From IMG/VR virus record IMGVR_UViG_3300043122_000207, positions 130,605 to 194,604 of that record: 64,000 nucleotides of DNA; one strand, written 5' to 3'. Origin of the DNA: a virus. Under the pieces are notes generated by a model. The model did not search any database. It saw nothing but the letters and a program-made list of their open reading frames with translations, and was not told the origin of the DNA. A program made the position numbers and the translations under genes. Position 1 is the first letter of the stretch. Each line of letters starts with the position of its first letter. Below are positions 1 through 64,000 of the stretch, piece after piece.

Positions 1-1249
1 CTATAGCTTCTTGTATTTCTTCAACCTCATCGTGAATTGTTGAGAACTGAATTGTACCCACATTATCTTTTGTATCTCTTAAATCTTCAATGGTTAAAAG
101 ATCAATGAATAATAAAGATTCAGTGTATGTTTCATGGATGTTATTAACTTCAGCTCTTTTATTGTGCCATAGATATTTAAGTTTTTCATCTGTATCTGTG
201 CTTCTTCTTAATCTCTGTGGTAAATATTCTGATAACCTATTGATGATTAAAATCCTAACCTGTTCATCAATAAACATATATTTTTTAAGATTAGGAGCTG
301 ATAACTCTACAGTATATTTAATTTCATCTTTTTCTAAAGTTACTTCTTTTTTCTTACCCATTACTGTTTTGCTTTGTAATTCATCGATTGTTTTGGTTGG
401 ATCATATTCGAAATCTTCCATTTCGTTATTCAATGAATTATCAAATATTTCTCTTATATTTTCAGTGGCTTTATTCTGTGTACCACAATGTGGGCAGTTA
501 ATAACTGAATCTACCCCTTTATTTGGTGTATTAGCTAAAGCCCATACAGCATTGATTAAAGGTAAATCCCCTGGTGATGTGATTTCTAAGAAAGTAGAAA
601 AGTCAACCTTTTCACCATCTTTAAATTCAAATTCAGAATTCTCAAAGATGGTTTTGATTTTTTCTAAACTCTGGAAGAAACCAAACTCTTTCTCATATAA
701 AACATTATATGCATCCCTTGTTTTAATGAATGTATTGAGTCCGTGCATTTTGATTATATAATTACTTTCAAAAAGAGGGAAAGATACACCTCTGTCTTTT
801 CTACTTATGGTTTTAAGTTTCTGGAGTTTACTTAAATCACCAGCACGCTTTTTATTAGATACTCTGGATTCCATATCGATGACTTTATTTTTTTTCTTGG
901 GTTCTTTATCTTTTTGATCTCTTTTTCTTTTGATCTCTTCTTTTTCTTTTTCTTCCTGTTCCTTAGATTCAATAGCTTTATTGTGTACTTCCGATACAGT
1001 CTTTAAAGTGTTTACTGCATCTTTCATACCTTTATCTATTTCCTCCATATCTTCTTTTGGGATTCTATCTTTCATTGTGACCTTTTGTTCTGGTAAATCC
1101 ATATCGAGATTTAATTCTTTCTTTTCTTCTTTTGTTGGTTTTTCAAAATTGACTTCCTCTTTACTATCCTCGGCTCCATTATTATCTTCAACTTTATCGT
1201 CAGCATTTTCTTTAAGAAAATCACTAACTTTATATTTCTTTTTTTCCAT
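1..1249 (-). CDS. Baseplate hub/tail assembly chaperone-like protein (CPxCG), runs off the window start
   Basis: Absent from the ORF track. ATG at 1249 follows GGAGGT; the frame reads MEKKKYKVSDFLKEN... and keeps DSVINCPHCGT in frame. Acidic N-terminus and CPxCG recall T4 gp26-like proteins; lies next to a gp25-like gene. Confidence 0.55.
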   Translation of the reverse strand, partial: MEKKKYKVSDFLKENADDKVEDNNGAEDSKEEVNFEKPTKEEKKELNLDMDLPEQKVTMKDRIPKEDMEEIDKGMKDAVNTLKTVSEVHNKAIESKEQEEKEKEEIKRKRDQKDKEPKKKNKVIDMESRVSNKKRAGDLSKLQKLKTISRKDRGVSFPLFESNYIIKMHGLNTFIKTRDAYNVLYEKEFGFFQSLEKIKTIFENSEFEFKDGEKVDFSTFLEITSPGDLPLINAVWALANTPNKGVDSVINCPHCGTQNKATENIREIFDNSLNNEMEDFEYDPTKTIDELQSKTVMGKKKEVTLEKDEIKYTVELSAPNLKKYMFIDEQVRILIINRLSEYLPQRLRRSTDTDEKLKYLWHNKRAEVNNIHETYTESLLFIDLLTIEDLRDTKDNVGTIQFSTIHDEVEEIQEAI

Positions 1250-1317
1250 TAAATAAACCTCCCATAATGATTTAATATTAATTGTTTACACTAAAAGTTT
1301 GTTTCGAGTAAATCTTA

Positions 1318-1752
1318 TCACCCGTTAAAGTCTTTCTTGGGTACCTCTATAGACAAGTCGAATATATTGTTTTTATCAGATATCACATTGAAACTGAAAT
1401 TATCATCTGTTAATGCTTCAATTTTTACCGAATCAAAACCATCCTTTTCAACAGTCACATCTGACATACCAAAGGGTAAGTATGTTCTGCATTGGCTTCT
1501 TAATTCTTCTTCCATTTCAGCTATATTCTGATCTTTGTCCAACATGTGCATATAAGAAGGTAAGTCGAAACCTGCATCTGGTTGATGTTGTATAGAATTC
1601 TTTTTCATTAATAATAAATTTAAAAACATATTTATTTTTGCGAATTTACCTTTAAGAACACTTTGTTTACTGAATTTATCTATGTTTAATGTATAGTCTA
1701 AAACTGTACTTTTATCTATTGTGGTATATTCCAATTTGATACCCCCTATCAA
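1318..1752 (-). CDS. T4 gp25-like baseplate wedge protein
   Basis: About 140 aa; NLLLMKKNSIQHQPDAGFDL fits the gp25 'L...G...P.FG' pattern; late-type promoter at 1763-1775. Confidence 0.55.
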   Translation of the reverse strand: MIGGIKLEYTTIDKSTVLDYTLNIDKFSKQSVLKGKFAKINMFLNLLLMKKNSIQHQPDAGFDLPSYMHMLDKDQNIAEMEEELRSQCRTYLPFGMSDVTVEKDGFDSVKIEALTDDNFSFNVISDKNNIFDLSIEVPKKDFNG

Positions 1753-1842
1753 AGAAATTCTTCTATAATAGTGTTCTATTGCTTTTTAAATGGTATGGGA
1801 AACAAATGGTATAGTTTAATTATAAAACGGAGGTGTCTTAAG

Positions 1843-3162
1843 TTGGCTTATAAAAGAAATATACATTGTCCTCTATGTTCTTATAAATCGAAAAACGAAG
1901 ATAGGGTTGTATCACATATAAAATCGATACATAAAAGAGAATTAAACAAAAAAGGTTTTACTGCAAAGGAATTACTTTATAGAGATAGAAACAAAGATAA
2001 CCCAAATATTGGCCAGTGTGTTGAGTGTGGCGACGAAGTAGAATGGGATGAATCTAAAGAAAGATACCCAAGATTGTGTGACAAAAGTTCTTGTAAGAGG
2101 ATTGCTCACAATAGGCATAAAAAAAACACGAAAGAAAAGTACGGTGTAGAATACAGATTAAGAGATCCGAAATATCAAAAGAAGATGTTGGAAAACCATA
2201 AAGACGCAAAAAAATATCAGTGGTCAAACAATGGTCCTGAATTTATAGTTGTGGGTAGTGTTGAGTATGAGTTATTAAAAAAGATAGACAAAGAAAATTT
2301 ATTAGATCCAAAGAAGATTTCAGCACCTGCTGATTTTAATATTTCTTATAAAACACCTGACGGAAAAAAACATAATCATTTTCCTGATTTTTTTGTAAAG
2401 GATTTGAATCTTATTATAAGTTGTAAAGATGGATTAAAAAACCCTAATACACACCCAGGTTTTAAAAAAGATAGATTAAAAAACCTATGTGAATATAGAG
2501 AGATATTAAATAATACAGATTATAACTATGTACAAATAGAAGGTAAAGAAGAAATTAAAAAGATTTCTAGTATTTTAAAGTCGGTGAAAAAATCTGTTAG
2601 AGCTAATTCACGATATGTCATGCCTCCCAGAATAGATTTTGTTATGTATAATGAAAGCCCATCGGAAGGTGTCCATATAGAATTAAATTATTTACTTATA
2701 GGTTTGAGAAATGAAGCACCTATCTTTTTTTTATTATCTCGGGATATCTTAAATTCCAAAGAACTTTATCATTTCAATGGTGAAGATTTATTGATTGTAG
2801 ATGGGGATAATATTTTAGAGGAGTTTAATTTCTATTGTGTTGATTTACAAGAGACCGATAACTCTATAGATATTTTAAAAATGTATGATGACTTACATTC
2901 TTTTAAAGGTGAGACTATGATTGATATTATTTCTTATTATCTAGGTATACCTAATGAGTATAGTTTATCTGAAAAAATAGAGACCGTTATAGATAATGTC
3001 GGTGGAGAAGAGTCTCTTACAACCTATAAAGATTATAAAGATGAATTCGATGAGAAGTTGAGAGAATTGTCCGAAGAAGAAAAAGGAGATTTAAACGATA
3101 TCTTTAAAGAACCACTAAAGGGTTTTTTAAATGATATGACAGGGGGTGTTGATGGTGAGTGA
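1843..3162 (+). CDS. Zinc-finger protein with a PD-(D/E)XK (TnsA-like) nuclease domain
   Basis: TTG at 1843 after GGAGGTG; CPLC..H..H C2H2 finger, CVECG..C..C second zinc site, HNHFPDFFVKDLNLIISCK nuclease-like motif. Confidence 0.55.
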   Translation: MAYKRNIHCPLCSYKSKNEDRVVSHIKSIHKRELNKKGFTAKELLYRDRNKDNPNIGQCVECGDEVEWDESKERYPRLCDKSSCKRIAHNRHKKNTKEKYGVEYRLRDPKYQKKMLENHKDAKKYQWSNNGPEFIVVGSVEYELLKKIDKENLLDPKKISAPADFNISYKTPDGKKHNHFPDFFVKDLNLIISCKDGLKNPNTHPGFKKDRLKNLCEYREILNNTDYNYVQIEGKEEIKKISSILKSVKKSVRANSRYVMPPRIDFVMYNESPSEGVHIELNYLLIGLRNEAPIFFLLSRDILNSKELYHFNGEDLLIVDGDNILEEFNFYCVDLQETDNSIDILKMYDDLHSFKGETMIDIISYYLGIPNEYSLSEKIETVIDNVGGEESLTTYKDYKDEFDEKLRELSEEEKGDLNDIFKEPLKGFLNDMTGGVDGE

Positions 3163-4042
3163 AGTGATATTTGATAATAGCTATTATGAAGGGGAATTAA
3201 TTAAAGAAACTTATGATTTTAATAATAGTGATGATTTAAAAAGAAAGACGAGTGGTTTAATTCCGGTATACATTATATTCAATAATTCTGGTGCTTTAAT
3301 TTCTAAAATAATAACCAAATTCACAAAGGGAGATTTTTCCCATAGTAGTTTATCTTTAACAGGGATGGATGAAATTATTTCTTTTGGTGACGGAAATAAA
3401 AATAACGGTATTCAAGTTGAAAACATTTATGAATTTTATTCTAGTAGGTCCCCTGAAAGATTAAAAGTAGTTGCTTTTTTTGTGAGTGAAAGGGATTATG
3501 AAAAAATATATGAGGTTCTTGCAAGGTTTAGAAAACAATTTAAAAAGTATAGGTATTCATATAAAGGTTTAATATTATTTCCTTTTCTACCTTCGGTGCC
3601 ACCACACAACAGTTTATGGGAAAAAGATAAATTCTTTTGTTCTCAATTTTTAAGCTGGTGTTTAGGAAATATTACTAAAGCAATAACAGATGTAAACATA
3701 TCACCAAATGATTTAAATAAAATAATAGATGAATCAGAGGTTATGAATACACTTGTGTTATTTGATGGGAAGACTGAAGACTTCGACGAAGAGATGATAT
3801 ATAAATTTGAAAAGTCTTTGGATATTAATAAGAATAAGCTGAATAAAAAAGTTAAAAGAAATATAGATTCTAAAAAAGAAATAAATATGACTAATTTTTT
3901 TAAAGAAAGTGGCGATGATTTAATTTCAGAATTAACTGCTGATTTAATTAATTTGGTTTATCAAGAAGAACTATCTGAGGATGAAAAGTACAGATACAAT
4001 AATAAATTGAATATGGTTATTAATGCGTACCAAAAAGACTAA
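3152..4042 (+). CDS. Permuted papain-like (YiiX/YebB, NlpC/P60) amidase
   Basis: ISKIITKFTKGDFSHSSL (His), YSYKGL, FFCSQF (Cys): the permuted His-before-Cys order. Confidence 0.75.
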   Translation: MVSEVIFDNSYYEGELIKETYDFNNSDDLKRKTSGLIPVYIIFNNSGALISKIITKFTKGDFSHSSLSLTGMDEIISFGDGNKNNGIQVENIYEFYSSRSPERLKVVAFFVSERDYEKIYEVLARFRKQFKKYRYSYKGLILFPFLPSVPPHNSLWEKDKFFCSQFLSWCLGNITKAITDVNISPNDLNKIIDESEVMNTLVLFDGKTEDFDEEMIYKFEKSLDINKNKLNKKVKRNIDSKKEINMTNFFKESGDDLISELTADLINLVYQEELSEDEKYRYNNKLNMVINAYQKD

Positions 4043-4052
4043 TGGGATTTTA

Positions 4053-4064
4053 ATTATATATTAT
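4053..4064 (+). promoter_or_regulatory. Early-type motif ATTATATATTAT (also 9132, 12044, 18275, 48882)
   Basis: Five identical intergenic copies upstream of non-structural genes; resembles the phiKZ early TATATTAC core. Confidence 0.7.
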
Positions 4065-4244
4065 TAAAGAGAAGTGATAGAATAATAAATTAAACATACA
4101 GTTTTAAAACAGTTAAAGGAGTTGATTCATATGAAATAAAGAAAAAATTTTTACACACAACAAAAGAAGTAGATAAGAGAATCAAAAAGATTTAATTAAT
4201 TAATTAATTAAAAACTAAAAAATTTAAAGAGGAGATGGTTTTAA

Positions 4245-5129
4245 ATGAACACAGTATTTACTAAGCCGATTTCGCACGATAGTCTACAAAGAATGTTTGA
4301 CAATATTGATATGAGTTTGGACGCAATCAATAATAGTAGACAGTTGATTTGTCCACACATGAAAGAAGTTGGATCCAATAACATGGATGAAGAAACTTCT
4401 TTTAAATCTCAAGCTAAAAAAGTTGGGGAGAAAACTCTAAGTTTCTATATTGATGATCACGAGATTACATTGAAGGGTAACATGTTTCAGTGTCATGTCT
4501 GTGGTTCAAGGTTCTTTGTACCTATGCAGAGACTTAAAGAAACAGATAGTGAATTAGAAAGATTTGCTAGTTGGGCACAAATGTTCCTTAACACATTGAA
4601 ACTTTTCAAAGGTTTCGTTTATGCGGATCCTATTATTCGTGGAGGTTTCGATGGAGATATGGGACTTAATGTTCCAAAGAAAGTTCGTGCCAATGTTGGT
4701 ACACCATATTTAAAAGAACTTGCTGGCATGAATGTCCACATGAGTTCAGATTCTAGAGCAGCTAGAGCTGATAGAAGTCTTCAGCTTGATAGAGCATTGT
4801 TTATTGCTCACCTTGAGGCTTTAGAAGAAATCTATTCTGCAATCGTTCGTTACTTACAGGGCGAAGAAGTAATTATGTCAGAAGAAGATTTAGAACTCGG
4901 TGCTTTCATGACAGGTGTTGGTGATGGTGGATATAACCCATATAGAGGTGATGTCCCAAACGCTTATGTTGACAGTAGAAGAGAACCAAGATACTTGGAT
5001 TCCATCGTTCAACCTAATGAGCGAGAAACCAATATTGGTGGAAGACCAAGACAGCAAGCCACAAGAACAGCAAGTAAAGAAAAAAAATCATCAGGTAAAA
5101 AATCTGGTGGAATGAAAAAAGATGTGTAA
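4245..5129 (+). CDS. Hypothetical early protein with putative zinc site
   Basis: GAGGAG RBS; CPH...CHVCG; early motif at 4053; terminator follows. Confidence 0.5.
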   Translation: MNTVFTKPISHDSLQRMFDNIDMSLDAINNSRQLICPHMKEVGSNNMDEETSFKSQAKKVGEKTLSFYIDDHEITLKGNMFQCHVCGSRFFVPMQRLKETDSELERFASWAQMFLNTLKLFKGFVYADPIIRGGFDGDMGLNVPKKVRANVGTPYLKELAGMNVHMSSDSRAARADRSLQLDRALFIAHLEALEEIYSAIVRYLQGEEVIMSEEDLELGAFMTGVGDGGYNPYRGDVPNAYVDSRREPRYLDSIVQPNERETNIGGRPRQQATRTASKEKKSSGKKSGGMKKDV

Positions 5130-5138
5130 ATAAAAAGT

Positions 5139-5167
5139 GCGAGGGTTGATTCCCTCGCTTTTTTTTT
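5139..5167 (+). terminator. Intrinsic terminator
   Basis: GCGAGGG/CCCTCGC stem plus T run. Confidence 0.85.
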
Positions 5168-5249
5168 GTTAATTTTGTGCGTTCCTAGGTAATAATACTT
5201 TCTTGGAACAATCATCATAGAACCTATTATTAGGAAAGGTGATGATGAA

Positions 5250-6326
5250 ATGAGTGTGAAAGAACATTTTGAAAGTTATATAAAATTCCCAATTGTGAAT
5301 CCAAAGGTTAATAAATATATAGAGAATTTTGTTACAGAAAATATTGATGTATTGGGTTCTATAGGTGTGGATCAAAAATTAGTTTTTGGTGACGAGAGAA
5401 AAAAGAGATTTTTAGATTTATACGGTTTTGATGAAAGGTCTTTTAAAAGGTTTATGAGAGGAAATAAAGTTATAAAATCCAATTTTAAACATTCAAGAAA
5501 ACCTGAATATCTTTTGCCTGTGACATCTTATGCTCTTGCTTCTAAAAAAATAAAAGATAATTTTTTGTATTTTTTATCGATTATGATTTATACCAATAAA
5601 CATCAAAAGTATTTCGAGTATGGTGTTAATCAAGAGAGAATGGAATATACTATATCTAAATTATCGAATAGGTATCTTCTTAAAAAGAATGGGACAATTT
5701 TAAAAACTTTACAGGAAACAACTGATACAATAAAAAATGCAAGAATTGGTAGTAAGACTTTTAAAGAAAGAATAAAAAGATTAAACGATGAAGATTACCT
5801 ACAGATTGTAAACCGTTTTGATACGAGTATTAATTTGATGATGAAGAACATAGCAAACGAATACTATGAAAATGATACTGTTGTTTGGAAAGATGAAGAA
5901 ATTCTTGATAGAGAGAATTTAAGAACTACAACTAATGATTCTCTTAAATTTGAAAATGTCAAAACAAATTTATCCGATAAGACAATTAAATACGGTTTGG
6001 ATACATCTATACTTAAAGAAACAAACGGAATGAAATATTCCAAACAAATGAAAGAGTTACTGAATAACCATTCCAAAGAGATATCAGATCTTTATGAAAT
6101 GATCCTTGATGATTATATGAAAAATACTGCTGTGCCTGGTATTGAATATGCGAAAAGATATGGGTTTGTGAAGTATTACAAAAATTCGAGAAAAAAAGAT
6201 AAAAATATAAAAAGAAAGATAGAAAAATTAATGAATAAAGTTGACGATATAAATAGATATAAATTTTCTAAAGTTCTAAATAGATATTTGGTTGCATCAA
6301 TCCATAAAGAATTACAGAATGTTTAA
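5250..6326 (+). CDS. Hypothetical late protein
   Basis: 358-aa ORF with RBS, directly after AACA-N7-TAG at 5207; no family recognised. Confidence 0.5.
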   Translation: MSVKEHFESYIKFPIVNPKVNKYIENFVTENIDVLGSIGVDQKLVFGDERKKRFLDLYGFDERSFKRFMRGNKVIKSNFKHSRKPEYLLPVTSYALASKKIKDNFLYFLSIMIYTNKHQKYFEYGVNQERMEYTISKLSNRYLLKKNGTILKTLQETTDTIKNARIGSKTFKERIKRLNDEDYLQIVNRFDTSINLMMKNIANEYYENDTVVWKDEEILDRENLRTTTNDSLKFENVKTNLSDKTIKYGLDTSILKETNGMKYSKQMKELLNNHSKEISDLYEMILDDYMKNTAVPGIEYAKRYGFVKYYKNSRKKDKNIKRKIEKLMNKVDDINRYKFSKVLNRYLVASIHKELQNV

Positions 6327-6337
6327 AGGAGGAAATT

Positions 6338-7018
6338 ATGAAAAAGTCTGGAATCAAAAAAGCTAAAAAAAGAATATTAGATTTTTTTTCTGATGTCGAC
6401 AAATCTGGAAAAAATGTTGAGCTCTATAAAGAAAAATTTAAAAATATGACAGATAAAGAATTCGTTGAAATGATTAAGCAAGGATTATTAAAATTATATA
6501 TCAAACCCTTTGATATAGAGCCAACATTAGAGGATGCAAAAAGAGCGTGTGAACATGTGGGTCTACCAACTGAAGAAGAAATAACTTTACCTTTTTTATA
6601 TGAAGATGAAGAATTGGGGGCTGCTATCAGTAATGAAAAGGTCATGGTTCTTGAAATACCTTTTAAAAGATTACAGCAGATGATATATAAAGAAAACTCC
6701 TCCTCATCAGATATGACAACACGGGATAAAACTAACCAACCGATTAAGGATTCAAAGTCAGCAAAAATATCCGATCAAGAAGTCAGTGTTTTAGATTATA
6801 AAGGTTTTGAAAAAACATTAGAAGAGTTTTTAACATTTAGGGCAGACCATACAATAAGTAAAAATGAAGCTTATGATAATATTGTAAAATCAGGAAAAAC
6901 AAATATACCCGATAGTATAAATGATCCAGAAAGTAAAGTTGCTGTCAATTATTTGCATGCTTTATTTTTGGCTATGGGTATATCTACAGATTTAATAGAA
7001 GATTTAGATCAATTATAA
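6338..7018 (+). CDS. RNA polymerase beta subunit, C-terminal fragment (likely virion RNAP, phiKZ gp149-like)
   Basis: KRLQQMIYKENS..D.TTRDKTNQPIKDSKSAKISDQEV.VL...G.E..LEEFLTFRAD aligns to the beta C-terminus (KL.H...K..ARS...QP...G.RFGEME..AL...G....L.E.L..KSD); in a late-promoter operon. Confidence 0.8.
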   Translation: MKKSGIKKAKKRILDFFSDVDKSGKNVELYKEKFKNMTDKEFVEMIKQGLLKLYIKPFDIEPTLEDAKRACEHVGLPTEEEITLPFLYEDEELGAAISNEKVMVLEIPFKRLQQMIYKENSSSSDMTTRDKTNQPIKDSKSAKISDQEVSVLDYKGFEKTLEEFLTFRADHTISKNEAYDNIVKSGKTNIPDSINDPESKVAVNYLHALFLAMGISTDLIEDLDQL

Positions 7019-7034
7019 AAAGGAGTGTTAAAGA

Positions 7035-7835
7035 ATGTTTGCTAAAATAATGAATTTAGATAATGAAGAAATTAAAGATTATTTAATTACTATTCTACCT
7101 TGGTTAATAATTTTATTGATGGCTTTTAATATGTATTATCAACAGGTTCAGTTCTCTGAGTTTAAAAGCTCAATCATAGCAAGAATTCAGTTTGAGACAA
7201 CTAAGGAATTTAAAAATGAAATCAATATTTTAAGTGAAGAAATATCTGGTCTTAGAGAAGAGATAAAAAATTATAAAGAAGATAATGAAAAAGAAATGGC
7301 TGCCGTTGTGAATGATGGAGATGAAGAAAAAAGATTATTAGAAAACTACCAATATATCATGAGTAGAGAAAATGGTTTGTCAAAACAAAATATTTTAACA
7401 TTAGAAAAATATGCTGAAACTGAAGATATGCCGGATATAAATCCACACTTGGTTTTTGCGATGCAATATGTGGAATCAAGATTTAATCCTGATTCTGTAA
7501 ATGGTGGTGTTTATGGTTTAGGACAAATAAGTTTATCGACTGCAAAATATATCAAAGATTATTTTGGGTATAATGACATTATAAATGAAAACACTTTAAA
7601 GGATCCAAATTTAAATATAAAATATCATGTTTCGTATCTTAAACTTTTATATAAGACTAAAGGTAGAAATTGGTATAATGTAATTATGGTTTATTCTGGT
7701 GCAAAAATGGCTGATGACCCCAATGCTTTTATGTGGAAATACATTGGTAAAATGAATGATTTTCTTTCTAAAACAAGGGGTACTAGTTTTCAAAAAATAA
7801 TAGCAGATAAGGATTTCAAAATAAAGTTGGAATGA
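7035..7835 (+). CDS. SLT-family lytic transglycosylase with N-terminal membrane anchor (endolysin-like)
   Basis: ITILPWLIILLMAF hydrophobic segment; MQYVESRFNP (catalytic Glu), YGLGQI, NLNIKYHVSYL. Confidence 0.8.
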   Translation: MFAKIMNLDNEEIKDYLITILPWLIILLMAFNMYYQQVQFSEFKSSIIARIQFETTKEFKNEINILSEEISGLREEIKNYKEDNEKEMAAVVNDGDEEKRLLENYQYIMSRENGLSKQNILTLEKYAETEDMPDINPHLVFAMQYVESRFNPDSVNGGVYGLGQISLSTAKYIKDYFGYNDIINENTLKDPNLNIKYHVSYLKLLYKTKGRNWYNVIMVYSGAKMADDPNAFMWKYIGKMNDFLSKTRGTSFQKIIADKDFKIKLE

Positions 7836-7902
7836 TAAATAATTTTTTTATATCCACAACAATTTTTTGAAGGAGAAATAAACATATTTGGGAGGGGACA
7901 TT

Positions 7903-9105
7903 ATGGCTAAAAAAAATACATCTACTGATGATATGGAGCTAGGTTTATTTAAAACTGGTTTTCCTATGTTTGACCTTTTGGTTGGTAGAGACCATGTGAC
8001 AGATAAAGAAAACCCTGATGATTTCGTGAAAATAAGGGGTCTACGTTCTGGTTCCATGGTTTCGTGTTTTGCAAAATCAACATATGGAAAAACCACATTA
8101 CTTTTAAATAAAGCTGGTAATATAATAAGAAAATATAAATATGATGCAGAACCACAATTACACATAGTTGATGCTGAGGGTGGTGCTGAGTTAGCTAGAG
8201 TTTGTGCCACAACAGGTATACCTTATGATAAAAATGTGAATCAAAGAATAAAGGTTTACCCAAGACATAAGGTTACAACTGAAAAAATGTATGATTGGTT
8301 TTTAGAATTATATGAGGAGAAAAGAAAAAATAAAGATAAATATTTAGGTGAGGTTGTTTTAGGCAATGGTAGAAAAGCAAAAAGATATTTACCTACAATT
8401 TGGTTTATAGATTCAATATCATCACTTATCCCTGAAAAATTAAAAGATAAAAATCAGGTTGATGAAATGTATGCGGCAACAAAGGCTAGAGTCAATAATA
8501 ACTATATTGAGAAAATGCGTGATAAAGCAAGTGAAGTTAATATTATGATTTTTTTGATTCAACACGAGGGTAACACTATCAATACCAGTTTTTATGCACC
8601 CAGAGAAAATAGAGGCTATAGTAGTGACATAAAACCTAAGGGTGGTACTAAAGCTATTTTTGAATCTGATGTGTCTATCTGGATAAGTAGGATAGTTGCC
8701 CATAATAAAAAGAAGACAAATAAGAAATACCCTAATGAAAAGGGTTTTACATCCATTATGGAAGCAACCATAGTAAAAAATAGATATGGTGAAGCCAATA
8801 ATAGAACCAAATATTCACTGGTTCAACATAGGGAATATGGATTTGATCCACTTCATTCTTACCTTTTTGATGTTTTAGAAAAAACAGATGTTATACAAAC
8901 TAAAAGGGGTTCTGGTTGGAGGTCACTGGAAGGGTACGATGATAAATTTTATGAATCTGATATCCTTAATTTAATAGAGACTGATGCAGACTTTAGAATA
9001 GCTTTATCTAAAGAAGTATCCAAAGCTTTCCATGATACTATTAGATACCAGGACACTGACGATATATTAAAGAATGCACAAAATTTAATAGATGATCTTT
9101 TGTAG
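7903..9105 (+). CDS. uvsX: RecA/UvsX recombinase
   Basis: FKTGFPMFDLLVG, Walker A AKSTYGKTT, VDAEGG, WFIDSISS, GGTKAIFESD, IVKNRYG. Confidence 0.85.
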   Translation: MAKKNTSTDDMELGLFKTGFPMFDLLVGRDHVTDKENPDDFVKIRGLRSGSMVSCFAKSTYGKTTLLLNKAGNIIRKYKYDAEPQLHIVDAEGGAELARVCATTGIPYDKNVNQRIKVYPRHKVTTEKMYDWFLELYEEKRKNKDKYLGEVVLGNGRKAKRYLPTIWFIDSISSLIPEKLKDKNQVDEMYAATKARVNNNYIEKMRDKASEVNIMIFLIQHEGNTINTSFYAPRENRGYSSDIKPKGGTKAIFESDVSIWISRIVAHNKKKTNKKYPNEKGFTSIMEATIVKNRYGEANNRTKYSLVQHREYGFDPLHSYLFDVLEKTDVIQTKRGSGWRSLEGYDDKFYESDILNLIETDADFRIALSKEVSKAFHDTIRYQDTDDILKNAQNLIDDLL

Positions 9106-9186
9106 TGGTATAAAATATTAACTCCTCCTTAATTATATATTATAATGGTGAACGAATAAATAATAATTTAAAAAGGAGGAGTTAAA

Positions 9187-10014
9187 ATGAATGTTAATTT
9201 AAAAAATTTAATTACTGATTTAAATGGAAAAAGAATATTTTATCTAAGTGATGAAGATTTAGGAGAAGAAAAAATGTTGAAACCCGATAATATCGATATT
9301 GAACCACCACCTCTATTAAGGGACACAAAAAACAATATAGAGGATTTGGATATTGATGGTTTAAATAAGATACCATTTTATGAGACCATAGGTGGTGCCT
9401 TAAGATATTACGGTGAAGACTTTGATGGTGAGAAATTATATGTTTACTCACCAGTTAAAGAATTTGAAAATGTCAACATAATAGAGAATGAGGACTTAGT
9501 TAAGATTACACCAATGTTTAAATATCTTGATGAACTTTGGGTTATGGAAAATGTTAAAGTTAAATGTTTAGGTATAATAAAGATGTTTAAAAACGGGGAT
9601 GATTGGGATTGGAAATGGGTTGGTTATTCTTTAGAGATGGGTGAATTAGTAAGGGAAAATATAGATAAGAATGAACCTGAATACTTAGAGAAGATACCAA
9701 CATACATGAAAAAACTGGTTGAAAAAATGAAACTAAATAAGATACCAAAAAAAGAGATGGTTCATAAAATTTTAAATAACCCAAAACTTGATATACCAAT
9801 GACAGATACAGGAATAAAACCTGGAGACTTTGTTCCTATTGTGAAAATAAATATGTTGACTGGTAGACACTTTACGATGTATTATAAAATCAAATATATA
9901 GAATATGAATCTAAAGTGGTCGTTTATTATAAATCACCTTGGACATATGAGTATGAAGAGGATATATTTGAAACTATAAACAATGGTTACATTTATATAC
10001 GTTTATACAAATAA
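9187..10014 (+). CDS. Early protein, possible degenerate ADP-ribosyltransferase fold
   Basis: IFYLS, IPFYETIGGAL, KLYVY, DELWVMENVKVKCLG resemble the jumbo-phage ART-like pattern; canonical residues partly missing. Confidence 0.35.
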   Translation: MNVNLKNLITDLNGKRIFYLSDEDLGEEKMLKPDNIDIEPPPLLRDTKNNIEDLDIDGLNKIPFYETIGGALRYYGEDFDGEKLYVYSPVKEFENVNIIENEDLVKITPMFKYLDELWVMENVKVKCLGIIKMFKNGDDWDWKWVGYSLEMGELVRENIDKNEPEYLEKIPTYMKKLVEKMKLNKIPKKEMVHKILNNPKLDIPMTDTGIKPGDFVPIVKINMLTGRHFTMYYKIKYIEYESKVVVYYKSPWTYEYEEDIFETINNGYIYIRLYK

Positions 10015-10027
10015 GGAGTTGATTGTT

Positions 10028-12025
10028 ATGGAGTTCAGTAAAAAGATTAGAGGTATGGTTGCAAATGCTAGACAAGAACCTGAAGACAAATTAGAAGAAT
10101 ATTCTGGTAAAGGTAATACAGTTCCTTTTGCAGGGAAGGTGATGCCCAATAGGGGCATCATGCATTCAGCCGCTTTAGACCAATTTGTAGAACCAATCGA
10201 TGGTGATATACCACAATGTAATACAGTATATGCTAACGATATTTTTCGTTCTACAGAGCAACTATTTGCTAAAGATGATATGGAAATACTTCATATTATA
10301 CCAAAAGTTATTGCTGGTAAAGAGACATGTGTTAAAGCATATATTCTGAAAGATAAAGATGATAAAATTCATCTACACATTAATCCTGGTTTTAAAGAAA
10401 CAAATGAATCTTACGGTTTCAGGGTTGACTCATCATTAGATGAAAAAGAAGTGGGTGACAAATTATCTAGTGAAGACACAATAATGAGACCACATGCCTT
10501 TGATAAGAACGGCATTTATAAAGGTGGAATAAATGCAAACACAATATACATGACAGCTTGGGAAACAGTTGAAGATGCATTTTTGGCTTCAGAGAGTTTC
10601 ATGAAAAAAGCTGCCAACTATAAAGTTTTCCACTATAAAGATGAATTTGATTTAGACAATGCAGTTATTAAAAATTTATATGGGGATATGAATAATTACA
10701 AACCATTCCCTATGATTGGTGAAAAGATACAAGATAATCCAGATAATAAATATGCTAATACAGCTGGTTTCTTATTATCTTATTCCACCAATGCATCAAA
10801 TGAAACTTTTCTGCGTTCCAATGAGAATCTGATGAAGATATCACAGGACGACACATTTAAAAAATATCCTGATGGTTCTGTTATAGTGGATATAACAGTT
10901 AGACAAGCTAGAGGTCAAGAATGTAAATCTGAATTTCTAAAAGGTTTGATTGATGACAATAGGGAATTCGAATTAGAAATATATGATTTATTAAATGAAT
11001 ACAAAGATGAAGGGTACGAGTTTTCAATCGATACCGAAGACCAGTATTTAAAATACCAGTATATTTATGAGAGGATAGCACCCAATGATGAACCATACAC
11101 ATTTAGAAGAGGTAAACACGGGTATGTTCCTTCTAATAAAATTTTGATTGATATTAAAATGGTTAAAATAAATATACCATTTACTGGTCAGAAATTCACA
11201 GGACAACATGGAAACAAAGGTGTTTGTTCGGTTGTTGTCCCTGATAAGGATGGAGATCTAAGGGATATGAAATGTGCAGGAGTTTTTAAAGATGGTACAA
11301 TAAAAACAGAAGATGGTAGAAATGTTGATTTTGTTATGTCAACAGCTGGTGTGATATCTCGTGCTAACCCGGGACAGTTGGATGTTAGAACCATAAATCA
11401 AATGTCATATAAGGTGGTTAAACATTTAAAAGATAACGACGATGAATACTCTGTTGCTGATAAATTAGATATCATAATGATGTTTGTTAAAATATTTTCT
11501 GATAAGCAAGTTGAAGCTTATGAAGAATTAGTAGAAGAGTTTGGTCCGGAGCATTTTCTAGATTATATCTATGAAGAAGGTATACTTTGGAATTTAAAAC
11601 CATTCTCTCATGGTATTACTGCAAACACTTATTTTATTGCGACAGAGTTTATGGATGAGGTTGGAATTGATTATGGTGATTTTGGTAAAGACTGGGTTTT
11701 GGTTGATGGTGAAAAAAGATTTAAAGCTGAGAATGCATCCATGTATATTTATCTTTTAAAACAGGATGCTCTAAAAAATATGTCAATAAGAACCAGGGGT
11801 GCCTATAATCAAAAAGACTCACCAACGAAAACTGAAAGTAAGAAAAAGCATACAGAAAAATATAGTAGTACACCCATAAAACAATCTTCAGATGATATGT
11901 TTTTATTGATGGGTATGCTTGAACCGGAAACTGTTAAGGGGATATTTTCAACTTCTGATTCATCGATAGTGGAAACACTAGAAGCACATCTTTCAATAAT
12001 GGGTGTTGAATTATCTAAGGATTAA
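10028..12025 (+). CDS. RNA polymerase beta subunit, C-terminal half (likely non-virion RNAP)
   Basis: VPFAGKVMPNRGIM, GQKFTGQHGNKGVCS, VDFVMSTAGVISRANPGQL, SIRTRGAY match conserved beta motifs; downstream of the early motif at 9132. Confidence 0.92.
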   Translation: MEFSKKIRGMVANARQEPEDKLEEYSGKGNTVPFAGKVMPNRGIMHSAALDQFVEPIDGDIPQCNTVYANDIFRSTEQLFAKDDMEILHIIPKVIAGKETCVKAYILKDKDDKIHLHINPGFKETNESYGFRVDSSLDEKEVGDKLSSEDTIMRPHAFDKNGIYKGGINANTIYMTAWETVEDAFLASESFMKKAANYKVFHYKDEFDLDNAVIKNLYGDMNNYKPFPMIGEKIQDNPDNKYANTAGFLLSYSTNASNETFLRSNENLMKISQDDTFKKYPDGSVIVDITVRQARGQECKSEFLKGLIDDNREFELEIYDLLNEYKDEGYEFSIDTEDQYLKYQYIYERIAPNDEPYTFRRGKHGYVPSNKILIDIKMVKINIPFTGQKFTGQHGNKGVCSVVVPDKDGDLRDMKCAGVFKDGTIKTEDGRNVDFVMSTAGVISRANPGQLDVRTINQMSYKVVKHLKDNDDEYSVADKLDIIMMFVKIFSDKQVEAYEELVEEFGPEHFLDYIYEEGILWNLKPFSHGITANTYFIATEFMDEVGIDYGDFGKDWVLVDGEKRFKAENASMYIYLLKQDALKNMSIRTRGAYNQKDSPTKTESKKKHTEKYSSTPIKQSSDDMFLLMGMLEPETVKGIFSTSDSSIVETLEAHLSIMGVELSKD

Positions 12026-12107
12026 AATCATAAATGATTTATGATTATATATTATTAGAGTGAAGCAAGTTGAATATTAAAAAATATTTTAAAAGGAGAT
12101 GTTAAGT

Positions 12108-12749
12108 ATGAGTTTAGTTATTAAGAATTTGGTGAAAAGCTTAAACGTTGATGAGAAGAATGGTAATGTTTATCTCGCAGATGGTAATGGTAAAGGCAAT
12201 AGTCAAGAGGGTGACAAGTTTGTGAATGTTGTTAAAGGAACAACATATCCAATTGAGGGTTTAACTTTTATCGAGGGTAGCGATGATAATTACATGATTC
12301 CTGATGATATGTCTGGTATGTATTTGGGTAAAGGTAACAAAGTAACAGGTTTACCTGATGATGATTATCTTATCGGTAATTGGAAGCTGGCATCAGTAAA
12401 TCCTAAACACTATGAAAGAAATACCAGAAGTACAGCTGGGGGAAGAAGTAGTGGTGGAAGAAAACCTAAGGTTACTATCAAAGAAAAGTTTAAAAGAAGT
12501 AAATCAGATAGTAGACCGACCGATGCTATTAAAGCGACACTGAATAGTATTATTCCATACGAAACTAATGATCTCACAAAAGGTGAGACAAAAGATTTAG
12601 AAAACATCGTGAATAATGTAGAGAAGAACACAGCATCTTATGATGACATGTTCTACTTATTAGATATTCTCGGTATTCGTAATGAGGTTGTTATTGGAGG
12701 TAAAAACCCTAATGGTGTATCCATGGGGAAAATTTATGTCAGAGTATAA
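12108..12749 (+). CDS. Hypothetical early protein
   Basis: AAGGAG RBS, early motif at 12044; no family recognised. Confidence 0.5.
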   Translation: MSLVIKNLVKSLNVDEKNGNVYLADGNGKGNSQEGDKFVNVVKGTTYPIEGLTFIEGSDDNYMIPDDMSGMYLGKGNKVTGLPDDDYLIGNWKLASVNPKHYERNTRSTAGGRSSGGRKPKVTIKEKFKRSKSDSRPTDAIKATLNSIIPYETNDLTKGETKDLENIVNNVEKNTASYDDMFYLLDILGIRNEVVIGGKNPNGVSMGKIYVRV

Positions 12750-12771
12750 TTAAAAAAAGGGGGTCTTTGTT

Positions 12772-13377
12772 ATGTCATTGATAATCAAGGATATAAATAG
12801 ATGTATTGTTGGAAAAAATAAATTTAATTTAGTCTATACAAAAGATAATGATGCAGCAGGGATTAAAGAAGACCTCCTGTTAAATACAAGGACAGAACAA
12901 ATTAAATCAAAAGATGAGATGACTTGTATTTATACAGAAGATGGGGATTGTTACTTATTCCCAAAGGATGAAGAAAAAAAATATATATCTAAAAAGGGTA
13001 AGGTTTCGCGATTACCAAAAGACGTATATTTGATTGATAATTGGCTCAGGACATCATCATCGGACACTGATATATTAAAGATGGTTGGTGATGATTATGT
13101 TATTACAGAAAAATTCCATCCAGCCGGTGGTGATGATGAGCTAACACTTCTAGCAAAAAATGTTATGAATCAGGTTATTCCAATAGTTATAAAAATACAG
13201 GGTAAATCTGATAAGACATGGCTTGATGCTAGAATGAAAGAAATAGAAAAGAATTCAATTTCGGCAAAGATGTTTCTGCAACTTTGTCAGACTTTGAATC
13301 TTCATGTCGACATGAGGGTTTATAGAGAAGAATTTGAAGGGGAAGAATTCATTGAGCAGAAAAGAAAATTAATTTAA
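12772..13377 (+). CDS. Hypothetical protein, possible C-terminal HTH
   Basis: SISAKMFLQLCQTLNLHVDMRV resembles the end of XRE-type HTH domains. Confidence 0.35.
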   Translation: MSLIIKDINRCIVGKNKFNLVYTKDNDAAGIKEDLLLNTRTEQIKSKDEMTCIYTEDGDCYLFPKDEEKKYISKKGKVSRLPKDVYLIDNWLRTSSSDTDILKMVGDDYVITEKFHPAGGDDELTLLAKNVMNQVIPIVIKIQGKSDKTWLDARMKEIEKNSISAKMFLQLCQTLNLHVDMRVYREEFEGEEFIEQKRKLI

Positions 13378-13390
13378 AGGAGATGGTAAA

Positions 13391-14014
13391 ATGAATGGAA
13401 ATAGAAATCAGATATTCAATGACATTATTGATGCGATGGAATACCACATCGATAATAATTTATCGGGCGGTGTGATAAGCAATGATCGAATGGAAGAGAT
13501 TAATATGATGCTCTTCAATCACTTAGCCAAAGGATCCAATAACCGAGATAGACAATTGGTTATTAATCGAAAGGTTAGAGGAAGAAGAGGTGAATCTGAT
13601 AAAGATTTTAAGCTGAGGTTGAGGGTTGACGTTGATGAAAGTCTGCGTTCCCGTAGACCACATGTTGATAGGTCAAGGATTGCTGAAAGAGAATCCAATG
13701 ACCTCAGAGAGGTATTTGAAAGATACACAATGAGTGTTTCAGAAATGGACAATAAAAGAGACATTGTTCAGCTCTATGTTAATACTTACATGTGTATCGA
13801 AGATGGGTTTGCGGATATGTTTGAAGAACTATTCCAAGATGGGAAGATGTCAGACCCAGGGTATCTCGATATGATTGCCAGTGGTGAAGTGTTCTATGAG
13901 TATGGTGGTTTTAGAATATTCCCAATGGCGAATGAATCGACATGGTCTTTAAGTTATGAAACTACACCATTAATTTCAACTGGAATCAAAAATGATTTTG
14001 GTTGGAATAATTAG
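13391..14014 (+). CDS. Hypothetical protein
   Basis: 207-aa ORF with AAGGAG RBS, followed by a terminator. Confidence 0.5.
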   Translation: MNGNRNQIFNDIIDAMEYHIDNNLSGGVISNDRMEEINMMLFNHLAKGSNNRDRQLVINRKVRGRRGESDKDFKLRLRVDVDESLRSRRPHVDRSRIAERESNDLREVFERYTMSVSEMDNKRDIVQLYVNTYMCIEDGFADMFEELFQDGKMSDPGYLDMIASGEVFYEYGGFRIFPMANESTWSLSYETTPLISTGIKNDFGWNN

Positions 14015-14027
14015 TGTGGTGTATAAA

Positions 14028-14056
14028 ATAGCGGTTGTTATGGCCGCTATTTTTTT
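14028..14056 (+). terminator. Intrinsic terminator
   Basis: ATAGCGG/CCGCTAT stem plus T run. Confidence 0.8.
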
Positions 14057-14085
14057 CTTTAATATAGAAAAAGGGAGATGATATT

Positions 14086-15507
14086 GTGGCAAGCGATATG
14101 ACCAATAGACTATATGAGTTGATGCAAGAAAAGATTGTAAACGATTCTATATTGGATCCTGAATTAAGGGATATGATACCAGTCGTAATTGAGACATTAA
14201 AGAAACTACCAAAGTTAACAATGGTGGGGTATAGGAAAGAAAGAATAAATCCTAGAAAACAATTTGAAATCGAAATGGAAGATTCAATAATCAAGAAAAC
14301 AAACAATACAAAAAGAAATAATGTTGAGTATTCCATTGACTTAGAAGAAAGCAAAGTGGATATTTTAAGATGTTATTTTATAATAACACCAGAGATTATT
14401 TCTGACTCTAAAAAAGATGTCGCAATTACAAATACCAAATATAAGCTTCTCAGAGTTATGGATAGGTTGGATGAAGTTTTTGAAAGTGAACTTTTAACCG
14501 AGTTATTAGAGAGTAAAGATAGAGTATCAACTGAAAATGTGGATCCTGAAAACGAAGATGTAAATATGGTATTAGAAGTTCCATTTTTAGTGCCGAGGTT
14601 AGTTGATGGGCAATATTTTCTATTAAACAACAGAAGATTTTTCTCTGCTTTCTATTTACAAAGAGAAGCTAGGGTTACCAATGAAGGGAAACTGGAGATA
14701 GTGAATATTAACCCTGGTGCGTATAATGGGGAAGATGAAATACTTTCTTATATCTATCTCACAGATGAAGAATCAGAAGAAGAAGTTATAGAATATTATT
14801 TCTTCGGTAATAAGCTGAATCCTTTTTGTTTCTTACCAAACAATATAAAACTCCATAAAATGTTTCCCGAGTATTTTTCATATAGAGCAAGGGTTTATAA
14901 TGATAAAAGGAATAAAATAGAACCCGAAACTAAAGAAGGAAAAATACTTTTGAGAACATACAATAAATGGAGAAACGAGGATAGGGCTAAGTTTAGAAGG
15001 GCTAGAAAGAAATCTTTAGAAGGTGATGAAGAAAACGATTATGTTTATAAGTTGATCAGTAAAATAAATCCCGATGAGATAGTGGATGCAATAAATGCTG
15101 TTTTGAATCCGGGTGACCAAATTATAATGTTTGATATCCATAAATCTTTAAGGAAGTTTTTAAAGATTAATATAATAGATTCATTCCCTGGCTTTAGAAA
15201 AAGACAGCAACCTAGCATGGTAAAGAAAAGATATAGGATAAATCCTGAAACCGTAGTAATGATAATGAAAATGAAAAAACAATATACATCAACTGTGGTT
15301 CAGGCAGCTAACACTATAGATTTATTTCCTAGGTTCACTTATATTTCTGAAATGGAAAGTGGTTCTAAAATAAAAGATAAGAACTTACGAAAATTCAGAA
15401 AAAAACATGTCGGTTTAATTGACCCTATAGCCACATCCACATCTGAGAATTTGGGTTTATCTGGTGGTATGGTTTTTTCTGTTCCAGATAAACATATAAT
15501 GAGGTAG
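14086..15507 (+). CDS. RNA polymerase beta subunit, N-terminal half
   Basis: VPRLVDGQYFLLNNRRFF (beta G.FIING.ERV region) and HVGLIDPIATSTSENLGLSG (beta HYGRICPIETPEGPNIGL region). Confidence 0.85.
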   Translation: MASDMTNRLYELMQEKIVNDSILDPELRDMIPVVIETLKKLPKLTMVGYRKERINPRKQFEIEMEDSIIKKTNNTKRNNVEYSIDLEESKVDILRCYFIITPEIISDSKKDVAITNTKYKLLRVMDRLDEVFESELLTELLESKDRVSTENVDPENEDVNMVLEVPFLVPRLVDGQYFLLNNRRFFSAFYLQREARVTNEGKLEIVNINPGAYNGEDEILSYIYLTDEESEEEVIEYYFFGNKLNPFCFLPNNIKLHKMFPEYFSYRARVYNDKRNKIEPETKEGKILLRTYNKWRNEDRAKFRRARKKSLEGDEENDYVYKLISKINPDEIVDAINAVLNPGDQIIMFDIHKSLRKFLKINIIDSFPGFRKRQQPSMVKKRYRINPETVVMIMKMKKQYTSTVVQAANTIDLFPRFTYISEMESGSKIKDKNLRKFRKKHVGLIDPIATSTSENLGLSGGMVFSVPDKHIMR

Positions 15508-15516
15508 GTGATTAAA

Positions 15517-15582
15517 ATGAACTCAACATTCTATTACCTATATTTAGATTGGGATGGGAGTGTATGGTTGAGTAACTTTTAA
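15517..15582 (+). CDS. Putative 21-aa small protein MNSTFYYLYLDWDGSVWLSNF
   Basis: AGGTGA RBS, ATG 15517, TAA 15582; sits between the RNAP gene and a terminator. Confidence 0.3.
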   Translation: MNSTFYYLYLDWDGSVWLSNF

Positions 15583-15588
15583 TTAAAA

Positions 15589-15619
15589 GCGACCCTTTAT
15601 TGGGTCGTTTTATTTTTTT
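15589..15619 (+). terminator. Intrinsic terminator
   Basis: CGACCC/GGGTCG stem plus T run. Confidence 0.8.
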
Positions 15620-15662
15620 ATTATCAAAAACAATTCTTTAGGATATATACAAACCAAAGGGT

Positions 15663-18266
15663 GTGGAAATTATGTGGCTTAGATATATAAGGTTAGAAAA
15701 CTATACTTTTTTTAATTCGGGCATGGATAAAAATGTGGTGGAAATGGAATTTGATAAAGAGGATGATATTGTAGTTATAAGTGGTGATAATGGGTCTGGT
15801 AAAACAACATTCACTAAACTTGCTCACAGTCCTTTACCGAAGATAGATAATAACTATGGTATAATTAAAAATCATGCTGGTAAAAAAATTCAAATATACG
15901 TTGATGAAAAAAATGACAGAGAAATAGAAGTTATCCATAACTTCAATCCTAAAAAGGATACACATTCATGTGATTCTTTTATGAACATTATAGAAGACGG
16001 GGAGAAAAAGGAACTAAACAATAATGGCAGTGTTAGGTCTTTTTATGATCTTGTAGAGGAGTATTTTGGTATAACAAGAAACAATGAAGATGTTTTATAT
16101 ACGGCTGTTAAGGAATTGGGTTTAGTGACTAAGACAGCAGCTGAAAGAAGAGAGTATGTTAAAGGATTTATAAATGGTCTTGAAGAAATAGATGATAGGT
16201 ATAAGGTAGTTAATGAAAAATACTCTATAATAAAAAAAGAGCTTAAAGCTAATGAGATTAAATTAAAAAAATATCCAGATAGTGACGAGATGAAATCAGA
16301 GATAAAAGAAATGAAAAAAATGGTTACTATCAAAAAATCTGAATTAAAAAATATCCATAAAAAGATGGGTACTATAGAAAATATATCTGAAGACGAGTTA
16401 AAAGAAATAAAAGAAACAAAAAAGAAATATCAAAAGGATATATCTGATGCAAAAGAGGCTATAAAGATATTGGGAAAATTGGATTCAAATAAATCTTTAA
16501 AATATAATGAAGATGAATATAAAGGATATCTCAAAAGAAATAAAAAGAAACTTAAAGATATTGAAGAAGAAATAAAATCAAAAAATAAAGCTCTTATAAA
16601 TTTAAAGAAAGACTCGAAGGGTTTGGTTAAATTAAAAGAGGATAGACAATACGTTGAGTCTTTAGGTGAGAGATTAAACGAAGTTGATGACGAGATAAAG
16701 GGTATCAAAACAGATTATACTTATGAGGAATACTCTGAGATTAAAACCTTTATTAATAATGTCATCACATCCTTAGATATGTTATCTAATAATATTATTG
16801 AGATTGGTTCATTAAAAAGAGATTTAAAAAAAGAATTGGAAAAAAATAAAAAAGATATTGAAGATTTGACTAAAGAACAAAATGAAATCAAAAAGAATAT
16901 GGAGTCTATATCTGGTTCCTATGGTGGTTTTTTTGATGAAAATATAAAACCACATCCTAAGTGTGAATTTGAAAGTTGTGATTTAAGACAGGCTTTTAAT
17001 GGATACATCACCAATATGGATGAAATAAATGAGTTGTCTACCAAACTTAATTTGATTTCTGAGAAGATAGAAAACATTGAAGAAGAAACACAAATTATAA
17101 ATAATGATCTTCAGTGGAAAGAAAGATATGATAGATTAGTTTCAGAGCTAGAAGATAGAGATACATTATTAAAAAAGGATGAAGATTTAAAAAATCTAAC
17201 AAAAGACAAAATTTTTAATACTTTAAAAATAGGGAAATATTCTCAATTAGAAAATAAGATCTCTGTAAAATTTGATAAGTTAGATAAGTATTTTAAATAT
17301 TTGGATGATAAAAAAAGATATGAGTCTTTTAATTCTGTTTCTGAAAAGGAGAATGATCTTTTAGATAGGTATGAAAAAGAAAAGGAAAAGATTTTAGAAA
17401 AAAGAGAAGAATTAAATGAGAAGAAAAAAGAAATAGAAAAGAAGGTAAAAAAATATAAAGATAAAATAGATAAATTATCTATTGGTTTTAATAATAATCT
17501 GGTAGAGAATTTAAATATGGAGTCTTTAAAAGAAATAATAAAAGAGCGAGAACTGTCATTGGAAAAATTGGATAAACAGTTAGAAGAAATCCAAAAGAAA
17601 ATAGAGAGTAAAAAAGCTTTAGAAAAAAATGAGAAAACTATCAATGAAGAACTGAAGACATATGAAAAAAGAGTAGAAAAACTCAATGAAGATTTAACCA
17701 TTATGAAACATCTGGAGAAAGAATTCGTTCGATTAAATAAAGAAGAAAAGATAACTTATGCTATAAGAGAAACACTTAGAATACATTTACCTATAACTTT
17801 AATTGATTCTTTTCTTGAAAGTGTAAAGCTATATGCTAATAAGTTTTTGAAAGATGCTAATTTAGAATATAGGGTTTCTGATTTTGAGATATCAGAAAAC
17901 ACATTTAGGATTGAATCTATGAAAAAAAATCATATTTATACCGATGTTTCAAATATGAGTGACGGCGAAACATGTTTTATGTCTTTAGCAATATCGTTTG
18001 CCATACAGGTTGTTTTAGATTCATTAAACAATTATAAAATTGTGGCTTTAGATGAAATGGACTCTCTTTTAAAAGATTCAAGAAAGAAAAAATATATGGA
18101 TATAGTTATGTCTCAGTTTTCTAACTTCGATTTGTCACAGATGTTTATTGTGACACATAATGAGTATTTTAATGATTTAAATAATGTATCCCATATATGT
18201 CTTAAGGATTCGACTGTAGATAAATTTGATAAATCAAAGAAGATAATTTACCATTATGACGATTGA
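15663..18266 (+). CDS. sbcC: SbcC/Rad50-like ABC ATPase
   Basis: GDNGSGKTT, long coiled coils, central CEFESC hook, MSDGE signature, ALDEMD Walker B, IVTHN. Confidence 0.9.
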   Translation: MEIMWLRYIRLENYTFFNSGMDKNVVEMEFDKEDDIVVISGDNGSGKTTFTKLAHSPLPKIDNNYGIIKNHAGKKIQIYVDEKNDREIEVIHNFNPKKDTHSCDSFMNIIEDGEKKELNNNGSVRSFYDLVEEYFGITRNNEDVLYTAVKELGLVTKTAAERREYVKGFINGLEEIDDRYKVVNEKYSIIKKELKANEIKLKKYPDSDEMKSEIKEMKKMVTIKKSELKNIHKKMGTIENISEDELKEIKETKKKYQKDISDAKEAIKILGKLDSNKSLKYNEDEYKGYLKRNKKKLKDIEEEIKSKNKALINLKKDSKGLVKLKEDRQYVESLGERLNEVDDEIKGIKTDYTYEEYSEIKTFINNVITSLDMLSNNIIEIGSLKRDLKKELEKNKKDIEDLTKEQNEIKKNMESISGSYGGFFDENIKPHPKCEFESCDLRQAFNGYITNMDEINELSTKLNLISEKIENIEEETQIINNDLQWKERYDRLVSELEDRDTLLKKDEDLKNLTKDKIFNTLKIGKYSQLENKISVKFDKLDKYFKYLDDKKRYESFNSVSEKENDLLDRYEKEKEKILEKREELNEKKKEIEKKVKKYKDKIDKLSIGFNNNLVENLNMESLKEIIKERELSLEKLDKQLEEIQKKIESKKALEKNEKTINEELKTYEKRVEKLNEDLTIMKHLEKEFVRLNKEEKITYAIRETLRIHLPITLIDSFLESVKLYANKFLKDANLEYRVSDFEISENTFRIESMKKNHIYTDVSNMSDGETCFMSLAISFAIQVVLDSLNNYKIVALDEMDSLLKDSRKKKYMDIVMSQFSNFDLSQMFIVTHNEYFNDLNNVSHICLKDSTVDKFDKSKKIIYHYDD

Positions 18267-18333
18267 GTTCTATGATTATATATTATATATGCGAAATGAA
18301 AAAATTATTTAATCAATATAAGGAGTTGATTTT

Positions 18334-19884
18334 ATGGAGATGGATAGAAAAGTTTATTTTGCAGTTAGGAATGAAAAAGAATTAGAGTTTAATGTTTATC
18401 AAAGGAGTTATATTTTTCATGCAAGTCAAAAGAAGTCTTATGATGGTAAGACTATAAAATCGATTGAGGCAACATGTTCTCAATTAAACCATTTTATTCT
18501 TTATTTAGAAAGAAGAATGGAAGATGAATCAATAGATGAATCAGAAGGTGATTTAGGATACTTTATAGTTAAGATGATGCGTCTAAATGATTTATTAGAT
18601 AGAAATAATATGGATCAAGCAGTTTGGGAGGAAGTAAAAGAAAAGTCAACCAGATTTTATGATGAAAAGCTGAAGTATTTTAAAAGAGTTGTGACTGAAG
18701 AGTTAGTAAACGATGTCCACTTGGGTACTCTGATATCAGATTATGTTTATTCAAATACACTTAAAAACCTAACTTCAGCAGATAACATAAAAGAGAAATT
18801 GTTTTATAGTGATATTCATATTTATCATTGTCTGTCGGTATATACTAAAATATTGTATTTTATGTATTTTAGGTTTTCTGATGAGACATCTTATAAAAGA
18901 ATATCTAAATCAATAACTATAGAACTTTCATCTTTAATGAATCAGATGGCTTTGGATATCTTTCCTAAGGAATATACTAGAATCAATAATATTTCTTTTA
19001 TGGATAGATTGTTCAATTATATTCAATTCCAGAACAGAATAAATTCTAGAACACACACTAAATTACAGGATAAGTTTTCTGCTATAGGTTATAGTGAGGA
19101 GTCACTTTCGATTAGTATGTTAGATAGTGTTATATCTTCCCTTAAAAATTTTGGTGTGATAACTTATAAAAGAAGTAGAGGTAAAAGAAAAACTTTTGAT
19201 ATATTTAAACACAAGTATGAAAATTGGGGTTATGTTGCTAAGAACACAGCAGCAATCATTTCCTCTACAACCAAAAGAACTGTGAGTTATATGTTTGCTC
19301 AGACTACACCGTATGTTATAAATAAGAAATCACCGACTGTTATGGTTGATGGTGTTTCAGAAAGTAGTAAGTACGAGATACTTTTAGAAAAGAAAAACAA
19401 AGAACACTATCAGGATATGAAAAGGATTAAACGATATATTATCAATGATTGTTATGAGAATATATCAGCTGAAAGTCGTGATGAGATTGATAAACTATTG
19501 GAGGGTGGCACAGATATTAGACATCAATTAAATAAATTTATGGTGTCTTTATTTTTGGAGCAAAATTATGAAGCCAATGTTTTGGATCTTATAACCTATG
19601 AGGAGTTTTTAACTATATTATTTAGGGTTTATGAAAGAATGGATAAATACTATAGAATAAAACATGCTTTGATTTCCCCAGTGGGTAATCGGTTAAACGG
19701 TATTAGAGTAAGAGAAAAAGATTTGGAAGGTTTATTATTTTATAGGAACTGTAATAAACCTAAAACCATAAAGATATTAAATAAGATAGTTGGTTATTCA
19801 TATACATTCAATCGTGATGTTGTTAGAAATTTAAATATTAAAGATGAAATGATAGATTTTATTGCGGATGGTCTTGTGATATGA
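18334..19884 (+). CDS. Hypothetical 516-aa helical early protein (candidate RNAP specificity subunit)
   Basis: Early motif at 18275; ATGA overlap with the primase gene; function inferred from size and context only. Confidence 0.3.
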   Translation: MEMDRKVYFAVRNEKELEFNVYQRSYIFHASQKKSYDGKTIKSIEATCSQLNHFILYLERRMEDESIDESEGDLGYFIVKMMRLNDLLDRNNMDQAVWEEVKEKSTRFYDEKLKYFKRVVTEELVNDVHLGTLISDYVYSNTLKNLTSADNIKEKLFYSDIHIYHCLSVYTKILYFMYFRFSDETSYKRISKSITIELSSLMNQMALDIFPKEYTRINNISFMDRLFNYIQFQNRINSRTHTKLQDKFSAIGYSEESLSISMLDSVISSLKNFGVITYKRSRGKRKTFDIFKHKYENWGYVAKNTAAIISSTTKRTVSYMFAQTTPYVINKKSPTVMVDGVSESSKYEILLEKKNKEHYQDMKRIKRYIINDCYENISAESRDEIDKLLEGGTDIRHQLNKFMVSLFLEQNYEANVLDLITYEEFLTILFRVYERMDKYYRIKHALISPVGNRLNGIRVREKDLEGLLFYRNCNKPKTIKILNKIVGYSYTFNRDVVRNLNIKDEMIDFIADGLVI

Positions 19885-20882
19885 TTGAACCTAAACAAAA
19901 AATAGTAGATTTTTTAATGGATCGTTATGATGCAAAGACCCAAAATAACGGTATATGGTATAAGATAAGATGTCCTTTTTGTGGTGATAGTAATAAACAC
20001 AAATATTCGAGACATTTAAATATAAGAATACCATATGATGATAATATGATGGTTGCCAAATGTTTTCAACCTAAATGTGATGTAGGTGGTCTTTTAAATA
20101 GAGACCACCTTGTGAAAATGGGGATGTCAGATACTTCTGTTTTGAAATTTATAACTGATAAAGCTAAAGTAAATAAGTCTATTGTCAATAAAATTTCATC
20201 TACTAATTTACATTTGGCTCTACCGGATAAACCACATGACGAGGTTTCAGAATATTTTAAAGCAAGAACCAATGTTCCTTTAAACGATAGGAGTATTAAA
20301 AGATATAACGTCGTGGGGGATTTTGGTTGGTTTTTAGAGAGAAATAAAAATAAGTTTAAAGAGAATCGAAGATTAAATAAGTTAAGAGATAATGAAAAAG
20401 AAGGATACAGGTATATTGGTTTTTTAAATGAGACAGGGACATTTATGAATATACGTTCCATAAATGATGATAGGAAAAAGCATATAAAAGTCCCAATAGT
20501 TAAGTTTCCTATATATGTTTACCATAAACCTTATGCTATAGATAATAATTTTGATATTACACATGACGAAGTTTATATAGTTTTGGCTGAGGGTATATTT
20601 GACACCATAAACATCAGTAATTACCTTGGAGGTATAAATGCCTTATATGTGCAAACAGGCTCAGCAGGAGGTATGTATGGGATGTTTAAGCGGTTATCTA
20701 AATACTACTATGTTGATTGGATGTTTGTTAGAGATGAAGATGTAGAAATAAGTTTCTTTAAGAATATAAAAAAATACAATGATTATAGGTTCAGGAACAA
20801 AGCTTATGTAGTTTATAATGAACTATCTAAAGATTTTGGTGATTTTAGAGAACCTGTAAGAATGCACAAAATAAAAATATAA
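19881..20882 (+). CDS. DNA primase-like (zinc finger + TOPRIM)
   Basis: IRCPFCGDS..H...HL, CFQPKC; TOPRIM IVLAEGIFDTIN; RDED; KDFGD. Confidence 0.75.
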   Translation: MIEPKQKIVDFLMDRYDAKTQNNGIWYKIRCPFCGDSNKHKYSRHLNIRIPYDDNMMVAKCFQPKCDVGGLLNRDHLVKMGMSDTSVLKFITDKAKVNKSIVNKISSTNLHLALPDKPHDEVSEYFKARTNVPLNDRSIKRYNVVGDFGWFLERNKNKFKENRRLNKLRDNEKEGYRYIGFLNETGTFMNIRSINDDRKKHIKVPIVKFPIYVYHKPYAIDNNFDITHDEVYIVLAEGIFDTINISNYLGGINALYVQTGSAGGMYGMFKRLSKYYYVDWMFVRDEDVEISFFKNIKKYNDYRFRNKAYVVYNELSKDFGDFREPVRMHKIKI

Positions 20883-20893
20883 GGAGGAAAACA

Positions 20894-21439
20894 TTGTTAA
20901 ATTATATTCTTAAAATATTCGTAAACATAAAGAACTATTTTTCTAAAGGTGATTCTAATAAGTCTAGAAGAATAGCAAAGAGAATTGTCGATGAAAATGA
21001 TATTGTCAATTTAAATGGTGTGATAAATTATATGAGGAAAAATTTTGATTATGGTAGTGACCCCCTTAATGGTATAATTGATACCCAATATGATTTGGAT
21101 AAAATAATAGAGACTGGTGGTGTTGATGATTGTGATGGGTTTGCTATAATATCAAAGAGGTTGTGTTCTGCAATCGGTTTACAATCTAAAATATTAACTT
21201 ATGTTCCTTTAAATATTACTAAATCACACGTCATTTCAGTTATTGAGATTAATGATGTTTTTGATGCTGAAAAATTGGGGAAAGAAAAAATTATAAAAAA
21301 TAAAAAACCATATTATATGGTGCTCAGTGTTAAGAATATTTATGGTTCATTTGATAGTATAGAAGAAATTATTTCTTTCTTTGAAGAAAAAATTGATAGT
21401 AAAATAATTGCTTATGATTTAAGAGATGGTATAAATTAA
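20894..21439 (+). CDS. Transglutaminase-like cysteine hydrolase
   Basis: GVDDCDGFAI and SHVISV motifs. Confidence 0.55.
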   Translation: MLNYILKIFVNIKNYFSKGDSNKSRRIAKRIVDENDIVNLNGVINYMRKNFDYGSDPLNGIIDTQYDLDKIIETGGVDDCDGFAIISKRLCSAIGLQSKILTYVPLNITKSHVISVIEINDVFDAEKLGKEKIIKNKKPYYMVLSVKNIYGSFDSIEEIISFFEEKIDSKIIAYDLRDGIN

Positions 21440-21440
21440 T

Positions 21441-21477
21441 AAAAAAGCAGGGTATTTCACCCTGCCTATTTTTTTTT
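21441..21477. terminator. Bidirectional terminator
   Basis: A run, GCAGGG/CCCTGC stem, T run, between convergent genes. Confidence 0.85.
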
Positions 21478-21844
21478 ATATTTTTCCTTTTATTTGTGTT
21501 CTGGTTTTATTAAAATTTAGTTTATCGTTTACAGATCTTATCTCTATTTTAACATTGTGTTCTTTTGCTTTTTTTATTCCTTCTCTCATACCAGATGAAA
21601 AACCATTGTCTGTGTATACTGCACAGAGGTCAGCCTTTTCATACCAACTTATACCAGCTTCAATACCCATCTGTCTTTCTTTTGGTATCTTATCGTTTAG
21701 AACTTGGGTGTATAAGAGGTGGCTTGCTATTGGGGCTTCTCCACGTAATAGGGAATCTAATAAAGCTAACCTTGCATATTTGGTGTTTTCTTTACAGTCA
21801 CCTTTATAGGGTGATTCGATTATTACATTCTTCATATTCATCAC
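21476..21844 (-). CDS. Nucleoside 2'-deoxyribosyltransferase/TIR-like small phage protein
   Basis: VIIESPY..N..YAR..DSL.RGEAPIASHLLYTQ..ER..GI.AG..W..AD..VYTD.G.S.GM..GI, a widespread phage family. Confidence 0.65.
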   Translation of the reverse strand: MMNMKNVIIESPYKGDCKENTKYARLALLDSLLRGEAPIASHLLYTQVLNDKIPKERQMGIEAGISWYEKADLCAVYTDNGFSSGMREGIKKAKEHNVKIEIRSVNDKLNFNKTRTQIKGKI

Positions 21845-23360
21845 TCAAATCTATTTCGGTATTTATCATCCATTCTTGACCTTTTTCTTTATGCCAAATA
21901 AATGATTGGTTTCTTGGGTGGGATAAATATCCTTTATTAAAATGCCAATCATCCCGACCTGTGACAGATGCTAAGTTTCTAACTATAACACCATTATCTT
22001 CTTTTGATAATTCAGAATGTAAGTGAGCACCATGCCACTCATGGAATGTTGTTTCTGACCAATCCTTTTTTGCTTCAACCTGCATACACCCAAATATCCT
22101 TTTTCTTTCTTTATCTAGATGTGTGAAACCGATTAAGCTTTCCCCATAACGCACATACTTTCTACTTGCCGGGTTGGTATTTACATTTACATCTTCGTTT
22201 TCTCTATACCATGATTTTATATTGACTATACTGTGGAAGGATGTCATCCAGTCGTGGTTTCCTGGTACCAAGAAAACATTTACTGGTGCTATCTGTGATA
22301 ATAGATCTATTCCCATTATTAAAATCTTTTGACCTTCTATGTACATCTTCTGCCATCTGTCATCGTTTCTTTGTATTGTGCCTTTTGTGGTTCTACCATA
22401 TGTATCATCAAAATTAAAGAAATCATTACCTATTGGAAATATGATTTTTTCGATTCTATCTTTAAGGTTGGTTTCTAAAATTTTAGATATGACGTCATTT
22501 ATAACATACATGAACCTTTCTTTTGCTATATCTGTGTCATAAGACTCTCCGGTTTCTGGATGCCAAGCTAATTTATTTAAATGTAGATCTACAATTGGGA
22601 CTTCCAGAAGTAAATCTTTTTTAACATCTTCTTTTTGTTTTAGTTTGGGTAATTTGGGAGGATTATATATTTGTGCGAATTCAACAAAATGAGATGTCAC
22701 TAAATCGTGGATTTTATGAATGAAGAAATCTTTTTTCTTATATTTTTCATTTTCCCTTATTATCTTTTTTATTTCCTTTTCTTCTATTTTCTGAAAAAAG
22801 TCATCCTTTTCTCTTTCCAGATGGTCTTCTACTAATGGGTCTACACCAAACTTCTCTATTTCTTCGTCGGTGTATTCTATATCGTCATGTATAAACCCGA
22901 ATGCATTCTGCAACATAAGGAAATGTTTTCTTCTTATTTTGTGTTTTTTACATATCTCAGGTATCTTAAGATATCTGCTTGCTCTACCTTTTGGGTCACA
23001 ATAATCCCTTCTTATTTCCCTGTATTTTTCTTTTGTTATTGGGAAGGTATCTTTACCATCTGTAATAACCCAAAAATCACCATTATCTTTTTTTTCTATT
23101 CTCTCTTCTACATTGGCTTCTTTTGTACCTACTTCTTGACCCTCGAAACTATCCTCAAACACCCATTCTTTTGCTGAACGGATGTATTTTAAACCATTAT
23201 CCTTCACAAATCTAGAGATTGTTGTTGAATGAACACCATAATCTTTTGCTATCGATTCTCTTTCGTTGTTGTTTAATCTTTTTTTGAAATCCTCTAAAAT
23301 AGATCTCTTTTCTTTTTTATTTTTATTTTCGAATTGTTTTTTAAATTCGTTCCATTCCAA
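21804..23360 (-). CDS. Calcineurin-like metallophosphoesterase with N-terminal HTH
   Basis: VDLHL, GNDFFNFD, PGNHD, FTH, HLH; IAKDYGVHSTTISRF HTH. Confidence 0.8.
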   Translation of the reverse strand: MEWNEFKKQFENKNKKEKRSILEDFKKRLNNNERESIAKDYGVHSTTISRFVKDNGLKYIRSAKEWVFEDSFEGQEVGTKEANVEERIEKKDNGDFWVITDGKDTFPITKEKYREIRRDYCDPKGRASRYLKIPEICKKHKIRRKHFLMLQNAFGFIHDDIEYTDEEIEKFGVDPLVEDHLEREKDDFFQKIEEKEIKKIIRENEKYKKKDFFIHKIHDLVTSHFVEFAQIYNPPKLPKLKQKEDVKKDLLLEVPIVDLHLNKLAWHPETGESYDTDIAKERFMYVINDVISKILETNLKDRIEKIIFPIGNDFFNFDDTYGRTTKGTIQRNDDRWQKMYIEGQKILIMGIDLLSQIAPVNVFLVPGNHDWMTSFHSIVNIKSWYRENEDVNVNTNPASRKYVRYGESLIGFTHLDKERKRIFGCMQVEAKKDWSETTFHEWHGAHLHSELSKEDNGVIVRNLASVTGRDDWHFNKGYLSHPRNQSFIWHKEKGQEWMINTEIDLSDEYEECNNRITL

Positions 23361-23490
23361 GATCTTTCACCGCCTTATAATTATTTATAAAAACGTTCTA
23401 CACAATTGTTAAAATCGGGTGTTGAAATTTGGGGTTTTAAAAAATTATATCCAAACAAAAATATGAAGAAAAATAATTAAAAAGGAGCTG

Positions 23491-24450
23491 ATGGTTTTGG
23501 ATAAAAAAATAAGATTAAAGATGAGTGATTTACAGTTTGATGAAAATGTTTCAGATATTTTTTTAAATAAAATAAATGTTCCATTACCGATGGTGGGGGA
23601 TTATCCAGTACAGGAGACTTTGGATATACTTCGGACTGGTAGTGTTAGGTCTAAAGGCAAAAGATATAATATTTTAAAATATATCAAATCAGTTTATGCT
23701 CCGGTTCATATAGACGATGGGGGGTCTGGAAGAGGATTTTTGTATCCTTATAGAAAAGAGACATATATAGATGTCTTAAAAGAAATATCTTCATATGTTG
23801 ATTTGATTATAACTTATCCCGATGGTGAACCAGATATAATGGAGGAGTATATTAGTTACGGAGCAAATGGCTTTATGGTTACAAATTGGAAAGAAGAATA
23901 TCAGAAGATTAAAAATAACTATGAAGTGAGTATATCAAGAAGTGTAGTTGGGAATGCGTATAATAAAAATTTCGATGGTGGGTTTGATGGGTACGTTGTC
24001 CCAGACGGAGGTTTATTGGATTATGATTTATTAGAAAAAATTAAAAAAGATGATAGAAATTTCAGTGGTATGCCAAATTTATTGTGTAAAACGACTTGTC
24101 CATATTTAGACGAGCATGTTTTGTATTTGAAAGAAAATGGTAGATTTGATTATACATGGGATAAATATCATAGTTGTCCATCGAATACTAAAAAAAGTTT
24201 TTTTATACCAAGACCTGTTTTGGTTAAACTTCTAAGAGAAGGGTACATTGATAGTGTAAAACTAGTTGGCAGAAACTCTTATTTAGAAAAAAATATAAGT
24301 GTACTTTTATATTATATTTTTGGGGAAGCCTACCCTAATATTGAAAAAATATACAACCATATCGTGGTCAACAATAATTGGATGTTCTCTAATATGGTGT
24401 CTTTAAATTGTAAGTATGACTGTCTAAATTGTGATAGAAAATGTTACTAA
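23491..24450 (+). CDS. U32-family (Fe-S) protein
   Basis: SISRSV, MPNLLCKTTCPY, HSCP, FFIPR, DSVKLVGRN and a C-terminal CxxxCxxCxxxC; same layout as 42507..43517. Confidence 0.6.
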   Translation: MVLDKKIRLKMSDLQFDENVSDIFLNKINVPLPMVGDYPVQETLDILRTGSVRSKGKRYNILKYIKSVYAPVHIDDGGSGRGFLYPYRKETYIDVLKEISSYVDLIITYPDGEPDIMEEYISYGANGFMVTNWKEEYQKIKNNYEVSISRSVVGNAYNKNFDGGFDGYVVPDGGLLDYDLLEKIKKDDRNFSGMPNLLCKTTCPYLDEHVLYLKENGRFDYTWDKYHSCPSNTKKSFFIPRPVLVKLLREGYIDSVKLVGRNSYLEKNISVLLYYIFGEAYPNIEKIYNHIVVNNNWMFSNMVSLNCKYDCLNCDRKCY

Positions 24451-24479
24451 AATCAAAAATATTTGGAGGTTTTTAATCA

Positions 24480-27400
24480 ATGAAAACTGTTGTAAAAAGA
24501 GATGGCAAAGAAACTGAGTATAAACCTGAAAAGATAAAGAATGCGGTATTAAAGGCTGCGACTGAAGTGGATGCAAAAGATCCTGAGACTATTTCGGTTA
24601 GGATGATGAAGACCGTGGATAATCTTTTAGAAAAGCACTATTATAAAGAAGATGAGACCCCTAGTGTTGAAGAAATACAAGATTTAGTGGAAAAAGGTTT
24701 AGTTTATGATAATAACTATGAGGTTTCTAAAGCATATATTCTGTACAGAGAAAAACAAAATGAGAGAAGAAAGTTTAAGAATAAAGATAATGGGTTACTT
24801 CCACATGATTATCTTAGTGATTTTAAACATATAGTAAACCCTTTCCCAACAGAACTGGGACAATTCATTTATTATAGAACTTATTCTAGATGGCTTGAAA
24901 AAGAAGAAAGAAGAGAAAATTGGTGGGAGACAGTTAAAAGAGCAGTAGAATACAATACATCTTTATTACCAACCAGTAAAAAAGAAATGAAAAAATTATA
25001 TAAAAATGTTTTTTCATTTAAGAATTTCTTAGCTGGTAGAACACTTTGGGCTGGCGGTGGAGAGGTAAGTAAGAAATATCCTATGAGTAATTTTAACTGC
25101 TCATTTACTGTGCTTGATTCTATAGAGTCTTACGGTGATATTTTTTATCTTCTGATGTTGGGGAGTGGTACCGGATTTCGAGTTCTTCCGGAGGATGTCG
25201 ATAAGTTACCTAAATTCAGAACAGATATAAAGGTCATAAATAAATCATATGAGCCTAGAGATAAACCGTATAGGAATGAGCACACAGAATTAGTCTTTAA
25301 TAAGAATATTGCAACTATACATGTTGGTGATTCAAAAGAGGGTTGGGTTCAGTCTTTATTGAGATATTTTGATCTACTGACCAATTCAATATACAGGGAT
25401 ATAGATACTGTTGTTTTTGAATATGATTCTGTGCGACCTAAAGGGGAGAAACTTGAGACATTTGGTGGAACAGCCTCTGGATATGAGAGCTTAGAGAGAA
25501 TGTTTAAAAAGATAGATACTATTTTAAATGGTGTTAAAAAGGAAAAATTAGATGGTATGAATAGATATAGTTTAAGACCTATAGACGCAATGGATTTTGC
25601 GAATGTTATAGCTGAGAACGTGGTTTCTGGTGGTGTAAGAAGATCATCGCAAATATGTTTGTTTTCGGCTGATGATAAAGAAATTATAGAAGCAAAATCG
25701 AACCTATATAAACAGGTTGACGGTGAATGGGTCTTAAATGAAGAGATTTCCCATAGACAAATGAGCAATAATACTATATATTATGAAGATAAACCATCTA
25801 AAGAGCAATTATCTTGGCATGTTAAACAAATGAGATTCTCTGGTGAACCTGGTTTCTTAAATGTAGAAGAAGCTAAAAGAAGAAGAGAAGATTTTAATGG
25901 AGTTAATCCTTGTTTCACTGGTGATATGAAACTACTAACTGATGATGGATACAAAACATTTGAAGAATTGAATGGTAAAAATGTCGGTGTTGTCAATATT
26001 AATGGTGAAGTCACAAATGGTAAGGTTTGGTCGAATGGTGTTAAAGATGTGATAGAATTAAAAACCTCTGATGGTAAAGGTATCAGATGTACACCCGACC
26101 ATATTTTTATGGATAGTGATGGAAACGAAATAGAAGCAAAAGATATGAAACACAAAAGAGTGATGCCAGCATTCTATAAAAATACTAAAAATAATACTCT
26201 ATATTCTGTTTTGGGATTCATACAGGGTGACGGAAGTCTGACTAGATTAAATAGTGAAACACATAAAGGTATAGAGATTAATTTATCAAAGAAAGACGAT
26301 GATGTTTTAGATCTGTTGGAAGGTGGTCAAAAACAAGCAAGGGAAAGAGTATACTACACCGGTGCTTATCAGGATGAATTGATAGAGTTAAAATTTAGTT
26401 CTGAAAGATTACCTAACAGAACATTACCTGAAACATTTGATGAGTGGGATATAGATAAGAAAAAGAACTTCATTAAAGGTCTATATTCTGCAAATGGATC
26501 TGTTATTGGTGGTGAGGGTAGAGGTAGAGTCACACTCAAGTCAACGTGTAAAGATTTAATAAAACATGTCAGTGAATTCTTAAAAAGTATATGCATTGAT
26601 AACTATATAACAACAAATAAAGCAAAAGAAAATGAATTTCAGAATGGTAGTTATGAAATGAAAGAAAGTTATGATCTTAATATTGGAAAACATTCTGAGA
26701 GACTGAAGTTTTATAGAGAAATTGGTTTTATTCAAGAATACAAAGAATTAAAATTAAAAAGATACCTTAAACTCAATGCACCAAAAGTAATATCTATTAA
26801 TGAAATAGGTGAAGAGGAAGTTTATGATTTTAATGAACCTGAAACACACTGGGGTGTAGTTGAAGGTTGTGTTGTACACAATTGCGCAGAAATTCTTTTA
26901 GACTCAAAAGGTGTTTGTAATTTAACCACTACAAATTGTATGATGTTTGTTAATGACGGTGAATTGGATAGAGAAGGTATATTGGAAGCTCAAAGATTAG
27001 CTGCAAGAGCTGGATACCGTATGGCCAATGTGGAGTTTGAATTAAATGATTGGGACAGAATCAATGAGAGAGATAGACTCATTGGTGTGTCTATTACAGG
27101 GTGGCAGGATATGGTCAATGCACTTGGATGGGATGATTCTTTTAAAGAAGCCCTGAATAAAAAAGACGAACTTATATCATCTTATTTAACAGGTGGAAAG
27201 ACTGGGGATGGATATTTACCTTCGGGTATATTAAAACAGATCAAACTACTGAATGATATGAAGAAGGCAGCTATCGATGGTGCTGAAAGTTTAGCAGCAG
27301 AAGTTGGTGGGATTGAACCTAAACTTGTCACCACAGTTAAACCAGAAGGCACACAATCACAAATGCCAACTGTTTCCAGTGGTCTCCATTATTCACATAG

Positions 27401-27911
27401 CCCTTATTTTATTAGAAGGGTTCGTATATCAGGTACAGATCCTTTAGTAGATGTTTGCGATGAATTGGGTTACACGATTAAACCTGAAAATGGTCATGAT
27501 CCTGAAAATCCAGAAACAGTAGTATTGGAGTTTCCTGTTAAAGCACCTGATGGTATAACTAAAGCAGATGTCAGTGCTATAGAGCAATTAGAGATGTATA
27601 GAATGTTTATGAAAACATATGTTGACCATAATGCATCAATTACTGTCCATGTTCGAGACGATGAATGGGGTGATGTTGAAAAATGGTTATGGGATAATTG
27701 GGATGATGTTGTTGGTGTTTCATTTATTTCGTATAACGATAATTTCTATGATCTTATGCCGTATGAAGAAATTGATGAAGAAACTTATTTAGAAATGGAA
27801 GATAATATGAAACCCTTTAGAACTTCTCTAATAAGTAAATATGAAATAGAGCACAAAGAAAGACTGATCGATGATTCTTCATGTGAGTCAGGTGCTTGTC
27901 CAGTAAGATAA
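24480..27911 (+). CDS. nrdJ: Class II (AdoCbl) ribonucleotide reductase with N-terminal ATP cone and intein
   Basis: VVKRDG ATP cone, YYRTYSR, NFNCSF, LMLGSGTGF, VVSGGVRRSS, NPC/AEI, TTVKPEGT, C-terminal CESGACPVR. Confidence 0.93.
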   Translation: MKTVVKRDGKETEYKPEKIKNAVLKAATEVDAKDPETISVRMMKTVDNLLEKHYYKEDETPSVEEIQDLVEKGLVYDNNYEVSKAYILYREKQNERRKFKNKDNGLLPHDYLSDFKHIVNPFPTELGQFIYYRTYSRWLEKEERRENWWETVKRAVEYNTSLLPTSKKEMKKLYKNVFSFKNFLAGRTLWAGGGEVSKKYPMSNFNCSFTVLDSIESYGDIFYLLMLGSGTGFRVLPEDVDKLPKFRTDIKVINKSYEPRDKPYRNEHTELVFNKNIATIHVGDSKEGWVQSLLRYFDLLTNSIYRDIDTVVFEYDSVRPKGEKLETFGGTASGYESLERMFKKIDTILNGVKKEKLDGMNRYSLRPIDAMDFANVIAENVVSGGVRRSSQICLFSADDKEIIEAKSNLYKQVDGEWVLNEEISHRQMSNNTIYYEDKPSKEQLSWHVKQMRFSGEPGFLNVEEAKRRREDFNGVNPCFTGDMKLLTDDGYKTFEELNGKNVGVVNINGEVTNGKVWSNGVKDVIELKTSDGKGIRCTPDHIFMDSDGNEIEAKDMKHKRVMPAFYKNTKNNTLYSVLGFIQGDGSLTRLNSETHKGIEINLSKKDDDVLDLLEGGQKQARERVYYTGAYQDELIELKFSSERLPNRTLPETFDEWDIDKKKNFIKGLYSANGSVIGGEGRGRVTLKSTCKDLIKHVSEFLKSICIDNYITTNKAKENEFQNGSYEMKESYDLNIGKHSERLKFYREIGFIQEYKELKLKRYLKLNAPKVISINEIGEEEVYDFNEPETHWGVVEGCVVHNCAEILLDSKGVCNLTTTNCMMFVNDGELDREGILEAQRLAARAGYRMANVEFELNDWDRINERDRLIGVSITGWQDMVNALGWDDSFKEALNKKDELISSYLTGGKTGDGYLPSGILKQIKLLNDMKKAAIDGAESLAAEVGGIEPKLVTTVKPEGTQSQMPTVSSGLHYSHSPYFIRRVRISGTDPLVDVCDELGYTIKPENGHDPENPETVVLEFPVKAPDGITKADVSAIEQLEMYRMFMKTYVDHNASITVHVRDDEWGDVEKWLWDNWDDVVGVSFISYNDNFYDLMPYEEIDEETYLEMEDNMKPFRTSLISKYEIEHKERLIDDSSCESGACPVR
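25911..26882 (+). mobile_element. 324-aa intein with LAGLIDADG homing endonuclease, inserted at the RNR thiyl-radical Cys
   Basis: Begins CFTGD after NP, ends VVHN before CAEI; LGFIQGDGS and FIKGLYSANGS blocks. Confidence 0.92.
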
Positions 27912-27968
27912 ATATAATAGGTGGGTGGTTTTAAAAATCATCCACCTTTAATATGTGGGGTGTATTAA

Positions 27969-28439
27969 ATGATAAAATATATGGTTGGTGACCTATTAGA
28001 AGCTAAAGAAGATATAATCTGTCATCAGGTTAATTGTCAGGGTGCCTTTGGTGCTGGTATAGCTAAACAGATAGCTAAAGAATACCCAGAATCTAAAAAG
28101 AGTTATGTGGAATATTGTGAGAGATATAATGATATTCTTGGGGATTGTTTGGTTACTAAAGAAGATGATTTATGGGTTGCTAATTTATTTGGTCAAGATT
28201 ATTATGGTAGATATGGTTATTACTATGAGAAATATAACCGACAAACAAATTATGATGCTTTAAAAAAAGCTATGGTGTTATTAGTTAATGAATATCCTGA
28301 TAAATCGTATGCTTTCCCTTATTTGATTGGTTGTGGATTAGCAGGCGGTGACTGGGAAATAGTTTTGGGTATAATTGGGGACGTTTTCAAAGACAACAGT
28401 GTTGTTATATATGATTTAGAAAATAAGAGAGGTGTATAA
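27969..28439 (+). CDS. Macro domain (ADP-ribose hydrolase) protein
   Basis: GDLL..ICHQVNCQGAFGAGIA..ANLFGQ..PYLIGCGLAGGDW. Confidence 0.9.
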   Translation: MIKYMVGDLLEAKEDIICHQVNCQGAFGAGIAKQIAKEYPESKKSYVEYCERYNDILGDCLVTKEDDLWVANLFGQDYYGRYGYYYEKYNRQTNYDALKKAMVLLVNEYPDKSYAFPYLIGCGLAGGDWEIVLGIIGDVFKDNSVVIYDLENKRGV

Positions 28440-28441
28440 AA

Positions 28442-29092
28442 ATGATCTATATCCTTTCAGGACCAACATGTTCGGGTAAGACAACCATTGGAAAAAGATC
28501 TAAACTTCCTGAATTAATTTCACATACATCAAGAGATATGAGGGAAGGAGAAGTACATGGTGAGACATATTATTTTGTGACAAAGGATGATATATCGAAA
28601 ATGGACAAAGTAGAGTTCACCGAATATGGTGGGGGTATATTACACACTCTAAAGAATTTTCTCAAAAAACACGACATGTATGGTTTCGCTAATATGATAA
28701 ACGATAGTGGTTCAAACTATTATTGTCTATCAAAAAAAGAAGTAGAAAAAAAACTTGACAAATACAAAGATGTTTTTGTGATAATGGACAAAGTGGGTAT
28801 TGAAATCATGCGTGAAAAATATAAAGAAGAAGTTGTCGTTATTTATATAGATGTACCAATCAAACAGTTAGTAAAAAGAGTCTTTAAAAGAGATGGTTTT
28901 ATTAAAGGTATAAATAGACTTTTCCATATGTATGTAACTAAAGAAAGGGATAACGAGTATATTGCGGACTTCGTTATAGATAATTCTGACGGACATTTAA
29001 AATATGCTGTTCAAACATTTAAGAATATAATACTTGGTAATAGAGTAGAGGATTATAAAGATATATTTAGAACAGATTATATGCATCTATAA
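28442..29092 (+). CDS. gmk: Guanylate kinase-like NMP kinase
   Basis: SGPTCSGKTT, SHTSRDMREGEVHGETYYFV. Confidence 0.8.
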   Translation: MIYILSGPTCSGKTTIGKRSKLPELISHTSRDMREGEVHGETYYFVTKDDISKMDKVEFTEYGGGILHTLKNFLKKHDMYGFANMINDSGSNYYCLSKKEVEKKLDKYKDVFVIMDKVGIEIMREKYKEEVVVIYIDVPIKQLVKRVFKRDGFIKGINRLFHMYVTKERDNEYIADFVIDNSDGHLKYAVQTFKNIILGNRVEDYKDIFRTDYMHL

Positions 29093-29095
29093 AGG

Positions 29096-29120
29096 AAACG
29101 GGGTATTCAACCCCGTTTTT
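29096..29120. terminator. Bidirectional terminator
   Basis: AAACGGGG/CCCCGTTT between convergent genes. Confidence 0.8.
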
Positions 29121-29610
29121 ATATTCTGTCGTATATGGTTCTTTGGTTGGTTGCCTCTGTGTTATCAACATACTTCATATTGTATAGGTCTTTATTATCT
29201 CTATTGTAACCATCAAATAAAAAGTTATATGCTATGTAACCAATGACTGCTCTTTTATTGTATTTATTTACCGATACTTTTGTACATTTTTTTTCTTCTA
29301 TACAAAAGATGAGTGTTTCTTTAAAATACCCTTTGTCTTTATATTTCCCTAAGATATATATATCATGTATAAAACTTTTATCTTCATTTAATGCTAATAG
29401 ACCAGCAGGTACATTGTTTTTAAAAGATATAACATATACGTCTGTATCGTCATCGTGTAATAATTCTTTATTAGCTTCACTATAATCTATTTCTTTTAGA
29501 TATTCGTCTATTTCTTTATCTGTTTCTAAAGGGTTTAGTTTTAGGTTAGTTGCTTTCTTACCTTTTGTTTTTATCTCAAATAAGGCATCCTGAAAAGTTT
29601 TTCTAGCCAC
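29119..29610 (-). CDS. GNAT-family acetyltransferase
   Basis: IHDIYILGKYKDKGYF, V..YNKRAV..Y...F. Confidence 0.65.
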   Translation of the reverse strand: MARKTFQDALFEIKTKGKKATNLKLNPLETDKEIDEYLKEIDYSEANKELLHDDDTDVYVISFKNNVPAGLLALNEDKSFIHDIYILGKYKDKGYFKETLIFCIEEKKCTKVSVNKYNKRAVIGYIAYNFLFDGYNRDNKDLYNMKYVDNTEATNQRTIYDRI

Positions 29611-29669
29611 TATTTTTCACACCTCACTTTAATAATAAATGGTAGGGGTTCCCCCTACCATTTTTATGT

Positions 29670-30083
29670 TTACTCTTCATCCTTTTTTTCTTCTTCATCT
29701 TTTTTCTTTTTGGATGAAGATTTCTTATATTTTTTCTTGGAAGATGTATATGATTTTTCTTCCTTTTCATCAGCACTGGATTTTGATTTTTCTGTGTTCA
29801 CTTTTGTTTTGGGTTCTCTTTTTTTGGGTTTAGATTCTTCTTGAATCTTTTCCCAAACTTCTTTAGCACCTTTATCTCCACGCTTAATCATTTTTTGGAT
29901 ATATTTCTCATCCACATCGACATTTACACCGGAAGGTGTTACAACCTTTACTTTATGACCTTCATTAACAACATTCATTAATGTTTTGAGATTAACAAGT
30001 GTTGGTGTCATAATTGGTGCCTGCATTCCCAGTGTTTCTACTATACCATCAGATTCGATTAAAATTTTTAATTTCTTTGACAT
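29670..30083 (-). CDS. Hypothetical protein with Lys/Glu-rich tail
   Basis: GGAGG RBS; ORF followed by a hairpin. Confidence 0.5.
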   Translation of the reverse strand: MSKKLKILIESDGIVETLGMQAPIMTPTLVNLKTLMNVVNEGHKVKVVTPSGVNVDVDEKYIQKMIKRGDKGAKEVWEKIQEESKPKKREPKTKVNTEKSKSSADEKEEKSYTSSKKKYKKSSSKKKKDEEEKKDEE

Positions 30084-30103
30084 TTAAAATCCTCCTTGAA
30101 ATT

Positions 30104-30232
30104 TTATAAACTATAATCTCCATTTTCTTCTTCTGAGCTTTCTAAGATGTCAGAAGTTAAAAGTATATCAAAATGTGTCATATTGTTGGTGGTATCCATA
30201 ACCGAATTAATCATATCAGCTATAAGGTCCAT
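30104..30232 (-). CDS. Putative 42-aa acidic protein
   Basis: MDLIADMINSVMDTT...EEENGDYSL; AAGGGGG RBS-like sequence upstream; fills the gap between two same-strand genes. Confidence 0.45.
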   Translation of the reverse strand: MDLIADMINSVMDTTNNMTHFDILLTSDILESSEEENGDYSL

Positions 30233-30256
30233 TCATACATACCCCCTTAATAAATT

Positions 30257-31513
30257 TTATAAGATCTTATTGGAAAACATTTCTTCATATCCAATCATTG
30301 ACTGACCTATTTTATTGTTATATTCATATCTAGCTATGAATAAAATTAGTGGTATTTTGAAGAAATTATCCAGACAATAATTATTAAAAATGTTATCGAA
30401 ATCTAATAATGAGATATCGAAAACACCGTTTAAATAATTGTATAAAAATATATCTATGGTGTTGGATGATGTCTCTGAAGGTTCTGATAACTCTAATAAA
30501 TCTACATCCATTCCCATGTCAAACATATCGTATATCACTTTATTTCTTTCTATAACCTTTATATCTCTATTATGGTAAATATTTAATGATGTGAAATTAA
30601 ATTCAAAACTATTATCATCTATATATCTTACTGTAAAAGTCATATCTTTTTTAGTTAGAGTATCTTTATTCATTACCTTTATAAAGAAAGAATTTTGGAA
30701 ATTATAACTGAAGTTATTTTCTATACTAAATTCTATTGGTGATATGATTTTATTACCGAATTTGCTATCGTATAGAATATCACTTTCATTGATAAATTGA
30801 GAAACATAAGGTGAATAAATGATCTCGTTTGGTAGTTTTAAAATTATGGTCTCTGTATTCTCATCATAATATTGGGACATATATAATGTGTTTAATTTGT
30901 CTATTGATTTTTCGATTACTTCTAAATTGTCTATAACATTATTTTTTATTATACTTTTTAAATCTGTACCGATATTATCATACAACATGGTATATTCATC
31001 TATCACTTGTTCTTCAATATCTGTGTATTCGCTGTCTTCATCAGAGAAAGCTTTTTCATATTTTATTTTATAATTTGATTGATTTCTTATCATCGTTCTT
31101 TCTACTTTAGTCACTCTATATAAGTAAACATGGTTATCCAATTCTAGTGTGAAAAAAGAGTTAACGATAGGTTTGAATGAATCCAAAGGTATAATCGATA
31201 CGTTGTCGTTTTCTATCCTCATACCCTTGTATTCATCATCTTCTTTATTTTTTGACCAGTCTTCTAAACCGAACATAACACAATCGATTATTTTATTAAA
31301 CCTTAAAGGAGAATCATCTCCTATGTCGTTTTGTATATCATCGGTTCCTGATAGAGTGGTTGATTTCTTTTCGTCTACATTATAAAAGGTACCAAAAATT
31401 GGTGTTCTATCTGTAAATTTTACAGCTGGAGATTTTCTAAGTTTTTCTGTATTGTCTTTAACAGTGTTTATTTTTTCTCTTATACTAGTTTTATTTATAT
31501 TTGTAAAACCCAT
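30257..31513 (-). CDS. Virion structural protein (possible neck/head completion)
   Basis: TPIFGTFYNVD..ST..G..GDDSPLRFNKI resembles conserved jumbo-phage virion proteins; late motif at 31538. Confidence 0.4.
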   Translation of the reverse strand: MGFTNINKTSIREKINTVKDNTEKLRKSPAVKFTDRTPIFGTFYNVDEKKSTTLSGTDDIQNDIGDDSPLRFNKIIDCVMFGLEDWSKNKEDDEYKGMRIENDNVSIIPLDSFKPIVNSFFTLELDNHVYLYRVTKVERTMIRNQSNYKIKYEKAFSDEDSEYTDIEEQVIDEYTMLYDNIGTDLKSIIKNNVIDNLEVIEKSIDKLNTLYMSQYYDENTETIILKLPNEIIYSPYVSQFINESDILYDSKFGNKIISPIEFSIENNFSYNFQNSFFIKVMNKDTLTKKDMTFTVRYIDDNSFEFNFTSLNIYHNRDIKVIERNKVIYDMFDMGMDVDLLELSEPSETSSNTIDIFLYNYLNGVFDISLLDFDNIFNNYCLDNFFKIPLILFIARYEYNNKIGQSMIGYEEMFSNKIL

Positions 31514-31604
31514 ATTGACAACCCCTTTCTTTAACATCTATTGAAATGTTCTGTTAAGGTTGGTATGAACAATTAATTGATATCAAATTTAAGGAGGTAT
31601 ATAA

Positions 31605-33134
31605 ATGGATTTAAAACCTTACGATAGTATGGAATATATAGAATTTTATACTGAAACAGTAGCTATTTCAAATCAAATTGATAGCACAATCAAACACATT
31701 GGTGTTTTAAAAGAAAAGAATTATAGATTATATGGTGAAGCCAATGTTTTTAAAGCTTTGATTGCTGCTGTCGCTAAAGCAGTGAAGTTTGTAGGACAAT
31801 TATTTAAAAAATTAATTTCCAAAATATCAGGTGGTAAATTATTTGGTGGAACTAACAGTTCAGCATCTAGTGTTGCAATTAACTCTATGGATGTGGTTAA
31901 GGGTATTTATAAAACTGTATCTAACACTTCATCAAGCGAGATTGAAAGTACAAAGACTGATATAAGAAATGAGATCCAAAGGACTTTAAAAAATAAAGCT
32001 GAAAAGGAAAAATTAAACAGCTTAGTTGGTAGTTTGTCAGATACCTCAGATGATGATTTAGAAAAAAGTATCGTTAATATTTCTAAAAGATTAAACGATA
32101 GAAAAATATCTAAAGCCAATGAGTCTATCAACTATATAGAGAAGGAAAACTTTGGTGCAGAAAATAATGTTTTAAAGAGTGAGTTTAAAGGTTACTTTCC
32201 AAAAGCTATCAAAGATAATTTAGACGATTCTATTATAGATGCTCTTAATATGGTTTATAAAAATAATAGAAATAAATTTTTAAAGATAGTGGATAAGGGT
32301 ACAGAGGTTATTTTTAAAAATGGGAACATATCAGATCCTAAATTTAAAGATTATTATAATCAATCAAATGCTTTACAATTTTTATATGTTGATAAGTTAG
32401 AAATGGATAAACAGGTTTCCTTTGCTAATCATATGAATAAAGTTATAACAAAAGTGATTGGTGGTATGAAAAAGGTTGAGGCGTCCATTGAAGAGGGTGG
32501 GAAATCCCTTGAAAATAGTCTTAAGAGTACATCAAATAATAAAACGAATATAATGATGGGTGTGGCTGATAAATTTCCAAAATACGCTGGTAGTAAAATA
32601 GAGAGAAGAAGAAACATGTTAAAACAAAAAAAGAATGTTGAACCTCTACCTCAACCTAAACCAGCAGAGCCTACATCTTATGCAGGTTACATAAAGGGAG
32701 CTAGAATTGAAAACCCCCAATCTATTTTTAATAAGGGTGACAATTTTAAAAACTTCTTAAAGTTCCATAATATATTCAGGGTAAATAAAGAAATGTATAA
32801 TTTATTACAGTATGTTTATGGTTCATTTAATAATGAAAAACCTGAAGCTAAAAAATTAGTGGAGTCTTCAAATAAAGTTGTAGACGCATCTGATAAACTT
32901 TCAGAGTTATTAACTTCAGTTGACAGCGAGAATGTCACTGATAATATGTTAGCAGACCTTAAAGATATTATTAGTTCTTATAGGGTTCTTGGGGAATATG
33001 TTATCGCAATGGATATGGTAGCTAAAAATCAGTTAGTTAATGCAGCTAACTTAAAAGATATATTTGTTCAGATAAGATATCAATTTATGCTTTTAGTTAT
33101 GCTCGATTCAATAAGAAAATACAATGAGAAATAA
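31605..33134 (+). CDS. Internal head protein
   Basis: Acidic propeptide ending LYGE/A, then an amphipathic helix and a Gly/Ser linker; late-type promoter. Confidence 0.55.
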   Translation: MDLKPYDSMEYIEFYTETVAISNQIDSTIKHIGVLKEKNYRLYGEANVFKALIAAVAKAVKFVGQLFKKLISKISGGKLFGGTNSSASSVAINSMDVVKGIYKTVSNTSSSEIESTKTDIRNEIQRTLKNKAEKEKLNSLVGSLSDTSDDDLEKSIVNISKRLNDRKISKANESINYIEKENFGAENNVLKSEFKGYFPKAIKDNLDDSIIDALNMVYKNNRNKFLKIVDKGTEVIFKNGNISDPKFKDYYNQSNALQFLYVDKLEMDKQVSFANHMNKVITKVIGGMKKVEASIEEGGKSLENSLKSTSNNKTNIMMGVADKFPKYAGSKIERRRNMLKQKKNVEPLPQPKPAEPTSYAGYIKGARIENPQSIFNKGDNFKNFLKFHNIFRVNKEMYNLLQYVYGSFNNEKPEAKKLVESSNKVVDASDKLSELLTSVDSENVTDNMLADLKDIISSYRVLGEYVIAMDMVAKNQLVNAANLKDIFVQIRYQFMLLVMLDSIRKYNEK

Positions 33135-33138
33135 AAAT

Positions 33139-33166
33139 AAACACGGGGTTTAAACCCCGTGTTTTT
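33139..33166. terminator. Bidirectional terminator
   Basis: AAACACGGGGTT/AACCCCGTGTTT between convergent genes. Confidence 0.85.
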
Positions 33167-33167
33167 A

Positions 33168-34835
33168 TTATACGTTTAATACAGATTTTAAGTTCTTTCT
33201 TAGTCCTTTTAGTTTGGGGTATTCGTCTATGTTTTTGAGTCCAGTTATTTGAATATATAGACTCATCATTCTTTTCATATAGTAGTCGAAAGCTAAAAGT
33301 TGTGTGTATAGTAATGCTGAGCGTTCTGATGTTTCCATTAGTGTTAGGAATTTAATGATATCGTTTGTAGCTTTCATGACACCATTTAATAGTTTTTTAA
33401 GCATATTTAGATCATCAGTTAAATTCGTCTTAACGGATGAGAAGTTATCGTTTTCTTTAACATTTTTCTCTACTGAATTTTTACCATTGGAACCTTCTAT
33501 TTTGTTTAGTTTATTTATTGCGGGATTCAATACTTCTTTTTGTATACTTAATCTGATGGATTTATTGTCTGCTATATTCATAGTGGATTCACTATATCTG
33601 TCTGGTACTGTGCTTATTGGGTTTTTAGAATCACCGTAGTTTGTAACTCTATATTGTATACCTGTTATTTTTTTTACTGAACCAACATGTCCCTTTCCAT
33701 TTTCAATCGAAAGTGGTGTGAAATTTCCATCCTCCAATCTAATCATATCTTTAAGGAATGTGGTTTTGTATCCCTGGGATTCATAATTAATCTTATCTCC
33801 GGTTGATGATGATAATATCGAACTTAAATTTTTTAAGTTTTCTTTAGATGATTTGGTATAGTTGAAATTGTTATTGATATATTCGCTATAACTGATTATA
33901 TCGTCCTCACCATCCATACTTTCAATATATGTTATTATGTTCTCAAAGAACACAGATAATAAATCGAACCCATGTCTGAACTCGGAATTTTGTATACTAC
34001 CTTTTGAATTGGATAATTCTATGACATTGAGTTCCTTTATAACAAGATGTTCATTTAAATCAGATACAGATACGTATTTATCCATATCTTTAAAACGTCT
34101 ATTAGACATTAACTTATCTATCTCTAAATTAGCCTTGATATTTTTGTTTGCTACACCTATTATATCGTCGTCTGTTTTGATATCTTCTGATTTGAAAGCC
34201 ATAGCATTATTAAGAACCTTTTGTACTTTGTCTAATTTTTTTTTATCACCATTAAATTGTCCTAACATTCTTGTAACTTCATCATCACTGAAAGAAACAT
34301 TGTCACTTTTATTTAGAGTTTTATTTGCTTCTTTTTGAATTGTTTTCATATAGTCACTGTAAATGGGAAATACATTTTTAATTTTTATTTTCTCAAATGA
34401 TAGGAACCCGTTAGAGGATGGGTTTATATATTCTTTATCAAATATATTCATATTAGCGACATCGTTATTTTTCTTTGCTTTAGAAGCGGAGGGTGAACTA
34501 CTACTCCCACCACCGAATCCACTAGAACTTTTACCACTGCCACCAGAGTCATCATCCTTAAGTGCCCATTTGAATCGTATACCAAATGGTTTAGTTATTA
34601 ATCTTACAGCACCTTTAATAAAATTAATTATGAATTTCCAAATTTTTTTGGCGATATTTACTACACCATCTTTGATTTTGGATAAAACCCCTTCACCATA
34701 TAATTCAATTTCATCGTCCATAGATTCGAAGTATAAAATACATTCATTAAATAATTTCATACTTTCTCTTTCTATAGCTAATCTTTCTGTTTCAAATATA
34801 ATAAAATCATGAGATACATCGTTTGTTAATTCCAA
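33168..34835 (-). CDS. Internal head protein
   Basis: TTG at 34835 after GGAGGTG; LYGE/G then amphipathic helix and Gly/Ser linker. Confidence 0.55.
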   Translation of the reverse strand: MELTNDVSHDFIIFETERLAIERESMKLFNECILYFESMDDEIELYGEGVLSKIKDGVVNIAKKIWKFIINFIKGAVRLITKPFGIRFKWALKDDDSGGSGKSSSGFGGGSSSSPSASKAKKNNDVANMNIFDKEYINPSSNGFLSFEKIKIKNVFPIYSDYMKTIQKEANKTLNKSDNVSFSDDEVTRMLGQFNGDKKKLDKVQKVLNNAMAFKSEDIKTDDDIIGVANKNIKANLEIDKLMSNRRFKDMDKYVSVSDLNEHLVIKELNVIELSNSKGSIQNSEFRHGFDLLSVFFENIITYIESMDGEDDIISYSEYINNNFNYTKSSKENLKNLSSILSSSTGDKINYESQGYKTTFLKDMIRLEDGNFTPLSIENGKGHVGSVKKITGIQYRVTNYGDSKNPISTVPDRYSESTMNIADNKSIRLSIQKEVLNPAINKLNKIEGSNGKNSVEKNVKENDNFSSVKTNLTDDLNMLKKLLNGVMKATNDIIKFLTLMETSERSALLYTQLLAFDYYMKRMMSLYIQITGLKNIDEYPKLKGLRKNLKSVLNV

Positions 34836-34958
34836 ATTTAATACACCTCCAAAGTGAGTATTACTAATTAAATTGTTCATATATACTATGGTTACAAAAT
34901 AAAAATACCGGGGAATCAACCCCGGTATTGAATTATATTTATATTTTGTTATTTTGTA

Positions 34959-36197
34959 TTAGTTAGAAGTACCTTCACTATCATATAGACTTTGGATAGT
35001 AGAAGTTACAGAACCAACTTCTCCAAATAATTTATTTGAAACAGATGATCCTAAGTTATAGGATTTAGTAACTACAACTGTCATCATTGAAACTAAAGTG
35101 GCGTACTGGTTCATAACACCTGTTACTGTGGATACTGCTGTTTGTACTGCAGCTTTTGACTCTCCATCTTCACCAGGGTTATCGTTCTTTCTTTTAGCCT
35201 GGTCAGCTGATTTTTCTAAGTTCTTACCAGTTGATTCGAGAGCTTTAGCTTTATCAGCGAATTTCTTAGCACCATCGTTAAGAGCTTTAATAGCTTCTTC
35301 GATATCGAATGCATCGAAACCTTCTTTAATAGGCTGAAGAACGTTATCTTTAATTTCTCCACCAGTATAAGTTCTGGTATCTGTATCGAAAATTGCATCT
35401 TTAACCTGTTCAGCTGGATCTTCTGTACCATCTTTCTTGACGGGACCTAAGTTTTTAATTTTATCTACAACTTGAGCGTTATAGATAGCAGCCATTAATT
35501 TATTTTGGCCAGTTTTGTTATTTTCTGTACCAACTACATTCTGAATGTTTTGTACAGATTTTTGTAGATTGTTAGCTTTAGCTGAATCAAATGAAGATAA
35601 GTCTCCAGATAATTCTTTAGCTAATGTTTGTGCTGTGGAATCTAGTGATCCAAAAGTAGTTCCACCGATGTCAGCTTTGGTGTAAGTTTCTTCATATTTA
35701 AATGCAGCTGAAACAAATGCCATACCACCTTTAAAATCAGTTTGCTTAGCTTCATATCTAGCTGAATCAGGAAGCTTTTTGTTTCCAGCACTTTCCATTA
35801 GAGCTTCAAAAGCAGCTTTTTTCTTACGGATATCTTTTCCTGTGTTTTTGAACTTAGAAATAAGTCCACGAACCATATCTGCTAACTTATTATAAAGCTT
35901 CTTTAAGAAGTCCATAATTTTAGCGATAATACCTTTTTTGGAATCTCCACCAAAAGCAGCTTCTGCATATAATTCTGCAACCTGTTCGTCATCGTCTGCA
36001 ATACCATTGCTTTCCATGTATGTTTGAATTTCATAATCTGCCTCTTGCATTTCGTTACCAAACTGGCTAACTTCCATTGCACTTGCTACACATTCTGCAA
36101 CGAGCATTGTGTAATCTTCTGCACTGATTTCAGGTCCTTCCATGTGTAGTTCATTAGTTTTCTTGATTTCTTTAATACTATTACCAAATGTTTTCAT
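34959..36197 (-). CDS. Internal head protein
   Basis: LYAE/A then KGIIAKIMDFLKKLYNKL amphipathic helix; Ala/Lys-rich body. Confidence 0.6.
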   Translation of the reverse strand: MKTFGNSIKEIKKTNELHMEGPEISAEDYTMLVAECVASAMEVSQFGNEMQEADYEIQTYMESNGIADDDEQVAELYAEAAFGGDSKKGIIAKIMDFLKKLYNKLADMVRGLISKFKNTGKDIRKKKAAFEALMESAGNKKLPDSARYEAKQTDFKGGMAFVSAAFKYEETYTKADIGGTTFGSLDSTAQTLAKELSGDLSSFDSAKANNLQKSVQNIQNVVGTENNKTGQNKLMAAIYNAQVVDKIKNLGPVKKDGTEDPAEQVKDAIFDTDTRTYTGGEIKDNVLQPIKEGFDAFDIEEAIKALNDGAKKFADKAKALESTGKNLEKSADQAKRKNDNPGEDGESKAAVQTAVSTVTGVMNQYATLVSMMTVVVTKSYNLGSSVSNKLFGEVGSVTSTIQSLYDSEGTSN

Positions 36198-36285
36198 TGA
36201 TATAGTAACCTCCTTGTATTTTAAATTAAAAAGTTTTTATCTTCAAATCTATATTATTTGTTCATCGATATTACCTTACAGTAGC

Positions 36286-36299
36286 AACAATTTTAATAG
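36286..36299 (+). promoter_or_regulatory. Late-type motif AACA-N7-TAG heading the fibre/radical SAM/glycosylation operon
   Basis: AACAATTTTAATAG; back-to-back with a minus-strand copy at 36249-36262. Confidence 0.75.
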
Positions 36300-36344
36300 T
36301 CGAATTAAATACATTAATATAATAAAAAGAGGTGAGTTTAGACT

Positions 36345-38000
36345 ATGGCTGGAAATAATAGACAAGTAGCAGTTATACCTATTAAATATAAAGATAGAGA
36401 GTTAGCATTACCAGGAGAAATTATCCTGGATAGTGATGGACGAATGTTTGCTAAATTAAATGATGGAACTGTCAAACCCATACGTGGCGAACAATTTAAT
36501 TTTATTCAAGATTTAATTAAACATAATTGGCATGTCGGTGACCAGGAATCTTTAGATTATGATATGGCAAGTTGGATTAAAACTGGAGACTATGACCCTT
36601 CTATTGATTATGAACGAGGGACAATATTAATTAAGGAATATTATTTAGAACCTGATGGTACTGAAAAGGAAAGATGGAGGGCTATAGCACCTATAACGGA
36701 GTTAAGTGGTGTAATAGTCAATGATAATACTGGGAAAACTTTAGAGGATATGATAAATGATGATCTATCTGATGGTTTTATATCTACAGATGATAAATTA
36801 GGAGATGGTGATTTACAATATGTTTCGGGGAATACATTCACTATCGTTGGTGATTGGTTAGATATATTCTTAGAAGATAGAAAACTTAAAATGCTATCAG
36901 ATGGTAATGAAGTTTTTTCTTTGATAGATCATGTGAATTATGATGGGACAGTTACGACTGTGACATTGGAGGATTCTGTTCTTGGGTCATCTATAGAGGA
37001 GGTTTTATATTCTATAATATCCCCTGGTGAAACTGGACCTATTTCGGATACCGATACATATTCTAAGATAGCTGAATATTTGGAAGCTGGAAATAATATA
37101 GATATTGATTTATCTAATGCTGATAAATTGAAAATAAGTTCTCCAACCGATACTGATGGCATAAAATCAGTTATAGGTGATTGGATTCAAGGTGGCGGTG
37201 CGACCACTGTATCCTATAATCCGACTGCCGGTACTCTTAAGATATCCAGTGTCAACACACAACGAAGTGATGGAGAAATAAATAGTTTGATAGAAAGCCA
37301 CATGAATGGACCTGTTGAGATCGGGGATAATTTAAAAGTCGGTGGCAATATAGATTTAACGGGATTTGATTTAGTTTGGGATGAACATACAGACGGTGCT
37401 AGAATCACATTCGTTAATCCGAGTGATGCAGATGAAACATATATGCTTTTTGAAACAAACGATAACAGTGATGAATATTTTAAATGGGGGCATAAAGATG
37501 TTTCTTTTGAGGAATGGATGCGTTTAGAACAAAGTGGTTTGACAGTTAATGGTGAGATTACAGGCACAAAAGTTTGGAATGCAGTGTATAATGGTGATGT
37601 CGCGGAACTTTTTGATTGTGTAGAGCATCAAGAATTTGAACCTGGTGATGTTTTGGTTTCGATGAAAGGTTTATGTTGTAAAACATCAGAGGAAAAACAC
37701 CGTGGTGTTGTGGGTGTTGTTTCAGATCCTGAATCATATGGGTATTTGCTTGGTGGTCCTGAAAGAGATTCCATTGATGACTATGGTGAAAACCAACAAC
37801 CTGTAGGGATAACAGGGCGTACTAAAGTAAAAGTTACAGGTGATATAAAAGAGCATGATCTTTTGGTCACATCTAAAAAATCTGGATACGCAACAAAGAT
37901 TAATAGTGATGAATATATGCCCGGAACTGTTTTTGCTAAAGCTTTAGAAGGTAACAATGGTGAAGACAAAAAAATTTGGGCTTTAATAATGAACGCATAA
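36345..38000 (+). CDS. Tail fibre/appendage protein with C-terminal autocleaving intramolecular chaperone (peptidase G2-like)
   Basis: VWNAVYNGDVAELF, PGDVLV, VGVVSD, VGITGRTKVKV, DLLVTS..GYA, VFAKAL. Confidence 0.7.
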   Translation: MAGNNRQVAVIPIKYKDRELALPGEIILDSDGRMFAKLNDGTVKPIRGEQFNFIQDLIKHNWHVGDQESLDYDMASWIKTGDYDPSIDYERGTILIKEYYLEPDGTEKERWRAIAPITELSGVIVNDNTGKTLEDMINDDLSDGFISTDDKLGDGDLQYVSGNTFTIVGDWLDIFLEDRKLKMLSDGNEVFSLIDHVNYDGTVTTVTLEDSVLGSSIEEVLYSIISPGETGPISDTDTYSKIAEYLEAGNNIDIDLSNADKLKISSPTDTDGIKSVIGDWIQGGGATTVSYNPTAGTLKISSVNTQRSDGEINSLIESHMNGPVEIGDNLKVGGNIDLTGFDLVWDEHTDGARITFVNPSDADETYMLFETNDNSDEYFKWGHKDVSFEEWMRLEQSGLTVNGEITGTKVWNAVYNGDVAELFDCVEHQEFEPGDVLVSMKGLCCKTSEEKHRGVVGVVSDPESYGYLLGGPERDSIDDYGENQQPVGITGRTKVKVTGDIKEHDLLVTSKKSGYATKINSDEYMPGTVFAKALEGNNGEDKKIWALIMNA

Positions 38001-38021
38001 AATTGAAAGGGTGATGGTTTA

Positions 38022-38732
38022 ATGTTTGATCCACATTATATGCCTAGAGAAATAGTGGATAAAATGTACAATAAATATTTTATCCATAATTTCAAAATGA
38101 TGCTTAAATATGTAGATTATGATTGGGTTCATCCGATGGATGTAAAGACAAACGACCATATGGTTTCATGGGATAATGACCCGTATTTGGAAAAAACAAA
38201 AAATGAAAGAATAAAGTTAGGGTTGGATGTTTTGGAGAATGGGAACTATTGGCCATTCACAGGGGACTGGGGCATGAATGTTTCTGAAGGATGTCATAGG
38301 ATATGGTCTTTACAGGAGGTTTATAAAAACATCAAAAAATATGAAAAAAGATATTTGATGTTTAAGCATAGTTGGCAATTTTATTATGATTTTCGGAAAA
38401 TACAGCTCGACCATACAATTGAAGGTATCGATAATTTTGACGAATTATATAGCACATTCACAGAGTATGTGTATGTTCCTGATAAATGTATAGGTGAACC
38501 TTATTTAAAAAACACACTTGAAGACAAGACTGTAGATAAAATAGATTTTGGAGAATTTAACCTTTGTGTGATGGAATGTAAAAACATCTATGATATATTT
38601 TTGGCTTATATATCAATACCGGTTTTAATGAGGTATCCTTTAGCACACCAAGAGAAGATAGGTAAAAGAGTTCCTTCTTTACCACATATGAATGATGAGG
38701 GATTTTTTAGAGAATGGTACAGTAAAAGGTAG
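38022..38732 (+). CDS. ParB/Srx-fold protein, paralogue 1
   Basis: KLGLDVLENGNYWPF...SEGCHRIWSL. Confidence 0.6.
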   Translation: MFDPHYMPREIVDKMYNKYFIHNFKMMLKYVDYDWVHPMDVKTNDHMVSWDNDPYLEKTKNERIKLGLDVLENGNYWPFTGDWGMNVSEGCHRIWSLQEVYKNIKKYEKRYLMFKHSWQFYYDFRKIQLDHTIEGIDNFDELYSTFTEYVYVPDKCIGEPYLKNTLEDKTVDKIDFGEFNLCVMECKNIYDIFLAYISIPVLMRYPLAHQEKIGKRVPSLPHMNDEGFFREWYSKR

Positions 38733-38744
38733 GGGGTATATATA

Positions 38745-39848
38745 ATGGAAAAGGGAGATATTTTTTTTAATAGCTTAAATAGTGTGCAGTTGATATTGAA
38801 TAAGAAATGTAATTTTAATTGTAGCTATTGTTTTTCAGATAATGATGGTGAGGAAATGGATTCCGAATTACTGTTTTCTGATGTTTATAGATTTTTAAAA
38901 GAAAACTTATCGGATGATACAACTTTAAATTTTTTTGGTGGAGAACCAATGTTAGATTACCGAGAAAAGATAGACCCGTTAGTTTGTACTTTAAGGGATG
39001 ACGGGTTTGAAGGTGGTATAGGTATAGTTACAAATGGGAGTCTTTTCAACGAAAAAATAATGGATGAAATCATTGAGACAAATGTATCTGTTATGGTTAG
39101 TTTGGATGGTGATTATGAGACATTCTCTAAAAATAGAAATTCAGATCGTGAAGTTTTTGATGATATTATAAATAGTATAAAATATTTTGTTTCTAAAGAT
39201 TACCCGAATATCAGTGTTCGTTTAACATATGGCGAAGATGACATTGAGAATTTAACCAAAAATATTAAATTTATATATTCACTTGGGGTGGATGTGATTG
39301 AATTTTACCATGTTGATGAAATAAAACTCGATAAAAAATCAGCGGAAAAGTTAAAAGAAGAATTTGATAAATTGTTTTTCTTTTATGTGAAAAACGATGT
39401 TAAAATAAAATATATAGATGACTTGGTTCATTATTATTTAAATCCGGATGAGCATTCCAGAGGTAAATTACATCAGTGTGGATTGTTAAATAAAGATAAT
39501 TTTGATATGACAATCGATACTTCCGGTGATATTTTTACATGTCATCATTTTAATTCTGATGATAAAAAATATGATAGTTTTCATATCGGTAATATAAAGG
39601 AAACTTTCTATAAAGAAAAAATAAAGAATTTGAATTTGGGTCATTTAAAGAAAAAATATGTTTATGCACATAATGCAAGAGAAAATACCTGTTCAAAATG
39701 TAAATTGTATGATTTGTGTAATTCTATTTGTACTATGCAAAATATAAAGCAAAACAACAATATTTTTTTAAATTATAATGTCGATTGTTTTATAAAAAGG
39801 TCCTTCTATGATGTTATAGAATGGAGATTGAATGAGGTGAGACAATGA
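38745..39848 (+). CDS. Radical SAM/SPASM enzyme 1
   Basis: CNFNCSYC, FFGGEP, VTNG, SLDG; SPASM QCG..TC..CSKCKLYDLCNSIC..DC. Confidence 0.93.
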   Translation: MEKGDIFFNSLNSVQLILNKKCNFNCSYCFSDNDGEEMDSELLFSDVYRFLKENLSDDTTLNFFGGEPMLDYREKIDPLVCTLRDDGFEGGIGIVTNGSLFNEKIMDEIIETNVSVMVSLDGDYETFSKNRNSDREVFDDIINSIKYFVSKDYPNISVRLTYGEDDIENLTKNIKFIYSLGVDVIEFYHVDEIKLDKKSAEKLKEEFDKLFFFYVKNDVKIKYIDDLVHYYLNPDEHSRGKLHQCGLLNKDNFDMTIDTSGDIFTCHHFNSDDKKYDSFHIGNIKETFYKEKIKNLNLGHLKKKYVYAHNARENTCSKCKLYDLCNSICTMQNIKQNNNIFLNYNVDCFIKRSFYDVIEWRLNEVRQ

Positions 39849-40600
39849 CAGATAGGGATATTTTTGGTTGTTTGTATAAAGATTATATAGAAACCAATTT
39901 AAAAAATATTGTAAGTCACAGTTTATTCGATATAGAATTTGTGACTCCAGAAAAACTGGCATGTATGGTTGATCTACCAAATAAACCATATTTTTTTGAC
40001 GAGAATGGAAAGATAAAAAATGAGAATATTAATTTAGAGGGTATTGAGGGGTTAAATAAATCTAGAGATTTAGCTTTGGATATTCTAGAAAATGGTTTTT
40101 ATTATCCCTTGATTGTGCAAAAGGATGAGTTAGGGTATATTGGTGCTGAAGGGAGACACCGTTCCTTGGGTATTTTATCTTTATATAATAAGGGTGTTTG
40201 GCCCAGAGATAAAAGAATACCTGTTATAGTGTGTTATTTTGATTATCAGTCCCTCGTTAAGGGTGTAAAAGATGTTAGAAGTGGAAAAAAGGATTGTATA
40301 ATAGGGGAATACCCAATGAATGAAAGTCTTTTTTTGAATGCATCCACATTAGCAGATTTATTTTCAAAGAAAAATTATTTAATCAATTACGATAAAAAGA
40401 AACTTATTGATGATGAGTTAGGGATATTTCAATGCGAGATAAATGATCTCTATAGTTTTTTCATATTAAATGGTATTTATTATGGTGGTATAAGTAGAGA
40501 TATTTTGAAATATAAAAAAAGAGATAATCCTATTGAACCATCTCGTGTTATAAACAATATCCGTGATTTTTATTTATTTTTCAAAAATGGGAGTGGATGA
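39845..40600 (+). CDS. ParB/Srx-fold protein, paralogue 2
   Basis: LALDILENGFYYPLIV...AEGRHRSLG. Confidence 0.65.
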   Translation: MTDRDIFGCLYKDYIETNLKNIVSHSLFDIEFVTPEKLACMVDLPNKPYFFDENGKIKNENINLEGIEGLNKSRDLALDILENGFYYPLIVQKDELGYIGAEGRHRSLGILSLYNKGVWPRDKRIPVIVCYFDYQSLVKGVKDVRSGKKDCIIGEYPMNESLFLNASTLADLFSKKNYLINYDKKKLIDDELGIFQCEINDLYSFFILNGIYYGGISRDILKYKKRDNPIEPSRVINNIRDFYLFFKNGSG

Positions 40601-40601
40601 A

Positions 40602-41369
40602 ATGAAACATAGGGAAATAACCGAATACTTTTATAATGATTTTATTGATACAAATTTACGCAATTTAAACAACCACCCACAATTCAATATCGAATGGATG
40701 ACACCAGAAGAAATTATAAACAAACTGAATATACAGGGTGAAGAACATCATATGTTCGATGGTGATATGGATTATACTGATATACCTGGGGATCTTTTTC
40801 TCTATAACTCCTTTAATGATGCGAAAAAGTTGGGTTTGGATGTTCATAAAAATGGAATGTACAATCCCATTTTATTACAGAAGGTAGATGGTGTATATTC
40901 TAGATCCGAAGGAAGTCATCGTTTAAGAGGGATACTTCATCTTTATAAATCTGGTGTTTGGGATAAAAATAAGAAAATATGTTTTTTGGTGTGTGAATTT
41001 GGATACGAAAAAATGAGATTGGAAATTGTTGATATAAGAAAAAATATCAAAAAAACTTTAGATGATCCTGATATGTATAAGATGGACGATGTTTTAACTC
41101 TTAATGCACCTTTATATCATGGATGGGATAGTAGAACTAAACTCCTAGTCAAGTATGAAAGAAAAAAATTAACAAACGAAGAGCTTCAAATATACAGTTT
41201 TGATATAGAGAATTTTTATGACTTTTTTTTTATTAATGGTATTTATTATGGTGGTATAAGTAACGATTTATTTTTATACCATAATACAGATGAAATGATT
41301 CATCCTAGTCCAGTAGTTAATGATGAAAAATTTTTTAAAAAATATATGGGGGATGTTAAAGATGAGTAA
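40602..41369 (+). CDS. ParB/Srx-fold protein, paralogue 3
   Basis: LGLDVHKNGMYNPILL...SEGSHRLRG; shares NGIYYGGIS with paralogue 2. Confidence 0.65.
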   Translation: MKHREITEYFYNDFIDTNLRNLNNHPQFNIEWMTPEEIINKLNIQGEEHHMFDGDMDYTDIPGDLFLYNSFNDAKKLGLDVHKNGMYNPILLQKVDGVYSRSEGSHRLRGILHLYKSGVWDKNKKICFLVCEFGYEKMRLEIVDIRKNIKKTLDDPDMYKMDDVLTLNAPLYHGWDSRTKLLVKYERKKLTNEELQIYSFDIENFYDFFFINGIYYGGISNDLFLYHNTDEMIHPSPVVNDEKFFKKYMGDVKDE

Positions 41370-42510
41370 CATAAAGAGAGGTTTCACTTTTGATGAATAT
41401 GAAAAAAGTATTAAAAATAGATATAATGCTTCTTTAATATTTAAGATAACTAATTATTGTCCACACAATTGTAGTTATTGTTATCATAAATATAAAAATG
41501 AAGAAGATCTTGATAAAGAAATGTCTTTGGATGTTTTTAAAGAAGCACTTTATAAACTAGGGGATAGTTTCGAAGTTATAAAATTACACTTACATGGTGG
41601 TGAGCCACTTACTGTACCATATGAAAAGTTAAAGTCTATGTTGGAGATAATAGAAGAATATAGACAAAAAAGAAATAGGGGTAAATTTATAATCACTATG
41701 GCCACTAATTTATTGCTTCTTGATGAGGAAAAATTGGAAATTCTTGAAGAACACGATGTTAAGATTTCTACCAGTTATGATGGGAAATACCATAATGAAA
41801 AAAGAGCGGTTAATCTTGAGAGAGTGAAAGAAAAAATTGATATGACCCAAGGTGTTGGGATGATAGGTGTTATGACAAAAGATTGGGTTGAGGATTTGGA
41901 TGAATCAATAGATTATGTTGAAAATAGCAAAAAAGGGAAACCCTTGGTTAATCCAGTTATGGCTTTTCCTGCAGATGATGAAGATGTTCTCGATCCAGGT
42001 GATTATTCAGATTTTGTCATTCGACGTTTTGAAAAACAAATGGAGACTGGATTGTTTAGTTGGGGGACATTAAGATATCTACAAGCGGTTCTGGGTCATT
42101 CTGGCGACTGTTTTGTTTCGGGTTGTCTTAACTCAATATTTACAGTAACACCATCAGGAAATATAAAGGGTTGTGATTCCCGTAATGAAGATTATTGGTA
42201 TTATTGTAATATATCTGATATAGAATGTGTTGAAGATATTTATGAGACTGAAAAGTATAAGAATATGCAGAGGATGTATTACAATAGATTAAAAAAATGT
42301 GAAAAAGAATGTGATGTTTTTGAGTATTGTGTTGGTGGCTGTCCTAATAATTATAGGCTTAGACCGGATGGTGAATTCAGCAAAGATTACATGTGTTATG
42401 ATTATAAACAGATGATATACTATTTTCGGGATTTTTATGAAAGCTTTGGTAGTAAAGAAGAGAATCTACCCGAAAGAATTAAGGATGTTTTGATGTTAAA
42501 AAATGATTGA
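41362..42510 (+). CDS. Radical SAM/SPASM enzyme 2
   Basis: CPHNCSYC, LHGGEP, SYDG; SPASM CFVSGC..GC..CEKECDVFEYCVGGC..MC. Confidence 0.93.
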   Translation: MSNIKRGFTFDEYEKSIKNRYNASLIFKITNYCPHNCSYCYHKYKNEEDLDKEMSLDVFKEALYKLGDSFEVIKLHLHGGEPLTVPYEKLKSMLEIIEEYRQKRNRGKFIITMATNLLLLDEEKLEILEEHDVKISTSYDGKYHNEKRAVNLERVKEKIDMTQGVGMIGVMTKDWVEDLDESIDYVENSKKGKPLVNPVMAFPADDEDVLDPGDYSDFVIRRFEKQMETGLFSWGTLRYLQAVLGHSGDCFVSGCLNSIFTVTPSGNIKGCDSRNEDYWYYCNISDIECVEDIYETEKYKNMQRMYYNRLKKCEKECDVFEYCVGGCPNNYRLRPDGEFSKDYMCYDYKQMIYYFRDFYESFGSKEENLPERIKDVLMLKND

Positions 42511-43517
42511 TAAAAAGGAGATGGTGGGAAATGTTTAGTGTACCGTTTAATCAAACCGAGGAGGAAATAGAATTATATAGGGATAATGAAGATATTATAA
42601 AAGAAATTTATGCACCTATATCACCCAATTTTTTACACACTGCCCGACATATTGGGTGGTCAGAAAAAAATGATTATTTACTAGAGGAGCTTTTAAAAAC
42701 TAGTTCTGAAACATCCATAGGATTGAATCTCTTGATGAATTCTATAAATGACGATAAAATATTTATGATGAATGATTTAAAAGATATGTTAAACCAAGTG
42801 TATGAATATCAAAAACTTGGTTTAAAAAAAGTTACAGTTGCAAACCCTATTCTGTATCGGGCTATAGTGGAGAATTTACCCGGTATCGATATCGGTTTAT
42901 CTGTTATTGCTAATGCTGACACCATAGAAAAAATAAAGCAATTTTATGATTTTGGTAATCTAGTAGAATATTGTGTTCCACCAAAATTAACAAGAAACAG
43001 GGATTTTATAGAAAAGATAAAATCACTATTTGATGGTGTTAAAATTAAAATGATGGTTAATTGTTTTTGTAATCCAAACTGTGTTGGTTTTATACACCAT
43101 CACATTGAGGCTTCTAGTGGAAAAAAAGAAAAGGATACAGGGTATTTTAATTATGTTTGTAGCCAACATACAATAAACCCTCTTAAAAAGAATATAATTT
43201 TCCCCAATGAAATAGAGCATTATTCAGAGTATGTGGATGTTTTCAAAATATCAGGAAGAGAGACACATACCGAAACTATGTCGGAAATTTTGGATCTATA
43301 TAGAAATCCTAAAAAATTAAAGGAATATAATTTTCTTAAAGTTTTAGATGGATATAAAGCAAAGGGTGCTTACCTTTATGACATAAGTCCAAAGAATGGT
43401 CCAAGCAGAAACTTAGATTTAATAGAAAACTGTGACTATATGTGTATAGAAAATAAATGTGACCATTGTGGGGAAATGTTAGCTAAAAATTTTGAATTTA
43501 TGGAGGGTGAATTATAA
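42507..43517 (+). CDS. U32-family (Fe-S) protein
   Basis: EIYAP, VTVANP, LSVIAN, MMVNCFCNPNC, YVC, FKISGRE, C-terminal CDYMC..CDHC. Confidence 0.75.
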   Translation: MIKRRWWEMFSVPFNQTEEEIELYRDNEDIIKEIYAPISPNFLHTARHIGWSEKNDYLLEELLKTSSETSIGLNLLMNSINDDKIFMMNDLKDMLNQVYEYQKLGLKKVTVANPILYRAIVENLPGIDIGLSVIANADTIEKIKQFYDFGNLVEYCVPPKLTRNRDFIEKIKSLFDGVKIKMMVNCFCNPNCVGFIHHHIEASSGKKEKDTGYFNYVCSQHTINPLKKNIIFPNEIEHYSEYVDVFKISGRETHTETMSEILDLYRNPKKLKEYNFLKVLDGYKAKGAYLYDISPKNGPSRNLDLIENCDYMCIENKCDHCGEMLAKNFEFMEGEL

Positions 43518-44488
43518 TGAATATTATGTTAAATAATTATTGCAATTTAAATTGTGAATATTGTTTTGTAGAGAAACAATCAGGTCCCAATGCCAGAAAT
43601 ATAACTATGGAGAATTTTGCAAAATATATCAAATTCTTAAAAAACAATGGTATTAGAGAGGCTAAGTTGTTAGGAGGTGAACCAACACTTCATCCAAAAT
43701 TTAAAGCTATAGTTAAATATTTAAATAGTGATGATTTTTTTGAGAAAATATTGATATTTACTAATGCTCTATCTCTCAATGAAGAAATGGTTGATGAAAT
43801 AATTTCACCTAAAGTTAGTTTTTTAGTGAACTATAATAAAGAGGAAGATATAGGGAAAGAAAATTTTAAAAAAACATCTGATAATATCGATTATTTGGTT
43901 GGTGAATATAATAAACACAATAGTGGACATAGAGTCACTCTCGGTATAAACATATCTGAACCTGATTTTGATTATAAATATATAGTGGATAAGAGTCAGG
44001 AGTTGGGGTTAGATAATATAAGGTATAGTTTAACTGTGCCAACTAAAATAAATGAGGATTATGTGTCAATAAAAGAATATGAGAAATTTATACCTGGTAT
44101 CTTAGAATTTTTTAAATATGCTAATAGAAGGAATATTAGATTGAGTATCGACTGCAACAATATTCCAAAGTGTTTATTTGAAAAAGAAGAATTGTTGGAA
44201 GTGATTTTGGGTAATAACGATATGTGTGAAAGAAAATATTGCACAATGCCTCTTGATATAGATATGGATCTAAATGTCACTAGATGTTTTCCTTTTAAAA
44301 ACAGATTTGAAGTGAATTTAGAGGATTTTAATGATATGGGTGAGTTAGTAGATTATTTTGGGTCTAGAATAGACAAGTATAGGTTCAATGAACCCACATT
44401 TAAAGAATGTGTTGATTGTGAACTTTTTAAAGAAAGACTATGTCAAGGTGGATGTTTGATTTATAAATTTGGTAACAACAAACTCTAA
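43517..44488 (+). CDS. Radical SAM enzyme 3 with SPASM-like C-terminus
   Basis: CNLNCEYC, LLGGEPTLHP, FTN; C..C..RCFP..ECVDC..LCQGGC. Confidence 0.9.
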   Translation: MNIMLNNYCNLNCEYCFVEKQSGPNARNITMENFAKYIKFLKNNGIREAKLLGGEPTLHPKFKAIVKYLNSDDFFEKILIFTNALSLNEEMVDEIISPKVSFLVNYNKEEDIGKENFKKTSDNIDYLVGEYNKHNSGHRVTLGINISEPDFDYKYIVDKSQELGLDNIRYSLTVPTKINEDYVSIKEYEKFIPGILEFFKYANRRNIRLSIDCNNIPKCLFEKEELLEVILGNNDMCERKYCTMPLDIDMDLNVTRCFPFKNRFEVNLEDFNDMGELVDYFGSRIDKYRFNEPTFKECVDCELFKERLCQGGCLIYKFGNNKL

Positions 44489-44500
44489 GGGGGTTTCAAA

Positions 44501-44785
44501 ATGGAAATTAAAATTAATGGAACAGATGTAGTTAGTGATATTGAATATTGGGAAATAAGTAAAGCTAGTGAGGGAAATTTATCTACAATGATTTTGAAGG
44601 CTGAATTTTCTTCTAATTTGTTTGATTTGGTGGATACAGATACAACAGAGAATATTCTTTTTGTAGAGGATGATGAAAATAAATCGGTTAAGTTTGATAT
44701 TGACAATATTAAATTTATCGGACTAAAATCTAAAGAAGGTTCAATGCAGCAACAATTTGTAGCACATGGTGTTTTAGAGAAATAA
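44501..44785 (+). CDS. Small beta-rich hypothetical protein
   Basis: 94 aa, AAGGGG RBS, directly upstream of the W-repeat gene. Confidence 0.55.
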   Translation: MEIKINGTDVVSDIEYWEISKASEGNLSTMILKAEFSSNLFDLVDTDTTENILFVEDDENKSVKFDIDNIKFIGLKSKEGSMQQQFVAHGVLEK

Positions 44786-44803
44786 TTATTGGAGGTGGGT
44801 CTT

Positions 44804-45490
44804 GTGCCGTATAAAACTTGGTCTAACAGAACCATTTGGGGTAGATCTAATTTGGTTGGATTGATAGTTAAAAAAGATGACTTACAGGAAATAGAAGACG
44901 CGATAAAAAACCATAGAGATTTTTTAGATAACTACCCTCACAATTTCAATCAACCTAATACAAATTACCCAGTTACAAAAGAAGGTAAAATTGTATACGA
45001 TACTATAGATGACATAAAAGCCGGTATAAACTCCTTCTATTACGGAAATAACCCAAACAGTGGACTCGTTTCTGATGATAAAACAGGGGACCACATCACA
45101 GCTGAAGATATATCCTCTTTAAGGGATAGAGTCAACCATATAGAGACTAACTGTGTTGCGTGTGATACCTGTCAATTTTCTACTTGGACAGCCCGATGGT
45201 CAACTCGATGGACAACCCGATGGGACAATAATTGGGGTGCTAGTTGGACAACTAAATGGACAACCCGATGGGACAATAATTGGGGTGCTAACTGGACAAC
45301 CCGATGGGATAATAATTGGACCAATAGTTGGGGTAACAGTTGGGGTGGCAGTTGGGGTTCTAGTTGGAATAACAACTGGGGTGCCAATTGGGGTACACAC
45401 TGGAATAGTCGTTGGGGTTCTAGTTGGGGTGGAAGATGGGGTAGCCGATGGGGTAGTAGTTGGTCTAGTAAATCCTCTTACTTCTCTTAA
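44804..45490 (+). CDS. W-x-x-x repeat protein, putative radical SAM substrate
   Basis: GTG at 44804 after GGAGGTG; roughly 120-aa N-terminal domain, CVACDTC, then 24 consecutive WXXX units. Confidence 0.8.
   Translation: MPYKTWSNRTIWGRSNLVGLIVKKDDLQEIEDAIKNHRDFLDNYPHNFNQPNTNYPVTKEGKIVYDTIDDIKAGINSFYYGNNPNSGLVSDDKTGDHITAEDISSLRDRVNHIETNCVACDTCQFSTWTARWSTRWTTRWDNNWGASWTTKWTTRWDNNWGANWTTRWDNNWTNSWGNSWGGSWGSSWNNNWGANWGTHWNSRWGSSWGGRWGSRWGSSWSSKSSYFS
45185..45472 (+). repeat. 24 x 12-bp coding repeat (TGG-N9), including a 34-bp exact duplication at 45209-45242 and 45257-45290
   Basis: Read directly from the sequence. Confidence 0.95.
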
Positions 45491-45523
45491 TACCCAAAAA
45501 CAAATAATGGGGGTCGAAAATAC

Positions 45524-45883
45524 ATGAATAAGAACGATACAATATATGGATTCAAAAGACCCCCCATTTTAATAGATGGGGTGTCTATTTCTGATTATTC
45601 GAAAACCAAATATGATATTTTAAATGAAGAATTTCATATTTTTTTTTATGGACTTGACGGTACCAGTAGATTGAAAGTTTTAGAGAGGATAAATTTTTTT
45701 AATGGTATCATGGATAAAGATAATGTTGGTTTCTGTTTTAAAAATAGTGATGGGGAATCAATTGGGTATTTAAAAAACCCTAAATTACTAAGATACGGTA
45801 TATCTGGTGAGACAGTGGATAGACAAAAATTGGAAGTTGTTTTTGGTGGTAAATTAATTTACAAACTTGGGGGTGACATTTAA
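45524..45883 (+). CDS. Small beta-rich hypothetical protein
   Basis: 119 aa, directly downstream of the W-repeat gene; TAATG coupling to the next gene. Confidence 0.55.
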   Translation: MNKNDTIYGFKRPPILIDGVSISDYSKTKYDILNEEFHIFFYGLDGTSRLKVLERINFFNGIMDKDNVGFCFKNSDGESIGYLKNPKLLRYGISGETVDRQKLEVVFGGKLIYKLGGDI

Positions 45884-47022
45884 TGAAAATATGTATGATA
45901 AGTGATCCCATGGCTTCTTACCCGGAAAAGTCATACCATAGTAGTTCTATTCAATTAAACCATATGGTTGATGGTCTTTTGGAATTGGGACACGATATAG
46001 ATCTGGTTATTGGGTCTGGTGAGAATATTGATAATATAGAGGGTTTAAAGATATTTGATTATCCTAACAGATATGTCGATTTAGGGGATAAGTTAAATGA
46101 TCATAGACACCAGGCAACTAACGACTTCTTTCACAATAGGGTTATTGGTGTTCTAAGGGATAATATGGGAGAGTACGATATTATACATGTACATGATACC
46201 AATTTGTTTAATAAACTGAAATTGATTGATGATTTGAATACACCTATATTGTACACTCTACATGTTAGTATTGATTACGATGATTCTAATGAAACATATA
46301 TGTCTGCACCTTATTTGCAAGATACTGTAGACAAAACAGAAGGCAATTATTTTACTGCAATGAGTAATTTCGTTAAAGATAACTCAGTTAAGAATGCCGA
46401 TAAAATATATGTTGTTTATAATGGTATAGATTTAGATATGTTCAGTTTTGAAGAAAACAAAGAGGATTTTTTTATATTTGTGGGAAGGGTATCCGATAAG
46501 AAAGGTTTTTCCTATATATTGGATGCGTTGGATCATTATGATTTCAATATTAAGATTGCTGGACCTTTAATGTATAATAATGATAGTGACAATGATACAC
46601 TTAATGTTGATGGTAGATTGAGAAATTACAATATAGAGGAGTATTTTAACAGAAGTAATGTTGAATACCTCGGTATATTAGACCACGATCGGGTTTCAGA
46701 ATATTTGTCTAAGGCTAAAGGTTTGATTCATCTTCATGAGTGGGGTGAAGGTTTTTCTATGGCTATAGCTGAATCTTTATCGTGTGGTACACCGGTTTTA
46801 TCTACTGATCGTGGTGGACCTGGTCACTATCTTTTAGATGGATATGATTCCATAGTTTTAGAGGGTGAGACATTCAAAGACCCTATAAAGGTGGTTTCTT
46901 CTCTTAAAGATTTGGAAAATATAAAACCAGAAAATTGTAGGATTTCAGCAGAAAGATTTGATAAAAATAAATTGGGAAATCAATATGAGGAAGTTTATCG
47001 AGATATTCTAGAAAATATGTAA
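45883..47022 (+). CDS. GT-B (GT4-like) glycosyltransferase
   Basis: MKICMIS, DIIHVH, VVYNGID, FVGRV..KKG, EGFSMAIAESLSCGTPV. Confidence 0.9.
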   Translation: MKICMISDPMASYPEKSYHSSSIQLNHMVDGLLELGHDIDLVIGSGENIDNIEGLKIFDYPNRYVDLGDKLNDHRHQATNDFFHNRVIGVLRDNMGEYDIIHVHDTNLFNKLKLIDDLNTPILYTLHVSIDYDDSNETYMSAPYLQDTVDKTEGNYFTAMSNFVKDNSVKNADKIYVVYNGIDLDMFSFEENKEDFFIFVGRVSDKKGFSYILDALDHYDFNIKIAGPLMYNNDSDNDTLNVDGRLRNYNIEEYFNRSNVEYLGILDHDRVSEYLSKAKGLIHLHEWGEGFSMAIAESLSCGTPVLSTDRGGPGHYLLDGYDSIVLEGETFKDPIKVVSSLKDLENIKPENCRISAERFDKNKLGNQYEEVYRDILENM

Positions 47023-47035
47023 GGGGATGGATAAT

Positions 47036-47686
47036 ATGGAAAAAGATATTGGTATTTTTATGCCTGGTAGACTGAAAAGTGAAAGGTTACCTAATAAACT
47101 ATTATTGGATATCGATGGTACCAATTTATGGGAGATAGCATGTAAAAAATTATCCAAATTACCAGATAAATATGGTAAATATGTTTTAGTTTATGACGAC
47201 AAATTAATCGATATTGCAAATGAATATGGGTTGAATGTTATAAAAAGAGATATTGGTACTACTGAGGCTGATGGTCCATTGACATATATTTATGGTGGGG
47301 TTTCAGAGATAGATAAAACCCATATTATGTTTCTTAACCCCTGTCTTTTATTTTTGACAGTCGAAACTATTGAAAATTCTATTGAGGAATTTTTAAATTC
47401 TGATGCAGACTATGCAACAAGTGTCAAAAAATTGGAGAATTGGATTTTTGATTCTGAGGGTGATAATTTAAATAAAATCAAATATAAATTTTTATCAACT
47501 AAAGATATCGACCCCCTTTATCAAGCCGCACATGCTTTCCATATTTTTAATAAAGAAAATTTTTTTAAAGATGGTTATATGTTAAAAAAGGGACATCAAT
47601 TGATTGAGATACCTGAAGATGAAACTATTGATGTTGATACAAGGGATGATTTTTTATATGCTAAATGGAGGTGGAGTCTTACTTGA
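47036..47686 (+). CDS. neuA: CMP-nonulosonate synthetase (NeuA-like cytidylyltransferase)
   Basis: PGRLKSERLPNKLL, DVDTRDDF. Confidence 0.8.
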   Translation: MEKDIGIFMPGRLKSERLPNKLLLDIDGTNLWEIACKKLSKLPDKYGKYVLVYDDKLIDIANEYGLNVIKRDIGTTEADGPLTYIYGGVSEIDKTHIMFLNPCLLFLTVETIENSIEEFLNSDADYATSVKKLENWIFDSEGDNLNKIKYKFLSTKDIDPLYQAAHAFHIFNKENFFKDGYMLKKGHQLIEIPEDETIDVDTRDDFLYAKWRWSLT

Positions 47687-47964
47687 AATATGTTATAGAT
47701 ATTGATGGTACTATATGTACACAAGAGGATGACTATGAAGATGCCAAACCTTTAAAAGAAAATATAGAACGATTTAATAAATTGTACGACGAAGGTCATA
47801 CAGTCTGGTATTTTACAGCTAGAGGTACAGAAACTGGTATAGATTGGACCGAAACCACTAAAACACAATTTGAAAAATGGGGTGTTAAATACCATGAACT
47901 TCTATTTGGTAAACCCAGTGCTGATGTATATATAGATGATAGGTGTGAGAATATAAATAAATAA
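47683..47964 (+). CDS. Short HAD phosphatase (EcbF/BcbF-like)
   Basis: IDIDGT, FTARG, GKP.ADVYIDD. Confidence 0.8.
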   Translation: MKYVIDIDGTICTQEDDYEDAKPLKENIERFNKLYDEGHTVWYFTARGTETGIDWTETTKTQFEKWGVKYHELLFGKPSADVYIDDRCENINK

Positions 47965-47986
47965 ATGGATGGGATGGGTGGTTATT

Positions 47987-48805
47987 GTGATGTTTATTGG
48001 GGAGATTGGAATAAACCATAACGGTGATCTTAGAGGTTGTAAGAGACTAATAGCATCCTGTAAGGCTTCTGGTGTGGATATTGTTAAGTTTCAGAAAAGA
48101 AATCCTGATGTATGTGTCCCAGATAATAAGAAAGATATATTAAGAGAAACCCCTTGGGGGACTATGAGATATATTGATTATAAGAAAAAGATTGAATTCG
48201 GTAAGGAAGAGTTTGACGAGATAGATAAATTTTGTAACCAAATAGGAATTGAGTGGACTTCGAGTGTCTGGGATATAGATAGTTTAGAATTCATTTTAAA
48301 TTATGATGTTCCGTTTATCAAAATACCAAGTGCTATGGTCACAAATAAAAAACTATTGAGAAAGATTAAATCTTCAGATATTCCAGTTATTATGTCAACA
48401 GGAATGAGCACAAAAAAAGAAATAAAAGATGCAGTTGATATACTGTCTGGTTGTGATTTATCAATTCTACATTGTAATAGTAGTTACCCATGTGCTGATG
48501 AGGAAATAAATTTAAAAACAATACAGACACTTAAAAAGGAATTTCCAAATCATACTATTGGTTACTCTGGACACGAGAGTGGTATATTACCCAGTGTTTA
48601 TGCTAGAGCAGCTGGTGCTGATATAATAGAAAGACATGTTACTTTGGATAGAAATATGTGGGGAACAGATCAATCCTCTAGTCTTGAACCTATTCAACTA
48701 AAAAAATTGATTAATAGGTTATGGGAGCTTGATAGGATAATGGGTGACGGTAAGATTAAAGTCTATGATTCTGAAAAAGAGATTAAAGCTAAACTTAGAA
48801 AATAA
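47987..48805 (+). CDS. neuB: N-acetylneuraminate/nonulosonate synthase (NeuB-like), no C-terminal SAF domain
   Basis: EIGINHNGD, KFQKR, KIPS, MSTGM, LHCNSSYP, GYSGHE, IERHVT, DQSSSLEP. Confidence 0.92.
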   Translation: MMFIGEIGINHNGDLRGCKRLIASCKASGVDIVKFQKRNPDVCVPDNKKDILRETPWGTMRYIDYKKKIEFGKEEFDEIDKFCNQIGIEWTSSVWDIDSLEFILNYDVPFIKIPSAMVTNKKLLRKIKSSDIPVIMSTGMSTKKEIKDAVDILSGCDLSILHCNSSYPCADEEINLKTIQTLKKEFPNHTIGYSGHESGILPSVYARAAGADIIERHVTLDRNMWGTDQSSSLEPIQLKKLINRLWELDRIMGDGKIKVYDSEKEIKAKLRK

Positions 48806-48809
48806 TTGT

Positions 48810-48840
48810 ATACCAGGGTTTATTCCCTGGTATTTTTTTT
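48810..48840 (+). terminator. Terminator closing the fibre/radical SAM/NeuB operon
   Basis: ATACCAGGG/CCCTGGTAT stem plus T run. Confidence 0.85.
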
Positions 48841-48940
48841 ATTTTTTGGTAACACCATTATAGAGGTTTTAGGTGTTTAAAATTATATATTATATACTTG
48901 GAATTGAAAAAAAAAAATATAGAAAAAAGGAGATGTTAAA

Positions 48941-49393
48941 ATGAAAATTTATGTGGGTAAATTTAATGAAAATGTTGATGTTGAAATGGGTTTTTTTAAT
49001 GAGAAAACGGCAGCAGAATTAACTGCTAGTTATAAGGAGGTTGATTTAGATTTATCTGATTTTAAGAAAAACAATCTAAAAGATTTTAAAAAAGAATACA
49101 GTGATTGGATGGAACACGAATTTAAACACAAAAGAGAGGAACTGGATGAGGATAAAAAAATAGTACAAACATGGTCTAATCCTGAGGAGAGAAAAGCTCA
49201 CGAAGATAAATACCCAAGTCTTAGTAAATGGGGTGTTGATGATATAGAATTAAATTCTGAGCATCTAGAGTACGTTTATATTGATCACAGTAACCATGAT
49301 GATACAGTTGTAAAAAAACACATTGAGATAAAGGACGAGATGTCTATAGATGAGCTTGTTGATGTTAGACATTTTGTGGACGATAATTTTTAA
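48941..49393 (+). CDS. Hypothetical acidic early protein
   Basis: Early motif at 48882; AAGGAG RBS. Confidence 0.55.
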   Translation: MKIYVGKFNENVDVEMGFFNEKTAAELTASYKEVDLDLSDFKKNNLKDFKKEYSDWMEHEFKHKREELDEDKKIVQTWSNPEERKAHEDKYPSLSKWGVDDIELNSEHLEYVYIDHSNHDDTVVKKHIEIKDEMSIDELVDVRHFVDDNF

Positions 49394-49446
49394 AAAATAT
49401 TTTGATTAACAATATTTATGAAACCAAATAAAAAGGAGATGTTAAA

Positions 49447-49908
49447 ATGAAAGTATTTATTAGCAATTTGGAAAAAGAAACACCTCAGGTTAATTTTAAT
49501 ATGGTAGATGGTTTGGAAGATGGAGATTATAAAGAAGGTAATCTTATAATGTCAGAGATCACTAAAGAAAATGTTTTGGATATGAAACATGAATTGGGTG
49601 ACCATATTGAAGTTGTGGCAGAAGAGATGCGTATGGATAAATTACCTATAGAAAATAAAGAACCTGTTGTTATGGAGGCCAGTCTTTCAGAAGTTAATTC
49701 GAGACATATCGTTATAGAAGAGGATTGTGCTGTGGGTGTGGTTGTTGAATCTGCAACAGAAGAAAATAAAAACCATGTCGTGTATTTAGATCACGAAATT
49801 AATGATGTTCAAGAACACGATATGAACCCAGAGAGTTTTATGATTGAGGACTATGTTACAATTCGTGATACAATAAGTGAAGCTAAAAATTGGGAACCAA
49901 AAGAATAA
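49447..49908 (+). CDS. Hypothetical acidic protein, probable paralogue of 48941..49393
   Basis: Identical leader AAAAGGAGATGTTAAAATGAAA; Y(I/L)DH motif shared. Confidence 0.5.
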   Translation: MKVFISNLEKETPQVNFNMVDGLEDGDYKEGNLIMSEITKENVLDMKHELGDHIEVVAEEMRMDKLPIENKEPVVMEASLSEVNSRHIVIEEDCAVGVVVESATEENKNHVVYLDHEINDVQEHDMNPESFMIEDYVTIRDTISEAKNWEPKE

Positions 49909-49968
49909 GCAGTGTTTGCGGTGGTCTCTTCCACCGCAATAATTTTTAAACCAAAGGGGATGGTAAAC

Positions 49969-50607
49969 ATGGGTGTCAAATTGAAAGGTTTGTCTTTAAA
50001 TATCAAAAAAGAAGATATTGATGTAGAATTAGAAATCGATGAAGTCACATTAGATTTAGGAGACTTATTCTCCTTGATAAGTGAAGATGAAATTATGAGC
50101 TTACTTGGTGATATCGATATCACTGAGGAAGGATTTGGAGAGTCACTGTCATATGATAATGAAAAGGAAAACAATAAAGAAATTAGTCTTAATAAAAAGA
50201 ATGTAATGTATGACTTAAATAATATGATGAGCGAAACATCTAAGAGTAAAAACCCAAAAGGTTTATTACCTATTGATCAATATTTTGAATCTAGTTTTGA
50301 TTATTGTGTTTGGTTTGTGGATGATGAAAGTTTTCTTTCAAATTCTTTCATAAATGCTGATAGTAATACACCTGTTGACTTTTTTGTTGGTGTCCACTTT
50401 AAAGATTATAATGGAAAAACTGCAATGGGTTTTGAAACTCAATTTGCATTTGAAAATTTTATGGGTGATGTACAACGTAAATTTGAAAAACACTTACCAT
50501 CAAATAATGTCCAAATAGGTGTGATGATGGAACCACTGACACAGATTAGAAAGAAAGCTGGAGATAATGTTTTTGGTGAATTAAAATACACAAACACTCA
50601 GATTTAA
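49969..50607 (+). CDS. Hypothetical protein
   Basis: AAGGGGA RBS; no family recognised. Confidence 0.5.
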   Translation: MGVKLKGLSLNIKKEDIDVELEIDEVTLDLGDLFSLISEDEIMSLLGDIDITEEGFGESLSYDNEKENNKEISLNKKNVMYDLNNMMSETSKSKNPKGLLPIDQYFESSFDYCVWFVDDESFLSNSFINADSNTPVDFFVGVHFKDYNGKTAMGFETQFAFENFMGDVQRKFEKHLPSNNVQIGVMMEPLTQIRKKAGDNVFGELKYTNTQI

Positions 50608-50623
50608 AAGAAGGGAGAATAAA

Positions 50624-50857
50624 ATGCTTGATGATTTAAAAGAGAAGTTTGAGAAAGTCAAGAAAGAAGAGCATTATAAAAAAATGAAAGAGGAAAATCC
50701 CAATGGAACATATGTGTATATTGATAGATCTGGGAATAATGAAAGATCTGGGAATAATGAAAGATATGTGTGTATGGAATGTGGAGGGGAAATGTCTTTT
50801 AATGTGTATGGTGTTATACAATGTAATGATTGTGATTCTTTAGGTGTTAATATGTGA
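50624..50857 (+). CDS. Small zinc-ribbon protein
   Basis: CMECG..CNDC. Confidence 0.55.
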   Translation: MLDDLKEKFEKVKKEEHYKKMKEENPNGTYVYIDRSGNNERSGNNERYVCMECGGEMSFNVYGVIQCNDCDSLGVNM

Positions 50858-50867
50858 CAGATTATAT

Positions 50868-50899
50868 ACCCGAGGATTTAACCTCGGGTTTATTTTTTT
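50868..50899. terminator. Terminator between convergent genes
   Basis: ACCCGAGG/CCTCGGGT stem plus T-rich tail. Confidence 0.8.
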
Positions 50900-51659
50900 A
50901 TACAACTAAAACTGTTGGGTAGTCTGCAATGAAATCTTCTTCAAATTGTTCCACTAATTGTCTTCTTCTTTCTCCTGCTGACTGCCAATCATCTTTATTT
51001 AAGTTTATTTCTGAGTATCCTATATTCAATCTATTTAAGTAACTAACCACATTATTCCATAAGTTTTCTTTAATATCTAATTCAGCTAACTCTTCAAAAG
51101 TTTCTGCATAGCTGTCCTTTATTGTGGATAGATTTTTGGGATGATCAGTAAATAGTTCCAAACGATAAAGGTTCTCTGAGATATCATAATATTCTTTTTT
51201 TATTTGTATTGAATGTGGGGATAGAAATTCTGCCTCTATAGGGCTCTCATAGATGTCTCTACGCATTTTATTGTAAGCAGCCCCTAAGAACACACCACTT
51301 TGGTTTCCTATCGCATTATTGTATCCTGGGAGCATAGCCATCTCTTTACCTATAAACATTTTATCTCTTTCTTCCATGGGTACTATTTCTTTTATACCAC
51401 TTATGGATATCTCCTGTTTTTGTAACACACTTATCAATTCATCTGGTAGAAGATATATATTTTTACTTCTTCTACTTTGATTGCTAGAATTGAACTGAAC
51501 ATTCTCCACAATAAAAAAATGTTTAAAATATCTTGAGAATGTGTCTCTTGTAAAAAGATTTATAATATCATATATTTCTTGGTCTTTAGCCACATCTTTC
51601 AATATACCATTTAATCCACATTTATATCTCATCTTTTTTATTAAAGTATTTATCTTCAA
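50898..51659 (-). CDS. Putative neck/head completion protein
   Basis: Follows protease and capsid genes; has its own late motif; family inferred from context. Confidence 0.4.
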   Translation of the reverse strand: MKINTLIKKMRYKCGLNGILKDVAKDQEIYDIINLFTRDTFSRYFKHFFIVENVQFNSSNQSRRSKNIYLLPDELISVLQKQEISISGIKEIVPMEERDKMFIGKEMAMLPGYNNAIGNQSGVFLGAAYNKMRRDIYESPIEAEFLSPHSIQIKKEYYDISENLYRLELFTDHPKNLSTIKDSYAETFEELAELDIKENLWNNVVSYLNRLNIGYSEINLNKDDWQSAGERRRQLVEQFEEDFIADYPTVLVV

Positions 51660-51744
51660 ATATACCCCTCCTTTTCTTTCTATTATATTGTTTTTAAAAG
51701 ACTCTAATATGTATAAAAGACCCGGGGTTAAACCCGGGTTTAAT

Positions 51745-52557
51745 TTATATGTTCATGAAACTATCTAATTCATTTGATAACTTCTTTGAAACTTTAGCTT
51801 GCATTGAAACAGATTCACTGTAGTATCCAATAACCTCATCACCAGGTGTGTATAATACTTTATCTGGTTTGAACCCATTGAAACTTTCTGCAATTAAATC
51901 AAGATGACCGTTTACTTCTTTAAATACACCGTCTATCTTATCTACAGAACATTCTCTAAATAATTTCTTAGCCACTTCGTTACCTTCATCATCAGGGTTT
52001 AATGGATCTACTACTTTGAAACTATTTGTCTGTGCCCAACTATCTTCAGCTGATGCATCATAGACACAATCCCATGTTACAATTCTTAGTTTTCTTTGTT
52101 TTTGCCCATTAGGGAATTTCTTTATTTTACCTACAGCTCTTAAAGAAAAGGCTGGTAAAGTTCTCTGTTCAATCATTCTAGCTAAGTCTCTACCATATTT
52201 AGATTTAGCTGTTTCTATTCTCCCCATTAAATATTCACCCTCAAACCATACATCGGTTATAAGGTGACTTCTATTTTTGTTCCATACTTGCAAATATCTT
52301 TCTGGGTTCTTTCTTAAAGGGTGATCGTATTCCCCATAAAGAGCTCTGTTATTTAATCTCTTTTGAAAATGTGGGTCATTGATTCCAGATTCTAAATATT
52401 CTCTATCAAAAACATTACCGTTTCTGGTTTTTTTAGAAGTGTGGTTTAAAGGTGTCTCAAATTGGTATACCTGACCATTGTTTAAAAATGTACCATTGGA
52501 AGGATCGAAGGACATACCCTCAGATATTAAAACACCCATTTCTACAACATTATCCAA
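51745..52557 (-). CDS. Prohead core protease (T4 gp21 / phiKZ gp175 type)
   Basis: TRNGNVF, LYGEYDHP, RSHLIT, PAFSLRAVG, TWDCV. Confidence 0.88.
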   Translation of the reverse strand: MDNVVEMGVLISEGMSFDPSNGTFLNNGQVYQFETPLNHTSKKTRNGNVFDREYLESGINDPHFQKRLNNRALYGEYDHPLRKNPERYLQVWNKNRSHLITDVWFEGEYLMGRIETAKSKYGRDLARMIEQRTLPAFSLRAVGKIKKFPNGQKQRKLRIVTWDCVYDASAEDSWAQTNSFKVVDPLNPDDEGNEVAKKLFRECSVDKIDGVFKEVNGHLDLIAESFNGFKPDKVLYTPGDEVIGYYSESVSMQAKVSKKLSNELDSFMNI

Positions 52558-52593
52558 TTATATTCCCTCCTTTATTTAAATTGTATTTAAGTT

Positions 52594-52606
52594 CTAATAT
52601 ATTGTT
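52594..52606 (-). promoter_or_regulatory. Late-type motif AACA-N6-TAG upstream of the prohead protease
   Basis: Minus strand AACAATATATTAG. Confidence 0.75.
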
Positions 52607-52675
52607 TTCGTATGAATTAAAGGAGCAGGGGTTAACCTGCTCCATTTTATATTATATATAATGAGGCAAAAATTA

Positions 52676-54478
52676 TTATACTAAGTTAACTCTTGCCATG
52701 ATTGCATGTACAGGGAACATATCGAATGTATCAACATATGCTAGAGAAGGTAACTGTAGATGCTGAATGTCACGAATTTCTCCATTCTTAAATAACTTAG
52801 AGTATCCTTGGTAGAATGTGAATGTTTCTTGTTCTTTATCATTACTACGAGGTACAATAGTTAATTCATCTAAGTCTCCAGCTCTTTCTGTGGATACCAC
52901 TCTGATTTGGTTACCTTTAATATTAATGGAATATACATCGTAATCAACTGCAACACCTGCATATTCTTTATCCTTAGAAACAACTGATACCATCTTAGGC
53001 ATAAGTCTTGTAGTTCTAGGATCTGCATACATAACATTTTTGATACCATTTTTAGCATTGAACTTTTTCTGTAATTCAATAACCATTTGGTCAATGGTAT
53101 CTGGTAACATTTCTTCACGCCAATTAACCGGAGTGTTTGGTCTGTAAGCTTCAGAAGTAGTAGGATCTTTCTTGAAGTCTTCTTCAAACCAATCATTAGG
53201 TGTTCCGTCTCCAACAGGTAATCTGTTTGCAAGAGCAAGACTTTCTTTATAATCTCTAAGAGTTTTAAAGATTTTGTGGTCTTTAACATGTCCTGCTAAA
53301 TCTAAAATAGTAGCAGTAAGCTTCATCATACCATCTGTATTCTCAATAGTACCAAAATCTTTTAAAGTTTTTGGATCATATGATAATACCATGTTAAGAC
53401 GTTCTTTAATAACGAAGTCCATTGGTTCTCTTTCAACACCAACAGATGAAACTTTAGAAATAGTAGAACCTGAAATTCTACCCTGAACTTTAAAGCTTTT
53501 AACTTCTGATTGTGTTCTCCAGCTAATCTCACCAGTTGTGAAATCTACTTTACCACCAATAGCAACCTCTACAGTAGAACTTCCATCTTGTGCAGCAGAG
53601 TTATCCACTTCAGTTACAACGAAGAACTGTGGGTTGTTTTTGGAACCTTCGTGCTGTGTAATAATGTTATCGTTAACTTCTTTGAATACACCAGGTCTAT
53701 CTGTAGGTGTACCTCCAACGTCAACTGTAGCAACTACATCAGTAATTTTAATTTCAGGGAATAAGTTATTCTTATCAGCGTTCACATTTGTTACTCCACT
53801 TTCAGCAATTAAGTTAGCTGTATTATCAGCGTGATCTGCTGTAATCAATTCAGCTGTAAATTCTGGCTGAGAGTGATTTAAGAAATTATCCATGAAATCT
53901 TGATCTTTTACTACATCTGGGAAATATCTTTTTTCCCCGTCAATCTCTAAGTAGCGTCTTTCCCATTTTTTTCTGAAAGTATACTTATCTGTAGTTTTGT
54001 GATCTACAATTAAGCGACCATTACTTTTAATGGTTTCCAGATATTGAACAGGAGGAATAGCTGCCATCATAGGGGCAATTGATTCACCAGTAGTGAATGC
54101 CTCTTGATAGAGTTCCCAAGTTGTGTCCATTCTTTCTTGTACCATAGCCATATCTTCGTTAATTAAATCTGCCTTCTCACCAATCAGCATGTCATCTTCA
54201 CTTAAAGAACCATTGAAACCTTCTCTTCTAGAGTTGTTTACGTTATTGGATTCTGCATATAATGGTGACATGAATTTTTCTTTTAGTGATTTAGAGCGAC
54301 CTTCATCTTGTATGTACCCACCAAATCCAGCTGATAAAGGAACACCTACTGATTCACAGTATGCATTAACCTCTTCAATAGCTGAAGCATATCCAGAAAT
54401 AGAGCTTAAGGATTCTGGGTTAATATCATGAGATAGTTTACCTTCCATTGTATTTACATCAAATCTTGTATCATTCAT
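52676..54478 (-). CDS. Major capsid protein precursor
   Basis: 600 aa with an acidic propeptide rich in Y-x-E sites; upstream of the protease; own late motif and terminator. Confidence 0.75.
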   Translation of the reverse strand: MNDTRFDVNTMEGKLSHDINPESLSSISGYASAIEEVNAYCESVGVPLSAGFGGYIQDEGRSKSLKEKFMSPLYAESNNVNNSRREGFNGSLSEDDMLIGEKADLINEDMAMVQERMDTTWELYQEAFTTGESIAPMMAAIPPVQYLETIKSNGRLIVDHKTTDKYTFRKKWERRYLEIDGEKRYFPDVVKDQDFMDNFLNHSQPEFTAELITADHADNTANLIAESGVTNVNADKNNLFPEIKITDVVATVDVGGTPTDRPGVFKEVNDNIITQHEGSKNNPQFFVVTEVDNSAAQDGSSTVEVAIGGKVDFTTGEISWRTQSEVKSFKVQGRISGSTISKVSSVGVEREPMDFVIKERLNMVLSYDPKTLKDFGTIENTDGMMKLTATILDLAGHVKDHKIFKTLRDYKESLALANRLPVGDGTPNDWFEEDFKKDPTTSEAYRPNTPVNWREEMLPDTIDQMVIELQKKFNAKNGIKNVMYADPRTTRLMPKMVSVVSKDKEYAGVAVDYDVYSINIKGNQIRVVSTERAGDLDELTIVPRSNDKEQETFTFYQGYSKLFKNGEIRDIQHLQLPSLAYVDTFDMFPVHAIMARVNLV

Positions 54479-54537
54479 TTTACGAAATGACCTCCTTATT
54501 TTTATGATTAATATGATAATATCTACTTAAGATTATA

Positions 54538-54551
54538 CTAAAATATTTGTT
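54538..54551 (-). promoter_or_regulatory. Late-type motif AACA-N7-TAG upstream of the capsid gene
   Basis: Minus strand AACAAATATTTTAG. Confidence 0.75.
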
Positions 54552-54596
54552 AATTTTGTAATTCCTAGTATTACCTTTATACCTTTAATATCATTA

Positions 54597-55265
54597 CTAG
54601 TCTTCTTCTAATAATTCTCTAAAGGTATCTAATTTTTTATTCAGATAAATAAAAGAAATTCTAAACTCCAAAAGTGTTTGATATTTTACACTAACTGTAT
54701 CAGATGTATTTTTGAAATACTCTAAAAGCATTTCCAGTTTTCTTTTGTATTCTCTTGTGATGTCATCTAATATATCACGTTTATCTTTTGTAGTGTCTAT
54801 ATTTTCTAATTTCTCAACTAAATCTGAATAATTGTCATGAAGTATTTCAAAATTTTTATCTAATAATTTTTCTCTTTTTTTCTCAATCTCATCGTCTTCC
54901 GATTCTTCCATTTCATCTAATCCTTCTTCAGGATTTTCATCCATGGTAAGATCAGGATCATCAGGATTATCAGTTTCCCCTGTATCGGCATCTGATGTAT
55001 CTCCTTCATCGTCTGTCCCATCACTATCACCAACACTATCGTTATCTGCAGAGCCATCATCGTCAGAACCATCCTGAGCATCATTATCTGTTCCCACAGG
55101 TTCTGGGGTTTCTTGATTGTCCGGTCCAGAATCTTGTGTATCTTCTGAACCGGTATCATCATTATTTTCTTGATCTTGTCCATCATCTTCTGGTGCCTCC
55201 ATATGGAGAATTTCTTTTTCACCTTTGTCTTGAAATATTTTCTCTAAGCCATTAAAAAAACTCAT
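54597..55265 (-). CDS. Acidic head/scaffold-like protein
   Basis: Long D/E/G/S low-complexity tract then a helical C-terminus; next to the capsid gene. Confidence 0.5.
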   Translation of the reverse strand: MSFFNGLEKIFQDKGEKEILHMEAPEDDGQDQENNDDTGSEDTQDSGPDNQETPEPVGTDNDAQDGSDDDGSADNDSVGDSDGTDDEGDTSDADTGETDNPDDPDLTMDENPEEGLDEMEESEDDEIEKKREKLLDKNFEILHDNYSDLVEKLENIDTTKDKRDILDDITREYKRKLEMLLEYFKNTSDTVSVKYQTLLEFRISFIYLNKKLDTFRELLEED

Positions 55266-55417
55266 ACCAAAAACCTCCTTTTAAGAGGATAAATAAGATT
55301 TGAAGATTAAAAACTTTTTATAAGCTTTTAATATATTTAAGCTATAGTAATTGTTTACTTGTCCTTAATAGTATAATTTAATTTAAAAGCAGGGATATTA
55401 AAACCCCTGCTTATTTG

Positions 55418-57418
55418 TTATTGTAGTCTATTTTCGTATCTTATTCTATCCACTTGTCTTTCTAATTTCTTTTTCATTCTCTTCATTGTGTCTCTTGCTT
55501 TCCTGTCGTTTTCGTTTCTGGCATCCTGGATGTTTTCTTCCAACATATCTATTTCGTCTTTTAGAATTTGAATAGCTAACTCTTTTCTTTTGACTGTCCT
55601 ATCATGCATTTTATATTTTAATACTGTAGCAGAAAGAACACCGACTATTAAGGATAATATTGGGTTTACAAATACTACAGCATAAACACCATACCCTAAA
55701 GCTAGAGAAACAAACCATTCTAATATCTCATCTAAAAATGGTATGATTTCATCATTAATCAATTTTTCTTTTAGTTTCTCTCTTTTATTTTTTCTTCTGT
55801 TTGAGATAATATGTTCAGCTTTTGTTTTGAATCTCTTAAGCTGGGTGAATGCTTTCTTTGGTAACTTAGTAGTTGTCCTTTTTATTTTCCGTAATTGATG
55901 TTTGAAATCTCCGATAGCACCCTCACCATAGAACACCTCTTCATTAACTAAACCCATCACTTCTTCATTTGGGATGGATTCACTTTTATAATATGACTCA
56001 CTAAATAATAGTTTTGTTTCTCCCATAAAACTACCAATGAATGATTCTATATATTCGACTGTTACTGTTTCTTCTGAGTCTTCATCTGGGGTATAAAGGT
56101 ATGCTTCACCAATCAATTCTCCATCTTTAACTTCGATATCATAATGTTTTGCTATACCTATATATTTACCATTAACATATTCTTTGATGTTTTCTACTAT
56201 AACTGGAACTTCTCCAAAATCATCTTTGATGGTTTCATAAAGTGGTTCCCAAAGCATTTTGTTTTTCATCTTTATCCAATACCTTGTGATATATTTATAA
56301 GTTACATGTTGTATACCTTTTAATGTTAGGTTTGATAAAGCAAAATACGTTAACCCTAGAAAAAGACCAAATCCTAATGATCCAGTAACCAAAGTTCCTG
56401 TTATACCAGCCGCACCCCCTAAATTAATTGAAGCCATATAACGATAAACTTTCATTTGGAACGGCATCCAATTATTAGTGACCCATTTACCGAGGGCCTC
56501 TTTATTTGACGGGTCTAGGATTTTAAGTTGTTCCATTAATTTTTTCTGTTCTTTTTTATACTCTTTAAACTTTCTTTTCAATTTACCCGGTAGTTTAGTT
56601 AGTTCTGGTGCCTCTCTCACTACACCGGTATTCATTTCAACTACACCGTCACCAGCTATTATGTTATTATCACTTTTTAGAATTAAAAAACTGTTTTCGT
56701 TTTCCACATCTTCAAAGTTCTTGATTTTATATGTTAATAAATCGTGACGCTGAATACCTGTTGCAAAATCTTCTCTTACAGCTTTTCCTGTTATAAAGTC
56801 ATAAAACAAACTAGAAGAACCATCTTCTAAAGTTTTAAATAGAAATCTTTTTCTAATCGGTGCTAAAGATGCAAGGTAATCTTCATCTTTACAAAAATGC
56901 TCTAAAAGAGAAAGATATTTTTTATAACTAACTTCTCTAAAATGATAAACATTATCCATAACATTATTGAAGTTAATATTGTTTTTTAAAGCAAGTTTCA
57001 ATTCACTCTCATCTTCATCATCATTGTATGTTAAAACACTGGATGATTTAAATAAGTCTACATTTTCCTCTGGGAAGTTAGAATCATAAATGCTCACTAT
57101 ATCATCATCATTATTTAAAGCAAGTAATCTTATAGTTTCACCTCTTGATAAAACATAGAAGTAATCGATTGCACCTTCTACATATTTCTTCTCCACCCGT
57201 AAAAAGAGATGATACTTTTCATCATAAAAAGCTGATAGTCTCTCTACCTTACAATCTTCTGAAAGTAAGTAGTCTGTTATTTCTTCAACTGTCTCCGACA
57301 AAAGTTTTTTGTCCAAATAATCGTTTATTCTAAAAAGATTAGAATATTCATTATCTTCTTCTAAACATCTTAAAAAATTATGAATTCTAAAATTATCTAA
57401 AAGTGTCAGTTCATTCAT
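55418..57418 (-). CDS. Virion protein with hydrophobic hairpins
   Basis: Two hydrophobic Gly-rich segments, FYGE/G site, coiled C-terminus; late motif at 57451. Confidence 0.45.
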   Translation of the reverse strand: MNELTLLDNFRIHNFLRCLEEDNEYSNLFRINDYLDKKLLSETVEEITDYLLSEDCKVERLSAFYDEKYHLFLRVEKKYVEGAIDYFYVLSRGETIRLLALNNDDDIVSIYDSNFPEENVDLFKSSSVLTYNDDEDESELKLALKNNINFNNVMDNVYHFREVSYKKYLSLLEHFCKDEDYLASLAPIRKRFLFKTLEDGSSSLFYDFITGKAVREDFATGIQRHDLLTYKIKNFEDVENENSFLILKSDNNIIAGDGVVEMNTGVVREAPELTKLPGKLKRKFKEYKKEQKKLMEQLKILDPSNKEALGKWVTNNWMPFQMKVYRYMASINLGGAAGITGTLVTGSLGFGLFLGLTYFALSNLTLKGIQHVTYKYITRYWIKMKNKMLWEPLYETIKDDFGEVPVIVENIKEYVNGKYIGIAKHYDIEVKDGELIGEAYLYTPDEDSEETVTVEYIESFIGSFMGETKLLFSESYYKSESIPNEEVMGLVNEEVFYGEGAIGDFKHQLRKIKRTTTKLPKKAFTQLKRFKTKAEHIISNRRKNKREKLKEKLINDEIIPFLDEILEWFVSLALGYGVYAVVFVNPILSLIVGVLSATVLKYKMHDRTVKRKELAIQILKDEIDMLEENIQDARNENDRKARDTMKRMKKKLERQVDRIRYENRLQ

Positions 57419-57520
57419 ATATGAAAACCTCCAATTTATTGATTTTTAAGCTACTTAATTTGTTCTGCTTGATATGTTTCGAAACAAATAGGATAGTTAG
57501 TAAACTAAACTTAATAAGGG

Positions 57521-58945
57521 GTGAATGTTCAAATGATAGTTAGTGATAGATTGAATAATATAAAGGATGATTTAGAACAGGTCAAAAAAAAGGCCAAAGA
57601 AGATTTAGGTATAGATGTTGTCGTTGTTTTTGAAACGGGTGTTTTAAAAGAAGAGGATGAAAAGAGAGTAAGGAAATTTCTAAATGAAACATATGAGTCT
57701 TATTCACACAAACCAAGAAAGTACATCTCTATTTATCCACTCAATAGAAATGTCAGTATGTTGCTTAAAGATAGTGATTATGGTGCTCCGATGACCAATA
57801 ATGGTTTGACCCAGGTTTTACATGATATGGCTGGTGCAAATGATTACACAAGGTACGGTAGACACAGTGGTATGTGTAGGAACTTATATGAAAAGGTTAT
57901 TGTTGAGTTGGACACAAATTATGTGGATAGATTATCTAACCTCAAAAACCATGGTTCAGAAATAACTTTCCATTTAGAAAGAGATATATTGACAGCTTTA
58001 AGTGATATTAAAGATGACTATGGCGAGTTATCTCAAAAAATCCTCAATAACCTAATGGCTAATATATCCACAACTAAAGAATATATTCGAGGTAGAAACA
58101 ATGTACCCGATAATAATTATGTCGGTCAAGGTAACGAAAGTGATCTAACCAATAAAAATTACACATATTATAATAGGGATTTCTTAAAGATATTGGATCT
58201 TACAATTATGTGGTATATTAATCATAAAATTGTACAGCAAAATGTTTCCGATAAAGATATCTTTTATCACATCGATAAAATCTTAAGAATAATGGATAGG
58301 GTTCGTGGTTTTAATAAAGTTTATTATTTTAAAACTCTTTTATCTGGTGATATAGATATTAAAAAAGATTCTGTAATGGATGTTTTATTTAATAGAGTCT
58401 ATCTTGATGTCTTGGATAATAACCCTTATGAAAGAAAGAATTTAAAATATAAACCGATGTATCTTAATAGTGATAGCAAATCTATTCTACATTCTGATGG
58501 GACATCATCTGATGAAAGTTCTTTAATTTCTGAAGCATCTTTGGTTTCTTTTGATGTGGATTCAAATGATATGGTTCAGTTTATTGGTGAATGTGTGATA
58601 TTAGAAAAAGAAAACTTGATTGCTGAATCTATTTTCGATATGTTTAAAAAGTCAGATTCTAAAAAGATCATAGAATTAGCTCGTGAAGTAGATCAAATTG
58701 CAGTCGAATTTGAATTTATGTATGATCAGTATTCAAAATCTGATGCAATGCATAGGGCTTATGATTGTCTTGATAGGATTGATAAGAAAATGAATAGAGC
58801 TGACACTGATGAAATGCACGATGCTTTAGATGGTATACGTTCTAAACTTCTAGAAATCATTAAGAAAAATAGAAACAGAAATATTAAAAAACAAAGGATG
58901 ACAATAAATATTGATTATCCTAAAGGATACGGAATGAATGCGTAA
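57521..58945 (+). CDS. Hypothetical late (virion) protein
   Basis: Late motif at 57483; TAATG coupling to terminase. Confidence 0.45.
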   Translation: MNVQMIVSDRLNNIKDDLEQVKKKAKEDLGIDVVVVFETGVLKEEDEKRVRKFLNETYESYSHKPRKYISIYPLNRNVSMLLKDSDYGAPMTNNGLTQVLHDMAGANDYTRYGRHSGMCRNLYEKVIVELDTNYVDRLSNLKNHGSEITFHLERDILTALSDIKDDYGELSQKILNNLMANISTTKEYIRGRNNVPDNNYVGQGNESDLTNKNYTYYNRDFLKILDLTIMWYINHKIVQQNVSDKDIFYHIDKILRIMDRVRGFNKVYYFKTLLSGDIDIKKDSVMDVLFNRVYLDVLDNNPYERKNLKYKPMYLNSDSKSILHSDGTSSDESSLISEASLVSFDVDSNDMVQFIGECVILEKENLIAESIFDMFKKSDSKKIIELAREVDQIAVEFEFMYDQYSKSDAMHRAYDCLDRIDKKMNRADTDEMHDALDGIRSKLLEIIKKNRNRNIKKQRMTINIDYPKGYGMNA

Positions 58946-61167
58946 TGGGTATTAATATAGTATCCAGTAAAAATGAAACAGCTAATGATAAATATAAAAT
59001 AGAAGAGGAATATATACCAGAAGCAGAAGCAATAGGTGATATGTTGGGGGCTGAAGAAGAACCCGATGTAGATTACGATGAAGAAAATGATTTTTATTAT
59101 GGGCAACCTGTTATGGGTGAGGAATTCATTTATGATTTTGATACCACAAATAAAACATTTGTCGCAGTACACAATGTCTTAAAGGAATACGGTATTGAAA
59201 ACAATAAGTTCTTTTTGGTTCTTTATGATAAAGACTTAGTTGGGGTTGACCCACATGACCCTAATTTGTCTGTAGAGATGCAGCAGAAAGTAGTTAGAGA
59301 GGTTAAAAGAAACTTCTGGTATTATATACGAGAGGTAGTGATCTTACAGACAGAGGGTGGTAAGACACGCTTCATGTTACATATTGGAAACCTTGCTGCT
59401 GCTTTTTTAAAACTACAGAACTTAAACTATTACTGGGAACAGCCAAGACAGACTGGTAAGACACTTGGTGAGATGTGTTTTGAAAGTTACTTCTTTGCTT
59501 TTGGTTGTATCAATACAGAGTTTGGTTTTTATTGTTATGACAATACCAGAGCTAAAGAAAACTTACAGACTGTTATAGGTGTCCTAGAGAACCTACCAGA
59601 GTATTTAAGAATTTATAACTTAAAGAAAAAGGTAGATAAAGAAACTGGTAGGGTATCTTATAAAGATAAAGGTGAAGCTGGTAAGAAAATCAAATCACAC
59701 GAAAACGGTGTAATGAATAATAAAGCATATGCCTCAACTACTGGGCAAACAAAACAGTCAGCTGATAAAGCTGGTCGTGGTGCAACTCAGGCTAAGATGA
59801 ACTTTGATGAGTTTGGCTGGTCAAGATTCAACTATATCGTATGGGGTGCAGCTTCTTATGCACATACTACGGCAGCTAAAAACGCAGAGAGAGCTGGTAA
59901 ACCGCATGGTGTATCCTTTACATCGACACCACCAGATATGTCCTCTAAAGAGGGTGAATTCTTATTCGACTTTGTAAAGAGAAAATCAGCTAAATTTGAA
60001 ATGTTTATGTTTGATATGACACATCAAGATTTAATAGCCTGGCTTAGAGCTAATGCTAAAAAGGATTTCTTCTACCTATCTTTTCAGTATTATGAAATGG
60101 GGTATACAGAAGAATGGGCAAGAGACCAGTGGAGACAGTGTGCTACTTTAGAAGATTATAGAAGAGATGTTTTACTAGAGTGGAGAAGAGATTTATCCAG
60201 CTCTCCTTATGGTCAGGTTGCTTTAAATAAAATAGAACAGATTGTAAAAGAAGTTGAATATGAATCAATCATCTTAAATAATAAATATCACTTTAAAGTT
60301 TATCCAGGGTTTGAAATGGGTAGATATAAAAACATAGTTGTCGGTATTGATGTCGGTACAGGTATGGGTGGTAACTATGATAGTTCCACTATGGTTGGAG
60401 TAGACCCCGATACCACCGAAGTTTTATTTACATTCAAATCAAATGAAGCAGACACTTCTGTTTTCTCGGCATTGATATATGAATTTGTAACTAAATATTT
60501 AAATCAATGTGTGTTGGTAATAGAGCGTAACTCTGTTGGAAAAGCTATAATAGATAATTTAAAAGATACTGATATAAGAGAATATCTTTATTATTCTCCA
60601 TTCTCCAATAGACATGAAATTCAAGATGCCACACCAGAGGTTATGAGTAATGGTAAAAAACATTTATTTGGTATAATAAACAGAAGAAAAATCAGAAAAA
60701 GATTATTTGAGATAATGTCTACTAGGGTAAGAGAATATAAAAGACTATTTATGTCTGAGGATATATATGATGAAATGACTGACTTGGTAGAAAAGAAAGG
60801 TAAAATCAAACATAAAGATGGAGCTCATGACGATTTAGTTATTGCATATTTATTTTCACTATATGTTTTAATGCGTGATACAGAGCTTTATGAAAACTTT
60901 GGTATACCTAAACCAAACCCACCAACCGATACAGAAAATGAAGAAAGATATGATATGGATAATCTTGGGGTTGGAAAAGAAGAAGATATTAATATTTTTG
61001 TCACTGATTCCACAGGTGAAAAAGATGAAATAAAAACAATGGATGAATATCTAAAAGAAAGAGAAGAAGAAGATTTCAGACAAAGGTTAAGAGGTAATGA
61101 CGATGAATTTTCACCACCATCTGGTAGTGATGGTTTTGTAGATTTAGGTGACAGTATGTTTGATTAA
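58945..61167 (+). CDS. terL: Terminase large subunit
   Basis: EQPRQTGKT, NFDEF, FTSTP, VGIDVGTG..DSS, IERNSVG, HDDLVIA. Confidence 0.93.
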   Translation: MGINIVSSKNETANDKYKIEEEYIPEAEAIGDMLGAEEEPDVDYDEENDFYYGQPVMGEEFIYDFDTTNKTFVAVHNVLKEYGIENNKFFLVLYDKDLVGVDPHDPNLSVEMQQKVVREVKRNFWYYIREVVILQTEGGKTRFMLHIGNLAAAFLKLQNLNYYWEQPRQTGKTLGEMCFESYFFAFGCINTEFGFYCYDNTRAKENLQTVIGVLENLPEYLRIYNLKKKVDKETGRVSYKDKGEAGKKIKSHENGVMNNKAYASTTGQTKQSADKAGRGATQAKMNFDEFGWSRFNYIVWGAASYAHTTAAKNAERAGKPHGVSFTSTPPDMSSKEGEFLFDFVKRKSAKFEMFMFDMTHQDLIAWLRANAKKDFFYLSFQYYEMGYTEEWARDQWRQCATLEDYRRDVLLEWRRDLSSSPYGQVALNKIEQIVKEVEYESIILNNKYHFKVYPGFEMGRYKNIVVGIDVGTGMGGNYDSSTMVGVDPDTTEVLFTFKSNEADTSVFSALIYEFVTKYLNQCVLVIERNSVGKAIIDNLKDTDIREYLYYSPFSNRHEIQDATPEVMSNGKKHLFGIINRRKIRKRLFEIMSTRVREYKRLFMSEDIYDEMTDLVEKKGKIKHKDGAHDDLVIAYLFSLYVLMRDTELYENFGIPKPNPPTDTENEERYDMDNLGVGKEEDINIFVTDSTGEKDEIKTMDEYLKEREEEDFRQRLRGNDDEFSPPSGSDGFVDLGDSMFD

Positions 61168-61170
61168 ATT

Positions 61171-61206
61171 AAAAATAATACCCGAGGTTAATCCCTCGGG
61201 TTTTTT
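61171..61206. terminator. Bidirectional terminator
   Basis: CCCGAGG/CCTCGGG stem flanked by A and T runs. Confidence 0.8.
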
Positions 61207-61211
61207 ATATA

Positions 61212-62270
61212 TTATAAATTAAAAGAAAATTTACCCTGTTTAATAGATTTTAATAAATCTTTATTTATTTCTTTTTTAAATATTTTACCACCGTTATCGT
61301 CTGTATTGTAATTCATATTATATTTAATCAAATTATCTAAAGATAATAATGGTGATAAATCAACCATACCATCATTTAAATAATCATCAGTTTGAATGAA
61401 TCGGTTATTTGTGTATTTGAATAATTCGGAATTAGATTTTAATAGTATTAATATTTTTGACCATTCACCCCAAGCATATAATCCACCGTAAACCCCAATA
61501 TTTGCTTGAGTGTCATCGGGATTTAATCCAACACCGGTATTTTCCCAACCATCTGATGTTATATTATAATCAGAATCATAGGTCACATCAGTCAGACAAT
61601 TACTAATGTTTGCTCCCGTGTTATCAATGAATGATGTGTAATTGGTCGAGCAATCAATTAAAGTATATAAATTGATATTATTAGCATTAATTGTTAATGG
61701 TATTAAATCTGCTTTAAAAGATACATTTATAAACTCTGCTTTTAAAATATTATCAACATCCCCACCTGATGATGTTCCGTCTAACACTAAAATTTGTGGT
61801 GTTACTTGGTTGTCAATATTGAATACACAATTATAAAATGTAAAATCGTATATTAAATTACCAAATGTTGTTTCATTTGTGTTTGCATTAATAAAAATAG
61901 CTCTATTATCGGAACTGTTTGATGAAAAATTAGAAGAATTTTTAAATATAATGTTATAGAAGTTATTTTTAATATCTACTGCTGTTGGACCATCACATCT
62001 CTGTACCTCTATAATAGATTCGTTATATTCACCTATATAATCTATATATTCATAACTGAATAAATCTTTTAATCTAGCAATTGTGTATAAACCCGGTTTT
62101 AAATATATCGTTTCATTATTATTCTGTGTAGTATTATTCAATCCAGATTGTAATGTTTTGTAAGGGTTACCTTCGCTACCATCACCATTTGTATCATCAC
62201 CATTTACTGCATCCACATAAATTATATTATTATATTCTAAAGTTTCATTATTGATTTCTATAGTTGGCAT
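61212..62270 (-). CDS. Beta-helix (DUF1565-like) virion/tail protein
   Basis: IYVDAVNGDDTNGDGSEGNPYKT, LKPGLY, FYNCVF, NIGVYGG. Confidence 0.6.
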   Translation of the reverse strand: MPTIEINNETLEYNNIIYVDAVNGDDTNGDGSEGNPYKTLQSGLNNTTQNNNETIYLKPGLYTIARLKDLFSYEYIDYIGEYNESIIEVQRCDGPTAVDIKNNFYNIIFKNSSNFSSNSSDNRAIFINANTNETTFGNLIYDFTFYNCVFNIDNQVTPQILVLDGTSSGGDVDNILKAEFINVSFKADLIPLTINANNINLYTLIDCSTNYTSFIDNTGANISNCLTDVTYDSDYNITSDGWENTGVGLNPDDTQANIGVYGGLYAWGEWSKILILLKSNSELFKYTNNRFIQTDDYLNDGMVDLSPLLSLDNLIKYNMNYNTDDNGGKIFKKEINKDLLKSIKQGKFSFNL

Positions 62271-62329
62271 TTATTGATTCACCTCTTTCTTATAAAAAGG
62301 TCGCACTTTTTACGGTGCGACCATTATTT

Positions 62330-64000
62330 TTACATGATAAACACATATGCTTTATTTTCGTTATCTGTTCGTACTGTGAATGTTATATCGATTGAATCTT
62401 CCTTTTCTATTCTGGGAATAACAGAACCTTCAAAATGATCTATCCTTTCAAAGTTTATAACATCTAATAAACCATTGAAGAATTCTTCTCCAATAGATAG
62501 TGTGTACATTGAACCATCGAAACTATCTCCACCTAAAATACTAGGTAATTCTAAGTATCCATCGAAGTTATCTTCTCCCATAGCTAATGAAGCAAGAGAT
62601 ACATCTATGGTGTCTGTATTATTAAATTGGGGAACTTCAAAATTAATATCTATTTCTTCTACCTCATCGTAACGGACTGTTACTATTCCATCAAATGCTC
62701 TAGCATTATTAAACTGAGGTACTTCAAAATAAATATCTATGTTGTCTACTTCGTCATATCGAACCACCATATTACCATCAAAGGAATCTTCATTTTCAAA
62801 TAGAGGTATTTCTAAATCTATATCGATTGTTTCCTCTATATCTTTTCTGGCTGTAACAGTACCATTAAAACTATCTGTGCTTTCAAATAATGGTATATCA
62901 ACTAAACCATCGAATTCATCTTGACCTTCTAACTTAGCGACAACCATACCGTCAAAACCTATATCGAAACCATCAAATCTTTTAACGGATACTGAACCAT
63001 CAAATACAGGTAATATGTTCGGTGTTTGGATGGCTGTAACTGTACCACTAAAGGAATCTATACCATTATAACTGGGTACGTCCATAAAACCTTCAAACCC
63101 ATCATTAAACCAATTACTATCCACACTAAATGTAATATCAATACTATCTTCATCTTCTAATTTTACAACTAATGAACCATCAAATCCAGTTCTAGATGCA
63201 TTGGGTGGTACAAAGTAATATCTATAAAGTAATTTGGGTGCATCAGATGCTGTTCCTTCTTTACTGGATGATAGGGTATAATCATTACTATCTGTTGTAA
63301 TAGCAAGTGATCTATAAATATCCTGTGTCTTATCTAAACCTTCTAGTAAAGGACCCAAATCTACTTCTAACCAACCCACAAAGTTTTCCGGTATATCAAA
63401 TTCTACCAGATTAGTATATGATGGTTTATTGTTTTCTGTAACAAAGTATTCTGACCATTGTTCTTCTACTAAGTGTACATAACCTTTAGTTGGAGAATGA
63501 ACAGCCTTTTTTACATATATCTGTAGATGGGTATTTAATTCGTTTTCCGATTCAAAAAATGGATCATCTATTGGTGAGAACTTAAAATCTAATAATACAG
63601 TCGTATCATCAGAAAATTCTAACTTAGTATCTCCACCGAAGTTTCTATCGGGATCTTCTTTATCAGTGTAAGTGTCAGCAAGTAAGGAAGCATAGTAATC
63701 TCTTTTGGGTGTTTCTTCTATATCTACAGTACCATTTAAAATATTATTTGGTGGTATAGTAAATACAGCATCAAAAGAATCAGATGTATCAATTCTTGAT
63801 GTGACTAATCCATCAAAGGAATCTTCATCTTCTAATAAAGGAACATCAAATATAGCATCGAATTCTTCTGTTGGGTCATAACGCACATCAAAGACAGCGT
63901 CAAATGAATCTGTTCCCTGACCAACTATATCTGTGGTACCATTCATTTCAGATTCCGGTGGTACTATAACTTCTGCATCAAAAGAATCTATCTCATCATA
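62330..64000 (-). CDS. Acidic repeat tail protein with DNRLRE-like domain, 5' end beyond the window
   Basis: Frame stays open from 63946 to 64000; ADTYTDKEDPDRNFGG; many (D/E)xFDG/IDI repeats. Confidence 0.6.
   Translation of the reverse strand, partial: YDEIDSFDAEVIVPPESEMNGTTDIVGQGTDSFDAVFDVRYDPTEEFDAIFDVPLLEDEDSFDGLVTSRIDTSDSFDAVFTIPPNNILNGTVDIEETPKRDYYASLLADTYTDKEDPDRNFGGDTKLEFSDDTTVLLDFKFSPIDDPFFESENELNTHLQIYVKKAVHSPTKGYVHLVEEQWSEYFVTENNKPSYTNLVEFDIPENFVGWLEVDLGPLLEGLDKTQDIYRSLAITTDSNDYTLSSSKEGTASDAPKLLYRYYFVPPNASRTGFDGSLVVKLEDEDSIDITFSVDSNWFNDGFEGFMDVPSYNGIDSFSGTVTAIQTPNILPVFDGSVSVKRFDGFDIGFDGMVVAKLEGQDEFDGLVDIPLFESTDSFNGTVTARKDIEETIDIDLEIPLFENEDSFDGNMVVRYDEVDNIDIYFEVPQFNNARAFDGIVTVRYDEVEEIDINFEVPQFNNTDTIDVSLASLAMGEDNFDGYLELPSILGGDSFDGSMYTLSIGEEFFNGLLDVINFERIDHFEGSVIPRIEKEDSIDITFTVRTDNENKAYVFIM

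Follow-up and report, generated by a model that had tools for sequence, protein, structure and literature searches.

In the window, by which we mean the whole 64,000-nucleotide stretch of viral DNA that was analysed, fourteen plus-strand genes occupy positions 38022-48805, and all were found in the order listed by an earlier note on this DNA. They encode three ParB/Srx-like paralogues, three SPASM-type radical SAM (rSAM) enzymes, a U32 Fe-S protein, two small proteins, a 228-aa Trp-repeat protein (the W-protein), a GT4 glycosyltransferase, a cytidylyltransferase, a mini-HAD and a NeuB-family synthase. The genes overlap or abut as claimed, with junctions that are either 1-8 nt overlaps or 1-33 nt gaps, using gene starts that match independent gene calls on other assemblies. 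Together they form one tight operon that also takes in a tail-fibre-like gene (36345..38000, 551 aa; PHROG 19567 'tail fiber protein', E 2.7e-9), which opens the transcription unit and holds 36 of the 46 SNPs distinguishing the window from other assemblies of the same phage. An intrinsic terminator with a 9-bp stem, five GC pairs and a T-run (48810..48833) closes the operon directly 3' of the NeuB gene, and none as strong was found on the plus strand from 36345 to 48805; judged from these sequence features, 36345-48805 is a single transcription unit. Its surroundings in the window are virion genes rather than replication genes. The label of jumbo phage is roughly right, as the window is part of an IMG/VR contig of 146 kb (82% complete), and contigs carrying the same proteins reach 194.7 kb. 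The terminase clusters with those of phiKZ-like large phages, and the closest cultured relatives by this protein are Fusobacterium phages (38-40% identity), a kinship that counts in favour of this large uncultured phage probably having an anaerobic host.

The W-protein (44804..45490) combines an N-terminal domain, a Cys hinge and a ladder of Trp residues, as defined by homologue alignments. Its true start is the GTG at 44804, preceded by a GGAGGT ribosome-binding site, and its homologues start with MPKK or MPHK at the equivalent position. The N-terminal domain, of about 115 aa, is conserved among homologues, and reading the sequence by eye revealed no obvious hydrophobic signal stretch at the N-terminus. 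Residues 128-223 of 228 (45185..45472) form 24 consecutive W-x-x-x units, counted in the translation, with an exact spacing of four residues, in which the +1 position is G/T/D/S/N, the +2 position T/N/S/A/G, and the +3 position R/S/N/K/H. The underlying DNA repeats have diverged (68-91% matches), yet all 24 TGG codons are retained. The strict period of four does not hold for the whole family, as the homologue P0006 has W/Y residues spaced 4-3-3. Between domain and ladder lies the invariant hinge ETNCVACDTCQFSTW (45143..45187, residues 114-128), which includes a Cys-X3-Asp motif and is the longest stretch of the family alignment in which every column is invariant, with the consensus ET(N/S)CV(A/S)C(D/E)TCQF(S/A)TW; P0006 has Glu in place of Asp. 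Another homologue, P0005, has two Cys clusters, and the bulk of the tail of the W-protein is free of Cys. This Cys-rich hinge, the best-conserved element of the W-protein, went unmentioned in the earlier note.

Searched exhaustively with HMMER, 1.84 billion representatives yielded only two true relatives of the W-protein, and one more, truncated copy lies on a contig reached through relatives of the U32 protein. The W-protein matched no NCBIfam model, and its predicted structure, at a pLDDT of 34, is too poor to use. A tentative lead is PF27846, carried by the Pfam-named Atlas cluster that lies closest to the N-terminal domain (score 0.84). There was no convincing match to a peptidoglycan-binding domain, PG_binding_1 matching one of four W-protein homologues at E 0.06.

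The three rSAM enzymes all score above the cut-off for the Pfam Radical_SAM family (PF04055), and all carry a CX3CX2C motif and C-terminal Cys clusters. The enzymes that they match best act in peptide or protein maturation, namely PapB, DynA (74 bits), AmcB (74 bits), anSME, SkfB and SuiB, which bears out their earlier assignment as radical SAM/SPASM enzymes; none reaches any curated-family cut-off when compared with the PapB, CXXX-repeat, triceptide and HXS families. The first, rSAM1 (38745..39848; PF04055 55.9 bits), is SPASM-type and closest to PapB, matching NF047865 over its full length at 134.5 bits (134 when rounded) against a cut-off of 340, with its CX3CX2C at residues 22/26/29, seven C-terminal Cys and no apparent N-terminal RRE. 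The second, rSAM2 (41362..42510; 56.3 bits), is SPASM-type and the conserved partner of the U32 protein. Its top curated matches are TIGR04083, DynA, AmcB, HxsB, YhhB and GrrM/OscB, all far under cut-off; matches to the cyclophane families score 50-75 bits where 310-450 would be needed, several covering the N-terminal rSAM core only, and the N-terminal match to HxsB (E 4.8e-20) reaches 71.7 of the 370 bits required. The solved structure closest to rSAM2 is anSME, matched over its full length (E 1e-12). The third, rSAM3 (43517..44488; 61.5 bits), is a short SPASM/twitch-type enzyme.

Between rSAM2 and rSAM3 lies the U32-family Fe-S protein (42531..43517, 328 aa), identified by PF01136 Peptidase_U32 (29.8 bits, cut-off 22.4, over profile positions 2-60 of 233 only) and by PHROG 5757 (E 9e-15), with no match to the NCBIfam U32 equivalogs. 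It has nine conserved Cys, arranged as CxCx3C plus a C-terminal CX3CX4CX2C, and eight homologues (43-49% identity) that share its gene context wherever this is visible. A second, distant U32 paralogue occurs elsewhere in the window (23491-24450), adjoining a large ORF (24480-27911).

The three ParB/Srx-like proteins (38022..38732, 236 aa; 39845..40600, 251 aa; 40602..41369, 255 aa) are mutually paralogous, with 27-37% identity, the highest being between the second and third, and share an EGxHR motif that reads EGCHR, EGRHR and EGSHR respectively. The evidence for their fold comes from an AF2 model of the second, of medium quality (pLDDT 54, core 60-84). Nearly all of its Foldseek matches are to ParB, Noc, KorB, sulfiredoxin or SbnI (best E 4.5e-3, probability 0.96-0.98), and VIA gave a Z of 5.1 to sulfiredoxin 6ky4. 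The ParB catalytic motif is absent from the relatives. The small protein of 94 aa (44501..44785), encoded directly 5' of the Trp-repeat gene in all W-protein lineages, belongs to a family of 80-106 aa proteins whose similarity is weak but consistent, and had no match in Pfam, PHROG or NCBIfam. A 119-aa protein (45524..45883) is its distant paralogue by sequence comparison, and there is no conserved Cys or aromatic motif among these small proteins.

The operon ends with sugar genes: a GT4-family glycosyltransferase (45883..47022; PF00534 Glycos_transf_1 72.2 bits, PF13439 49 bits); a cytidylyltransferase resembling CMP-sugar synthetases (47036..47686; PF02348 CTP_transf_3 26.2 bits against 22.6; PseF 39.6 bits, under cut-off); a minimal HAD-like phosphatase of 93 aa (47683..47964; weak PF08282, E 0.004, with DxDxT and DD motifs in the translation), which is 36% identical to a 133-aa HAD in lineage L008; and a NeuB-family nonulosonate synthase lacking the C-terminal SAF domain (47990..48805; PF03102 242 bits; TIGR03569 234.9 bits over profile positions 2-277 of 329, below its cut-off of 399.65). 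These genes share the module's transcript in the window phage only, and are not conserved with the W-protein, rSAM and U32 genes, L008 carrying a different and more distant set. CMP-nonulosonates are not normal donors for GT4 enzymes, and hence the proposal that the sugar genes supply tailoring enzymes is conjecture.

The rest of the module recurs in related lineages. In all those with a W-protein, its gene lies just 3' of that for the ~90-aa small protein, near U32 and rSAM homologues of 35-50% identity. The order is U32 (46-49% identity), rSAM3 (50%), small protein, W-protein (45%) and an rSAM in L005/L008; rSAM2 (35%), U32 (49%), small protein and W-protein (39%) in L007; and rSAM1 (43%), adaptor, small protein, rSAM2 (40%), U32 (43%), small protein and W-protein (43%) in L010. 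Homologues of rSAM2 (35-40% identity) lie immediately 5' of the U32 gene in L007, L008 and L010, with a second copy of the small protein 5' of rSAM2 in L008 and L010, while in L012 and L013 an rSAM gene of 376-395 aa occupies the rSAM2 slot, matched by position and size. Homologues of rSAM3 (~50% identity) are found between the U32 and small-protein genes in L005/L008 and L011, and are missing from that slot in L007 and L010. L011 has an adaptor-like gene 3' of the small protein, with no W-protein visible within its 4.1-kb contig. The flanks vary by lineage, with the tail fibre in the window phage and dCMP deaminase/UDG in relatives: the module lies 3' of the dCMP deaminase in L007, L008 and L011, with UDG, a Tmk-like kinase and a T4 AGT-like DNA glucosyltransferase nearby, and no fibre gene is visible near it in the relatives. 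Against the prospect, raised by the earlier note, that W-repeat homologues usually lack rSAM neighbours, rSAM and U32 genes adjoin every relative found. These relatives may be fairly close kin, and their shared gene order is therefore not fully independent evidence.

On balance, we think it probable that the locus is a phage-encoded protein-maturation module whose substrate is the 228-aa W-protein. This protein is probably chemically modified by the adjoining rSAM and U32 enzymes, since its gene neighbours theirs in every related phage found, and the system is best read, by analogy, as a Trp counterpart of phage cysteine-ladder and HXS-type systems. In such a scheme rSAM2, the universal partner of the U32 protein, would abstract a side-chain hydrogen and join Trp rings to neighbouring side chains, as its anSME-like fold and closeness to cyclophane formers such as DynA suggest, so that the aromatic ladder would end up covalently stapled; that cross-links form at 24 sites is something we infer at most. 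The residue at +3 is R/S/N/K/H/Q/D throughout and never Gly. The PapB-like rSAM1 might form a thioether within the invariant hinge, with its Cys-X3-Asp/Glu, and the U32 protein might hydroxylate aromatic rings independently of O2, like UbiU/UbiV. The ParB/Srx-like and small proteins would then be adaptors or chaperones of leaderless enzymes, like WprC and HxsD. As the operon lacks a protease or exporter, the product probably remains a protein, and it may be a component of the virion or of an infection stage, because this late operon opens with a tail-fibre-like gene. The description 'RiPP-like' does not apply in the strict sense, because what is modified would be a protein of 228 aa, about 115 of which form a conserved N-terminal domain, and no RRE, protease or exporter is seen in the operon. 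The reading is tempered by curated-family scores that all fall far under cut-off, the loss of the ParB catalytic motif in relatives, the position of the module 3' of nucleotide-metabolism genes in three of them, and the lack of conservation of the strict W period.

It is unlikely, in our judgement, that the rSAM, U32 and ParB-like enzymes instead modify nucleotides or phage DNA, for example through O2-independent C5 hydroxylation of pyrimidines followed by radical chemistry and glycosylation, with the W-protein an unrelated neighbour or DNA-associated. Characterised U32 enzymes do hydroxylate RNA pyrimidines or quinones (PMC6747719), T4-like phages encode uncharacterised U32 homologues, and the ParB fold binds DNA and CTP; the distant U32 paralogue at 23491-24450 and the dCMP deaminase, UDG, kinase and DNA glucosyltransferase near the module in L007, L008 and L011 would also suit such chemistry. 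However, SPASM enzymes nearest PapB, DynA and anSME modify proteins or peptides, the known nucleic-acid rSAMs being of other classes, and the relatives lack the ParB catalytic motif. The operon also sits among virion rather than replication genes in the window, and DNA modification does not account for the retention of the W-protein and its small partner in the module across lineages.

Two further accounts give the W-protein other roles. It seems improbable that it goes unmodified and has a structural or adhesive function, for example as a fibre accessory whose Trp ladder stacks on glycans, with the enzymes acting on some other target, be it the small proteins, the adjacent tail fibre or a molecule of the host. 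A tail-fibre-like gene opens the operon, the conserved N-terminal domain could dock the W-protein to the virion, and no chemical tie binds the enzymes to Trp; but the module is kept in relatives with no visible fibre gene nearby, the repeat region looks like known multi-site rSAM substrates, and the invariant Cys-X3-Asp/Glu hinge suits a PapB-like enzyme. The small-protein family, present twice per locus, is linked equally well to the enzymes, although it has no conserved Cys or aromatic motif. It is very improbable that the W-protein is a sacrificial multi-core precursor, whose 24 units are cross-linked or oxidised and excised as a small Trp-derived product in the manner of PQQ or mycofactocin. 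The repeat architecture is compatible, the pairing of rSAM and hydroxylase follows the logic of PqqE/PqqB, and PqqA is cross-linked across an E-x-x-x-Y spacing, the same period as the W ladder. Yet the units are heterogeneous and differ among homologues, and therefore would give no uniform small product, the N-terminal domain is far bigger than a leader peptide, and no protease, oxidase or exporter is encoded in the operon.

The preferred reading, of a maturation module acting on the W-protein, has several partial precedents, and the claim that no comparable phage system has been characterised held up, as searches of the literature and of cultured phages found none. In CXXX-repeat systems (TIGR04115 maturase, TIGR04114/04117 targets, PF27846), as here, the target begins with a part free of repeats, after which one reactive residue recurs every four positions, and its gene adjoins SPASM rSAM genes. 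The proposed Trp analogy to this family stands insofar as 24 exact W-x-x-x units lie beside SPASM enzymes, but not at the level of the maturase, rSAM1 scoring 56.5 bits against a TIGR04115 cut-off of 350; the repeated residue there is Cys rather than Trp, and the window module adds U32 and ParB-like proteins as fixed or frequent parts. The ranthipeptide system PapB/PapA (freyrasin) provides the best curated match to rSAM1, and PapB uses the Cys-X3-Asp/Glu motif found in the hinge (PMC9413430), although the W-protein has one such motif (two Cys clusters in P0005) and a mostly Cys-free tail, and rSAM1 has no apparent RRE. The SPASM enzyme CrpC cross-links a full-size protein, CrpA, as a protein ranthionine (PMC13692751).

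Cyclophane maturases (the triceptide enzymes YhhB/XyeB/GrrM/FxsB, DynA, DarE and WprB) likewise act where Trp/Tyr recur at short regular intervals beside polar residues with side-chain C-H bonds. WprB/WprC act at three WPR motifs, and WprB requires WprC, a small non-PqqD helper of 97-103 aa (PMC11851443). This helper equals the operon's small proteins in size, but the cyclophane unit has three residues rather than four, and the W-protein is a 228-aa phage protein without leader/protease logic. We know of no U32 or ParB-like partners in cyclophane-forming systems. In the HXS anti-phage system the rSAMs HxsB/HxsC and the small HxsD mature HxsA, which bears His-Xaa-Ser repeats, to give a product that functions as a protein (PMC13128918). 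Hence HXS shares with the window operon several rSAMs, a small protein, and a target pairing a folded domain with short tandem motifs, whereas the latter has Trp repeats, a U32 protein and no peptidoglycan-binding match in its target, and is encoded by phage rather than host. The U32 hydroxylases (UbiU/UbiV, RlhA, TrhP) resemble the window protein in the Pfam U32 match above cut-off, the conserved Cys clusters for Fe-S and the likely anaerobic setting, although its Cys pattern departs from what we take to be that of UbiU/UbiV. U32 proteins are O2-independent hydroxylases (PMC6747719), and a protein substrate, if true, would be new for the family.

From 36345 to 48805, every gene of the window lies on the plus strand, with neighbours either overlapping by 1-8 nt or separated by gaps of at most 33 nt. 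This array is headed by a tail-fibre-like gene (36345-38000, plus strand), and the 14 genes behind it follow the order given in the earlier note: a ParB-like gene (38022-38732), the radical SAM gene rSAM1 (38745-39848), two further ParB-like paralogues (39845-40600 and 40602-41369), rSAM2 (41362-42510), a U32 gene (42531-43517), rSAM3 (43517-44488), a gene for a 94 aa protein (44501-44785), the Trp-repeat gene (44804-45490), a gene for a 119 aa protein (45524-45883), and then GT4, cytidylyltransferase, mini-HAD and NeuB genes. A bidirectional terminator (34904-34929, both strands) precedes the operon and a strong plus-strand terminator (48810-48833) ends it, with no terminator of comparable strength on the plus strand between them. 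Past this point are three more co-oriented ORFs (48941-50607; 150, 153 and 231 aa) that match no family, the first two of which, possible paralogues, open similarly with MKIYVGKF and MKVFISNL.

The window makes up the 3'-terminal 64 kb of a 146 kb IMG/VR viral contig rated 82% complete, with a GC content of approximately 30%, and the same proteins recur on Logan contigs as long as 194.7 kb. The genes around the operon are virion and late genes, including those for a virion structural protein, the terminase large subunit and a tail protein, and a nearby match to a phiKZ-type internal head protein that falls just under the Pfam cut-off (26.4 bits, against 27). The terminase is closest to those of the Fusobacterium phages JD-Fnp (38-40% identity), within the phiKZ-like set of large phages, which suggests an anaerobic, low-GC host. 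No match to the operon was found by megablast among 50,697 phage records. Across 12.5 kb, the window is 99.63% identical to two Logan assemblies of the same phage (L002 and L003), with 36 of the 46 SNPs located in the tail-fibre-like gene (28 synonymous and eight non-synonymous) and the enzyme genes nearly invariant, a distribution suggesting recombination or diversification limited to the fibre gene.

The presumed substrate of the enzymes is the 228 aa Trp-repeat protein, which starts at the GTG at 44804, preceded by a GGAGGT ribosome-binding site. Residues 128-223 contain 24 Trp at an exact four-residue spacing, each followed by G/T/D/S/N, then T/N/S/A/G, then R/S/N/K/H, with Gly never found at this third position. 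The DNA repeats encoding this ladder have diverged (68-91% matches), with TGG kept at 24 of 24 codons, and two near-identical assemblies of the phage have two non-synonymous differences in the ladder, neither of them at a Trp. Directly before the ladder is a Cys-rich hinge (45143-45187), ET(N/S)CV(A/S)C(D/E)TCQF(S/A)TW, which is the longest invariant stretch of the family and holds all three Cys of the protein. Its C-V-(A/S)-C-(D/E) segment is invariant in four homologues, and a Cys-X3-Asp/Glu motif occurs once per protein; Cys-X3-Asp is the motif cross-linked by PapB, which also accepts Glu (PMC9413430). The N-terminal domain, of approximately 115 aa, is also conserved. An AlphaFold2 model of the protein from three sequences was unusable (pLDDT 34), and the predicted complex of its N-terminal part with the 94 aa protein scored 0.01, which speaks neither for nor against binding. 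Scans of the family against NCBIfam and Pfam, at E values up to 10, returned nothing meaningful. An ORF in another frame (45153-45527; 124 aa, with GQPDG-type repeats) was rejected as a by-product of the 12-nt periodicity.

All three radical SAM enzymes exceed the cut-off of PF04055 (29.5 bits), with rSAM1, rSAM2 and rSAM3 scoring 55.9, 56.3 and 61.5 bits, and having their CX3CX2C residues at 22/26/29, 33/37/40 and 9/13/16, respectively. SPASM/twitch proteins are distinguished by a C-terminal Cys-rich auxiliary-cluster domain (CX2-3CX5-7CX3C plus flanking Cys), and rSAM1 has the full seven-Cys pattern (residues 245, 266, 316, 319, 325, 329 and 348), with comparable C-terminal sets in rSAM2 and rSAM3. 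These patterns, together with full-length alignments to PapB, anSME and DynA, place all three in the SPASM/twitch subgroup of the radical SAM superfamily at the level of sequence. The best curated match of rSAM1 is PapB (NF047865), across its full length, while those of rSAM2 are TIGR04083, DynA, AmcB, HxsB and YhhB (70-84 bits), and among PDB entries it aligns over its full length with anSME (E 1e-12); the closest solved relatives of the shorter rSAM3 are SkfB and SuiB, over the core. None of the three reached a curated family's cut-off, and each represents a new subfamily of maturases of the peptide or protein type.

The U32 protein passes the PF01136 cut-off (29.8 bits, against 22.4), over profile positions 2-60 only, and has nine Cys that are invariant in three homologues, including a C-terminal CX3CX4CX2C; a sequence search of the PDB found nothing meaningful. 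A second U32-like paralogue (23491-24450; 23% identity, E 1e-5, no Pfam match) lies just upstream of a large ORF (24480-27911), a candidate nrdJ, and may have a nucleotide-related role separate from the operon. A U32-like “peptidase”, sharing 26-27% identity with the middle 60% of the operon's U32 protein, also occurs in 221 cultured T4-like phage genomes, where examples such as g050 of Yersinia phage phiR1-RT and RB69ORF050c are annotated merely as “peptidase” or “hypothetical protein”. A ParB N-domain/sulfiredoxin fold is expected to come with a GxxR-type nucleotide-binding motif; the three ParB-like paralogues share an EG(C/R/S)HR motif, and Foldseek matches to a medium-quality AlphaFold2 model (pLDDT 54) were nearly all to ParB, Noc, KorB, Srx or SbnI. 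As these structural matches were weak (best E 4.5e-3; Z 5.1 at best for VIA), as was the profile match to sulfiredoxin (E 1), a ParB/Srx fold is likely, short of proven. The family of the 94 aa and 119 aa proteins found nothing meaningful in NCBIfam or Pfam at E values up to 10. The NeuB gene product scores 242 bits against PF03102, above its requirement, and 234.9 bits against the TIGR03569 equivalog model, below the cut-off of 399.65, with the C-terminal SAF domain missing; this sequence appears to be a member of the NeuB family.

Two true homologues of the Trp-repeat protein emerged when 1.84 billion representatives were searched exhaustively with HMMER: P0005 (194 aa, E 2.7e-36) and P0006 (truncated by the end of its contig, E 8.3e-24); the matches P0007-P0019 were rejected as compositional, with repeats of period 4, for example WPTx or EWVS. 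Using U32 as the query added eight U32 homologues (43-49% identity), the contigs of five of which were examined. The ladders of P0005 and of the protein on contig L010 are built from WSGQ/WSGN units, whereas P0006 has a ten-residue unit, W-T-G-N-Y-S-N-W-T-N, with aromatic spacings of 4, 3 and 3; Y-S-N and W-T-N units occur in P0006 only, with W-x-x-x elsewhere. Such variation in the units indicates that the family trait is the Cys hinge followed by a dense aromatic and polar ladder, rather than WXXX itself. In P0005 (L005, 1922-2506), ten W-S-G-x units are followed by a second Cys cluster, ACPACPACP (CPACPACP), and two W units, the ladder being bracketed by two CxxCxxC motifs.

The earlier note had held that its proposal would fail were WXXX homologues usually to lack radical SAM neighbours; instead, radical SAM and U32 genes adjoin every homologue found. 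The stretch shared by contigs L005, L006 and L008 has the order adaptor-like (185 aa), small, rSAM2, U32, rSAM3, small and Trp-repeat protein, which L005 extends with a further radical SAM gene. The order is rSAM1, adaptor, small, rSAM2, U32, small and Trp-repeat protein in L010, and adaptor-like (208 aa), rSAM2, U32, small and Trp-repeat protein in L007. L012 and L013 have a small protein, a radical SAM enzyme of 376-395 aa and U32, and L011 has U32, rSAM3, small, adaptor and an unknown gene. The phages carrying these modules may be fairly close kin, hence the lineages are not fully independent evidence. L007 (NCBI GCA_048623315.1, contig JBMCBS010000063.1) is a 5.5 kb contig with UDG and dCMP deaminase genes in a MAG labelled “archaeon”; either a phage contig was binned wrongly, or archaea may be among the hosts of such viruses. 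No match was found by tblastn of the Trp-repeat protein and of one ParB-like paralogue against 50,697 phage records; word-indexed searches with the Trp-repeat protein and the ParB-like alignment returned only the phage's own proteins. No related locus was confirmed among viral contigs (searched with the Trp-repeat protein, rSAM1 and the U32 alignment), metagenome contigs (Trp-repeat alignment) or genome contigs (U32 alignment).

The relatives' adaptor-like proteins align end to end with the ParB-like paralogues in a seven-sequence alignment, sharing N- and C-terminal motifs, although hhalign gave a probability of only 2% between the ParB-like profile and the 208 aa L007 protein. The EGxHR motif is absent from the relatives' proteins in this alignment, which indicates that the core of the module does not need nucleotide-dependent catalysis. 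The NeuB, HAD, cytidylyltransferase and GT4 set appears specific to the window's phage among the relatives compared: the L008 sugar set differs (HAD, NDP-sugar transferase and AGT-like), and is several genes off. These L008 genes (517-3982), encoding a HAD phosphatase, a 561 aa sugar-phosphate nucleotidyltransferase and a T4 AGT-like glucosyltransferase approximately 3 kb upstream of the radical SAM/U32 module, might serve in DNA glucosylation, or might correspond to the sugar genes of the window.

The best-supported reading is of a protein-maturation module with the Trp-repeat protein as its substrate. In this scheme, rSAM1 would act on the hinge, rSAM2 would install Trp-to-side-chain cross-links, and U32 would hydroxylate rings, with the ParB-like and small proteins as putative adaptors. 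The flanks of the module differ, with a tail fibre gene in the window and, in relatives, genes for dCMP deaminase, UDG, a Tmk-like kinase and an AGT-like glycosyltransferase. The nucleotide-metabolism neighbours in relatives, the substrates known for U32 enzymes and the likely ParB fold would all suit enzymes that modify DNA or nucleotides. However, this would leave unexplained both the SPASM-type enzymes and the fixed presence of the Trp-repeat protein and its small partner, and we consider it improbable. There is a similarly slim chance that the Trp-repeat protein is an unmodified structural protein, with the enzymes acting on another target. Nor is the ladder likely to be a multi-core cofactor precursor, as the operon has no protease and the ladder units are heterogeneous.

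Within the protein-maturation reading, the lack of a protease or exporter in the operon and the large N-terminal domain argue for a modified protein, not a secreted RiPP. As the operon is late and fibre-headed, this protein may be virion-associated. We tentatively propose, as a possibility still open to considerable doubt, that phages of anaerobes remodel a late protein of their own post-translationally. Radical SAM enzymes, together with a U32 hydroxylase that works independently of O2, would turn a 24-rung Trp ladder, anchored by a Cys hinge knotted through thioethers, into a hydroxylated aromatic rod with covalent staples, which could serve as a virion appendage or an infection-stage effector.

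The importance of the system rests on this predicted chemistry. Were it correct, viral RiPP-type radical chemistry would reach beyond cysteine ladders to tryptophan, the known components of protein maturation would come to include a U32 Fe-S enzyme and ParB/Srx-fold adaptors, the U32 family would gain its first protein substrate, and the aromatic rod would be without counterpart among known proteins. Enzymologists would gain a compact co-transcribed set of three radical SAM enzymes, U32 and helper proteins, expressible with the presumed substrate. No entry in Pfam, NCBIfam or PHROGs covers the Trp-repeat family, which is rare, with three clusters among 1.84 billion representatives, and hence would otherwise be invisible. 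The literature search found no description of phages chemically cross-linking their own particle proteins, something that the protein, if present in virions in modified form, would show directly. Nor did it find a relevant paper on CXXX repeats with radical SAM enzymes, or on phage radical SAM, U32 and tryptophan.

Comparison with known systems divides the earlier proposal of a RiPP-like Trp analogue of the CXXX family. “RiPP-like” fits poorly: a 228 aa target with a conserved domain of approximately 115 aa is contrary to a short leader-bearing precursor, no RRE, protease or transporter families were found in 36345-50607, and the radical SAM enzymes begin directly at the cluster motif. The analogy with the CXXX family keeps the radical SAM and U32 linkage, but no curated cut-off is reached and the WXXX period is not family-wide. 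CXXX-repeat targets have Cys at every fourth residue, where the window's protein repeats Trp, and their NCBIfam models do not match it even at an E value of 10; against the TIGR04115 maturase, rSAM1 scores 56.5 of the required 350 bits, and this family is not among the best 25 matches listed for rSAM2 or rSAM3. Triceptide precursors have Aromatic-X-X3 motifs, whose cross-links show as a -2 Da shift, compared with W-x-x-x units here, and rSAM2 falls below the maturases' cut-offs of 310-450 bits (YhhB 69.9, GrrM/OscB 62.8, FxsB 56.3 and XyeB 51.3), through matches spanning mostly its N-terminal 130 residues. The effector HxsA of the HXS system carries repeats and owes its maturation to HxsB, HxsC and the small protein HxsD (PMC13128918); HxsB matches rSAM2 at 71.7 bits, against a cut-off of 370, and the window's small proteins match no NCBIfam model that would make them HxsD-like. 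PapB is the top match of rSAM1, yet at 134.5 bits against 340, and the Cys-X3-Asp/Glu motif of its substrates is shared by the hinge, with one motif per protein. HXS is one of three published precedents for a protein-maturation module of this kind. In the other two, CrpC introduces ranthionine cross-links into a protein of full size (PMC13692751), and WprB, assisted by WprC, a small helper outside the PqqD type, joins Trp-C5 to Arg-Cγ in three WPR motifs (PMC11851443). U32 proteins, for their part, hydroxylate aromatic or heteroaromatic rings independently of O2 (PMC6747719). The Trp-repeat system would combine such chemistry in a tryptophan counterpart of phage cysteine ladders.

Follow-up and report, generated by a model that had tools for sequence, protein, structure and literature searches.

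A tandem Trp-repeat phage protein encoded beside three radical SAM/SPASM genes: a candidate for multiple cyclophane stapling

Introduction

Why would a phage encode a protein with Trp at every fourth residue directly beside three radical SAM (rSAM) genes? The question is raised by a locus in the window, the whole stretch of 64,000 nucleotides analysed here, which comes from an IMG/VR virus record (146 kb, 31% GC). The cyclophane chemistry of rSAM enzymes has been described for short peptides that bacteria secrete and that carry one ring or a few. The rings span three to five residues. In the products of triceptide synthases, an aromatic ring is joined to the β-carbon of residue i+2, with Asn, Asp, Arg, Ser, Ala and Lys described as acceptors. 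In dynobactin, according to a review, C6 of Trp(i) is joined to the β-carbon of Asn(i+3). Five cross-links per substrate are reported for FwwB. Substrates of larger size are also on record: CrpA/CrpC of Methanococcus voltae carries thioethers on a full-size protein, and the HXS antiphage system consists of a His-x-Ser repeat effector, HxsA, the rSAMs HxsB and HxsC, and the small protein HxsD (PMC13128918). Campylobacter phages with 11–12 unexplained rSAM genes have been described. In the literature searched, we found no phage-encoded system of the kind described here.

The original prediction, made from the letters of the DNA, held that the residue at position +3 from each Trp accepts a cross-link. 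It invoked the β-carbon bond of dynobactin between Trp1 and Asn4, and Asn, Ser, Arg and Lys as cyclophane acceptors, and both of these premises agree with the literature cited above.

Results

The Trp-repeat gene and its array

Translation of positions 45185-45472 gives exactly 24 uninterrupted W-x-x-x units, as predicted (Table 1). These are 96 C-terminal residues of the protein, which ends six residues later. Position +1 is occupied by G (11), T (6), D (3), S (2) and N (2), position +2 by T (6), N (6), S (6), A (4) and G (2), and position +3 by R (8), S (7), N (6), K (2) and H (1). The predicted counts for +1 and +3, the two Gly at +2, and the division into 12 T/D/R-rich units followed by 12 G/S-rich units all coincide with the translation. 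Six units are literally W-x-x-N (W-D-N-N three times, W-G-A-N twice and W-N-N-N once). Trp makes up 11% of the protein, compared to 0.73% across the long ORFs of this phage, and the array is far beyond chance. No other periodic array of W, C, Y, F or H with at least five units was found in the credible ORFs of the 146-kb record; the scan also returned four five-unit Phe runs, in stop-to-stop frames. The DNA of the array has periods of 12, 36 and 48 nt according to TRF. It grew through duplicated blocks of 36–48 nt, which have since diverged, and the ORFs in other frames over the array are by-products of this periodicity.

The true start of the gene is probably the GTG codon given in Table 1, because GGAGG lies 8 nt before it and the homologues begin with M-P-K-K at this point. 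A 228-aa variant from another contig (P0001) is 99% identical and has the same start. In the repeat region, it differs from the window protein at two +1 positions only. The searches of Pfam, NCBIfam, PHROGs and PADLOC with the Trp-repeat protein returned zero matches, and a profile search of the PDB gave weak spurious matches only. The AF2 monomer, built on a three-sequence alignment, has a mean pLDDT of 35. Helices are drawn at low confidence in the N-terminal domain; those drawn in the repeat, where pLDDT is 24–30, were given no weight.

Table 1. Features of the Trp-repeat locus (positions in the window)
Feature	Coordinates	Strand	Remarks
Three paralogues, 236–268 aa	38022-38732, 39845-40600, 40563-41369	+	interleaved with rSAM1; cluster together
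rSAM1, radical SAM/SPASM	38745..39848	+	exact CX2CX5CX3C; closest to thioether-forming maturases
rSAM2, radical SAM/SPASM	41320..42510	+	best candidate cyclophane synthase
U32-like protein	42507..43517	+	nine Cys, including C-terminal CX3CX4CX2C
rSAM3, radical SAM/SPASM-type	43517..44488	+	CX3CX2C at residue 9, GGEP, C-terminal CX2CX7CX3C
94-aa small protein, directly upstream of the Trp-repeat gene	44501..44785	+	predicted all-beta tail-tube/Hcp-like fold
Trp-repeat protein gene	44804..45490	+	228 aa from probable start GTG 44804; mechanical ORF 44789-45490 starts at TTG 44789
Conserved N-terminal domain, ~115 aa	44804..45151	+	37–45% identity among homologues
Junction C-V-A-C-D-T-C-Q-F-S-T	45152..45184	+	contains C-x3-D/E spacing
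24 tandem W-x-x-x units, proposed cross-linking core	45185..45472	+	

Homologues and the repeat grammar

To find relatives, we used an exhaustive phmmer search against 1.8 billion representatives and a profile search of a set of 5.8 billion proteins. It turned out that there are only five true relatives: P0002, P0003, P0018, P0019 and P0020. Scans of viral, metagenome and genome contigs for the repeat pattern gave no further homologues, and tblastn against isolated phages with the Trp-repeat protein, rSAM2 and rSAM3 gave no match. All relatives share the N-terminal domain of about 115 residues, the junction and an aromatic repeat after it. In the family, the junction reads C-V-[AS]-C-[DE]-[TS]-C-Q-F-S-T-W; C122, C125, C128 and Q129–W133 are invariant alignment columns in all six family members. 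The motifs W-S-N-R and W-G-R-S near the N-terminus, which the original prediction also mentioned, are indeed present. They do not belong to the grammar of the repeat: only the second Trp, W17, is conserved, and in P0003 its unit ends in Val.

The repeats themselves vary. P0002, P0018 and P0019 carry 9–10 units of the type W-S-[GS]-[NQD]. P0020 has thirteen three-residue units W/Y-x-D/N, and P0003, which is cut by the end of its contig, has a 4-3-3 pattern of W-T-G-N, Y-x-N and W-x-N with seven three-residue units. Thus, the four-residue spacing holds for the window, but as a rule for the family it fails in P0020 and P0003. W-S-G-N and W-T-G-N dominate in the homologues. To describe the grammar, we pooled 77 units of three or four residues from the six family members, 34 of which are distinct. 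The last residue of these units is N (32), Q (13), D (12), R (8), S (7), A (3), K (1) or H (1). Neither Gly nor a beta-branched residue (T, V or I) occurs there (0 of 77 for each), while Gly accounts for 32% and Thr for 13% of the inner positions. Given the inner composition, the probability of this last-residue pattern is about 1e-9, counting distinct units only. The grammar can be read from these sequences as an aromatic residue, one or two free spacers and then a residue with an unbranched β-carbon.

The tolerance of homologues for Gly at +3 had been proposed as a check on the acceptor position, and the zero count above is its result, in favour of the prediction. Gly is the commonest +2 residue in homologues, and position +2 is therefore excluded as a universal acceptor. 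The proposed acceptor at +3 thus keeps its support in that the position is never Gly in the family and rSAM genes adjoin, but the topology and direction of a link are ambiguous from the sequence of a tandem array, because the last residue of a unit also precedes the next Trp. The predicted restriction of this residue to Asn, Ser, Arg and Lys describes the window, where R, S and N prevail; in the homologues it is mostly N, Q or D, not R, S or K. The change between three- and four-residue units among close homologues appears easier to reconcile with a motif read locally by an enzyme than with a structural period of fixed length.

The cassette enzymes

Upstream of the Trp-repeat gene and on the same strand lie, in this order, a tail-fibre-like gene, the paralogues with rSAM1, rSAM2, the U32-like gene, rSAM3 and the gene of the 94-aa protein. 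PF04055 scores above the cut-off in all three rSAMs, and each of them carries CX3CX2C, GGEP and a SPASM-type C-terminal Cys motif; PF13186 (SPASM) matches the rSAM1 orthologue in L005. By these sequence features, all three belong to the radical SAM/SPASM superfamily. An N-terminal extension able to hold an RRE is absent from all three.

The chemistry of these enzymes is unreadable from homology, as scores to curated families lie far below the cut-offs. The best NCBIfam matches of rSAM2 are TIGR04083 (archaeal peptide-modifying), DynA, AmcB, HxsB, YhhB, GrrM/OscB, FxsB, XyeB, DarW and DarE, all below cut-off. DynA is the second-best of them and is aligned over the full length; on the DynA equivalog NF041298, rSAM2 scores 74.3 bits and rSAM1 61.3, against a cut-off of 450. 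On the 3-CyFE family models (XyeB, YhhB, GrrM/OscB, FxsB and AmcB; cut-offs 310–450), rSAM2 reaches 51–74 bits and rSAM1 49–69. The HxsB model (TIGR03978) gives 71.7 bits for rSAM2 against 370, and HxsC (TIGR03977) is absent among the matches listed. The best NCBIfam matches of rSAM1 are PapB (134.5 bits, cut-off 340), anSME and the SCIFF- and QhpD-type thioether enzymes. For TIGR04115, the CXXX-repeat rSAM target system, rSAM1 scores 56.5 bits against 350, and the repeat here is one of Trp, not Cys. Among proteins of solved structure in the PDB, rSAM2 comes nearest in sequence to anSME, CteB and ChlB, a triceptide synthase. On this sequence evidence, the cassette rSAMs appear to be SPASM peptide or protein maturases of no described family. 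PADLOC returned for the cassette generic viperin-like rSAM matches only.

The U32-like protein exceeds the gathering score of peptidase U32 (PF01136; 29.8 bits, cut-off 22.4) with partial profile coverage, as the match comprises residues 92–150 only and profile positions 2–60 of 233. Its relatives in T4-like phages, at 25–27% identity, are annotated as peptidase U32. The three paralogues of 236–268 aa have no Pfam match. We considered them as core components and rejected this, since a profile finds no orthologue in the other loci and a ParB fold has no Pfam support; they are accessory genes confined to the window phage. That each acceptor class (R/K, N and S) might have an rSAM of its own was also considered and dropped: homologues with N, Q and D only keep the same three enzymes. 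Among other phage rSAM relatives, the rSAM loci of Phass-1 and of a faecal contig contain no periodic repeats. Atlas neighbours carrying PF27846, the CXXX-repeat lead, score just 0.85–0.87 and are leads only.

Conservation of the gene neighbourhood

Five independent contexts could be counted: the window, L002/L010, L004, L005 and L006/L011. In all five, the Trp-repeat gene adjoins, within a few kb, orthologues of the cassette (rSAM2, rSAM3, the U32-like protein and the small protein). The rSAM2 orthologues in the homologue contigs are 35–41% identical, and those of rSAM3 about 50% (L002/L010, L005 and L006). In L005 and L006, the orthologue of rSAM1 is the C-terminal half of a double rSAM of 692–699 aa, with 42–43% identity. 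U32-like orthologues have 46–49% identity in L002, L004 and L005, and U32-annotated genes occupy the same position in L010 and L011. Homologues of the small protein number one to three per locus; they occur in L004 and L005 (two copies in the latter) and, as weak matches, in L006 and L002.

The rSAM2 family comprises five 90% clusters, one of them that of the window, and in addition the orthologues of L004 and L005; two of the other four clusters were looked up, and both lie in the same cassette. The family is as rare as the repeat-protein family (six proteins), and the two co-occur wherever the context could be read. In addition, homologues ending in C-P-x-C-P-x-C-P have one or two extra rSAM genes, and the window phage has neither the motif nor the extra genes. 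This co-variation, in a small sample of related phages, supports the idea that the enzymes read the Trp-repeat protein. The surroundings of the cassette differ. In the window, the fibre gene borders the cluster on one side and a glycosyltransferase/NeuB module on the other, and the first strong terminator is found at 48810. In L004, L005 and L010, a dCMP deaminase gene precedes the cassette, which lies there among genes of nucleotide metabolism.

The small protein

The AF2 model of the 94-aa protein is all-beta (pLDDT 83). VIA-align of this model gives Z of 9.8–6.2 over 93 of the 94 residues and rmsd of 2.6–3.3, with 86–94 residues aligned in nearly all rows, and the structural matches are almost only tail tube, tail terminator, Dit and Hcp chains. 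Foldseek agrees weakly with these tail-tube-like matches. The assumption that the protein is an RRE, i.e., a PqqD-like winged helix of three helices and three strands, is not supported, as the model is all-beta. RRE is also absent from the structural matches, although a missing match is no proof against one. Judging by the model, the protein may act as a carrier or partner in the manner of HxsD and Hcp, or it may belong to the tail.

Discussion

We compared the locus with the systems that it resembles. Dynobactin is close in its four-residue ring, which is formed by an rSAM/SPASM enzyme, and the W-x-x-N motif of this ring occurs in the window. However, rSAM2 is no DynA orthologue by the scores given above, and dynobactin is a secreted antibiotic of 10 residues with one such ring, whereas the phage would place 24 tandem units on a 228-aa protein, with R, S, N, K and H as putative acceptors, three rSAMs, a U32-like protein and no exporter. 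The triceptides (XncB, OscB/GrrM, MscB, YxdB, YhhB, HaaB, HtkB and ChlB) share the arrangement of an aromatic residue, a spacer and a residue attacked at its β-carbon, with several motifs per precursor. The tandem W/Y-x-D/N units of P0020 and P0003 fit this motif exactly, and ChlB is among the PDB matches. In contrast, the units of the window have two spacers (i to i+3) and thus lack the three-residue motif. The window substrate is also a phage protein of folded size with an N-terminal part of 130 aa, and its unit number is far above any reported in the literature searched.

Two further systems resemble the locus in the size of the substrate. HXS has a protein-sized substrate with tandem aromatic-x-x repeats, more than one rSAM with a small partner, and a role in phage–host conflict. 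Unlike our locus, it is bacterial and defensive, and it has five repeats, with a change of +8 Da mapped to one of them; the small partner in the window is predicted to have a tail-tube fold. In CrpA/CrpC and the PapB-type ranthipeptide maturases, an rSAM/SPASM enzyme cross-links a full-size protein encoded alongside. PapB is the best model for rSAM1, and the junction of our family has the C-x3-D/E spacing. However, this is thioether chemistry on Cys, the Trp repeat has no Cys, and rSAM1 is below the PapB cut-off.

Our best reading, which we hold with about even confidence, is that this phage protein has a poly-cyclophane tail stapled by rSAM enzymes. The 228-aa protein would be the dedicated substrate of the conserved radical SAM/SPASM cassette, with the N-terminal domain and the invariant Cys-rich junction serving recognition. 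Each aromatic ring would be bonded by a C–C link to the β-carbon of the last residue of its own unit. This would give dynobactin-like W(i)–X(i+3) rings in the window phage, triceptide-like aromatic(i)–D/N(i+2) rings in P0020 and P0003, and a product with up to 24 contiguous, non-overlapping cyclophanes. The likeliest cyclase would be rSAM2, and rSAM1 may form thioethers at the C-x3-D/E junction. A β-turn that brings W and the +3 residue together would be favoured where +1 or +2 is Gly. We infer the modification itself, its bond type, the acceptor position and the enzyme roles; established directly were the grammar of the repeat, the protein family, the synteny and the class of the enzymes. The N-terminal domain itself could either act in recognition, like a leader, or attach the protein to the virion.

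Stapling is supported by the synteny in all five contexts, the rSAM/SPASM class of the enzymes and the last-residue rule, as judged from sequence. An attack on a CH2 β-carbon calls for a last position free of Gly and beta-branched residues, as observed. Cyclophane synthases, DynA among them, are found among the best family matches of rSAM2, and most of the last-residue types are documented C-β acceptors. By analogy, the three-residue units correspond to the canonical triceptide motif and W-x-x-N to the dynobactin ring, and CrpA/CrpC and HxsA are precedents for protein-sized rSAM/SPASM substrates. That P0001 varies in the repeat at two +1 positions only is a further point in favour. Against stapling, the i-to-i+3 link has a precedent for Trp–Asn only, and His or Gln as a C-β acceptor was not found in the literature searched. 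A number of 24 links is far beyond the handful per substrate reported, and three conserved rSAMs exceed the need of one cyclase reaction. A Trp period of 4 is also seen where no rSAM gene lies nearby, as in a secreted bacterial protein.

A rather unlikely alternative is that the cassette does modify the protein, but not as a chain of cyclophanes from W to the β-carbon at +3. The change could be a Trp–Trp link between units, a link from the polar residue to the following Trp, hydroxylation of Trp by the U32-like protein, or epimerisation; thioethers could also be formed only at the C-x-x-C-x-x-C junction, leaving the Trp array intact. Synteny and enzyme class speak for such chemistry as much as for stapling, and the tandem array leaves the direction of a link ambiguous. 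The thioether variant agrees with the nearest families of rSAM1 (PapB, SCIFF and QhpD-type), with the C-x3-D/E spacing, which is invariant in the family, and with the co-variation of extra Cys-Pro motifs and extra rSAMs, and HXS sets a precedent for a non-cyclophane change, of +8 Da at a single repeat. However, the repeat region has no Cys, the nearest named families of rSAM2 are C–C cyclophane synthases, and a different chemistry leaves the rule against Gly and beta-branched residues at the last position unexplained.

We consider it unlikely that the Trp array stays unmodified and serves for structure or binding while the rSAMs act on another protein, a cofactor or DNA. Such an array could form a β-turn spiral or a Trp-ladder solenoid, or it could be the strip by which a tail-associated protein binds carbohydrate or membrane. 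Repeats with aromatic residues at period 4 do occur in fibre-like viral proteins. P0014, a 977-aa tail-fibre-like protein on a short contig whose neighbours are not visible, has 42 consecutive aromatic-x-x-x units. Their last residues are R (11), A (11), K (5), S (4), Q (4), D (3), E (2), N (1) and L (1), so that this protein too obeys the rule of no Gly and no beta-branched residue at the last position, despite 19 Thr inside the units. In a giant-virus protein, the units end in Thr or Ala, and the secreted bacterial protein with Trp at period 4 lies in a housekeeping context with no rSAM gene in the available flanks. The tail-tube fold predicted for the 94-aa protein and the position of the window cluster after a tail-fibre-like gene would suit a structural role. 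The place of the L004, L005 and L010 cassettes among nucleotide-metabolism genes would suit phage rSAMs that serve DNA modification. On the other hand, orthologues of the same rSAMs accompany the repeat in five contexts of five, and the only periodic repeat protein of the phage record has all three rSAM/SPASM genes beside it. A fixed fold would hardly tolerate the change between three- and four-residue units among close homologues, the likeness of these SPASM-type enzymes to peptide maturases speaks for a peptide or protein as the substrate, and the AF2 monomer, an uninformative model, gives no confident solenoid.

Should rSAM stapling of the Trp-repeat protein be true, no known ribosomal product would be cross-linked more densely. 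The rare four-residue ring of W-x-x-N would be extended to Arg, Ser, Lys and His as acceptors, and viruses would apply RiPP-type chemistry to their own proteins. Judging by sequence, the logic of rSAM cyclophane chemistry would here be applied to a protein of a phage, at 24 sites in tandem, with a dedicated and conserved set of three rSAMs and a U32-like protein. The family is also a natural experiment on ring size, as the same enzymes meet three- or four-residue units in close homologues, and the cassettes supply compact sets of enzymes and substrate for the engineering of stapled peptides.

The boldest form of the proposal is distinctly improbable in our estimate. According to it, the last 96 residues of a tail-associated protein become an unbroken chain of 24 four-residue Trp cyclophanes, made in an anaerobic host. 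The product would be a protease-proof virion rod, and the system would represent, for Trp, a broader and so far undescribed class of phage cassettes whose rSAMs mature virion proteins with aromatic repeats. A rod stapled by such antibiotic-type (dynobactin/triceptide) chemistry could, for instance, give the virion a rigid strand for contact with the host envelope. As for the host, among isolates it is the phages of Fusobacterium nucleatum whose terminases come nearest (38–40% identity), and this likeness would fit an anaerobic host for the oxygen-sensitive enzymes.

Phage Lineage and Surroundings of the Cassette

The nearest matches of the large terminase are the Fusobacterium nucleatum phages JD-Fnp (38–40% identity), which are about 175–180 kb long, and the genes of the window phage include one for an RNA polymerase beta-like subunit. 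Therefore, the phage belongs to a large-phage lineage, which probably infects low-GC anaerobes.

In three other phages (contigs L004, L005 and L010), a dCMP deaminase gene directly precedes the homologous cassette, and thymidylate kinase/synthase-like genes and a UDG-family gene lie close to it. An AGT-family DNA glucosyltransferase is also found near the cassette in L010. Thus, the cassette in these three phages is surrounded by a DNA-modification neighbourhood and not by a tail module. The L004 record, which carries the repeat-protein homologue P0003, is a contig of GCA_048623315.1 labelled as an archaeal MAG. Because of its genes (UDG, dCMP deaminase and the radical SAM (rSAM) cassette), it looks like a mistakenly binned phage contig.

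The small protein is confidently predicted to fold as a tail-tube/Hcp/Dit-like beta-sandwich (Z up to 9.8, with 93 of its 94 residues aligned). In most of the other cassettes, its homologues are present in one to three copies (L004, L005), and weaker relatives occur in L006 and L002. Within its gene, 75 nt 5' of the repeat-protein start, lies a sigma-70-like match; the total count of promoter-like sites in the region was not above that in shuffles. The glycosyltransferase/NeuB module was not found in the homologous cassettes, which places it outside the conserved core. Each of the three paralogues of the window contains an N-G-I-Y-Y-G-G-I-S motif as well as an E-G-x-H-R core; they match nothing in Pfam, and the other cassettes contain no orthologues of them.

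Features of the window and of related phage contigs
Feature	Location	Details
RNA polymerase beta-like subunit	window 9983-12025	
Three paralogous proteins	window 38022-41369	236-268 aa
Small protein	window 44501-44785	immediately upstream of repeat-protein gene
Sigma-70-like match	window 44700-44729	TTGACA, 18 nt, TAAAAT; 11/12; best in region
GT4-type glycosyltransferase, cytidylyltransferase, 99-aa protein, NeuB-family synthase	window 45883-48805	same strand as repeat gene
First strong terminator downstream	window 48810-48833	closes glycosyltransferase/NeuB module
Large terminase	window 58945-61167	
Cys-Pro-ending homologues and extra rSAM genes	L005:10001-13599; L006:1532-5198; L002:1913-3046	
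P0014	L008:2891-5824	977-aa tail-fibre-like phage protein

Aromatic-Repeat Arrays in Other Phages

C-terminal to the Trp array, the homologues of L005, L006 and L002 carry a C-P-x-C-P-x-C-P(D) motif, and their genes are followed by extra rSAM genes, one kind of which encodes a 692–699-aa double rSAM protein. Both the motif in the repeat protein and those extra genes are absent from the window.

An unbroken series of 42 aromatic-x-x-x units (30 Phe, 6 Trp, 3 Tyr and 3 His) was found in P0014. Gly, Thr, Val and Ile never occupy the last residue of these units, and Thr is frequent at the inner positions. This array obeys the grammar of the window repeat protein, here on a recognisable fibre. The L008 contig ends directly past the P0014 gene.
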